DNA of 32,000 nucleotides, taken from positions 830,137 to 862,136 of the forward strand of contig OY969927.1 in assembly GCA_963704655.1 (NCBI GenBank), written 5' to 3'. The notes below the pieces were generated by a model. It saw nothing but the letters and a program-made list of their open reading frames with translations, searched no databases and was not told the origin of the DNA. Positions within the stretch are counted from its first letter, which is position 1; every line of letters begins with the position of its first letter. The translations under genes were made by a program, and so were the position numbers. This document shows, one piece after another, positions 1-32,000 of the stretch. The stretch comes from an uncultured Candidatus Babeliaceae bacterium (GTDB lineage Bacteria > Babelota > Babeliae > Babelales > Babelaceae).

Positions 1-903
1 AAACAAAAGGGCCTCGTATCTATCGGGGCTCATGCTACGCAAAGCTTGACGGAAATAACAGGTATATAAATCTTGATTTGTATTAACTGCGGGGTTGTTC
101 CAATTCAGATAATCAAGATCGGTATACACTGTGTATAAATCGCTATACGTTACAGGAATAAATTGGTCCAAGTAGTTAGCAACCTGCTGCGCATTTCCAC
201 TGCCTGCCATCGGTTCATAAAGCAATGCCTGCACACCTATAGGTTGATCGTGATAACGGTTGCCCAAGGCATAAATATAATCGGGAAAATAATCTGTACC
301 ATTAAAATCTGCAATTACGCGAACCTGCTCTGCGCCTCCAAATCCCCAATAAAAGCCAGGCGGTGGCGTTCCTGTCCAAATAGGCCCAGCAATTCCTGTC
401 CATAGCCCATATTTTGGACCTAATTGTTGGTCAGTAGTCGGTGAAATAGGAATATCAACGCTCACAATAGTATCTGGAACAGTGGGCAAAGCAAAACGGT
501 CCCGAAGCTGTGCAGCGGTTAGTCCACGCACATCCTGAGAATACATCATCCATGCGCCATTCTTGGTACTGCCTGCGGCAGCAGTATATACACGCACAAG
601 ATGCACCATATTTGGGTTTATTTGAGTAATCTGGGTACCATTGTCAAATGGGTCTGTCACTCCAGGAATCTCATTTGTGTCCCATTGAGCACAGATATAA
701 TTTACACCCGCAACTGGAGTAGGTGCCGGGGGAAGTACAGGAGGCGGTGTGCCATTTGCGGTCCATAATCTGGCTAAATAACCAGGGGGCTGCACTAAAT
801 CTTGCCACGGCTCGGCCAATACCTGAGTAGAAAACAGCAACCCACCAATTGCAATGAGCACTACAGCAACAGGAAAAAATACTGCTGCTATAAGAAGTCT
901 CAT
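1..903 (-). CDS. Secreted or membrane-anchored hypothetical protein, C-terminal part cut off by the window edge (301 codons visible)
   Basis: It is absent from the supplied track because it has no stop inside the window. My own minus-strand translation from the ATG at 903-901 gives MRLLIAAVFFPVAVVLIAIGGLLFSTQVLAEPWQDLVQPPGYLARLWTANGTPPPVLPPAPTPVAGV... and stays open to position 1. The N-terminus is hydrophobic and is followed by a Pro-rich linker. Track ORFs 163..405(+), 671..928(-) and 802..1197(+) look like out-of-frame shadows. No family recognised. Confidence 0.6.
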   Translation of the reverse strand, partial: MRLLIAAVFFPVAVVLIAIGGLLFSTQVLAEPWQDLVQPPGYLARLWTANGTPPPVLPPAPTPVAGVNYICAQWDTNEIPGVTDPFDNGTQITQINPNMVHLVRVYTAAAGSTKNGAWMMYSQDVRGLTAAQLRDRFALPTVPDTIVSVDIPISPTTDQQLGPKYGLWTGIAGPIWTGTPPPGFYWGFGGAEQVRVIADFNGTDYFPDYIYALGNRYHDQPIGVQALLYEPMAGSGNAQQVANYLDQFIPVTYSDLYTVYTDLDYLNWNNPAVNTNQDLYTCYFRQALRSMSPDRYEALLF

Positions 904-917
904 GTTTTTGAAATTCG

Positions 918-1313
918 TCATCGTGCATTCAAATTAGGGATTTTTTGTGCAAGCAAGTTATTGTACGCCTTTATTAAAGCGCGTCTATCGGCTCGAAGAT
1001 CCGCAGCTGACGCTTCAAGGTCTTTTGACTTAGATTTTGCTTTTCCGCAAGATGCGATACAGTCTTGCACATCGGCAATTAACTGGTCATGCCTTTTTTC
1101 CATAGCATCAATCTGGTCACAAAAGTCGCCACAAAATGTCGCTAAATCTTGTTTTGCGTCTTTGCTCAAAGATTTGAGTGAGTTCCTCATTTCTTGAAAC
1201 GCCCTTTTGCTGCTTGTAAGTTCGGTTTGAATCTCTTGTAGCCCAGCTGCACTTATCGATAAGCACAACATGGCAACGTTCATTACTAGAAAATAATATA
1301 CTGAAATTTTCAT
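918..1313 (-). CDS. Small secreted coiled-coil hypothetical protein
   Basis: 131-aa ORF with a hydrophobic signal-like N-terminus (MKISVYYFLVMNVAMLCLSISAAG) and a charged helical remainder. It ends 15 nt before the start of the downstream minus-strand gene. No family recognised. Confidence 0.5.
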   Translation of the reverse strand: MKISVYYFLVMNVAMLCLSISAAGLQEIQTELTSSKRAFQEMRNSLKSLSKDAKQDLATFCGDFCDQIDAMEKRHDQLIADVQDCIASCGKAKSKSKDLEASAADLRADRRALIKAYNNLLAQKIPNLNAR

Positions 1314-1426
1314 GAATTTTTCTCCCGCTTGAGCTCAATTGCTCAATGTTAATTTATACTGGTTTTATAAAACCTTAAAAGTATATCTCTTGTCAAGATT
1401 GTTATTAAAAGTAGTTATAAATTAAG

Positions 1427-2686
1427 CTAACTATTACTTGAACAATATTTAGTAAATATAGCCCGGACTATGGGACTTGCATCACACCCAATATTTACCT
1501 GAAAATCGTTAACGGTACCATCACCAAAATTGGGAACCAACGCGTACAAGCTCCCCTTTAAAATAGGTGAAAATGCAACACCGTCAGAATTTACGCCTGT
1601 TGCAAATGGTGAACCAGGAATTTCTACAAAAGTACCGGAATTCGGGTCAACCTGATAAACATTCACAGAACCTGTGGCGGATTTTGGCGATACTGGGATA
1701 TACACTTTTACCGTATCGCCATAAAAGTTAGAAACCGCAGCAAGTAACGTGCCATAAACAAATGGTGAGTACGCAACTGTATTTGGTGAAGAACCCGCAT
1801 CAACTGGAGATTGCGGAATTTCACTAAAATACCCAGTATCTTGATCAACTAAGTATATAGAGACGGTGTTATCACCACTGTTGGTAACAGCAGCATAAAG
1901 TTTTCCTGAAAATTCGGGGGAAAATGATAAGCCGATAGGCGATATTCCCGTAGAAAAAGGGGCAGCAACTTGAGTAAATACGCCACTTGTTTGATCTACA
2001 GAATATACTGAAACGGTATTATCGTTCTGGTTAGTAACCGCTGCAAACATATTTCCTGATACAACTGGCGAAAATACAATAGTATACGGCCCACTGCCGG
2101 CAGAAAATGGATTCCCTGCAACGGTCGTAAACACGCCAGTATTTGGATCAACCGTATAGACCCAAATTGTTCCATCGCCGTTATTTGCAACAGCGGCACA
2201 CAACACACCAGAAGTTAGTAGTGTAAACGCAACACTATACGGCGTAACTCCTGTGGAAAATGGTTGCCCAGTAACAGTAGAAAATGCGCCCGTTAAAGTA
2301 TCAACCATAAAAACACTCAACGTACTATCGTTTGCATTTGGCACCGCTGCAAAAACATTTCCTGAAACCTCTGGAGAATAGGCTAACCATGCCGGTCCTG
2401 AACCAGCACCAGAACCTGATGAAAATGGCGAGCCAGGAACCGACAAAAGCGTGCCATTTGATGTATCAACTTGATATACAGAAACTGTTCCATCACTATA
2501 ATTTGGTACTCCGGCAAAAAGATTCCCCGAAACAACGGGTGAGTAAGCAACCCACGCTGGCCCGGCGCCTGCTTGATATGGCGATTCACTCAACTGTTCA
2601 AATGTACCAACTACACACTCGGCAAAAAGCGCACTTTGCTGATTAATAAGAATTAGAAGTATATGATAAAATTTTGAAAATTTCAT
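1427..2686 (-). CDS. Secreted beta-propeller repeat protein (lactonase-like or YVTN-like repeats)
   Basis: 419 aa with a signal peptide (MKFSKFYHILLILINQQSALFA). A repeat of about 45-50 aa occurs roughly 8 times with the pattern SP..SG.L.AAV.N..D.TVSVY.VD...G.F....G.PF..G. Confidence 0.75.
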   Translation of the reverse strand: MKFSKFYHILLILINQQSALFAECVVGTFEQLSESPYQAGAGPAWVAYSPVVSGNLFAGVPNYSDGTVSVYQVDTSNGTLLSVPGSPFSSGSGAGSGPAWLAYSPEVSGNVFAAVPNANDSTLSVFMVDTLTGAFSTVTGQPFSTGVTPYSVAFTLLTSGVLCAAVANNGDGTIWVYTVDPNTGVFTTVAGNPFSAGSGPYTIVFSPVVSGNMFAAVTNQNDNTVSVYSVDQTSGVFTQVAAPFSTGISPIGLSFSPEFSGKLYAAVTNSGDNTVSIYLVDQDTGYFSEIPQSPVDAGSSPNTVAYSPFVYGTLLAAVSNFYGDTVKVYIPVSPKSATGSVNVYQVDPNSGTFVEIPGSPFATGVNSDGVAFSPILKGSLYALVPNFGDGTVNDFQVNIGCDASPIVRAIFTKYCSSNS

Positions 2687-2702
2687 AAAACCTACAAATA
2701 AC

Positions 2703-4094
2703 TCAACAATTTTGCGTAACGGTTACTGCAACGGAGTCTGTTGTCGTGCCATTGCTATAATTTCCTACAATGTAATAGGTATAAGTAACATTTGGATTTC
2801 TATTATGATCTAAAAATACAAATGGTTCTGCCGCAACAGTGCCTGCTAAATTAGTTAACCCAGCATCACGATAAATTGAATAACTCACGGGCAATGTGTT
2901 TCCAGAAACCGTCCACGTTAATTTATTAACAAAATCTGTTTGAGTCAGAAACCTATTTGCTATTTGGCATCCCTGCGCAACAATTTGAACTGATTCTAGC
3001 GCTATAACATTCACGACATTAGATGTGTAATTCGTAACATACGCATATTCACCATCAGGCGAAATTGCAATTGCATCAGGAGATTGTCCAACCACTATTG
3101 TTAGAGGGAGTAACGTATTAGTTGCGATGTCGATAATGTTAACGGTGCCCTGCCCAGCCACCAAACTACTAAAGTATGTGGTAGTGTAAAGAGTATTATA
3201 ATTAGTTGCGTATGCATAACGTCCATCGGGCGTAATAGCAATACCGGCAGGCTGTATTCCAAGATCAATAGTTGCTGCAATAGTATTATTTTCAAGATCA
3301 ACAGCGCTTACTGTTGTGCCGTAAGGAAAGAAATTATTGCTGCCAAAGTTTGTCACGTAGGCGTATTGACCGTTTGGTGTAATTGCAATTGCAAAAGGAC
3401 CTGAAAAACCTAAAATGGTTGTTGTAACCAGATTGCTGGTGGTATCTACAACATCAACAGTGCCCTGGCCGGGGTTGCCACTGGTATAATTAGCAACATA
3501 AAGATGTTTCCCATCAGGTGCCATAGCCAACACCGCAGGAGCAAGATCTGTGACAATAGGCGCACCGATAATCATGTTCGTATTCAAATCTACAACACGT
3601 ATTGTTGTGCCGTTACCACTAAGAACACCTTCAGGACCGCCATAATTATTGACATATGCAGTGTTTCCATCAGGAGTTATAACAAAACCTGATGGGCCAT
3701 CAAACCCAGTAATTAAACCGGTAACTGAATTAGAAAGTAAATCAATAATAGAGACCGTTGTGTAATTACTGTTGGTTACATATGCTTTTGTTCCAGCAGC
3801 ATTTATAGTTACCGTATAAGGCTGATTAAAAGTGGTACTTGTAATAGTTTGTTCAAGGGTATTATTCATGAGATTTAATACACTCACACTGTCTGAGCCA
3901 GGAATTCCATAATTATTATTGTTTGCAACATAGGCAAAACGATTATCAGGTGTAATGGCAAGACCAGCCGGAGTGACTCCCACATTAATAGTTGCAACAA
4001 CCTCATTAGGTGTCATAGAATGCAACAATACTGTTGCTCCACATGACAAAAAACAAACTAAGTAACGTAACAATTTTATCATGAGTATCTCCAA
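2703..4094 (-). CDS. Secreted YVTN-type beta-propeller repeat protein with a C-terminal Ig/Fn3-like domain
   Basis: 463 aa with a signal peptide. It has repeated 40-residue units of the type G..P.G.AITPDG.YAYV.N.....VSVID (for example PAGLAITPDNRFAYVANNNNY, PSGFVITPDGNTAYVNNYG, PAGIAITPDGRYAYATNYN, PDAIAISPDGEYAYVTNY). The C-terminal ~90 aa (LTWTVSGNTLPVSYSIYRD...YTYYIVGNY) looks like a beta-sandwich. An alternative start is Met5 at 4082. Confidence 0.8.
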   Translation of the reverse strand: MEILMIKLLRYLVCFLSCGATVLLHSMTPNEVVATINVGVTPAGLAITPDNRFAYVANNNNYGIPGSDSVSVLNLMNNTLEQTITSTTFNQPYTVTINAAGTKAYVTNSNYTTVSIIDLLSNSVTGLITGFDGPSGFVITPDGNTAYVNNYGGPEGVLSGNGTTIRVVDLNTNMIIGAPIVTDLAPAVLAMAPDGKHLYVANYTSGNPGQGTVDVVDTTSNLVTTTILGFSGPFAIAITPNGQYAYVTNFGSNNFFPYGTTVSAVDLENNTIAATIDLGIQPAGIAITPDGRYAYATNYNTLYTTTYFSSLVAGQGTVNIIDIATNTLLPLTIVVGQSPDAIAISPDGEYAYVTNYTSNVVNVIALESVQIVAQGCQIANRFLTQTDFVNKLTWTVSGNTLPVSYSIYRDAGLTNLAGTVAAEPFVFLDHNRNPNVTYTYYIVGNYSNGTTTDSVAVTVTQNC

Positions 4095-4098
4095 AAAA

Positions 4099-4127
4099 TT
4101 TACTAAGCTAAGATTTTGCTTAGTAAA
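4099..4127. promoter_or_regulatory. Perfect 10-bp inverted repeat in a divergent intergenic region (possible operator)
   Basis: TTTACTAAGC (4099-4108) and GCTTAGTAAA (4118-4127) are separated by 9 nt. The repeat begins 5 nt upstream of the propeller gene start, in the 187-bp region shared with the divergent 4282 gene. Confidence 0.3.
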
Positions 4128-4281
4128 CTCTAGAAAGTCTTAACAATGTATGTCAATAAATAATTTTAAAATCAAGATGAAAAGCTAAATCCCCTTCGGG
4201 CAATATCTTGTTTTTCTAAGAACGACGGTTCTATTTTAATCAGTAGATTGTTTAATTTTTTTTTTAATCAGGAGAACAAGT

Positions 4282-4950
4282 ATGTTCAAGAAATTATTAT
4301 TAACATTACTATTTGTAGCCACGGCTAAAACGAACTGCATGGCAGATCAAAGCGAAGAAGCAGAATCAAAAAGCCGTAAATGCAAAACATTCCAAAATTT
4401 AAATGTATGTAAGAATCTTAACGTTGGCGGAACAGTAACGGCCAATAACTTTATGACTTCATCTGGCCAACTATTTGGTGGTATTCGCAATTATGCTGTG
4501 TTAACTAACCAGGCAGAAGTAATTTCAGGCGATAACATTCTTTGGGCCGAAACACCTGCAAGCAACTTGTCTTCAGGTATCAGTTTTAACGCAACCACAG
4601 GTTCTATAACTCTTCCAACATCAGGACTTTTCCTTGTACAATACACAGTAAGATTTACAAGAACCCCATATGATGGCACTTCTATTGCAACAGCACAATT
4701 ACAGCAAACAGTTGCAGGAACACCTACGAATATAACCCAGCCAGCTATTACTACCTATCTTGGAATAGACGGCATAACTTTCACTGTCCCACAATCCAAT
4801 GCTTTAGTGACAGGCTACGCTCTTGTGAGTGTAACATCATCAGCAAACAATACCCTTAATTTAGTAGCTACATTTGATGACAATGCCACCCTTCCTGCAA
4901 CTACAGGCACAGACGCAAATGCGGAAATGGTAATATTGCAACTTAACTAA
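4282..4950 (+). CDS. Secreted small protein, possibly C1q/TNF-like (BclA C-terminal-domain-like) jelly-roll; copy 1
   Basis: 222 aa with signal peptide MFKKLLLTLLFVATAKTNC and SD AGGAG 8 nt upstream. The beta-rich C-terminal ~160 aa (ITLPTSGLFLVQYTVRF...NNTLNLVATF...MVILQLN) resembles BclA-CTD/C1q-type domains. That fold call rests on pattern memory only. Confidence 0.7.
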   Translation: MFKKLLLTLLFVATAKTNCMADQSEEAESKSRKCKTFQNLNVCKNLNVGGTVTANNFMTSSGQLFGGIRNYAVLTNQAEVISGDNILWAETPASNLSSGISFNATTGSITLPTSGLFLVQYTVRFTRTPYDGTSIATAQLQQTVAGTPTNITQPAITTYLGIDGITFTVPQSNALVTGYALVSVTSSANNTLNLVATFDDNATLPATTGTDANAEMVILQLN

Positions 4951-4997
4951 AAAAAAATGTAGATTGTTTAATTCTTTTTTTAATCAGGAGAACAAGT

Positions 4998-5666
4998 ATG
5001 TTCAAGAAATTATTATTAACATTACTATTTGTAGCCACGGCTAAAGCGAACTGCATGGCAGATCAAAGCGAAGAAGCAGAATCAAAAAGCCGTAAATGCA
5101 AAACATTCCAAAATTTAAATGTATGTAAGAATCTTAACGTTGGCGGAACAGTAACGGCCAATAACTTTATGACTTCATCTGGCCAACTATTTGGTGGTAT
5201 TCGCAATTATGCTGTGTTAACTAACCAGGCAGAAGTAATTTCAGGCGATAACATTCTTTGGGCCGAAACACCTACAAGCAACTTGTCTTCAGGTATCAGT
5301 TTTAATGCAACCACAGGTTCTATAACTCTTCCAACATCAGGACTTTTCCTTGTACAATACACAGTAAGATTTACAAGAACCCCATATGATGGCACTTCTA
5401 TTGCAACAGCACAATTACAGCAAACAGTTGCAGGAACACCTACGAATATAACCCAGCCAGCTATTACTACCTATCTTGGGATAGACGGCACAACTGGCGA
5501 TATCCCGCAATCTAATGCTTTAGCAACAGGCTACGCTCTTGTGAGCGTAACATCATCAACAAACAATACTCTTAATTTAGTAGCTACATTTGATGATAAT
5601 GCAACGCTTCCTGCAACTACAGGCACAGATGCAAATGCGCAAATAGTAATATTACAACTTAACTAA
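4998..5666 (+). CDS. Secreted small protein, possibly C1q/TNF-like jelly-roll; copy 2
   Basis: This is a paralogue of 4282..4950 with the same length, leader and RBS. Substitutions are concentrated in the last ~190 nt. Confidence 0.7.
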   Translation: MFKKLLLTLLFVATAKANCMADQSEEAESKSRKCKTFQNLNVCKNLNVGGTVTANNFMTSSGQLFGGIRNYAVLTNQAEVISGDNILWAETPTSNLSSGISFNATTGSITLPTSGLFLVQYTVRFTRTPYDGTSIATAQLQQTVAGTPTNITQPAITTYLGIDGTTGDIPQSNALATGYALVSVTSSTNNTLNLVATFDDNATLPATTGTDANAQIVILQLN

Positions 5667-5690
5667 AAAAAACTTAGATCTTAAACTATA

Positions 5691-5722
5691 AGGGCCCTGT
5701 ATTTTTATGCAGGGCTTTTTTT
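5691..5722 (+). terminator. Rho-independent terminator after the duplicated genes
   Basis: The GCCCTG (5694-5699) / CAGGGC (5710-5715) stem is followed by TTTTTTT. Confidence 0.7.
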
Positions 5723-5761
5723 ATTTGACAATAAAAACAAATAAGAGCAAAATTCCTAATT

Positions 5762-6475
5762 ATGGAAAGAATGACCTTACGACAACAACAATTTTTTGCC
5801 GCTCTGCCCGATTCTTGGAAAAAGCCTTTAGAAGATGTTTGTAAAAGAACAGAAATTGATGCGCTCCTACAATTTTTACAAGAGCGTGAATCTGCTGGTG
5901 CAAAAATTTATCCTGCAAAACAGAATATATTTGCTGCATTAAAAGCAACGCCATTTAATGATGTAAGTGTAGTAATTGTTGGACAAGATCCCTATCACGG
6001 CCCGGGCCAGGCACATGGATTAAGCTTTAGTGTTCCGCCAGGCGTTCCACAACCGCCCTCTTTGCGCAATATCTTTAAAGAGCTGCATAAAGATATCGGC
6101 ATGCCTATTCCGGCACATGGCACTTTAACCGGCTGGGCACAACAAGGCGTGTTATTGCTTAATGCAATTTTAACCGTTGAAGATGGCAAACCGGCAAGTC
6201 ATGCAAAACATGGCTGGGAAATTTTTACTGACGCTGTTATTGAACAGCTTATTAAACGCAAACACCCGCTTGTTTTAATGCTCTGGGGCGCATACGCTCA
6301 GAAAAAAGTTGAACATTTGCATATGCACATCGACCCTTCACGCCATTTAATCTTAAAAGCGGCACACCCATCACCACTTTCAGTAACCAAATTTTTAGGC
6401 TGCCGCCACTTTTCACAAGCTAATGCCTTTTTAAAAAAGCATAACGAGCCAGAAATTAATTGGGCAGATTTGTAG
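5762..6475 (+). CDS. ung: Uracil-DNA glycosylase, family 1
   Basis: The diagnostic motifs VIVGQDPYHGPGQAHGLSFSV and HPSPLS are present, and the length is typical (237 aa). The true start may be the second Met at 5771. Confidence 0.93.
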   Translation: MERMTLRQQQFFAALPDSWKKPLEDVCKRTEIDALLQFLQERESAGAKIYPAKQNIFAALKATPFNDVSVVIVGQDPYHGPGQAHGLSFSVPPGVPQPPSLRNIFKELHKDIGMPIPAHGTLTGWAQQGVLLLNAILTVEDGKPASHAKHGWEIFTDAVIEQLIKRKHPLVLMLWGAYAQKKVEHLHMHIDPSRHLILKAAHPSPLSVTKFLGCRHFSQANAFLKKHNEPEINWADL

Positions 6476-6480
6476 TTACC

Positions 6481-7377
6481 TTAATAACTATATCGCCCTT
6501 TTTTTGCAGCTTTTTCTTCCGCTAAGATATCACCTATTAACCCATACGCATCGTCATATGACAGCCCCTGCCACCGTATCCCGCGTTTATTCAGGATATC
6601 TATCTGAGCACCTGAAATCGGTCTAACAGGAGTAGGTTGTGCTTGTTGCACCGGCGCTAAAGCTGGAAAGTGCGCTATTAAATGTGCCTTTTGCGTTGCA
6701 TCAAACCGATATCCACCACCAAACATATTTGAAAGTAATGTTTTAAAATAAGCATTTTTTTCATAGAGCTTTGGCATCAAATTTCTCTTCCAAGCATCCA
6801 ATTGATTTTTTGATGTATCAGCCAATTCGTGAATATATGCCTTAAAAATATCTTCCTGCATACTTAAAAAATTATTCTTATATTTTTCTGCAATCTCTTT
6901 TGATTTAATCCTTACTATATTTTCATTATTTACACTTGTCCGCGCATGACCTAAAGCACTTGCTGTTAGATTCGCTGAACCTGTCCATACATCTTCATCA
7001 TCAATAATAATAAATTTATTATGCATTTTATTTTCATCGCCGTATGGTGATACAATCGGAACAATGCCTGCGCTTAAAAATCTTTCCAATAAATTATCGC
7101 TATTAGATGTTTTACTATCATAGATAACTTGAACATCAACACCGCGAGCTTTTAAAAGTATAAGTTCATTAATAACTGGTTGGCTCGTTAACCAATATGA
7201 AGCAACAATAACTTTTTCTTTTGCTGTGTCAAACGATCGCAGCAATTCTCTTTGAAAAAGATTTGTATCATCGGGTATAAAATATACATTAACATCTGCA
7301 GGTACAGCGTTGAGTAACCCAAAAACCAACAAACAGAAAAATAGTACATTGTGTCTTAAAAAATATTTATTAGCCAT
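6481..7377 (-). CDS. Secreted phospholipase D / Nuc-like single-HKD protein with a C-terminal extension
   Basis: It has a signal peptide (LFFCLLVFGLLNAVPA) and a perfect HKD motif, HNKFIIIDDEDVWTGSANLT (HxKxxxxD x6 GSxN). Only one HKD is present, which implies a Nuc-like homodimer. About 110 extra C-terminal residues are of unknown function. Confidence 0.8.
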   Translation of the reverse strand: MANKYFLRHNVLFFCLLVFGLLNAVPADVNVYFIPDDTNLFQRELLRSFDTAKEKVIVASYWLTSQPVINELILLKARGVDVQVIYDSKTSNSDNLLERFLSAGIVPIVSPYGDENKMHNKFIIIDDEDVWTGSANLTASALGHARTSVNNENIVRIKSKEIAEKYKNNFLSMQEDIFKAYIHELADTSKNQLDAWKRNLMPKLYEKNAYFKTLLSNMFGGGYRFDATQKAHLIAHFPALAPVQQAQPTPVRPISGAQIDILNKRGIRWQGLSYDDAYGLIGDILAEEKAAKKGRYSY

Positions 7378-7417
7378 AAAGCGCCTTTCTTTATTTATTA
7401 TGAGATAAAAATCACTA

Positions 7418-9277
7418 TCAACTAAATGCAGCTGCCTGCCTAATTGGCCTTAAAAGACGATGATAAACATAGGGCTCCCCATCTTTTTCACCAAAGGTAT
7501 ATTCTGCTCTGCAGTTCTGTTCTGCGCCTGTGGTAAGATTTTTGCGAGTAACTTCAGCAATAAGTTCATCTTCCGCCTCTGAAGAACCATCTTTCATAAA
7601 AGGAACAAGCTCCCCCACATATTGAATAACATAATCAAGCATCTGGGCAAAAGTATGATGCTCTATGGTACTTTTTGCCAATTTCATCGCTTTTTTACCT
7701 TGTCCCTGCCTTTTTAAAATACGTTCATGATAACGAAGGCCCTTAATTTCTGCATAATTACGATTAAGATCCGCTTTTGCCTTAACAATAAGCTCTTCAT
7801 CTTGCTGCGGGTCCTCGATAACAAATATTTTATTTATTGGATCAATTTTACTCACAGAGCTACCATCATCTACTTTGAAATTGTTGTTCCATTCTTTTGT
7901 GGTAATAGCAAATGGATCTTGCTCAGGCACTTTTGCAAATTGGCTAGAAGATTCGCCTTGCGTAACTAGCGCAGGCTCTTCAAGAGTGGCCTTTTCTTTG
8001 CCTTTTTTTGATTTAGTTTTTTTCTTTTCTTCTTCTTGCAATAATTGCTGTTCTGCCCGCTCGGCTTTAATCTTTTTTATTGCTGGAAATAACTCATCCG
8101 TATCTAAATATATATCATCAAACTTATTCTTAGACTCTTCTATGAGCTTGAAACCTTCATTTTCATTTTTATTTACACCAATACCAAAAAGGCGCATGTA
8201 CCCGCGCGTTAAAATTACAGATCTTTGCGTGTTGTCAGTATCATTATAAATTTTTTTGAAATACTCTTGTGCTTTTGCCTCATCTTTTTCAACACCAAAC
8301 CCATAATGATATGCTATGGCTAGTTGCAATAGACCAATCGGCAGAATATCTATTTTGTTTGCTTCCGCTTGTTCAAGTATACGGATACCCTCTTGTTGTT
8401 CACCTTGTGTAATAAGTATCGTGCTATATAAAAATGCTGCTAAGTAATCTATTTTTGCCAGCTCTTTAAGCGATCCTTTTGCAGCTTGAGTATCGCCAAC
8501 TATTTTTTTAGTCCATATTAGGCGCGCAATATGCGCCTTACCGCGTGCGCTATTTGCTTTCTCAAAATATTCACGGGCCTTAACTATGTTCGGTTTATGA
8601 TCATTAAAGCCTTTTTCAGCCAAAAGGCCCAATCCAATGCATGCCAATTCGTAATTGTGAAAGGATCGAATATGCTTTTCTGCAGGTAAATTTATAACCC
8701 TTAAAAACAAATCATGCGCTTTTTGTAAATCTTGTGGTATAACTTCATTTCCTTTGAAAAACTCAACAGCTAAATTGTAAATCCCCAGGGGATTATTTTT
8801 TGATGCCAATTTTTGATAATACTCAACAGCTGTTTTAACATCTTTTGGACCACCCTTCCCTTCATTTAAAAGCTTGGCTAAATTGCTCATCGCATCATCT
8901 TCATAAGCAGTATGCATATCAATTGCTACTAGATAGTATTTTCTAGCCCTTCTATAATCTTTATTTTCTTGATATTCAAATCCTAGATTATAGTTTTGTT
9001 CTAGAAATCCATGCGCTACAGCTTCAGACATATATCTTAATTTCTTATCTTTATCATTTTCTTTTATAGCCAAATCAGCCAAACGATTATAAGCATCAGG
9101 AATCCGATCACGCACCTGAAGAAGCATTCTTTCCGCTTCTGGCAAACTGTTATTACCCGCTATTAACATAGTCGCAAAATTATATATATATTCAGGATTG
9201 GCATCTGGGCCCGGATATCTAAAAAGTGCTGTGATTGAAGTAAAAGATAAAACTAGCAATACGATTAAATAGTTCAT
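7418..9277 (-). CDS. Secreted Sel1-repeat (SLR/TPR-like) protein with a Lys/Glu-rich linker and a conserved unknown C-terminal domain
   Basis: 619 aa with a signal peptide. It has multiple Sel1-type repeats (A..YY..A......A.YNLA..Y..G.GV.KD...A). It is colinear with the paralogue at 25111..27027. Confidence 0.85.
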   Translation of the reverse strand: MNYLIVLLVLSFTSITALFRYPGPDANPEYIYNFATMLIAGNNSLPEAERMLLQVRDRIPDAYNRLADLAIKENDKDKKLRYMSEAVAHGFLEQNYNLGFEYQENKDYRRARKYYLVAIDMHTAYEDDAMSNLAKLLNEGKGGPKDVKTAVEYYQKLASKNNPLGIYNLAVEFFKGNEVIPQDLQKAHDLFLRVINLPAEKHIRSFHNYELACIGLGLLAEKGFNDHKPNIVKAREYFEKANSARGKAHIARLIWTKKIVGDTQAAKGSLKELAKIDYLAAFLYSTILITQGEQQEGIRILEQAEANKIDILPIGLLQLAIAYHYGFGVEKDEAKAQEYFKKIYNDTDNTQRSVILTRGYMRLFGIGVNKNENEGFKLIEESKNKFDDIYLDTDELFPAIKKIKAERAEQQLLQEEEKKKTKSKKGKEKATLEEPALVTQGESSSQFAKVPEQDPFAITTKEWNNNFKVDDGSSVSKIDPINKIFVIEDPQQDEELIVKAKADLNRNYAEIKGLRYHERILKRQGQGKKAMKLAKSTIEHHTFAQMLDYVIQYVGELVPFMKDGSSEAEDELIAEVTRKNLTTGAEQNCRAEYTFGEKDGEPYVYHRLLRPIRQAAAFS

Positions 9278-9483
9278 ATATTATCCCTAAACAATAAATG
9301 CAGAGTTTTTATATCTTTCCTATTTAATCATTTAAATGCATTTACAGTCTATAAACGATGAAATTATCATGAGAAGCCCTTATAAAAACCCTTGAACAGC
9401 TGCAGGCTCTTGGCAAAGATCAACTTTAAGCCTTTTTACGCCATTTATTTTTTATTCAATTTATTATATAATAAGCCATATAT

Positions 9484-9558
9484 GTGCCCAGCCTTCGCTT
9501 ATCCACGCCATCGGGCTTGGTAAGTTATGCCCGGCACAGCCATAGCTTCCAGCTGGAT
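9484..9558 (+). other. Degenerate tRNA-like / att-like remnant upstream of tRNA-Arg
   Basis: GTGCCCA (9484-9490) equals the tRNA 5' acceptor strand. GGCACAGCCA (9533-9542) resembles the acceptor 3' strand plus CCA. CCATAGCT-TC-CAGCTGGAT (9540-9558) matches tRNA positions 5-21 apart from a 2-nt insertion. No intact cloverleaf could be drawn. Confidence 0.3.
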
Positions 9559-9592
9559 CATCCAGCTTAAAACAGATATCCTTGATAACAAT

Positions 9593-9669
9593 GTGCCCAT
9601 AGCTCAGCTGGATAGAGCAACGGATTTCTAATCCGTAGGTCGTAGGTTCGAATCCTACTGGGCACACCA
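9593..9669 (+). tRNA. tRNA-Arg (anticodon UCU), CCA encoded
   Basis: Hand-folded cloverleaf: acceptor GTGCCCA/TGGGCAC, D-arm GCTC/GAGC, anticodon stem ACGGA/TCCGT with loop TTTCTAA (anticodon TCT), T-arm GTAGG-TTCGAAT-CCTAC, discriminator A, then CCA. 77 nt. Confidence 0.93.
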
Positions 9670-11124
9670 ATTTCCAGTTTTTGCAGTTTCCATCACCACC
9701 CCAAATACGGGTTTAAGCTCCACGTCGATCTTTCCATCATTATAAGAACAGTTGGATGTTAAGAGCTCAATTATTCTTCTTTTAGCTGCAGCATTTCCAT
9801 TTTTAAACAGCTCAGCCGCATTTTTCGCAAGTTCGATGATAAAGCGTGCATTTTCAAGATATTGTGTATCTGCCTTTTGAACAGCCAATAATTTTGTTAG
9901 CAGTTCTTCTTTTTCTGCCGACCATTTTTGAGAATTGGTCTTCCAGAATTCTTCACTGATTTTGCCATCGAGCTTATCTAAATAGACCTGATCGATTCTA
10001 TTTTGTAATAAGCGTATCTGTTTTTCAAGCTGGGCAACCAAGCTATTATGGTATTCAATTTTGTCTTTTAAACTTTCACGAATTCCCTGTAAAATTATCT
10101 CTTGGTTTTCACTGGATACGTATAGGTTATCAACTATTATCGTAAATTGTTCTTCGATAGCTTCCTGTCGTATATATTCTTTCTTGCAGTTTCCTTTTGA
10201 AGTCGTGCAATAGTAATAAATATACTTATCCTTTTTAAGATCAGCTGTGAGCATACAGCCACATTTGCTGCATTTTATAAGATTGGTGTAGGGAAATATC
10301 CCTTTCTTTGACTTGCTTTTACGTGGATTAAGAAGAACTTCCTGAACGCGTTGAAAGAGCTCCTTGCTCACCAATGGTTCATGGGAAGCATTTTCATATT
10401 TTTTGCCATTCCAGTAAAAAACACCCGTATAGAATTCATTTTTAAGGATAGTTTCAACTTTGCTGGTGTAGAAGTTTTTGCCATTACGATAAACCATCCC
10501 ATCAGCTAACATCTTCTTGCGCAAAGACAGAAGAGAGTATGATCCAGTAGCATACAGTTCAAACATTTTCTTAACATATGGTGCTGTCTGTGGATCTACT
10601 AAGATGACCTTTTTGTCGCCTTTAAAGGTGTTAATATAACCATAAGGAGCTGTTGAAGGGTATGTTCCTTGAGCTGCTTTTTCAGTCATGCCTTTTTTAA
10701 CTTCTTCTGATAGATTATCAATGTGATTTTTAGCCATAAGTGCTTTGATTCCAAAAATGAATTTCTCATTAGAACGTGCTTCTTTGCTAAGTATTACGTT
10801 CTCTTTAACAAGATGAATCCTTATATCACAGTCTTGTACGAGACGTTCCAGTAAGGCGTAATCGAACATGTTTCGTAAAAGTCGATCTGTTTTTTCTACT
10901 AAAAGATGCTTAACTGATCTGTTTTCATCAAAGAAAGCGAGCATTTTATTAAATTCTGTACGCCCAGCCTTTTTTGCAGTTTCTGCGTTAGCAAATTCTT
11001 TTACAATCGTATAATTGTTTTTAGCGGCATATTCATGTAGAACTTTAAGCTGCGCAGGGATCGAGAAACCTTCGACTTCTTGGTCTTTTGATGAAACTCG
11101 GGCGTAGATGACGGCTTTATTCAT
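9655..11124 (-). CDS. Large serine recombinase (integrase)
   Basis: 489 aa with an N-terminal resolvase catalytic domain (AVIYARVSSKDQ with the nucleophile Ser). A central recombinase domain follows, then a Cys-rich zinc ribbon (CSKCGCMLT...YYYCTTSKGNCKK) and a coiled-coil tail. The last five codons and the stop (NWCAQ*) are encoded inside the tRNA 3' end. Confidence 0.9.
   Translation of the reverse strand: MNKAVIYARVSSKDQEVEGFSIPAQLKVLHEYAAKNNYTIVKEFANAETAKKAGRTEFNKMLAFFDENRSVKHLLVEKTDRLLRNMFDYALLERLVQDCDIRIHLVKENVILSKEARSNEKFIFGIKALMAKNHIDNLSEEVKKGMTEKAAQGTYPSTAPYGYINTFKGDKKVILVDPQTAPYVKKMFELYATGSYSLLSLRKKMLADGMVYRNGKNFYTSKVETILKNEFYTGVFYWNGKKYENASHEPLVSKELFQRVQEVLLNPRKSKSKKGIFPYTNLIKCSKCGCMLTADLKKDKYIYYYCTTSKGNCKKEYIRQEAIEEQFTIIVDNLYVSSENQEIILQGIRESLKDKIEYHNSLVAQLEKQIRLLQNRIDQVYLDKLDGKISEEFWKTNSQKWSAEKEELLTKLLAVQKADTQYLENARFIIELAKNAAELFKNGNAAAKRRIIELLTSNCSYNDGKIDVELKPVFGVVMETAKTGNWCAQ
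9660..9669. repeat. Candidate attL core (GGGCACACCA) within the tRNA-Arg acceptor 3' strand and CCA
   Basis: It is identical to the 10-mer at 23815-23824 in the same orientation. Confidence 0.55.
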
Positions 11125-11152
11125 GATGCCTTTTCCGGATGCGTGTGAAATT

Positions 11153-11578
11153 TTATTTTTGTTTTGTTTTCATCCAAATAGCTACAATAGCACCTAACGC
11201 CAAAAATGTTAGCCCAAGTAAATCATTATTCGTGCTTTGCCTTTGGATTTGAGCTTGCTCTAGATGTATTTGTTGCCGATAAGCCCTTTCTTCTTGCTGA
11301 AGTCGTTCTTGGTGAGCGATCTCTTCCTGCCGCAATCGTTCTTGGCGGGCAATTTCTTCTTGTTGCAGCTGCTGTTGATAGGCTATTTCTTGCAATTTTT
11401 GTTGGTGCATTAATTCTAATAGTTCGCGTTGTGCGGCCATTTCTCTTTGATGAGCTTGTTCAGCAGTCTTTTGGCGAGCAAGAGCCTCGAGAGCCTCGCC
11501 AATCCCTTTGCCTAGTGCGCTGCCAAAACGCGCTCCCGTACTTTCTGTCGGAGTAAATCCATTAGAAAAATTTGTCAT
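11153..11578 (-). CDS. Gln/Glu-rich coiled-coil protein with a C-terminal TM anchor (tail-anchored)
   Basis: 141 aa with the repetitive stretch QERLRQEEIAHQERLQQEERAYRQQ and the C-terminal hydrophobic segment LLGLTFLALGAIVAIWM. The antisense ORF 11206..11556 is a low-complexity shadow. Confidence 0.6.
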   Translation of the reverse strand: MTNFSNGFTPTESTGARFGSALGKGIGEALEALARQKTAEQAHQREMAAQRELLELMHQQKLQEIAYQQQLQQEEIARQERLRQEEIAHQERLQQEERAYRQQIHLEQAQIQRQSTNNDLLGLTFLALGAIVAIWMKTKQK

Positions 11579-11601
11579 TATATTTCTTTATATTATTTTA
11601 A

Positions 11602-11796
11602 TTAGCTTCTTGAATAAGAATTGACGTATTTATACCCATTACTTGGCTTAAAATAACCTTTGGTACTTTTAGTTTTAATCCTGCCTGTAGATTTGCTAAC
11701 TTTTCCAAAGCCATCATACATAGCCTTCTTTGAAAGTAATTGAGTGGTTGAAATAAGGCATATAATAGCGAATATTTTTACAAAATAGTGTTTCAT
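11602..11796 (-). CDS. Small basic secreted protein
   Basis: 64 aa with signal-like MKHYFVKIFAIICLISTTQLLS, followed by a Lys/Tyr/Gly-rich tail (KGYFKPSNGYKYVNSYSRS). Confidence 0.5.
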   Translation of the reverse strand: MKHYFVKIFAIICLISTTQLLSKKAMYDGFGKVSKSTGRIKTKSTKGYFKPSNGYKYVNSYSRS

Positions 11797-11826
11797 TTGG
11801 GTTTTTTCGATTATTGACAGATATTG

Positions 11827-12009
11827 TTATTCTTTTGATTCGACTTCTTTTTCATACAACAGACGAATGCCTTCGCAAATAATTGTAGATCGGTCCGTTT
11901 TATTGCGATCACGTAGGCGCTTAATGAAGATCTCATCTAAGAGGTGTTCATCGGTTAACGACATATAAACGGTAGTTTTTGCCTTTTTTGGAACTTCCGA
12001 TTCTTGCAT
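11827..12009 (-). CDS. Putative ribbon-helix-helix (CopG/Arc-like) DNA-binding protein
   Basis: 60 aa with a beta-strand-like TTVYMSL followed by two helices (DEHLLDEIFIKRLRD; RSTIICEGIRLLYEKE). It is divergently transcribed from the Hsp70-like operon across a 183-bp intergenic region. Confidence 0.5.
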   Translation of the reverse strand: MQESEVPKKAKTTVYMSLTDEHLLDEIFIKRLRDRNKTDRSTIICEGIRLLYEKEVESKE

Positions 12010-12180
12010 ATTTTTCCTTAAATAATGAATTTTCTCTTATCTATAATGGCTCAATTAGAGAAAGACGTCAAGTAATTAAACAAGTTAAATGCAAAAACTA
12101 CTTTACATTATGTCATTTTTTGATAATTTTATAATAAGAAATAAATAATATAGCTTAATTAACAAAATCCAAAGATTATT

Positions 12181-12188
12181 GGGGAGGA
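12181..12188 (+). promoter_or_regulatory. Shine-Dalgarno site for the Hsp70-like gene (TTG start)
   Basis: GGGGAGGA ends about 5 nt before the TTG at 12193. Confidence 0.7.
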
Positions 12189-12192
12189 TATT

Positions 12193-14676
12193 TTGTCTAC
12201 TATTGAAATTGGGATTGATTTAGGAACCACAAATTCCTCTATCGCGGTCATTCAACAAAATGCGGTACAGGGCATTAAAAATGCTTCAGGGGAAGAAAGT
12301 ACCCCTTCTGTCATCTACGCTGATAAAAATGGAAACATTGTTGTCGGGTCGAGAGCGAAGAGAATTATGAATAATTCCAAAGAAAACCTGCAAAATAGCA
12401 AGGCCGAAATCAAGCGTTTGATGGGTACAGCAGAGACTATTTTTTTCCCCAACTTGAATAAAAAAATGCTTCCCGAAGAAATTTCGGCAGAAATTCTGAA
12501 AGTACTTATAAATGATGCTAAGAGGAAGTACCCAGGGCTGCTTTTAGATGCGGCTGTGATTACGGTCCCTGCTTATTTTTCTACTGTGCAATCTGAGGCG
12601 ACGAAAAGAGCTGGAGTTTTAGCGGGTTTGAGGCAAGTAGTTCTTCTTCAGGAACCAATTGCCGCAGCAATCGCATATGGTTTTCTTAATCAGAAGAACG
12701 AAAATTGGCTTGTATATGACCTAGGTGGCGGTACTTTTGATGTTGCTCTCGTAGCATTGCGTGATGGATTTCTTACAGTTCTTGCCCATGCGGGAGATAA
12801 TTTTCTCGGTGGTAAAGACTTCGACGCTGCGATCATACAAAATTTAATTCTTCCATCTCTTTCTACCAAAGGTATCGTTTTAGATCCGTCAACTCACTCA
12901 GAAATCTTTAGTTACTTGAAAGAACTTGCTGAATTAGCAAAAATTGAACTTACCACGTGCGAAAGGACAACTATCGATATCGATGTCCAAGTAAATCAAG
13001 CCCAGGTCGAGCATTCTATTGAAATAACAAGGACAGATCTGCTGGAAAGCTGCAAACATTTGCTTGAAAAAACGGTCGACCTTTGCAAGAAGACAATCAG
13101 TGACGCCAATGTGGATCCAGCAACAGTTCAAAGAATTGTTCTTGTCGGTGGGCCGACACAAATGCCAATCTTACAAACTTTTTTGAAAAATTCCTTGCGA
13201 ATCAATGTAGATGGAGGTTTAGATCCTCTACTAGTGGTTGCAAAAGGTGCTGCTATGTTCGGCAATCAAACAGTAATCACTACCCCTGAAGGACAAGGGG
13301 ATATCGACATATCAAACGTTTCCTGCCAGCTCGAAGTAAATTACAATCCAGTAACATCCGATGATGAACAAATTGTCACAGGCAAGGTTTTGCGCATCAC
13401 TGGTGCATCTCAGCCATATTCAGTTCAGTTTGCAAGCTCTGATGACTCCTTTGCGTCTGAAGAGATTCTTATTAAAAATGGCAAATTTATACTGACGCTT
13501 CCTACAGGCAAAAAAGGTACATCATATTGGATTTATGTTAAAGACAATGATGGTCAGCTGATTACTTCAGCTCCTGAAAGCATTCAAATTAATAGAGGCA
13601 TTTCTATCATGGGAGCCCCCCTTCCTTATTCAATTGGCGTATCCGTGATTTCTCTTTCTTCCCACAAAGGTTATGCTGATCCGACCGAGACAATAGAATT
13701 CTTTTTTTCTAAAAATAGCATTTTGCCCCTTAAAGAAAAAAAACGCTTTTATACTCTTGCCGATTTAAGAGCAGGATCCTCCGAAAATGCTCTCCCTATT
13801 TGCATTTATGAAGGCGAATCTCTTATCACAAATCGAAATACTTTAGTCTGCCATTTGGCAATCACAGGAAAAGCAATTTCTAAAGATTTGAAAAGAGGCA
13901 CCCCGGTCGACATCACAATTGAAGTTAATGAATCAAGAGAGTTGAGTGTGATGGCCTATCTTCCGGATTCTGATATTACCCTTAATGCAAGAGAAACTTT
14001 GTATTTTGATGCTGCTAAAATTGACGAGGTAAAGAAGGATTTTACAGAGCAGGTAACACGCTCAGAATCCATAGCTGCATCTGCAGGGCCAATAAATGAA
14101 ACCAATGGCATCAAGAATATGATTAAAGATATTCAATCTACTATCGATGACTCAGGATCAGACTCAGATCAGCAAAGAAAGGCAGAAAAACAAGTAAAAG
14201 ACTTGATGATGGCCCTTGATCGAATTGAGGCGAAAACAAAATTTAATAGCAATGTTGCTACTTTCTGGCAAGAATGCCAGGAGCTCACTGATTATCTGGA
14301 AGATTGTAATCCGCCTGATAAACGCACCGAATACGAAGCCACATATAATACTCTTCGTAAAGAAGGATTAATGGCTATATCTAAAGAAGATGCGATATTA
14401 TTAGAGCATATTGTTCAAAAATTGAGTCGACTTAATTTCAGATGTGTGTATAACGATGTTCGTTATCTGACCTCATGGATTAAAGATTTAATAAAACAGG
14501 TGCAGGAAAAGGCCCATCTCCATCCTACTCTTCCAGACTTAATCAACAGAGCCAAAGATGCCCTAGCTAAATTAAATGTAAAAGAGATGCAGGAGCTTAT
14601 TCATGCGCTTGATCCATTTACGGAGGAAGAAGGAAAGCATCAGGTTCGATTTGTGAAGTCGGGAATTACGTTATGA
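12193..14676 (+). CDS. Atypical Hsp70-family ATPase (NBD + ~110-aa insert + SBD-beta-like domain + long helical tail)
   Basis: 827 aa with Hsp70/actin-fold motifs GIDLGTTNS, EIKRLMG, VITVPAYF, EPIAAAIAYG, VYDLGGGTFDV and VLVGGPTQMP. An SBD-like segment is present (ALPICIYEGES...KRGTPVDITIEVNESRELSVMAYL). The stop overlaps the next start (ATGA). Confidence 0.88.
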   Translation: MSTIEIGIDLGTTNSSIAVIQQNAVQGIKNASGEESTPSVIYADKNGNIVVGSRAKRIMNNSKENLQNSKAEIKRLMGTAETIFFPNLNKKMLPEEISAEILKVLINDAKRKYPGLLLDAAVITVPAYFSTVQSEATKRAGVLAGLRQVVLLQEPIAAAIAYGFLNQKNENWLVYDLGGGTFDVALVALRDGFLTVLAHAGDNFLGGKDFDAAIIQNLILPSLSTKGIVLDPSTHSEIFSYLKELAELAKIELTTCERTTIDIDVQVNQAQVEHSIEITRTDLLESCKHLLEKTVDLCKKTISDANVDPATVQRIVLVGGPTQMPILQTFLKNSLRINVDGGLDPLLVVAKGAAMFGNQTVITTPEGQGDIDISNVSCQLEVNYNPVTSDDEQIVTGKVLRITGASQPYSVQFASSDDSFASEEILIKNGKFILTLPTGKKGTSYWIYVKDNDGQLITSAPESIQINRGISIMGAPLPYSIGVSVISLSSHKGYADPTETIEFFFSKNSILPLKEKKRFYTLADLRAGSSENALPICIYEGESLITNRNTLVCHLAITGKAISKDLKRGTPVDITIEVNESRELSVMAYLPDSDITLNARETLYFDAAKIDEVKKDFTEQVTRSESIAASAGPINETNGIKNMIKDIQSTIDDSGSDSDQQRKAEKQVKDLMMALDRIEAKTKFNSNVATFWQECQELTDYLEDCNPPDKRTEYEATYNTLRKEGLMAISKEDAILLEHIVQKLSRLNFRCVYNDVRYLTSWIKDLIKQVQEKAHLHPTLPDLINRAKDALAKLNVKEMQELIHALDPFTEEEGKHQVRFVKSGITL

Positions 14677-16490
14677 ACATCCAGCTACCGCAGGTTTTGA
14701 TTAGAAATTCATTCAATATACTAGGCCTTTCTTCTTCTGCTACTTTAAAGGAAATTAGAAAAAGAACTCAGCAACTTTTACAACTTGCAAAAATTGAAGA
14801 GATGCAAAAGTTTGATGCTGATATCGGGCATGTCTGTGAATTTCGAAATGAGAACGAAGTTCGGCTTGCAATGGAAAGAACATCGAGCGTCAAGGAACGC
14901 CTACGGGAAACCTTTTTTTGGTTCGATGACCATAATATAGAAAATCAGAAAGCCATTGCCCTTATTTCGCAAGAGAATTATCGTGAAGCTATAGCTATCC
15001 TCGAAAAAACGAATGCTGCAAGCATGGATTGGTTAGAGCATAAGAACTTAGCCCTGGCTTTGATTTTCCAAGCCTTTGCTTCCTCGGATCTTAGTAGTTT
15101 TAGTCACTCATTAGAGTTATGGAAACGAATCGTAGAGTCTGAAGTTTTTTGGAAGTTCTATGAAAAAAATTATATGCTTCATGATGAGTTTGGAACGTCT
15201 ACATTCTTATTTCAGGAATTTAGAAGCTCAATTTACGAATCTTTATCCGCAATGACAGTTTCTTTCTATCATCAAACTAAAAATCCTGAAGCCATAGGCA
15301 TTTATTTTTCTGAATTCGGTCAAATAGAAAAATCTATAGACTGTGAGGTTATTCAGCCAATCGTGACTAAGATTAAAAAAGAAATAGAAGACTTAGAAAA
15401 AATAGCTTCAGAATCGAGCAGCGATGCGAGCTTGATAAAGCAGGCTCTAGAAAAAATTCATAAATACTTTGTGAAACTGGATCAATTTAAACTCTTCGAA
15501 TATTCGCCATTAACTATCCTAAAAAATGACTCTGCTGAAAAATTACGATCTATTTCTATTGATATCTATAATCAGAGTGAGAATGCTGAGTTAGCCTCAT
15601 TGTTCCTTGATCAAAGTGCAGAGCTTGCTATTTCTGATGTAATTGTAAGAAAGATTGAGTCTGACAAAAAAGTGATAAAAAACAATGAATTATGGGAGGC
15701 AATTTCTACCAGGTTCAATCGAATAAAAGAATTAATCGCAGAGAAAAAAATCGAAGAAGCTAAAAGTGTTTATTACGATTTGGACAATGAACTGGCTAGG
15801 CAAAATAACGGGTCATCTAAAGATACTAGAATCGTTCTGCTTATTCGCCTTTGCTATCAATTGATGGGGAAGGGACATGAACTTTTCAATAAAAAAAAGT
15901 TTGGTATCAAGATTCTTGCGATTGGCGCTTTTTTAAATCGGCAAAATCATAAAGATGCGATACATATTTTTGAGTATGTAATTGAAATATTGATGAATAA
16001 AATCTCTATATTAAGTTTTATAGATATTTACAATGACAGATCTTATCTCTTAAAAGAAATAGAAAATATATCAAACTCTCTAGAAAATTGTGAACTTTCT
16101 GATTTAATAAATGAACATGAACCGTACTTAAAATCACTAGAAATGTTTGCCGATGGGCAAGAGAATGAGGATACGCAAGCTGTAATACATGTGCTAGGTT
16201 TTGCCATATACTTTAGCATTTTGTATCGCAGGATTCGTGGTATTATGCAAAGAAAAATGTGGCAATGGGTAGCTTGTGGAACGGTAATTGCCTTCTATTT
16301 CTTAGTAATTATGAATAATGACAAGTGCGAATCAAAAATTGAGAAAGCTTTAACCTACGAAGAAAAAAGTATTATTGAATATTTGCAGGAAAATAGCCCG
16401 GAAGTACTTAAGAATATTAGAAGGGAGGGTTATTCTGATAAACAGATAGCCCAATATGCTTTAGACCAAATAGCGAATGAGAAAAAATGA
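14673..16490 (+). CDS. J-domain-like (HPD-less) helical protein with two C-terminal TM helices
   Basis: 605 aa. The N-terminus, NSFNILGLSSSATLKEIRKRTQQLLQLAK...VKERLRETFFWFD, resembles J-domain helices I-IV but has no HPD tripeptide. A long alpha-helical middle follows. Hydrophobic segments AVIHVLGFAIYFSILY and WVACGTVIAFYFLVIM lie at about nt 16176-16316. It has ATGA overlaps with both neighbours. Confidence 0.7.
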   Translation: MNIQLPQVLIRNSFNILGLSSSATLKEIRKRTQQLLQLAKIEEMQKFDADIGHVCEFRNENEVRLAMERTSSVKERLRETFFWFDDHNIENQKAIALISQENYREAIAILEKTNAASMDWLEHKNLALALIFQAFASSDLSSFSHSLELWKRIVESEVFWKFYEKNYMLHDEFGTSTFLFQEFRSSIYESLSAMTVSFYHQTKNPEAIGIYFSEFGQIEKSIDCEVIQPIVTKIKKEIEDLEKIASESSSDASLIKQALEKIHKYFVKLDQFKLFEYSPLTILKNDSAEKLRSISIDIYNQSENAELASLFLDQSAELAISDVIVRKIESDKKVIKNNELWEAISTRFNRIKELIAEKKIEEAKSVYYDLDNELARQNNGSSKDTRIVLLIRLCYQLMGKGHELFNKKKFGIKILAIGAFLNRQNHKDAIHIFEYVIEILMNKISILSFIDIYNDRSYLLKEIENISNSLENCELSDLINEHEPYLKSLEMFADGQENEDTQAVIHVLGFAIYFSILYRRIRGIMQRKMWQWVACGTVIAFYFLVIMNNDKCESKIEKALTYEEKSIIEYLQENSPEVLKNIRREGYSDKQIAQYALDQIANEKK

Positions 16491-17560
16491 TAAAATTTGC
16501 CAAACCATCATTTCCGCCTGGATGGATTTTGCCTGACGGAGCGAAGATTTTAAAAAGAATCGATAAGCAAGAATTTGCTGAAGTGTTTGAGCTGAATACC
16601 GGAGAGTATCTTTATTTATTTCATGAAGAAAAAATTGCAAAAAAACTCAAAAGCCGCGGAATTTCACATGAAATCTATTTTATTAGCGGTGCAAAAGCTA
16701 TTGGGAAAAAATATTCTGACCATAAAGATGGTGATCTTCCAGAAAGGTTGAAAAATATTATCCAAAGAAGAGGGCTAGATGCTATTGCAGGTATGACTGC
16801 ACTTAAGAACACTTTAGTTAGAGATGTTATTCAGCCGTTTCTAAACTGGGAGGCATATGAAAAATATGGCGTTACCCCATCTAATGGTATTCTTTTATTC
16901 GGCCCTCCTGGTTGCGGTAAAACATTTATAGCAAAAAAACTTGCAGAGGCAATGAAAGCTGAGCTTATTGAATTGAGCGAGGGAACCGTTGGTAGCCCTT
17001 ATATTCATGCAACCTCCACAAACATTGTGCAGGCGTTTCAAAAAGCTGCGATGGTAGCTCCATCTGTACTCTTTGTAGATGAAATTTCAGGATTAATGCC
17101 AAGAAGAGATGGACTATCTTCACAAGAGCAATACAGAGAAGCAGAAATCAGCGAATTTTTGATGCAGATGGAAAGCAGTGTAAAGAATAAAGTCCTAGTA
17201 GTTGCAGCAACTAATTTCCCAGAGAAAATCGATCCGGCAATTTTACGTTCTGGGCGAATGGATAAAAGAATCTTTATCTCACCCCCTGATGCAGAAGCAA
17301 GATGCGAATTATTGCACCTGTTTTTAGAAGAAAGACCCATTGATAAAGAAATCGACTTTGAAGAACTTGCCAGGATCACAGAAGGGCTAATTTCTTCTGA
17401 CCTAAAATTAATAGCTAACAATGCTGCCCTGAAGGCGCTACATAAGAATGCATTAATTTCTATGGAGTTATTAGCAGAAGAAGCTTCACAGTTTAAGCCA
17501 TCCTTAACTCAAACTGAACTAAATCGATATCGTGAATTCGAAGGCTACAATAGAGGTTAA
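16487..17560 (+). CDS. Classic-clade AAA+ ATPase (single AAA module) with an unrecognised N-terminal domain
   Basis: 357 aa with Walker A GPPGCGKT and Walker B VLFVDEI. The sensor-1 / second region of homology is VVAATNFPEKIDPAILRSGRMDKRIFISPPD, followed by a C-terminal helical lid. Confidence 0.88.
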   Translation: MIKFAKPSFPPGWILPDGAKILKRIDKQEFAEVFELNTGEYLYLFHEEKIAKKLKSRGISHEIYFISGAKAIGKKYSDHKDGDLPERLKNIIQRRGLDAIAGMTALKNTLVRDVIQPFLNWEAYEKYGVTPSNGILLFGPPGCGKTFIAKKLAEAMKAELIELSEGTVGSPYIHATSTNIVQAFQKAAMVAPSVLFVDEISGLMPRRDGLSSQEQYREAEISEFLMQMESSVKNKVLVVAATNFPEKIDPAILRSGRMDKRIFISPPDAEARCELLHLFLEERPIDKEIDFEELARITEGLISSDLKLIANNAALKALHKNALISMELLAEEASQFKPSLTQTELNRYREFEGYNRG

Positions 17561-17909
17561 AATCTTTTTTATTAATAATAACGACGGAGTGCTTCTGCGC
17601 ATGTTGAAATTTAATGATAACTTTAATTCAGAGGCATTTTAATTCAGACAAAAGTGATAAAGCATCTAAAAATCGTTTAAATATACAGCCCAATATTAAG
17701 TTAAAATAAATATCTTTTTCGTTATTAAGGCAAAGAACTTAATTATGATAATTTTGTAAATGCTTTAATACGTTGGTATTTCGTTATTGATATATTGCAT
17801 AAATCCATCTATACGCGGAGATCTCTTCCTTTTTGGGATTTTGCTTGCATTTCTTTTTAACGACAAGATAAGGTAAAAAAATAAATAGAACTTATACACG
17901 AGAAGAATA

Positions 17910-18008
17910 ATGGATTATGAAACTCTTCAATCGCTTGCTACCTTTACGTTTTTTTTATCAGTTTATAATTGGTTTAAAATATGTAAGTGCAAATGTGAGC
18001 GAAAATAA
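17910..18008 (+). CDS. Possible 32-aa hydrophobic, Cys-rich mini-protein
   Basis: My own translation gives MDYETLQSLATFTFFLSVYNWFKICKCKCERK*. It has only a weak RBS (GAGAAG) and sits just upstream of the 2-TM ORF. This call is speculative. Confidence 0.2.
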   Translation: MDYETLQSLATFTFFLSVYNWFKICKCKCERK

Positions 18009-18020
18009 AGAGGTATCAAA

Positions 18021-18242
18021 ATGATGGGCGCTGTTTTAGAAATTCTATCAATGATAGTATTTTTTTCTGTATTCCCATTAACTTTTTATTTAATTTTCTA
18101 TGTGGTTACTAAGATTGGAAAAAATAAGATAGTAACAGATGAAAAGACCAACCAACACAATCAATTGGTTAACCTGCTTCAAACGATTATCTGGCTCCTA
18201 ATTGTTTGCATAGTGCTTTTAATTACTCGATGGCACTATTAG
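18021..18242 (+). CDS. Small two-TM membrane protein
   Basis: 73 aa with a good SD (AAGAGG, 6-nt spacing). Two hydrophobic helices are separated by the charged loop KIGKNKIVTDEKTNQH. Confidence 0.5.
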   Translation: MMGAVLEILSMIVFFSVFPLTFYLIFYVVTKIGKNKIVTDEKTNQHNQLVNLLQTIIWLLIVCIVLLITRWHY

Positions 18243-18278
18243 ATTTTTCTTTACTCAATCTCGCTGTATGGCACTTCA

Positions 18279-18680
18279 TCACATATATTTTGGGATTTCT
18301 ACAACAACAACTTTGGTTTCCCCTTTATTTTCTGATTTATCCCTTAAGTTCATCAACCACTTACGATATTTGGGGTCATACAAAGGCATTGTATGCAGAA
18401 CTATCTGCTTATCTAACACCCCTTCTTGAGCAAGGCGTTCACGTCTTGAGCCTATTAATGTTAAGGCTATATCGTAAGCTTTGGCAAAGTATTCTGAGTT
18501 AGCTGGCAAATCATGAAAGATTTTTGGTGACATCATAATGCTAATTGGGAATTCATCTAAGGTAAGCGCATCTGGGTTCTTCGCCCATTCGGCAAACTCA
18601 TCTGCCAATTTTTGATACTCTTCTTCACTTGTAGGTGCTGTACGAAATTTGAGCAATTTATTTTTTTTAGAAGCTGCCAT
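18279..18680 (-). CDS. Hypothetical protein, possibly small-terminase-like (gp3-type DNA-binding)
   Basis: 133 aa. The pattern FAEWAKNPDALTLDEF...SEYFAKAYDIALTLIGSRRERLAQEGVL resembles phage DNA-packaging small-subunit or HTH proteins. The assignment comes from pattern memory only. It overlaps the upstream gene by 14 nt. Confidence 0.4.
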   Translation of the reverse strand: MAASKKNKLLKFRTAPTSEEEYQKLADEFAEWAKNPDALTLDEFPISIMMSPKIFHDLPANSEYFAKAYDIALTLIGSRRERLAQEGVLDKQIVLHTMPLYDPKYRKWLMNLRDKSENKGETKVVVVEIPKYM

Positions 18681-18933
18681 ATGATATCTCCTGGCTATAG
18701 ATTAAATCTTTTAGTGTTCTGTGGCTTTTTCGTATCTCGCTAATTAAGCTACGGTTATGTGTCCGTTCCGCCTTTGCAACTTTGGTTTTATGGCCATGCT
18801 TTTTGGGTATCGCTCCCCCATGGTAATAGCATCTGCCATTTTTCATAGCTGCTTGACGGCACGATAAACCGAAATTACTTCTTGCTTTAGCACCGCATCT
18901 TGGAAGCGATTTAAAATTCATCTTGAAGCGCAT
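18667..18933 (-). CDS. HGGxSTG-type Cys-rich domain protein (mobile-element associated)
   Basis: RCGAKARSNFGLSCRQAAMKNGRCYYHGGAIPKKHG matches the CGAKTRSG..C...AM.NGRC..HGG signature common in phage and plasmid genes. The true start may be Met5. Confidence 0.55.
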   Translation of the reverse strand: MRFKMNFKSLPRCGAKARSNFGLSCRQAAMKNGRCYYHGGAIPKKHGHKTKVAKAERTHNRSLISEIRKSHRTLKDLIYSQEISYGSF

Positions 18934-18963
18934 AAAATATCTTTCGTAACTGTTTTATATGAA

Positions 18964-18989
18964 AACGACGAGAATTTTTTCTCGTCGTT
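18964..18989 (-). terminator. Hairpin terminator downstream of the 19017..19364 gene
   Basis: AACGACGAGAA (18964-18974) and TTCTCGTCGTT (18979-18989) form a perfect 11-bp stem with a TTTT loop. On the minus strand the stem is followed by TTTTC. Confidence 0.6.
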
Positions 18990-19016
18990 ATAAAGCTATT
19001 TTAGAATGTATAAAAA

Positions 19017-19364
19017 TTATTCTCCCAACAAACCGTGATCTTTGAGCTCTTTAATAGCATCAGGAGAGTCTTGCAAAAGCGTTTGAATTAATTGCGGTTT
19101 TCTCATTTGCATCATTGTCGCCATCATAGGATTTTTAAGATACTGGCTATAATCATATAATGCCAATTCAACTGCATTGCTAACGCCTAAAGCTTCCTTT
19201 TGTTGCCCAGCCAAGTTTTTAACAATGTCTGTTTTTTCAATAAAATGGTCAAAGCCAGCTTGTTGTAATCGAGCTGTTAAGACCTTAGCTTCTGGTAAAG
19301 TTATCAAAACTGCTTGAAGCGAAGCTCCAGTAACTAGTAAACTTAAAAACAAAAGTTTTTTCAT
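19017..19364 (-). CDS. Small secreted hypothetical protein
   Basis: The track ORF extends to 19466. The internal ATG at 19364 has an AAAGGA RBS and yields a clean signal peptide (MKKLLFLSLLVTGASLQA), so I prefer the 115-aa form. Confidence 0.55.
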   Translation of the reverse strand: MKKLLFLSLLVTGASLQAVLITLPEAKVLTARLQQAGFDHFIEKTDIVKNLAGQQKEALGVSNAVELALYDYSQYLKNPMMATMMQMRKPQLIQTLLQDSPDAIKELKDHGLLGE

Positions 19365-19455
19365 AATATTCCTTTGTAGATTGGTTTGTTTTAATTTAAG
19401 ACTTTCTAAAGAAATTATAGAATGAATACCAAAAAATATCAAAGAAGCGCATGGG

Positions 19456-19908
19456 CTATTCTCCATTTTTAGATTTGCCCCCTACTTGAACCATCGCATT
19501 AAGCACAGCGTTGCCCTCAGAATGCACGTTGTAGTTAACGTTAATAGTTTGACTCTTGCCACGGTACTGTTGAAGTGTATTAAGAGCCTGGTGGCTAAGT
19601 CTTATCATCATCATTCCCTGCCCTATAATGTTGTAATTATCTTCTTCAATAATGGACATGGCCTTTAAGTGAAGCGCGACATATTGTGCAGCAAGTATAG
19701 ACTCAACAGTATCTTTGGGATTAATACCTCGTATTAAGGCAATAACCGCATCAACATCCTTTGCTGAAGGATCATAAATAGACGGGCCATAGATCATGAG
19801 CATTGCACGATTTACAAGCAGCCTTGCCGCATCTTGATTATCGCAGTTTATAGCTTCAACAAGAAGTGAAATTTGACTTGGCAACGATATTTTTTTTGTT
19901 TTCGCCAT
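19456..19908 (-). CDS. Conserved mobile-element hypothetical protein
   Basis: 150 aa with RBS GAGGAA upstream. The C-terminal pattern RLSHQALNTLQQYRGKSQTINVNYNVHSEGNAVL resembles a hypothetical family I have seen on plasmids and ICEs. I cannot name the family. Confidence 0.55.
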   Translation of the reverse strand: MAKTKKISLPSQISLLVEAINCDNQDAARLLVNRAMLMIYGPSIYDPSAKDVDAVIALIRGINPKDTVESILAAQYVALHLKAMSIIEEDNYNIIGQGMMMIRLSHQALNTLQQYRGKSQTINVNYNVHSEGNAVLNAMVQVGGKSKNGE

Positions 19909-19919
19909 GGATATTCCTC

Positions 19920-20151
19920 GGTTGAAAGGTTGAACGACTTCATTATCATGTTCAAATTATAATTCTAGCTCTAGGTCGATGGATTGCTGTCGATAAAAGG
20001 CTTGGTTGAAGGGTTGATAAATCTTATTACTCATTTTAAGTATCGATCTTGATCAACCCTTCAGTTTTAATTATTCATTATTAAATAAATATAGCCTATA
20101 GGATGTTTTTTAGGTTGAAACTACATTTCAACTTTTTTCAACAACTTCAAC
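19920..20151. repeat. Iteron-like GGTTGA(A/T) array with a 12-bp inverted repeat; candidate replication origin or operator cluster
   Basis: GGTTGAA occurs at 19920, 19928, 20004 and 20113, and GGTTGAT at 20012. Inverted copies are ATCAACC at 20052 and TTCAAC at 20127, 20137 and 20146. TGAAGGGTTGAT (20007-20018) and ATCAACCCTTCA (20052-20063) form a perfect inverted repeat around a 33-bp AT-rich spacer. Confidence 0.5.
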
Positions 20152-21813
20152 TATTACAGGTTTATAGATCCAATCCTTTCGGTGCTCTTTTTTTTCAAAA
20201 GTTACTCTACCACTGTCGATTAAAGTTTGAAAAATATACTCATATTCTTTAGAACCACCCTTCAACTTTTTTGAGGTAATAATTTGCGCCCACGTAACAG
20301 GTCTTTTTGAAGCAGCAGCCCATTTGCAAAGAGCTTCATGCATTATACGGCACTTCCGTTCATGCTCAGACTCTCCCAATTCTCCCTCAAAAAGCTGAAT
20401 TGTGGACTGTATAGCGCGATGCAAGATCGCAAAAGCAGCCCAGAGGGCTTCCTCGCTTATATCTTTTGTAGTCGGATCTATAAAAAGCTGTATGATCATT
20501 GCTAACTTTAAAAGATACGGACTCCATCTTTTTAAGTATGGGTCTAAGATTTCTCGACTTCGGTCGCTATAAGCTTTTGGCATATCATTGATTTTTTTAT
20601 GCATCGCTTCAAATACTGCTTTTGCAGAGCCTGCAAGAGGATTGAAGACGTAATTGTCACTTATCGCATCTAAAACATCCATTATTTCTGCTTCAATTTC
20701 ATGATCCGTTTTTTCTGTGTGGGCAGGCAAAGCAGGTGGAACTTCTTCTTGATGAGGTGGCGTAAAAATCAAAAAGCGGGCGAAAAATCCACTAGGGATA
20801 TCCGTTATTTTAAGGTTATCTTGAATCCAAGGTAAAGTAGAAACGCCACATATGGAAAAGCAAGGGCGTTCTAATATACAATCGCCCTGTGTTTTGGTTT
20901 TATATCTATAAGATGGTGGAACATCATAAAGTTCGGTGAATATAGCTTTTAAATCATTATTATGGTTTTTATCAAAATTTTGTAACCATGCTCCAAATTC
21001 ACTGGCAAGAATAACTCCTTGATGCCCTTGGCTTAGATGTTCGAGTAGGGCCTCTGCTGTCATTTTATTAGGCAAAATGACGTCTTGTCTTGAAATCGCA
21101 AGTATATCTTCCTCGATCATTTTTTTTTCTTTTGGATCTATTGTTATGCGGAGTGATGCATGTAACTTTTTGATCTGATCAGTTATGATTTTATTTTTTA
21201 CCCAAGCAAGGTTGGCCCCTTTATTAAGTGCCGTGCTCTTAAATTGTCCGCTTTTTGTGATGGATAGTATCCATAAGTTAGGAAAAAGAGTTTGAAAATA
21301 TGGGTATGAAACACGCTTTCCTAAAATAGCAGAGATTGTAGCCATCACAGACATTGTTATCATTATTGGGTGCGCATTTGTTGTTTCGCAAATAGAGAGT
21401 ATATAAGTACTGAGTGGAGGCGGTAGAAGCGATGGAGTAAAACCTTCGCAAGGATCGTCTTTTTTTTGACCAACCACAGACAATTTCTCGAGCTCTAAAG
21501 GTAGAAGATCATTCAAGCCGGCTTTGTCACAGAGTGAGTTAAATTCGGCTTGTTCATTTTCATTTAGCGGATGCGAATCATAAGTATACTCAGCGCCATC
21601 GCCCCAGTACATACATGTTAAGGATTCTTGATTATTTCTTAACGTAACTGATGCCATATACATAGCTGGTTTATTATAAGGTTGGGCTATATATTCGTAA
21701 GTATTACCATCTGGTGTGATCGGTCCATCTATGGCCAGATCATGTTCAGCCATATGTTGTCGACATTCTTCAAATAAATTACGTTTTTTTATGATATAAT
21801 TAAGATTATTCAT
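20128..21813 (-). CDS. DUF3987-like (YfjI-like) replication/helicase-type protein
   Basis: 561 aa. The segment FTPSLLPPPLSTYILSICETTNAHPIMITMSVMATISAILGKRV...NLWILSITKSGQFKST matches my memory of the DUF3987 core with a deviant P-loop. This family is typical of phage-like islands and satellites. Confidence 0.5.
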   Translation of the reverse strand: MNNLNYIIKKRNLFEECRQHMAEHDLAIDGPITPDGNTYEYIAQPYNKPAMYMASVTLRNNQESLTCMYWGDGAEYTYDSHPLNENEQAEFNSLCDKAGLNDLLPLELEKLSVVGQKKDDPCEGFTPSLLPPPLSTYILSICETTNAHPIMITMSVMATISAILGKRVSYPYFQTLFPNLWILSITKSGQFKSTALNKGANLAWVKNKIITDQIKKLHASLRITIDPKEKKMIEEDILAISRQDVILPNKMTAEALLEHLSQGHQGVILASEFGAWLQNFDKNHNNDLKAIFTELYDVPPSYRYKTKTQGDCILERPCFSICGVSTLPWIQDNLKITDIPSGFFARFLIFTPPHQEEVPPALPAHTEKTDHEIEAEIMDVLDAISDNYVFNPLAGSAKAVFEAMHKKINDMPKAYSDRSREILDPYLKRWSPYLLKLAMIIQLFIDPTTKDISEEALWAAFAILHRAIQSTIQLFEGELGESEHERKCRIMHEALCKWAAASKRPVTWAQIITSKKLKGGSKEYEYIFQTLIDSGRVTFEKKEHRKDWIYKPVIVEVVEKS

Positions 21814-21875
21814 TAAAATCTCTTTTCGATTGAGGCCATCTTGGCATATGGTGGCCTTATTTTGTTATGGATATG

Positions 21876-22142
21876 TCAATTTCTAACAATTTCTTCAAAC
21901 TTTGAAACCACCTCCCTCTCTATATGTTCCGCTACTTCTTTATTAATTGGGTAAAAAACATTGAGTCCTCCAGTGTGGTACTTTCTGGTCGGGTAAGTTA
22001 ATCGGTATCCGCCACGAGGGCGAGTGAAGATACCTATCGCACTCATATAAAAACAGTCATTTAAAATGAAGCTTGCGAATCCTACTAAGCCATTTTGGGG
22101 TTTAACAGGTGTGATCCGGATATTGTTGATTTGATATTGCAT
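21876..22142 (-). CDS. SpoVG-family nucleic-acid-binding protein
   Basis: 88 aa. NIRITPVKPQNGLVGFASFILNDCFYMSAIGIF...GGYRLTYPTRK...FYPINKEVAEHIEREV aligns with the SpoVG pattern (V.L......G..KA.ASI.LD..F.V..I.V....G.FVAMPS.K......HPIN). An AAAGGA RBS is present. Confidence 0.6.
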   Translation of the reverse strand: MQYQINNIRITPVKPQNGLVGFASFILNDCFYMSAIGIFTRPRGGYRLTYPTRKYHTGGLNVFYPINKEVAEHIEREVVSKFEEIVRN

Positions 22143-22290
22143 ACGTTTTTCCTTTATTTACTTTTTGTTTTTGATCAAGTTCCATTAATGCTATAAACAG
22201 ATCTGCAAGTTGCTTGCGCTCATCTGCTGATATCGGCTGTGTTCCTCGTGGAGGAATATGAATTTGCATTTTTAAGGATTTTTTAATCAT
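22102..22290 (-). CDS. Small hypothetical protein (doubtful)
   Basis: 62-aa ORF overlapping the SpoVG-like start by 41 nt. It has no clear RBS. Confidence 0.3.
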   Translation of the reverse strand: MIKKSLKMQIHIPPRGTQPISADERKQLADLFIALMELDQKQKVNKGKTYAISNQQYPDHTC

Positions 22291-22444
22291 GGGGCTATTG
22301 TAACCCCATATGTTAGGCCTAAATTAGGTCTAACTAGACTTAATCCACAAAGCGTTGAATCGTGCGTGTGTGAAGGTATTTAAAGAAATTGTAATGATGG
22401 CTATAGCTAAGAAAACTTTAATTTTAGCCCAAAAAGTATCGAAT

Positions 22445-23620
22445 TTAAGGAAGATATATGGGATTAATACGAACAAAAGACATATCAAAATCAAGAAAAT
22501 CTTTTAAACCGCATTCTGCGAATAGTTTCTGATTTATGTGCACACAAGCATCGTACATTGCCTGCATACCATCATCTTCAGGAGCTGTTCCGACAATATC
22601 TTCATACAAATTTTTAAAATAGCGAGGCAGATTTCTGTTGTTATATTTTCCTGAGAGATCTTCGAGTATTTTTCCAGGGTATCCATAAGCAGATCTGGGG
22701 TTTTTATTAGATTTTTTTTTATCCATTAATGCGAAGTTACGAAATTTTGCTATTTTCCCTTGACATGAGAAATATCTCTTTTTAGGACAATAACTCCAAT
22801 CTGTGATTTTAGTTTGCGGAATAGACATGGCGTGAATCAGCCTTTTTTGAGCATAAAGATGTAACTGCTGCATATACATTTTAAAATAGCGTGGATTAAA
22901 TCCTTGCTCGGGGAATTGAGTATCTTTTGTTGGGCCTATGGCCCGATTAAGAGCATTGTTGCGAACGGTCAAGGTAAGGTCATAAATAGGGTGTTGCTTA
23001 TGCGCAATGGCTTTTCGCTCTTTATGCTGTTTTTGATCGTAAATCCAGAGAAAGTCTGTGAGGTTATCAAGAACCCACCATTCACGCGTTAGTTTTATAC
23101 GATTAAAATGGTTATTTTCCTCAGACAACTCATCTGTATTGATATCAAATGTTATAGGTTGCTGAAGATTAGCCTCGTCGATCCTAGCATGTTGCCGTAT
23201 AAAAGGACGATGATCTACTCTTGTGTCTCGTAACAAGAACTTAAAAATATTTATTAATATCGTTAGTTGCATGAAAAAAGCTACAACAGAAAGATCTTGT
23301 TTGATCCAAGGCAGCGAATTAATAATATTTGGATCATTTATATTTTTTTCCTTGATGTAAGCTTGCAGACTCTTACAGATTGACGAAGTTTTTCTAAATA
23401 ACTTTTTCAGCAGAGAATTGAGTGGAGCAAAATCACCATGTCTGCTATTCCATATCTCGTTGGCTATTGGAACGAGTACTGGATCGGTTATGAATAATTG
23501 AGTAAACCTAGCAATTTTTGGGGCTGAAATTTCGATACTGTCGACATCCATGTATTCGCAAAGTACGCCTAATTCCTCTAGAAGTATCTTTTCTGGGTTC
23601 ATATTATTCTTGATATACAA
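22445..23620 (-). CDS. Hypothetical protein, first gene of the element's minus-strand block
   Basis: 391-aa ORF with no recognisable motifs. Confidence 0.65.
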   Translation of the reverse strand: MYIKNNMNPEKILLEELGVLCEYMDVDSIEISAPKIARFTQLFITDPVLVPIANEIWNSRHGDFAPLNSLLKKLFRKTSSICKSLQAYIKEKNINDPNIINSLPWIKQDLSVVAFFMQLTILINIFKFLLRDTRVDHRPFIRQHARIDEANLQQPITFDINTDELSEENNHFNRIKLTREWWVLDNLTDFLWIYDQKQHKERKAIAHKQHPIYDLTLTVRNNALNRAIGPTKDTQFPEQGFNPRYFKMYMQQLHLYAQKRLIHAMSIPQTKITDWSYCPKKRYFSCQGKIAKFRNFALMDKKKSNKNPRSAYGYPGKILEDLSGKYNNRNLPRYFKNLYEDIVGTAPEDDGMQAMYDACVHINQKLFAECGLKDFLDFDMSFVRINPIYLP

Positions 23621-23814
23621 CTTTTATGGTTTTACATTTTTAATTTCAACAAAAAGGATACAGTATATTTTGATCTAACACATAATTTATTTGCAGAAAA
23701 TCATCAGGTTTTGCCGTTAGCAGCAATTATTTTTTTAAGCTATTGCTGGTAGGAACAGACGAATGGCGTAGATTATGCTATTTTCTATAAAAGAGTTGGT
23801 GAAATATTCCGATA

Positions 23815-23824
23815 GGGCACACCA
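23815..23824. repeat. Candidate attR core (GGGCACACCA), a displaced copy of the tRNA-Arg 3' end
   Basis: It is identical to 9660-9669. The extended comparison 23806-23824 versus 9651-9669 gives 15/19 matches. It lies between the last element gene and the first chromosomal-type gene. Confidence 0.5.
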
Positions 23825-24044
23825 TCCTGCGCCTATTCCAGCCGTCGCTGCCATGCAGCTGTGGCGGACAGGCCAGGCCAATTCACAGCCGAAGTGTGAC
23901 AAAGCCTTGGCAGAGACGTATTGGCAAGCTACGCCAGACATGGTAATCTTAAAATAAACTCAATTTTGTTGTTTTTAAGATAAAGCGCTCAGCGCACCAT
24001 GCAGCTTATCTTCAGAAACAACTTTCATTAAATCGGTAAAAACT

Positions 24045-25001
24045 ATGAATATCCATAAAAAGGCTATAATATTTTTTTCTTTTATAATCTATCTCGGTAC
24101 AGCTTCAAGGCTTTTATCTTATAATGAAGATTCTTGCTATGCATTACATCGCTTGGTTGACCGACTTGAAGACACTCCAGAATCCGTCAAAATTCTGCGG
24201 CCAATTGTTCATAATTTTATAAAGCAAATAGATGGCGATCCAAATATCATGCTTTATACCGGTCATGGCAGTAAGTTTTATTTAGGTGGGGCTCTTATGC
24301 AGGCCATCAAAAAAAACAAGATCCATTTGGCTTATCTTCTTGCAGAGTGTCAACCAGACTATGACGTACGTGGCAATAATGATGATGGCTGCGAATTGAA
24401 CATACTGCATTTTTGTGCTAAATATTTGCCCAATTCAGATCAATCAGTGGCATTGATTAATCATATAATGACTCACAGCAACTTAAAAGTTATGATGGAG
24501 TTGCTTACAGATAGTAAGCGATGGCAAAGAGCAGAGATTATACTTCCAGTTGATCTTGCAGAAAAATACCATAATGATAAAATTGCAGCGTACTTTAGAA
24601 AAGGAAAAACTATGCTGTTCGGTTATACTATTATATATGTTCAAAATGTCGAAGAAACCCTTCAATTTTATCAAAAAGCTTTTTCTTGTAAAATAAAATT
24701 TTTCGCTGAAAGTAAACTTTATGGCGAGCTTGAAACAGGCACAACCATTTTGGCATTTTGTGATGAATCATTCTGTATGAAAAATGGGTTGGAGTTTACC
24801 AAAAATAGATCAAACACAACTTGCGCAGGCTTTGAAATCGGGTTCATGGCCGATGATGTTCATGCAGCATATAAACTTGCTATTGCACAAGGTGCACAAC
24901 CATTAAAAGAGCCTGCTCAAAAGCCGTGGGGACAGATTGTAGCATATATTAAAGACCTTAATGGTATTATTATCGAAATCTGCAATCCGATAAATTATTA
25001 A
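24045..25001 (+). CDS. Fusion protein: signal/TM + ankyrin-like repeats + C-terminal VOC (glyoxalase/bleomycin-resistance fold) domain
   Basis: 318 aa. The N-terminal half contains ankyrin-like units (GGALMQAIKKNKIHLAYLLAECQPDYDVRGNNDDGCELNILHFCAK). The C-terminal ~125 aa begin MLFGYTIIYVQNVEETLQFYQKAF and end PWGQIVAYIKDLNGIIIEICNP, typical of VOC proteins. Confidence 0.7.
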   Translation: MNIHKKAIIFFSFIIYLGTASRLLSYNEDSCYALHRLVDRLEDTPESVKILRPIVHNFIKQIDGDPNIMLYTGHGSKFYLGGALMQAIKKNKIHLAYLLAECQPDYDVRGNNDDGCELNILHFCAKYLPNSDQSVALINHIMTHSNLKVMMELLTDSKRWQRAEIILPVDLAEKYHNDKIAAYFRKGKTMLFGYTIIYVQNVEETLQFYQKAFSCKIKFFAESKLYGELETGTTILAFCDESFCMKNGLEFTKNRSNTTCAGFEIGFMADDVHAAYKLAIAQGAQPLKEPAQKPWGQIVAYIKDLNGIIIEICNPINY

Positions 25002-25110
25002 AAGTTTTTCAAAAATTGCCTATAAAAATTTTTTTTTCACATATTCTAGCACATTTGCTATTATTGACTATTATACATTCGCCCATATAAGCTTTAATTA
25101 AAATACAATA

Positions 25111-27027
25111 ATGGACACACACGTAAGGGGATTGGGAATGGTTAATAACGCCTTTAAATTATTAATACCGTTGGTATTATCAGTATTTGCTCCACATGTA
25201 TGCTGCTCTGAAAATAGGGGTCCAGAATCAGAATATGATTATGCGGTATGGATTTTAAATGGGCTTTCAACAAACCCAGAAGCATCTCAGGAAATGATAA
25301 GTAGAGTAGAAAATACATTTTTGCGGACAAGAGATAAATATTCTGACGCGCGCAGAATGTTAATAAAAGTTGCAAGCTTACAAAATGATCCAGATAAACA
25401 GATTCGATATGCTCAAGATTCTGTAGAACACGGAAACCCTGGCGATAACTTGTATATCGCTAGAGCTTATGAGAAAAAAAAGAATTATAAAAAAACCCAA
25501 GAATACCTTGAAAAAACTATCGCATCCGGGAGCACCTATATAAACACAGCTCGCGTCGAGTTAGCTGTATTGCTGTTTCAAGGAAAGGGTGGGCCAAAGG
25601 ATATTTATCGTGCACAAAAATATCTCCAAGATGCAGCCAATGATAATTCTCTTCAAGGTAAATTTAATTTAGCAATGAGCTATGTTAATGGCCCTAAGGA
25701 GCTACCTAAAGATCCTGAAACCGCCTACAAAATCTTGTCTGAGGTAATAAAAATCCCAATTCAAAATATTGAAAAATCTGAAATGGAATATTATTTTGAG
25801 GCATATGCACAGCTAGGATTGATTATTGAAAAGGGGTTTAAAGGTTACAAACCGGATCCAGCAAGAGCATATAGCTATTTTAAAAAATTGCAGGAATTAG
25901 GTAACGGAATGGGCACAGTTCATTGTGCGCGCTTAATCATTTCAAAAAAGGTTCCCGGAGATATCAATAGCGCAAAAGCTGATCTTAAAAAGCTTGCTGA
26001 TGATGGCATGCCTTTTGCAAAATTCATATACAGCTCAATACTCATTTCTGAAGGGCAGCAAGATGAGGGTATCCGCTTGCTGGATGATTCGTATACAAGA
26101 AATCAACAAATTTTACCTGTGGGAATGCTTCAGCTTGCAATAGCCTATCACTATGGCATTGGCGTAGAAAAAGATGAGCAAAAAACGCTGGAATTACTTG
26201 AAAAAATAAATAATGACCCTGATGATAGATGGCGATCTTTATTTCTTGCACGAGCCTATATGCGCTTTTTGGGCTTAGGGGTAAAAAAGGATATTAAAAA
26301 AGTTAATGAACTCTTAGAAAAAGCAAATGAAAAATCTGATGACGTATATTTAGATACGTATCAGTTATTTCCTTCATTAAAAAGTTTAATAGAGGAACAA
26401 GCGCAAAAATTGCTTAAAGAAGAAGAGCTCGAAAAAAGCAAGAAAAAGGGCAAGAAAAAAGCGGTCATTGAGCAAGAGGAGCCTATTTTGGCAGGTGAAT
26501 CTTCGACAGCTTCAACTTCTGGGCAAGAAGCTCAAGAGAGTTTTATAACTATTGCCGAATGGAAGAAGATATTCAAGGCCTCAGATGACGGAAGCTTTGT
26601 AAGCGCCATAGACCCGGTTCTAAAAATGATTACTATTCAAGACCCTCAACGTCATGAAGAGCTTATAGTATATGCTGCAGAAAATAGATTCCGGGATCTC
26701 TCTGAAATTGAATATTTAAAAATTGCCACATGGGCCTTAATAAGGCAGGGAATAAAAAAACCGAAAAAAATCGAACATGCACCTACTGCAAGTCAAGAAT
26801 ATAACCATTCATTTGCAGATATGCTTGACTACGCTATTCAATACGCTGGCCAGTTAGTACCCTGGGTAAAAGCGGGCTCTGCTGACCCAGAAGACCAGCT
26901 GACGGTTGATGTTATCCGCAAAAATACCAAAACGGGCAAAGAATTATCATGCAGAGCAGAATATACCTTTGGCCAAAATGGCGTGTATCACCGACTTTTA
27001 CGGCCGTTAAAAGAGAGAAATCAATAA
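25111..27027 (+). CDS. Secreted Sel1-repeat protein, paralogue of 7418..9277
   Basis: 638 aa, colinear with the 619-aa protein. Shared strings include LQLAIAYHYG.GVEKDE, YLDT..LFP, a Lys-rich linker, ML DY.IQY.G.LVP and CRAEYTFG...YHRLLRP. An alternative start at 25138 (MVNNAFKLL) has an AAGGGGA SD. Confidence 0.85.
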   Translation: MDTHVRGLGMVNNAFKLLIPLVLSVFAPHVCCSENRGPESEYDYAVWILNGLSTNPEASQEMISRVENTFLRTRDKYSDARRMLIKVASLQNDPDKQIRYAQDSVEHGNPGDNLYIARAYEKKKNYKKTQEYLEKTIASGSTYINTARVELAVLLFQGKGGPKDIYRAQKYLQDAANDNSLQGKFNLAMSYVNGPKELPKDPETAYKILSEVIKIPIQNIEKSEMEYYFEAYAQLGLIIEKGFKGYKPDPARAYSYFKKLQELGNGMGTVHCARLIISKKVPGDINSAKADLKKLADDGMPFAKFIYSSILISEGQQDEGIRLLDDSYTRNQQILPVGMLQLAIAYHYGIGVEKDEQKTLELLEKINNDPDDRWRSLFLARAYMRFLGLGVKKDIKKVNELLEKANEKSDDVYLDTYQLFPSLKSLIEEQAQKLLKEEELEKSKKKGKKKAVIEQEEPILAGESSTASTSGQEAQESFITIAEWKKIFKASDDGSFVSAIDPVLKMITIQDPQRHEELIVYAAENRFRDLSEIEYLKIATWALIRQGIKKPKKIEHAPTASQEYNHSFADMLDYAIQYAGQLVPWVKAGSADPEDQLTVDVIRKNTKTGKELSCRAEYTFGQNGVYHRLLRPLKERNQ

Positions 27028-27305
27028 ATTAAGCACAGTTTGTTGTTACAAGGAATATGTTTTATGTATTTTATAGTTATTTTTTTTCAGTTATTGCTAT
27101 TTGTTTATCATCAAATAACAACGTTAGTAGATTTGTATATACAGAATGTTATTCTCGTACCATCAAAGTTTTGCCTCCCATCAAAGACAACCCTATCCCA
27201 GATCTTAATCATTGTATCTTGCACACAATAGCACTAATTACTACAATTTTAACGTTGTATTACGTATTTAATTTTTAAAATAAAGACATATATTCAGATA
27301 AGGCA

Positions 27306-27336
27306 CGCCCGTCATTTCACACAGAAATGACGGGCG
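27306..27336. terminator. Perfect 13-bp stem hairpin between convergent genes (bidirectional terminator candidate)
   Basis: CGCCCGTCATTTC (27306-27318) and GAAATGACGGGCG (27324-27336) flank the loop ACACA. A T-rich tract follows on the plus strand. Confidence 0.7.
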
Positions 27337-27355
27337 GCAAATCTTATATTTATTT

Positions 27356-28999
27356 TTAAACCGGTACAATATCAGTAATAGATTTTGCAATTTCAGAACG
27401 GGAGCTTGAAAGAAATTCATAAAATTCTTTCCCCTCAAATTCCTTAAGTGCTTGTTCTATTTTATACAAACGGCGCCAAAGATCGTCTATTTTACCTGTT
27501 TCTTTAGACATCTCTCTGTTGTGAACGGCGTCTAAGGCTTCTGAAAGTTTAAGTAATTCAAATGCATTATTTTGCGCCTTTTCAACATCCTCTAAGGTGA
27601 TATTTTTATTATCAAAAATAGTTAAAATATTATTAATTTTTGATTTTCTTTGCTCAAAAGTGGTAGATATATTTTCTCCTTTTGAAATCTTTAAACCGTC
27701 ATGTAATCTATCTGCACGATCTCTTAATTTTTTAAAATCCGGCGTAGCAGGCTTACTTCCAGGACTAAAGATTGAAAAGGGGTTGAACGACCAAGTAGTT
27801 TTTTCTGATTGTTGAATATCCTGCAAAACCTTCAAGGCTTTTTCAATTCGGCCAACTGCTATTAATGACATATAAAGTTTTTCAACTTCAGTAATTTTAG
27901 CTTGAGGGTTATTTAAAAGTCCTAATGATGGTTCAATTTCATATAAAATTAGTTGAAGCGCTTCACCCAGCCCTTTTTCTTGATAGCGCCCATTACTATA
28001 ATTTTTAATAGCTTCTAAACCATCATAAAGCTTACCTAGTTGGTCTTCCAACTTGGAAAGACTTTCAGTATTCTTAAGATGTTCCCTAAAAGGATGCGAC
28101 ATACGGTTGGCAAAAGCTCTGTTGCTATCAATGTTTCTGGAAATTTTTAAAGCTTTTTCTGCAGTAGCATGTGCTGTTTTTATTTTTTCCATTGTAGCAA
28201 CTGTAGGATTTTCAAAGTAAGAGCCGACCGTTTTGAGCTGATTTACGTATTCATCAAGCTTTTGTTCTTGTTCTATTATAATTTTATTTATGTCACCAAT
28301 TTTCTCAGACGGTGAACGATAACTTTTTTGCCTACTATATAAAGCTGACCACGCTCCTTTGACAGATTCGCTTAATGGAGAAGCTTCACCTTTTAATGCA
28401 TCAAGCCCTTCAACTATAGTACGTAATTTCCACATCTGCTCTTCTGCTTGTTTTATTTCTTCAAGCGTTGCGCTTTTATTGTTTAATACAGCATTAGCCT
28501 TATTGATTTTTGCTTGAATATTAAAGTTCTCCTCAGATAAATTCCCAGTCGTTGAACCTTTACCCATTCCAGCCTTAGCTTCATTTGCTTTTTGATAGCT
28601 TGTAGATGACCCTTGTTTCGATGAATCCCCGGCCTTAGTCCAAGCACCCATACTTTCTTGGGTAAAGGGCGCCTCTTGATTAATCATTTCTAGTAATGGG
28701 CTTTTTGGATCACGAGAAATAATGAATTTTTTAGTTTCTTCAAGCGTTTGCCAGTCCTTTTGCCTCATCGCATTTCTTGCCCGATCAAGAATTTTTTGGT
28801 CCATTTCACTAAGTTCTTTCTTGGCCCCAGGCATAGTTGAAGCATATCGTAGCTGACCCATCGGCCTATTCCAAAAATTGCTCACCCGAGTTCTTCCCAA
28901 TACATAGGCACGCCTCCAAATATTAGAAGCTTGAGCAGCCGAAAGCTCAGGAATAACCATAAGCATTAACAACAACGTAACGTATAAAGACTTTTGCAT
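27356..28999 (-). CDS. Secreted all-helical repeat protein (hypothetical)
   Basis: 547 aa with signal peptide MQKSLYVTLLLMLMVIPELSAAQA. It has internally repeated modules (KINKANAVLNNKSATLEEIKQAEEQMWKL...LDALKGE versus KINNILTIFDNKNITLEDVEKAQNNAFEL...LDAVHNRE). Confidence 0.75.
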   Translation of the reverse strand: MQKSLYVTLLLMLMVIPELSAAQASNIWRRAYVLGRTRVSNFWNRPMGQLRYASTMPGAKKELSEMDQKILDRARNAMRQKDWQTLEETKKFIISRDPKSPLLEMINQEAPFTQESMGAWTKAGDSSKQGSSTSYQKANEAKAGMGKGSTTGNLSEENFNIQAKINKANAVLNNKSATLEEIKQAEEQMWKLRTIVEGLDALKGEASPLSESVKGAWSALYSRQKSYRSPSEKIGDINKIIIEQEQKLDEYVNQLKTVGSYFENPTVATMEKIKTAHATAEKALKISRNIDSNRAFANRMSHPFREHLKNTESLSKLEDQLGKLYDGLEAIKNYSNGRYQEKGLGEALQLILYEIEPSLGLLNNPQAKITEVEKLYMSLIAVGRIEKALKVLQDIQQSEKTTWSFNPFSIFSPGSKPATPDFKKLRDRADRLHDGLKISKGENISTTFEQRKSKINNILTIFDNKNITLEDVEKAQNNAFELLKLSEALDAVHNREMSKETGKIDDLWRRLYKIEQALKEFEGKEFYEFLSSSRSEIAKSITDIVPV

Positions 29000-29156
29000 A
29001 TTCCGCCCCTCATTTAGCCGGTATAGAAAAAATTAATTCTTAATAAGATTTTATTAACCATGAGCATGGAAAGTCAATAATGCTTTATAAACTCAAATTC
29101 AAATTATTATGTTATTATTTTGTAAAACAGAAAGAACACAAAGTTAAAGTGCCTGT

Positions 29157-29897
29157 ATGAAAAAAGCAATAGTATATTTATTAATGTTTATTTTTTCACA
29201 TTGTTATTCAATTGAGATGGAAGAACATATGATTTCTAAATCTATCTATCTAACCATTGATGATGCGCCATCACAACACACGCTTGCAAAAGTAGATTAT
29301 CTGCAAAAAAATAATATCCCTGCCATTTTTTATTGCCGCGGGAATGCTATTGAGCAGTACCAAGACAGTGTTGTTGAAATAATTAAAGCCGGTTTTTTGG
29401 TGGGTAATCATTCTTATTCACATCCATTTTTTTCAAAAACCCCAAATGAAATATTTTTTGATGAAATTCTCAAAACTGAAAAACTTATCGATGAATGTTA
29501 CTGCTTGGCTGGAATAATAAGGCCCTGCAAGGTTATCCGTCTGCCATTTGGGGACCGCGGGGCAGGCCAACACTGCCGAGCGCCGGTTACTCCCGAAGAA
29601 AAGATTAAATATGATGCATTGCAGGCATTTTTAAAAGAACAAGGTTTTGAACGAATTGATTTCATTGGTTTTAAAGATGATCTTGCTATAGATAGCCCTT
29701 GGTCCTTAGATACGCAGGATTATAAGTCCATGTTTATACACGATGTGCAAAGATATCAGCAAAATTTTGAAAAATTATTTTTTGAATCTGAAAGACCGGT
29801 AGAGATACTTTTGCTGCATGACTTTGAAAACAACCACTCACTATTTGAATCAACCATGCACTTTTTAGCACAGCACAACGTAACGTTTATGCCTTAA
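29157..29897 (+). CDS. Polysaccharide deacetylase (NodB homology, CE4 family)
   Basis: It has a signal peptide and the CE4 motifs LTIDDAP (TFDDG-type), GNHSYSHP (H-S/T-x-x-H) and IRLPFGD (RxPY/F-type). Confidence 0.75.
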   Translation: MKKAIVYLLMFIFSHCYSIEMEEHMISKSIYLTIDDAPSQHTLAKVDYLQKNNIPAIFYCRGNAIEQYQDSVVEIIKAGFLVGNHSYSHPFFSKTPNEIFFDEILKTEKLIDECYCLAGIIRPCKVIRLPFGDRGAGQHCRAPVTPEEKIKYDALQAFLKEQGFERIDFIGFKDDLAIDSPWSLDTQDYKSMFIHDVQRYQQNFEKLFFESERPVEILLLHDFENNHSLFESTMHFLAQHNVTFMP

Positions 29898-29916
29898 CCG
29901 CACCATGCATGTCAAA

Positions 29917-30255
29917 CTATAATTTAGAAATTGGCGATAAAAATTTTAGACCAATAATCCCACATAAAATCAAAATAAAGCACAGAATTCGTAGGGGACT
30001 AGCCTCTTCACCAAGAAAAATAATCCCATAAGCAGCTGTTCCAATTGCCCCTATACCCACCCAAACCGCGTATGCAGTACCAATAGGCAAAGTCTTCGTT
30101 GCAAGCGAAAGCAAATACATACTAAGGGCAATAAATATTAATGAAAATAAACTTGGACCAAGTCGAGTAAAACCATGTGTTTTTGGCATTGCTGCTGCAT
30201 AGACTACTTCTGCTATTCCAGCAATTATAAGATACATCCAAGCCAACTGTTTCAT
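29917..30255 (-). CDS. sugE: SMR-family small multidrug resistance / guanidinium exporter (SugE/Gdx-like)
   Basis: 112 aa with four TM segments. [40 protein letters not shown] and IIGLKF match SugE closely, including the conserved membrane Glu. Confidence 0.85.
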
Positions 30256-30397
30256 TTTTTAATCTCTTTTGTTGTTTTAATTAAATAACTTCTATAATCA
30301 GATAAAAATAATAGTATTTACTTTTCAATATTGATAGCTTTATGCTTATATGTTGTGTAACGCACAGTAATTTTTGAAGTAAATAATAGGTTTTTTT

Positions 30398-30856
30398 ATG
30401 TCATATACCATTGTAACATTACCCGCGATAAAAGTAGTTGGCATGGCCAATAAAACAACAAATAATAACCACCAAAGTGCTGTTGATATACCTCAGTTTT
30501 GGAACACCTATTTCACAGAAAAAATTGAAACATCTATTCATCATAAAAAAGAACCGCTGCAAAGAATATGCATGTATACTGATTATGACCCACAAGGATA
30601 TACGGTAATTATTGGTGCATGCGTATCTGCCCTAGAAGATGTCCCGGAATCATGCGTAGCTCGTGAAATACCTGCAGGTAAATATGCAGTATTTGCGATT
30701 AATGGCCCTTTAGAGATAGCGGTACTCAAAGCTTGGCAACATGTTTGGTCAATTGCAGATCTTCCACGTGCATTTACTCATGATTTTGAACTTTATGAAT
30801 ATAAAGACAATGGTGATAATCTGCTCTCTGCAAAGATTTATGTGTCACTTGTTTAG
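30398..30856 (+). CDS. GyrI-like small-molecule-binding domain protein (AraC effector-binding-domain type)
   Basis: 152 aa. The pattern is IVTLPAIKVVGM......IPQFW..F... then PAGKYAVF...GP...... W..IW....LPRA...DFELY. Confidence 0.7.
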   Translation: MSYTIVTLPAIKVVGMANKTTNNNHQSAVDIPQFWNTYFTEKIETSIHHKKEPLQRICMYTDYDPQGYTVIIGACVSALEDVPESCVAREIPAGKYAVFAINGPLEIAVLKAWQHVWSIADLPRAFTHDFELYEYKDNGDNLLSAKIYVSLV

Positions 30857-30880
30857 TTACAAAGCGATTTCACAGCGCAC

Positions 30881-31243
30881 CTAAAGCACGCCTCTTTTTA
30901 TTTCGCCTAAAATTTGCTTTGCTTCAGATTTATCATGATAATGGGTAGCAACTGTTTGAGCATCATTTTTTAACGCAGCGCGGACCAATGCTTGAGCATC
31001 CCCGACCACCAGCCCACGCTCCAATAAAGCTTTACCAGCTTTCATGCGGCCATTACAAGCAACGGTTTTTGCTGCCGCTCTATCTACATTACGCTCAACG
31101 TCTTTATTTGCATTAATATATTTTTCTAGATAAACACGGTCAGCATCTTGGCCCACAAAATTTTGACTTACAATATCAGTGTTTACTGCGTGTAAAGATG
31201 ATATAAAAAGCAGTGATAAAAAGATATTATTTACGTAGTTCAT
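30881..31243 (-). CDS. Small secreted hypothetical protein
   Basis: 120 aa with signal peptide MNYVNNIFLSLLFISSLHA and a helical remainder. Confidence 0.55.
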   Translation of the reverse strand: MNYVNNIFLSLLFISSLHAVNTDIVSQNFVGQDADRVYLEKYINANKDVERNVDRAAAKTVACNGRMKAGKALLERGLVVGDAQALVRAALKNDAQTVATHYHDKSEAKQILGEIKRGVL

Positions 31244-31432
31244 AATAAACCCCCAAAGTTACTAAAAAAACTTAATATAGTAATGATAGTAACAATATCA
31301 ATTTATATTCTGCAATATAAAAATCACTCTTTATTACAGATCTCTTTTATATAAGCTATAAAAGCATCAACATCTTGCTCGCGGGAATCAAAAGCATTAA
31401 ATTTATTGGCTAGCATTTACAACGGCTACAGA

Positions 31433-31762
31433 TTAAGTCTCTTGTCCAGCTCTGATAAGTGCTAAATGAGTAGCTATAAAGTGCGCATTCTCTTCAGTGC
31501 CTGCATACTGATATGCCCCTGCACCTTTATCTTTATTATGAATATAAAAATGATCCTCATAATCTATTTTTAATACCATGATAGGAACACCTCGATATGC
31601 CCGATAACGAATATCTAGGCCCACAAGCTCATTTGTGTAACTTAAATTTTTAGCTTGGGCAACAGTTAATTCATCCGGTATTTCAAATCTTTTTGATAAG
31701 CATGGCCCGGATACTATAGAGCTAGAAGATAAAATCGTTAAAAAAAATAATATTTTTTTCAT
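31433..31762 (-). CDS. Small secreted hypothetical protein
   Basis: 109 aa with signal peptide MKKILFFLTILSSSSIVSG. Confidence 0.55.
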   Translation of the reverse strand: MKKILFFLTILSSSSIVSGPCLSKRFEIPDELTVAQAKNLSYTNELVGLDIRYRAYRGVPIMVLKIDYEDHFYIHNKDKGAGAYQYAGTEENAHFIATHLALIRAGQET

Positions 31763-31825
31763 AAAATCTTTCTTAATTAAACTAAATTTATAGGTACATA
31801 TATGGGTTACGTTACCCTAAGCAAC

Positions 31826-32000
31826 TTAATCTCGCTCGTTTAGCGTGCGCAATAAATTAGCAGCCATAGCCTTATCACCTAAGAACTTAAATATTTGATT
31901 CTCTTGAGCGATGTAGTAGCCGCTTTTCATATTATTACGTTCACAAAGCAGAACTTTCACGCCTTCTATCTCCTCCTCCACAATGGTAGGTGCAATAGAA
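31826..32000 (-). CDS. 3' end of a gene running off the right edge (hypothetical)
   Basis: My own minus-strand translation in the frame ending at 31999 gives SIAPTIVEEEIEGVKVLLCERNNMKSGYYIAQENQIFKFLGDKAMAANLLRTLNERD*, with the stop at 31828-31826. It is absent from the track because the start lies outside the window. Confidence 0.45.
   Translation of the reverse strand, partial: SIAPTIVEEEIEGVKVLLCERNNMKSGYYIAQENQIFKFLGDKAMAANLLRTLNERD

Follow-up and report, generated by a model that had tools for sequence, protein, structure and literature searches.

A putative tRNA-integrated element of about 14.2 kb in a Babeliaceae genome, with an attachment site inside its own serine recombinase gene

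Positions 9660–23824 of the 32,000-nucleotide stretch of DNA analyzed here (the window) very probably constitute an integrative element of about 14.2 kb, inserted at the end of a tRNA-Arg(TCT) gene by a serine recombinase, with the attachment site of the element (attP) lying inside the recombinase gene. Comparison of the junctions points to the following mechanism. The large serine recombinase would join attP of the element to the last 9 to 10 nt of tRNA-Arg(TCT), the host attB site. Because the element carries its own copy of the 10 nt, insertion would rebuild an intact tRNA at the left junction, and a tRNA fragment of 10 nt would remain at the right junction, beside the former terminator hairpin of the tRNA. 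In the circular form, attP would lie within the recombinase gene, with a predicted product of 514 aa; insertion would move the last 26 codons 14 kb away and replace them with 1 residue and a stop codon read from the tRNA antisense strand. The preliminary description of this DNA had correctly recognized positions 9660–23824 as an element, but the span as noted there overlooks the attachment site inside the recombinase gene.

Junctions and empty sites

The intact tRNA-Arg(TCT), identified with ARAGORN and Rfam (76 bits), is the sole gene with that anticodon in the genome; Rfam revealed nothing else between 9400 and 24200. The sequence GGGCACACCA forms the 3′ end of this tRNA and recurs exactly, downstream on the same strand, at 23815–23824. 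Both positions and the shared orientation agree with the preliminary description, and a search of both strands of the 1,298,077-bp genome returned these 2 occurrences only. They are spaced 14,155 bp apart, which is the span of the island with one core copy. This is the layout of tRNA islands: the tRNA is intact at one end, its 3′ end recurs in direct orientation at the other, and an integrase gene adjoins the tRNA. The features at the 2 ends are the following.

9593–9669, + strand: intact tRNA-Arg(TCT) gene, providing the B arm of attL
9655–11124, − strand: gene for the large serine recombinase in its integrated form (489 aa), with Resolvase, Recombinase, and Zn_ribbon_recom domains
9660–9669, + strand: 10-bp common core of attL, corresponding to the terminal 10 nt of the tRNA with its CCA, with the crossover somewhere inside
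9670–9690: conserved P′ arm, consisting of the recombinase codons just upstream of the tRNA overlap
23735–23814, − strand: separated 3′-terminal part of the recombinase gene (26 codons plus the stop), in frame with the open reading frame (ORF) only in the excised circle
23794–23814, + strand: conserved P arm of attR, present at at least 10 attR sites in seven genomes
23815–23824, + strand: attR copy of the 10-bp core
23825–23880, + strand: B′ side, a GC-rich hairpin homologous to the terminator-like hairpin directly after the tRNA in empty sites

Two related genomes, one from the same genus (G002) and one from another genus (G009), have no recombinase at tRNA-Arg, and in both the tRNA runs straight into a terminator-like hairpin homologous to the window from 23825 onward. 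This is the outcome that the preliminary description had predicted for empty sites, and it supports the interpretation of the intervening DNA as an island. At the attR of the element in a further genome (G044), the core is likewise followed by hairpin sequence as in the window from 23825 onward. The left flank of the island is syntenic with G003. The right flank is chromosomal, as proposed earlier: in G004, a homolog of the gene at 27356–28999 is found with matching orientation at a distance of about 2 kb from the tRNA.

A consensus of the element-side arm and core, derived from other genomes, has its sole match in the window at 23794–23824 (27/28 specified bases), and 100 shuffles, run as a specificity control, contained no match. 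These data bear on the suspicion that the second copy of the 10-mer matches by chance, with the real right boundary elsewhere. A 10-mer is short, and shuffled sequence yields 0.68 matches to GGGCACACCA per window once one mismatch is allowed; however, only two exact copies exist in 1.3 Mb, and the second is flanked by the conserved P arm on one side and by empty-site sequence on the other, so that we regard a chance match as hardly credible. The extended identity of 15/19 given in the preliminary description was counted correctly, but the additional 5/9 is not clearly above chance and is absent from two sister elements; a trace of a longer tRNA-derived repeat was accordingly rejected.

Large serine recombinases recombine short attP and attB sites through a 2-bp crossover and need a directionality factor for excision. 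The 10-bp identity had been taken as an oddity of the enzyme, which it is not, the identity being the tRNA 3′ end; the element must carry this stretch, which starts somewhere inside the last 9 to 10 nt and reaches to CCA, for the single-copy tRNA-Arg(TCT) to stay intact. Sequence comparison limits the crossover to the last 9 to 10 nt of the tRNA, and one tRNA-Glu-specific element narrows it to the last 9 nt. A scan of the reconstructed attP and attB sites for dyads gave best scores of 8 to 13 of 24, with no common center and no convincing symmetry. Within 9500–24000, no inverted repeat exceeded 37 nt at 70% complementarity, and none involved the att arms.

The repeat could also be read as a target-site duplication made by a transposase, as opposed to a core belonging to the element. 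Such an event would formally account for a 10-bp direct repeat of which empty sites have a single copy, yet there is neither a DDE transposase nor a terminal inverted repeat, the same site and junction recur in many genomes, and the recombinase frame passes through the core into a conserved tail. Moreover, the 2 core copies of L038, an element in tRNA-Glu, differ at the first position, as if one came from the element and the other from the host. Duplication is therefore extremely improbable.

The base composition check that had been suggested does not mark the island (36.4% GC versus 38.0% for the genome), and the GC and skew profiles gave no signal at its boundaries. Host-unlike composition is not an essential feature of tRNA-integrated genomic islands.

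The recombinase gene and its detached 3′ end

The recombinase gene had been described as abutting tRNA-Arg. The adjacency is correct, but the 2 genes more than abut: they overlap by 15 nt, with the last four recombinase codons and the stop read from the strand opposite the tRNA 3′ end. The protein matches PF00239 at residues 4–154 (E = 2.7e-24), PF07508 at 178–264, and PF13408 at 279–327. The serine nucleophile motif Y-A-R-V-S-S-K-D-Q is located at residues 7–15, and both the R-V-S-S-x-x-Q motif and the zinc-ribbon cysteines are present. Weak coiled-coil-type matches suggest a helical stretch at residues 344–460. The recombinase matches the A118 integrase (4kis, E = 4e-8) and the catalytic domain of TP901-1, with similarity to any solved member being weak. 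It is this recombinase that probably catalyzed the insertion.

The recombinase frame runs across the junction into an open tail with a similar sequence in related elements, so that integration cuts the integrase gene; because the attachment site is located inside the recombinase gene, its last 26 codons end up on the opposite side of the island. As in layouts with attP inside the gene of the enzyme, the ORF extends across the core, with the 26-codon tail in frame. In the recombinase frame, the read-through tail is open for 27 to 31 codons at 9/10 attR sites, and at the tenth (G044) it is open for 27 codons with the frame shifted by one base. The other two frames at these sites encounter stops mostly within 3 to 17 codons (up to 25). 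The tail proteins align without gaps and share a common pattern, with similar sequence in 9/10 elements, and beyond the P arm the pN/pS ratio is 0.56; these tail statistics come from related, non-independent sequences with saturated synonymous sites. The tail lost on integration comprises about 25 conserved residues, and the changed C-terminus may alter the activity of the enzyme.

Related elements, cargo, and excision

The same tRNA harbors independent elements, 6.6 to 17.8 kb in size and differing in cargo, in G041, G044, G198, G205, G235, and G239. The elements of these genomes (at least six others besides the one analyzed here) have an identical 10-bp junction and a conserved P arm of about 21 bp. 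In elements specific to tRNA-Glu, the P and P′ arms are kept and the core corresponds to the tRNA-Glu 3′ end. Recombinase homologs are found in 88/261 Dependentiae species genomes, and the ORF overlaps a convergent tRNA (Arg, Ala, Glu, or Asn) at all 27 of the 27 assessable Dependentiae loci; among related loci from public genomes, it enters a convergent tRNA in 30/31. The target tRNA tracks the recombinase tree, the Arg-TCT clade having a support of 100/99. The family is also represented in records labeled as several other phyla. The best matches among phage records (H1 and H2, 30% identity) were rejected as free genomes, being integrated copies adjoining tRNA-Leu and tRNA-Glu.

The core and the acceptor end vary across Arg, Ala, Glu, and Asn tRNAs at 56% to 73% protein identity. 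Tentatively, the family might represent natural retargetable serine integrases with constant arms and a changing core and acceptor end, in which reversible loss of the tail on integration acts as a built-in switch, a speculative proposal that we consider unlikely on present evidence. Integration would then be performed by the full-length enzyme encoded by the circle, and the shortened form expressed after insertion would be silenced or biased toward excision. Were this correct, directionality or dosage would be controlled in a manner for which the literature searched has no precedent among serine integrases. The split gene offers a testable idea of how such an enzyme could distinguish the integrated from the free state of its element.

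Between the recombinase gene and its detached end, the island carries the following features.

11153–11578, − strand: Q/E-rich protein of 141 aa, with a hydrophobic segment at the C-terminus and tandem repeats of 33 nt
12193–17560, + strand: cargo operon encoding an Hsp70-like protein (827 aa), a protein of 605 aa that matches no family, and an AAA+ ATPase
18279–19908, − strand: four small genes (133, 88, 149, and 150 aa)
19917–20151, no strand: iteron-like cluster (6 of the 15 GGTTGAW copies of the window) and a 15-nt inverted repeat, a candidate replication origin by the helicase gene
20128–21813, − strand: DUF3987 protein of the replication module, with matches to PHROG families annotated as DNA primase or helicase
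21876–22142, − strand: SpoVG-like protein, common to the sister elements L036, L038, and L043
22445–23620, − strand: element gene for a 391-aa protein, the C-terminus of which is 58% identical in the L037 element

The best PADLOC matches of the AAA+ ATPase are IetA models, and TRIP13 models were matched as well; PADLOC returned no match for the Hsp70-like, 605-aa, DUF3987, or small proteins. For the 88-aa protein, a match to the HGGxSTG domain stayed below threshold (25.8 bits, cut-off 29), and the other three small genes have no family match. In the ESM Atlas, the 391-aa protein matched unnamed clusters only, below the recognition level. A decayed, 79%-identical copy of the cargo operon is present in L038. 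The island has no recognizable virion or conjugation genes, and terminase, capsid, and packaging families found no match in Pfam, PHROGs, or NCBIfam. Phage satellites (PICI or P4-like) combine an integrase and a replication module with genes that hijack the packaging of the helper; set against these, the island has the integrase, the DUF3987 protein with its PHROG primase or helicase matches, and the iteron-like repeats.

The element may still be able to excise. Alternatively, it was inserted by the same mechanism and is now a fixed relic unable to do so, a possibility of some weight that we nevertheless think is not the likelier one. No evidence of excision was found, no directionality factor was recognized among the island genes (the small ORFs gave no Xis-like or helix-turn-helix family), and the GC content matches that of the host. 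In addition, the recombinase at the same site in G003 has an in-frame stop and a single-base shift puts the G044 tail out of frame, so decay at this site does occur. By contrast, nothing of the recombinase ORF, its catalytic motif, the two attP arms, or the detached tail is broken or out of frame in the window, and the DUF3987 gene is intact as well. The cargo, moreover, varies from one genus member to another, implying recent turnover. Among these members, the recombinase (63% to 73% identity) and the host genes (69% to 82%) are similarly diverged, and long residence with turnover of cargo is therefore not distinguishable from repeated acquisition.

The best public read run contained 0.19 of the sampled words, and no public run covered this organism at useful depth; the low-depth contigs, which bear on excision neither way, included no joint across 9670–23824 and no circle junction. 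The attP pattern, in which the core is flanked by the P and P′ arms, had no match in viral contigs, which also contained no relative of the recombinase, and a single match in metagenome contigs (L081). The latter was rejected as a free attP and attributed to chance or a remnant, with a stop 33 codons upstream, a GC content of 47%, and a sequence that is not a recombinase end. A second 10-mer on another contig of G003 was left unassigned because the P arm and the hairpin are both absent, and the assemblies of G005 and G042 contain no second core copy.

Serine integrases are widely used for the insertion of large DNA, and their choice of target is an active question. The whole clade described here systematically targets tRNA genes and is present in approximately one-third of the Dependentiae species genomes searched. 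Close relatives have switched among seven tRNA species with the same element-side arms, providing a natural series for the study of target choice. Dependentiae are obligate symbionts with reduced genomes, and for them islands of this kind seem to serve as a main channel of gene flow, with the cargo here and in relatives including the Hsp70/AAA+ operon, a type III restriction-modification system, and helicases.

Comparison with known systems

In its combination of Resolvase, Recombinase, and zinc-ribbon domains with a coiled-coil region, the enzyme resembles those of phiC31, Bxb1, Listeria A118/LI, and TP901-1, and the system shares short att sites, a short common core, and a gene adjoining the junction with phage-type large serine integrases. 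The latter integrate within protein-coding genes and typically have cores of 5 to 8 bp (PMC8092301), whereas the enzyme of the window targets and restores a tRNA 3′ end and has attP in its own coding sequence.

The use of tRNA genes by serine integrases was described as unknown (2014) or rare (2011) in the papers found, and our search yielded no published description of this large tRNA-targeting, split-gene integrase family. The serine recombinase of the Ralstonia filamentous phages phiRSM1 and phiRSM3 inserts at the 3′ end of tRNA-Ser, and the 13-nt core, identical to the tRNA 3′ end in reverse orientation, adjoins int (PMC3816273). However, that enzyme is of the small resolvase/invertase type, without Recombinase or zinc-ribbon domains, and its attP is intergenic, not in int. 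Mycobacterium AICE recombinases, which carry the Recombinase domain (PF07508), are encoded on integrative elements inserted in tRNA-Leu, in a study that calls tRNA integration by serine recombinases rare (PMC3218068). These are conjugative actinomycete elements, and in the text consulted neither a gene-tRNA overlap nor a split gene is reported.

There is a likeness in layout to some tyrosine recombinases. In myxophage Mx8 (IntP/IntX), attP is located within int and integration provides a new 3′ end, reportedly changing the activity rather than killing it (PMC6070905). Integrases of the archaeal SSV type have the recombination site in their own ORF, and the gene is split in two on integration, according to the abstract of the source (PMC7253208). 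The SSV split is inactivating (“suicidal” in the title of that paper), whereas the enzyme of the window loses only the last 26 of 514 codons. It resembles the Mx8 and SSV systems in layout without being a member of either, with serine instead of tyrosine chemistry; Mx8 Int, as a tyrosine recombinase, has an unrelated fold as well. Tyrosine integrases had tRNA attB identity blocks of 25 to 76 bp in one survey (PMC8092301), compared with 10 bp in the window. Finally, Islander-class islands, also formed by tyrosine integrases, consist of an intact tRNA, the island, and a tRNA 3′ fragment, with the integrase gene proximal to the tRNA (PMC4383910), and the island described here has the same genomic signature with an enzyme of a different family.

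Boundaries of the island at tRNA-Arg(TCT)

The only tRNA gene of the window, called by ARAGORN and matched by Rfam (76 bits), is tRNA-Arg(TCT). The genome (G000; one contig of 1,298,077 bp, of which the window is G000:C1:830137-862136) has 39 tRNA genes and no second copy of this one. The features on which the boundaries rest are as follows.

9593-9669, + strand: tRNA-Arg(TCT) gene
9660-9669, + strand: 10-mer core at the tRNA 3' end (attL)
9655-11124, - strand: large serine recombinase ORF
23815-23824, + strand: second copy of the core (attR)
23825-23880: hairpin sequence beyond attR (B' side)

The preliminary description had placed an exact 10-mer at the tRNA 3' end and a second copy on the same strand at the far end of a 14.2-kb element. 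Both copies of GGGCACACCA are present and occur nowhere else on either strand of the genome; the observation is confirmed, and its reading as a tRNA-integrated element is supported. The extended identity of 15/19 is arithmetically correct, but the five additional matches are weak and absent from sister elements. The recombinase gene is adjacent to the tRNA, as had been stated, and does not merely abut it: the two overlap by 15 nt, with the reverse-complemented tRNA 3' end forming the last four codons and the stop of the ORF. The encoded protein, present once in the genome, carries Resolvase, Recombinase, and Zn_ribbon_recom domains and matches PHROG integrase family 95.

Because divergence leaves no DNA match in the flanks of relatives and only the tRNA itself is matched, the sequence following the tRNA was compared genome by genome. 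In 2 genomes without a recombinase at this tRNA, G002 (same genus) and G009 (other genus), a GC-rich stretch of ~30 nt comes immediately after the tRNA and aligns to the window from position 23825, the first base past the 10-mer, which is the empty-site structure predicted beforehand. In all 3 other sequences folded (both empty sites and the attR of G044), the post-tRNA sequence forms a hairpin beginning within the CCA (z -2.4 to -3.3), followed in 2 of the 3 by a T-run, and therefore looks like a putative terminator of the tRNA; the longer version of the hairpin in the window folds no better than its shuffled versions (z -0.63). In genome G004, window gene 27356-28999 has a homolog ~2 kb downstream from the tRNA, in the same orientation, and in G003 a homolog of 2703-4094 lies immediately upstream of it. 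These positions agree with the boundary drawn earlier between mobile-type and chromosomal-type genes and indicate that both flanks are chromosomal, with the island in between.

Several further features were observed around the site. A family of short GC-rich repeats is dispersed in the AT-rich genome, with copies at window positions 9486-9545, just upstream of the tRNA, and 23825-23880, the post-tRNA hairpin, and others at ~66.7, 564, 574, 747, 972, and 1121 kb. Two inverted Sel1-repeat genes, 7418-9277 (- strand) and 25111-27027 (+ strand), with ~66% nucleotide identity across ~450 nt, lie on either side of a segment comprising the tRNA, the island, and the glyoxalase-domain gene; recombination between them would flip this entire segment. 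When the left flank (2703-6475) was compared with the corresponding loci of G002 (L029) and G004 (L031), homologs of gene 2703-4094 and of the uracil-DNA glycosylase gene were found downstream of the tRNA and inverted; the tRNA-Arg(TCT) region has been rearranged within the genus.

Conserved ends of independent elements

The same position is taken in G003 and G005 by homologs of the recombinase (63-73% identity), and the cargo there differs. Other genomes with an Arg-TCT-linked recombinase were searched for the 10-mer downstream of the tRNA, and its second copy delimits 6 elements.

Distance from tRNA-Arg(TCT) to the second 10-mer copy in comparison genomes
G239: 6.6 kb
G044: 9.5 kb
G235: 10.3 kb
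G198: 10.7 kb
G205: 11.1 kb
G041: 17.8 kb

The far ends of all 6 share one consensus in the ~21 nt preceding the 10-mer (P arm), and in several the post-tRNA hairpin again follows it. This pattern has a single match in the window, 23794-23824, with one mismatch, and none in 100 shuffles. The first ~12 nt past the tRNA are also conserved and encode the residues that immediately precede those read from the tRNA. Two tRNA-Glu-targeting elements retain both arms around a core corresponding to the tRNA-Glu 3' end; in one of these, the first position differs between the two core copies, which places the crossover within the last 9 nt of the tRNA. No convincing dyad centre was found in the attachment site, and the exact crossover was therefore not located.

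Cores of 5-8 bp have been described as typical for serine integrases (PMC8092301), and a 13-nt tRNA-Ser core is used by a small serine recombinase (PMC3816273). The 10-bp core had been considered slightly unusual for this enzyme class; however, to rebuild the tRNA the element has to bring in precisely the stretch between the crossover region and the CCA end, which is where the identity lies, and the core length therefore needs no special enzymology.

Other recombinase copies and sites were seen in 2 of these genomes. The recombinase at the tRNA-Arg site of the same-genus genome G003 (C15, locus L030, 8042-9508) contains one in-frame TAA, and 3 further homologs lie elsewhere in that genome, one of them at tRNA-Arg(TCG). 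Genome G235 (C1:996073-1019928; L114, L119, L124, L128-L130) carries 6 copies of the 10-mer on one strand in the 24 kb downstream of tRNA-Arg: 4 internal sites, spaced by 2.5-3.0 kb, have a clear P arm, core, and hairpin-like B' sequence, and the sixth, 5.2 kb beyond, has a weaker arm. The arrangement is a tandem array of attR-type sites, for whose origin with a serine integrase we found no explanation.

Predicted splitting of the recombinase gene

Recombination within the core would extend the recombinase frame, in the excised circle, into the sequence on the left side of 23815, the candidate detached 3' end of the gene (tail; 23735-23814, - strand). The predicted joined frame gains 26 codons, ending with a stop at 23735-23737, and encodes 514 aa versus 489 aa. 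A free attP was sought in viral and metagenome contigs, and none was found; among public sequencing runs, none covers the organism to a useful depth. The island contains no inverted spare copy of attP.

The coding capacity of the tail was assessed at 10 attR sites from 7 genomes. The recombinase frame is open for 27-31 codons at 9 of them, where the other 2 frames mostly stop within 3-17 codons (at 2 G235 sites, one other frame is open for 24-25 codons). The tenth site, in G044, has a one-base deletion adjoining the core, and the shifted frame is open for 27 codons. The 9 tails can be aligned gap-free, and their common pattern reaches ~75 nt past the core, well beyond the half-site size of serine integrases. 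Past the P arm, synonymous differences reach a proportion of 0.86 versus 0.48 for non-synonymous ones, in sequences that are related and saturated at synonymous sites. We consider this sequence-based evidence that the tail is real coding sequence to be good but not final. In the integrated state, 2-17 residues translated from the tRNA antisense take the place of the tail.

Recombinase family, cargo, and known systems

Among 34 related public-genome loci, 31 hold a tRNA, and in 30 of these the recombinase ORF extends into a convergent tRNA gene by 9-102 nt, the exception being a tandem arrangement. Two phage-collection records with 30% identity have the same layout. The targets include Arg, Glu, Asn, Ser, Pro, Asp, Ala, Ile, Leu, and Phe tRNAs, and the records are labeled Dependentiae, Melainabacteria, Bacteroidota, Patescibacteria, Bdellovibrionota, and others, although some MAG labels may be wrong. 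At least one homolog (E <= 1e-40) is present in 88 of 261 Dependentiae species genomes, ~150 copies altogether; 27 of the best 28 of these overlap a convergent tRNA, the remaining one being cut by a contig end.

tRNA targets of the 27 Dependentiae loci
Arg-TCT: 8
Glu-TTC: 5
Arg-TCG: 4
Asn-GTT: 4
Arg-CCT: 3
Ala-GGC: 2
Ala-CGC: 1

By maximum likelihood, the Arg-TCT enzymes group as a single clade (100/99), with the Asn and Glu enzymes as its sister. The initial reading of the element is extended by the split gene and by a family-wide link between recombinase and tRNA. In a Gastranaerophilales record (L051:11558-13879), the recombinase adjoins an 11-nt tRNA-Ala fragment, and the complete tRNA comes 2.2 kb later, after another copy of the 3' end of the recombinase gene, which looks like two elements in tandem. 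A Gracilibacteria homolog (L068) has 11 in-frame stops under table 11, presumably reflecting the alternative genetic code of that lineage, and still overlaps tRNA-Arg(CCT).

The island encodes a DUF3987 protein, which matches PHROG families annotated as DNA primase or helicase and adjoins an iteron-like cluster, and a SpoVG-like protein common to the island and 3 sister elements. A + strand operon comprises genes for an Hsp70-like protein, a 605-aa protein without a match, and an AAA+ ATPase with IetA models as best PADLOC matches. Several small genes have no family match, and no capsid, terminase, lysis, or conjugation families were matched among the island proteins. In sister elements we see a type III restriction-modification pair, a PD-(D/E)XK nuclease, a large helicase, or a D5-like helicase together with a Toprim primase. 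We interpret the family as small islands, self-replicating or mobilisable, whose cargo varies and is partly of defence type; they may have a satellite lifestyle. A tRNA-Glu element of another Dependentiae genome (L038:1491-3104) holds a decayed copy of the operon, in which the Hsp70-like part (residues 1-457, 79% identical) runs straight into the final 88 residues of the AAA+ protein; the operon therefore travels on these islands. The 141-aa Q/E-rich ORF adjoining the recombinase gene contains 3 tandem 33-nt repeats (11287-11391; 72-77% identical).

We found no description in open-access text of a large serine recombinase clade with this split-gene, tRNA-overlapping layout. A 2011 survey called serine-recombinase integration into tRNA genes rare, citing phiRSM1 and reporting 8 Mycobacterium elements in tRNA-Leu (PMC3218068). 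In Mx8, attP lies inside the integrase gene and the C-terminus changes upon integration (PMC6070905); the island shares this attP-in-gene layout, whereas the Mx8 enzyme is a tyrosine integrase and that of the island a serine recombinase. SSV-type archaeal integrases are likewise encoded by a split gene (PMC7253208), as predicted here for the serine recombinase of the island.

Follow-up and report, generated by a model that had tools for sequence, protein, structure and literature searches.

A mobile operon of a long Hsp70, an HPD-less J-like protein and a classic AAA+ ATPase, with a tentative role in genetic conflicts

The window analyzed here is a 32,000-nucleotide stretch of a Candidatus Babeliaceae contig. 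Its plus strand carries three joined genes: gene 1 (12193..14676), which starts at a TTG codon and encodes a long non-canonical Hsp70 of 827 aa; gene 2 (14673..16490), which encodes a J-like, TPR-like, predicted membrane-anchored protein of 605 aa; and gene 3 (16487..17560), which encodes a single-module classic AAA+ ATPase of 357 aa. Direct reading reproduced two features of a preliminary description of this DNA: the 4-nt ATGA stop/start overlaps that join genes 1 and 2 (14673-14676) and genes 2 and 3 (16487-16490), and the strong Shine-Dalgarno sequence before the TTG start, which reads GGGGAGGA at 12181..12188 (plus strand), 4 nt 5' of that codon. A promoter-like site upstream of gene 1, TTGATA-18-AATAAT (12120..12149, plus strand; 10/12 positions), is the top-scoring sigma-70-like match within 11.5-18.3 kb; it is weak evidence, because such matches are not enriched relative to shuffled sequences. 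The ORF list also contains a 60-aa ORF divergent from the operon (11827..12009, minus strand), for which a profile search returned no family match. By eye, it is a possible ribbon-helix-helix-like protein, that is, a small DNA-binding regulator; the equivalent position upstream of the operon is held by XRE-type HTH genes at loci L003, L027, and L036.

The operon lies within an island whose left edge is a tRNA-Arg(TCT) gene (9593..9669, plus strand), identified by ARAGORN. The stop region of the integrase gene, a large serine recombinase (9655..11124, minus strand), overlaps the 3' end of this tRNA; its product contains the Pfam Resolvase, Recombinase, and Zn_ribbon_recom domains and matches the PHROG 95 integrase (E 4e-78). 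The element also encodes a DUF3987 primase/helicase (20128..21813, minus strand), detected by both Pfam (E 5e-23) and the PHROG DNA primase profile (E 8e-23). A repeat of the tRNA 3' end, which would mark the right end of the island, was looked for and not found, as is expected for serine integrases. From the tRNA to about 23.6 kb, ORFs of at least 100 aa other than the trio are all on the minus strand, as the preliminary description had it, with one exception: a short plus-strand ORF (11206-11556) that is antisense within a minus-strand ORF. Exchangeable cargo typically faces away from the backbone in this manner. The earlier label "satellite-like" was not upheld, as no capsid-hijack or packaging genes were recognized in a PHROG-type profile scan of the island ORFs. 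The scanned ORFs likewise include no GrpE, canonical DnaJ, or ClpB partner, in line with what had been noted.

Gene 1 matches the Pfam HSP70 model (PF00012, E 2e-84) over residues 6-382. It scores far below the NCBIfam cut-offs for DnaK (288 bits versus 648/822) and HscA (258 bits versus 708) and is an equivalog of neither. Its nucleotide-binding domain (NBD; aa 1-360, 12193..13272), delimited by alignment with DnaK and HscC, contains the catalytic residues D9, K74, and E154 and the DLGGGTFD motif, all invariant in the family alignments; by these intact motifs gene 1 is a predicted ATPase-competent Hsp70. The AlphaFold2 (AF2) model (pLDDT 83) consists of the NBD, a beta-sandwich insert, the substrate-binding beta domain (SBD-beta), and a helical tail, and it superposes on full-length DnaK and BiP (Foldseek, TM up to 0.80). 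The all-beta insert (aa 378-467, 13324..13593) follows the NBD, ahead of the interdomain linker, and is conserved from Chlamydiota to Patescibacteria in the alignment. It is followed by SBD-beta (aa 481-599, 13633..13989), which aligns with that of DnaK and is also recovered by Foldseek, and by the helical lid and tail modeled by AF2 (aa 610-809, 14020..14673). The succession of SBD-beta and helical lid that defines an Hsp70 is therefore present according to the DnaK alignment, AF2, and Foldseek, and Pfam and AF2 bear out the signatures, SBD-beta-like segment, extra insert, and helical tail first read from the sequence. The protein ends in a conserved motif, SGIT(L/K), in which 44 sequences share G824 and I825 without exception. 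Relatives of 823-850 aa form at least 715 clusters.

Gene 2 has no match in Pfam, NCBIfam, or PADLOC, yet its relatives fall into 48 close clusters, and an exhaustive profile search found 493 representative clusters. The AF2 model is all-alpha (pLDDT 80). The predicted J-like domain (aa 7-85, 14691..14927) was recognized by profile methods. PF00226 matches 18 of 43 N-termini in the family, at best with E 0.004, and does not match the fragment from the window itself; hhalign gave 95% probability (E 3e-8) for the family against a hand-entered alignment of canonical J domains. In the AF2 model this N-terminus has low confidence (pLDDT 45-68, residues 1-80). At the HPD position, gene 2 reads D-A-D-I and the family (D/x)-x-D, with only the Asp (D50) invariant. 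Judged by these profiles, the N-terminus is probably a divergent J-like domain that lost its HPD, which agrees with the helix set without HPD in the preliminary description. An alpha-solenoid, TPR-like body (14937..16157, AF2 helices) follows; a PDB search matched it to nothing more specific than generic TPR proteins (E 0.01 or weaker).

The next region of gene 2 had been described as two transmembrane helices. Hydropathy and a charge count delimit a hydrophobic anchor (aa 501-548, 16173..16316) that would form one or two membrane segments. Two hydrophobic segments are indeed present (501-517 and 531-548), separated by a loop with five Lys/Arg residues; however, their hydropathy is only moderate (Kyte-Doolittle about 1.7-1.9), and AF2 models them as a single long helix. 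Hydrophobic segments are found at the C-terminus of most members of the wider family. The small helical domain at the very end (16350..16475; AF2 helices 562-601) is confined to the chlamydial-type clade and contains the conserved block LTxEEK..IEYL...GYSDKQIA.

The residues through which DnaK binds J domains are also changed in gene 1. In the alignment with DnaK and HscC, DnaK R167, N170, and T173 correspond to V150, Q153, and I156; HscC keeps R-N-T, whereas each of the 19 members of the gene 1 family in the alignment has V, A, or L at the R167 position, and Q153 and I156 do not vary across 44 sequences. As read from the alignments, the J-Hsp70 interface is rewired on both sides, with the HPD lost from gene 2 and R167/N170/T173 from gene 1; this rewiring probably insulates the pair from the DnaK/DnaJ system of the host. 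In the gene 2 family, D50, the Asp of HPD, is kept although its usual partner, R167, is gone.

Gene 3 matches the AAA model (PF00004, E 8e-33), its AAA_lid_3 score (26.8 bits) is slightly under the 27.2 cut-off, and its nearest solved relatives are VAT, p97, and Cdc48 D2. The Walker A (GPPGCGKT), Walker B (DE), sensor-1 (ATN), and arginine (LRSGRMDKR) motifs are conserved in 17 orthologues, and pore loop 1 is Y-(I/V)-H in all orthologues, so that the aromatic and hydrophobic residues are kept and the usual Gly is replaced by His. The N-terminal domain (aa 1-95, 16487..16771), defined by alignments and a conserved motif KPxxxxG...YLYLF, has no significant PDB sequence match. By its motifs, gene 3 is a predicted single-ring classic-clade AAA+ of the Cdc48/PAN/FtsH type, which agrees with the single module behind an unfamiliar N-domain noted at the outset.

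At least 17 distinct loci, spread over several phyla, have the trio in synteny, and gene order is identical in every related locus examined. Its hosts include Chlamydiota, an alphaproteobacterial MAG, Patescibacteria, and Omnitrophota, and distant forms occur on plasmids of Bacteroidota and Pseudomonas. The 4-nt overlap at the first junction is common to the chlamydial-type loci, and most of them share the second; this recurrence of order and overlaps puts the arrangement beyond chance. The pairwise identity matrices of the three proteins are correlated both across all loci (Mantel r 0.94-0.98, p 0.02 or lower) and within the chlamydial type (r 0.46-0.83, p 0.02 or lower). The trio is one co-evolving unit, and gene-neighborhood analysis thus bears out the single unit proposed earlier. 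The unit is nonetheless patchily distributed: in 185,579 species representatives, the chlamydial type turned up at no more than 13 loci, one MAG has two copies, L007 has a fragmented copy, and pseudogenized or truncated copies occur. None of the outcomes that the preliminary description had named as refuting it occurred: the trio is syntenic elsewhere and is patchy, gene 2 resembles J domains by profile and co-evolves with gene 1, and no described system is a clear match.

The operon in the window is the compact version of a far larger family. Both Patescibacteria and Omnitrophota have orthologues of the whole trio; the Patescibacteria operons are larger and also encode Yip1-type membrane proteins and, upstream, a candidate GrpE-like protein. 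Taken together, the Patescibacteria and Omnitrophota operons have PF01025 as the best match of this candidate in 3 of 4 cases (E 1e-4 to 5e-4), and trypsin-like proteases are often encoded near them. These genes bear on an alternative explanation, in which the trio is a mobile protein-quality-control or stress-tolerance module that would extract, unfold, or refold damaged membrane proteins or aggregated host proteins, and that mobile elements would spread because it raises stress tolerance. Transmissible heat-resistance and protein-quality-control islands of Enterobacteria and Pseudomonas are analogous. On the one hand, all components of the trio come from proteostasis families, none contains a recognizable effector (nuclease, protease, NADase, or other toxin), and the candidate GrpE-like protein and nearby proteases would fit such a module. 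On the other hand, the loss of the J partnership interface on both sides argues against general chaperoning with host partners. The very patchy distribution with its decaying copies, the repeated Abi, toxin-antitoxin, restriction-modification, and BREX neighbors described below, and a kinase-AAA fusion in one distant variant also speak against this module. We consider this explanation unlikely, though by no means negligible.

The same trio is carried by elements with a tyrosine or serine integrase and a primase, by plasmid-like contigs with ParA/Rep, in a Tn3 context, and by a T4SS conjugative element; this supports the earlier proposal that the block is mobile-element cargo. The Patescibacteria loci L027 and L028 have no clear element backbone. 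Adjacency to integrases, primases, ParA/Rep, or T4SS genes, which is almost universal, might suggest that the trio serves the life cycle of the element by remodeling the element's own initiator of replication, its recombinase, or its machinery for transfer; DnaK/DnaJ and Clp ATPases play such a part for lambda, P1, and Mu. We find this improbable: the backbones are unrelated (serine and tyrosine integrases, Tn3, plasmid-like, conjugative) and not clearly present at L027 and L028, the trio faces away from the backbone in the window, and a membrane anchor is unexpected in a remodeler of replication initiators.

Defense and toxin-antitoxin genes frequently lie next to the trio, the association being a qualitative tally of neighbors. 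AbiEi/AbiEii directly adjoin the trio in three independent contexts. Other neighbors are HipA, RHS/Imm11, a type I restriction-modification system with the anti-restriction protein ArdA in the Tn3-borne cluster, NotI with a methyltransferase, DpdF, PsyrT, PD-Lambda-5_B, and mad3/mad8. The distant version on a Haliscomenobacter plasmid abuts BREX and has a MAD6-like Ser/Thr kinase fused to the AAA+ domain. ArdA could point to a counter-defense or host-takeover tool that would help the element to become established by unfolding or extracting host proteins of defense or of the membrane; the mobile-element association fits, and an unfoldase combined with a substrate-selecting Hsp70 could neutralize proteins without a toxin. 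We give this little credence, for the trio is found beside defense genes and not among the early-expressed genes of a leading region, although nothing in the sequence itself separates counter-defense from defense.

Our tentative preference, short of an even chance, is that the trio is a membrane-tethered, non-canonical Hsp70-AAA+ remodeling machine that takes part in conflicts among mobile elements, phages, and hosts. It has the parts of such a machine (a competent Hsp70, a J-like domain, hydrophobic segments, and AAA+ translocase motifs), it evolves as one unit, it travels as patchy mobile cargo beside AbiE, HipA, restriction-modification, and BREX genes, and Hsp70-like parts have precedents in other conflict systems. 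Against this role, the trio lacks a recognizable toxic effector, PADLOC has no model that fits genes 1 and 2, and searches of phage, plasmid, and IMG/VR collections returned no gene 2 relatives. The Patescibacteria operon, which is larger, not always clearly mobile, and has a candidate GrpE-like gene and a nearby protease, resembles ordinary proteostasis; moreover, the neighborhood support is qualitative, AF2 confidence in the J-like N-terminus is low, and D50 is kept without R167.

From the observed domain identities, catalytic motifs, synteny, co-evolution, and mobile, defense-rich neighborhoods, we infer that the three proteins interact physically at the membrane, what kind of client they handle, and any protective effect. 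The C-terminal hydrophobic anchor would hold gene 2 at the inner membrane; the J-like domain of gene 2 would recruit, and probably activate, the gene 1 Hsp70, while the TPR-like body may pick clients or dock partner tails. Driven by ATP, the Hsp70 would capture exposed polypeptide segments, and a hexameric ring of gene 3 would thread and unfold, or extract, the captured proteins. In this way, the machine may clear or unfold proteins of an invader at the membrane, or it may trigger abortive infection. It is a more doubtful proposition that the trio and its larger relatives form a previously unrecognized, widespread class of mobile immunity that works through chaperones alone. If this were true, the Hsp70 and J-like anchor would serve as a sensor that detects foreign or misfolded proteins at the membrane, and the Cdc48-like unfoldase would be the effector, an immunity without a nuclease, NADase, or pore toxin.

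The trio matches no named system in PADLOC, Pfam, NCBIfam, or the literature searched, and we found no published description of an Hsp70, an HPD-less J-like anchor, and an AAA+ ATPase together. As anticipated, PADLOC returned no system: genes 1 and 2 fit no model, and gene 3 matched only the generic AAA core of IetA. In the Gao_Iet system, IetA is the best PADLOC match of gene 3 (E 3e-33) and also a classic-clade AAA+, but it acts with the protease IetS and without Hsp70 or J-like partners. Identity with Gao_Iet was rejected: the match covers the generic core only, gene 3 reaches 105 bits with the NCBIfam IteA model, whose cut-off is 510, and the operon encodes no IetS-type protease.

Comparison with DnaK-DnaJ-GrpE gives a shared NBD with its catalytic residues, SBD-beta, and lid in gene 1, profile similarity to J domains at the N-terminus of gene 2, and a candidate GrpE-like gene upstream in the Patescibacteria versions. 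In contrast to DnaK, which it exceeds by about 200 aa, gene 1 has the beta-sandwich insert and extended tail and lacks R167, N170, and T173; unlike DnaJ, gene 2 is TPR-like and anchored and has no HPD, Gly/Phe region, zinc finger, or client-binding domains. The window contains no GrpE, and an AAA+ is coupled to the Hsp70/J-like pair. The E. coli HscC-DjlC/DjlB systems also place a specialized Hsp70 gene beside a J protein with a C-terminal membrane segment. However, HscC has 556 aa and the R-N-T residues that gene 1 lacks, DjlC and DjlB keep the His-Pro of HPD (as HPE) and gene 2 does not, and HscC-DjlC is chromosomal without an AAA+ partner, whereas the trio is mobile and has one. Orthology was rejected for both proteins: gene 1 scores 159 bits against HscC and 587-629 bits against the Patescibacteria/Omnitrophota orthologues, and hhalign gives gene 2 and DjlC a probability of 0.2%. 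The resemblance to HscC-DjlC suggested earlier is thus architectural only.

For client hand-over, the nearest functional analogy is Hsp70-ClpB/Hsp104, where an Hsp70/J pair works with an AAA+ threading ring; the 357 aa of gene 3, however, contain a single AAA module and neither an M-domain nor a second ring, and the coupling of gene 3 to the pair is so far genetic only. HPD-less J-like domains on membrane-tethered proteins are known from mitochondrial Pam16, which acts with Pam18, mtHsp70, and Mge1, and from plastid/cyanobacterial ARC6/Ftn2; both work with Hsp70 at the membrane. These proteins are organellar or cyanobacterial and are not known to be mobile or to work with an AAA+ ATPase. The likeness seen lies in the J-like fold alone; ARC6 has been described as J-like (10.1101/2024.01.08.574726). 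Divergent Hsp70 domains have also been recruited into predicted conflict systems of defense islands, for example CnuD of CoCoNuT, the GAP1-N2 GTPase systems with Hsp70/GrpE/DnaJ-FNIII, and DnaK-like EACC1-protease fusions (PMC11090510, PMC7159879, PMC12642450). Those Hsp70s belong with McrBC GTPases, TRAFAC GTPases, or protease effectors, whereas the Hsp70 of the trio is found with a J-like anchor and an AAA+ ATPase. Moreover, the ATPase motifs of CnuD are degenerate and the EACC1-linked form has no lid, whereas gene 1 is complete and its catalytic motifs are intact.

In the window, three plus-strand genes form a tightly packed operon: gene 1 (12193-14676; TTG start, 827 aa), gene 2 (14673-16490; 605 aa) and gene 3 (16487-17560; 357 aa). 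Both junctions are ATGA, where the stop codon overlaps the following start. The stretch GGGGAGGA, read in the sequence, lies upstream of gene 1 at 12181-12188; the strongest promoter-like match in this region is at 12120-12149, and such matches are not enriched relative to shuffled sequences. The trio sits on an island that starts at a tRNA-Arg(TCT) gene (9593-9669, plus strand), followed by a large serine integrase (9655-11124, minus strand) and farther on by a DUF3987 primase (20128-21813, minus strand); all large backbone genes of the island are oriented opposite to the trio. Read in this way, the ORFs, junctions and island genes establish that the block reported in the preliminary description, a trio with ATGA overlaps on an island, is really present. 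The integrase ORF and the tRNA gene overlap at 9655-9669, where the reverse complement of the tRNA 3' end CTACTGGGCACACCA spells the final integrase codons (W-C-A-Q-stop); the integrase frame is thus terminated by tRNA sequence. The window has no further copy of the tRNA 3' end, which was sought to map the right border of the island.

Several smaller genes surround the operon. A 141-aa ORF (11153-11578, minus strand), which matches no family, contains three tandem 33-nt repeats at 11287-11391 that encode a Q/E-rich coiled coil, and its C-terminal segment is strongly hydrophobic. Divergent from the operon, a 60-aa ORF (11827-12009, minus strand) resembles, by eye only, a ribbon-helix-helix regulator; related loci L003, L027 and L036 have XRE-type HTH genes at the equivalent position. 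An 88-aa Cys/His-rich ORF of the island (18667-18933, minus strand) has a homologue that adjoins the trio in another Parachlamydiaceae MAG (L012 9649-9918, minus strand), so the two carrier elements may be related. Sel1-repeat proteins are encoded on both sides of the island (7418-9277, minus strand, and 25111-27027, plus strand). The E. coli hscC-djlC-djlB locus likewise has Sel1 genes, ybeQ and ybeT, which is probably a coincidence.

The gene 1 product is a complete, catalytically intact Hsp70 (Pfam HSP70, E 2e-84), in which all catalytic residues are retained in the alignment with E. coli DnaK and HscC; its NCBIfam scores are far under the cut-offs of the DnaK and HscA equivalog models. An insert of ~105 residues separates the NBD from a modified interdomain linker, the SBD-beta is well preserved, and the long helical C terminus finishes in a conserved SGIT(L/K) tail. 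The AF2 model, built with 44 homologues as input (pLDDT 83, pTM 0.73), presents the insert as an all-beta domain, a beta-sandwich, at residues 378-467 and places helices at 610-809; full-length DnaK and BiP superpose on it with TM scores of at most 0.80, normalised to target. R167, N170 and T173, the residues of E. coli DnaK that contact the HPD motif, are replaced by V/A/L, Q and I, respectively, in all aligned members of the gene 1 family, whereas HscC retains their equivalents. Long Hsp70s of this type form at least 715 clusters, named at source only "Hsp70 family protein" or "DnaK".

Searches of Pfam, NCBIfam and PADLOC with gene 2 gave no match, and neither did its profile against PDB sequences. 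AF2 models it as an all-alpha solenoid (pLDDT 80), for which Foldseek returned only generic TPR matches in the PDB (E 0.01 or weaker). Conservation is highest over the first 85 residues, and AF2 confidence there is low. An exhaustive profile search extended the family to 493 representative clusters (E 1e-3 or better), with the N-terminal pattern NAYxILGL..(K/R)EI..R.KEI...LKI(D/E)..P.YD.D....RTE.SVK.A...L.SPK.R..EYFFWF. Weak Pfam DnaJ matches were found in 18 of 43 N termini (best E 0.004), and any other family in no more than 5 of the 43. Profile-profile comparison with ten manually entered canonical J domains gave 95% probability and E 3e-8. In the resulting alignment, an insertion of 8 residues precedes (D/x)-x-D at the place of HPD, and within this motif only the Asp, D50, is invariant. 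The description of gene 2 at the outset as J-like without HPD thus appears right; strict membership in the J-domain family fails at the defining motif. Canonical J-Hsp70 contact residues have been lost in both partners. D50 is conserved in the gene 2 family despite the loss of R167 in the gene 1 family. At its C terminus, the J-like gene 2 product has a hydrophobic anchor: two moderately hydrophobic segments flank a Lys/Arg-rich loop, and most members of the wider family have one or two hydrophobic segments at this end. Relatives of gene 2 are absent from PLSDB plasmids, INPHARED phages and IMG/VR; thus, a phage-encoded origin is unsupported.

Gene 3 encodes a single classic-clade AAA+ module (PF00004, E 8e-33), a competent threading ATPase that is closest, among solved structures, to the D2 rings of VAT, p97 and Cdc48. 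Its Walker A and Walker B motifs, sensor 1 and the two SRH arginines are kept across 17 orthologues. Pore loop 1 has the sequence Y-(I/V)-H, with His in place of the Gly of the aromatic-hydrophobic-Gly motif. The 95-residue N-domain is conserved, and its profile has no significant match in the PDB. PADLOC matched gene 3 to IetA over the AAA core only. With an NCBIfam IteA score of 105 bits against a cut-off of 510 and no protease, we rejected membership in the Iet system.

The three genes behave as one strictly coupled, co-evolving unit. Close homologues of gene 2 amount to only 48 clusters; their sources are environmental Chlamydiota (Protochlamydia naegleriophila and Rhabdochlamydiaceae among them), MAGs with the label Verrucomicrobiae and a single alphaproteobacterial MAG. 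In all loci fetched, genes 1 and 2 have adjacent orthologues in constant order, and the gene 3 orthologue comes next in all but one, a Tn3-borne copy with a resolvase gene after gene 2. In chlamydial-type loci, the 4-nt overlap is kept at the first junction, and in most of them at the second; these loci share no conserved fourth gene downstream. Identity matrices of the three proteins are strongly correlated (Mantel r 0.94-0.98 for all loci, 0.46-0.83 within the chlamydial type). Gene 2 evolves fastest, with 45-65% identity to the window copy; genes 1 and 3 are mostly 72-81% identical, and 66% in the alphaproteobacterial locus L005.

The trio has the profile of exchangeable accessory cargo and is in this unlike a core chaperone. 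Across 185,579 species representatives, its chlamydial-type pattern was found at only 13 loci, and copies are both duplicated and broken: MAG CAYWKW01 carries two diverged copies of the entire trio (L006, L016), gene 1 is broken into three ORFs in a decayed copy (L007 7522-10004), and the Tn3-borne copy (L023-L025) is reduced, lacking the AAA+ gene. The backbones are varied and unrelated to each other: islands with Tyr integrase, AlpA and primase, the Ser-integrase island in the window, ParA/Rep plasmid-like contigs, a Tn3 cluster with ArdA and type I R-M, and a T4SS conjugative element. A role as a housekeeping core chaperone was rejected because of the patchy distribution, the mobile context, and the duplicate and decayed copies. 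A mobile quality-control or stress module ranks second among the readings, and we consider it rather unlikely; that the trio serves the life cycle of its carrier element seems improbable.

Neighbours of the trio include AbiEi/AbiEii in three contexts, HipA, RHS/Imm11, NotI with a methyltransferase, DpdF, PsyrT, PD-Lambda-5_B and parts of MADS; the association with defence genes is a qualitative observation. From this genomic context, we rate a role in conflicts among mobile elements, phages and hosts as the most likely reading, if a tentative one. Counter-defence has, in our estimate, as slim a chance as a life-cycle function. Directly upstream of the trio and on the same strand, several chlamydial loci have a P-loop kinase-like ORF (IGLPGSGKST; faint AAA_18 match; L001 6823-7266, L009 6810-7313, L019 6758-7261), absent from the window. 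In one Chlamydiales MAG, the gene for a 770-aa protein that combines a canonical DnaJ domain with HEAT-like repeats lies downstream of the trio at a distance of 2.3 kb (L022 15256-17568).

Beyond the chlamydial type, the main hosts of the wider gene 2 family are Patescibacteria (Taylorbacteria, Uhrbacteria and others) and Omnitrophota. Four loci from these phyla have the order small ORF (160-179 aa), Hsp70 (837-844 aa), J-like protein, zero to two small membrane or coiled-coil proteins (one of them Yip1) and AAA+ (356-369 aa), with DUF6804 after the AAA+ in two of the four. Their Hsp70 and AAA+ proteins are clearly orthologous to those of genes 1 and 3 (587-629 and 284-296 bits, respectively; HscC scores 159). 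The small ORF just upstream of the Hsp70 (L027 3949-4470, L028 3959-4477, L029 3915-4454, L030 3995-4477) begins with a hydrophobic segment, and its top Pfam match is GrpE in three of the four loci, at a sub-cut-off E of 1e-4 to 5e-4. Comparison by hhalign with the single E. coli GrpE sequence gave the expected register at a non-significant E of 0.1, so the label GrpE-like derives from the sub-threshold Pfam matches. Judging from these, the ORF may be a membrane-anchored nucleotide exchange factor that the window lacks.

Distant versions of the module are found on two sequenced plasmids. In Haliscomenobacter hydrossis pHALHY02 (L035; NC_015512.1, 8.5-16 kb), a J-like "CFI-box-CTERM" protein, a coiled-coil protein, an 841-aa Hsp70, a Ser/Thr-kinase::AAA+ fusion and a TerB protein directly adjoin the BREX genes brxL and pglZ; the kinase is closest to MADS MAD6. 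Pseudomonas hygromyciniae pSDM007 (L034; NZ_CP070507.1, about 99-104 kb) encodes a 706-aa TPR protein, a 117-aa ORF and a long Hsp70 of 833 aa; an IS66 element comes next, and AAA+ is missing. By eye, the 117-aa ORF is GrpE-like; PAPS-reductase-family genes and a RelE/ParE toxin are in the vicinity.

We propose that gene 2 would tether gene 1 to the membrane and activate it there via a private interface, gene 1 would capture clients, and gene 3 would unfold or extract them, possibly docked by the conserved gene 1 tail or by its own N-domain. The module would define a further class of bacterial Hsp70 beside DnaK, HscA and HscC, with hundreds of sequence clusters, a J-Hsp70 interface that has changed on either side and an AAA+ protein dedicated to it. 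It would offer a natural experiment in insulation among Hsp70 systems and in coupling to unfoldases, and a testable candidate defence or conflict system without a conventional toxic effector, carried by environmental Chlamydiota, Patescibacteria and Omnitrophota, phyla otherwise difficult to investigate. At 5.4 kb, the compact three-gene form of the window is small enough for direct synthesis and testing.

Among the PADLOC models and the papers open to search, none describes the trio; the literature gave only unrelated conflict systems that contain Hsp70s. Known Hsp70-like components of such systems are CoCoNuT CnuD, those of GAP1-N2 GTPase systems, and DnaK-like fusions to EACC1-proteases, but their partners differ from those of the trio, and their Hsp70s are in part degenerate (PMC11090510, PMC7159879, PMC12642450). 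The preliminary description had likened the pairing of an Hsp70 with a membrane-anchored J protein to E. coli HscC-DjlC. Orthology was rejected, since hhalign detected no similarity between the gene 2 family and DjlC, and HscC scored only the 159 bits already mentioned; the resemblance is one of architecture only.
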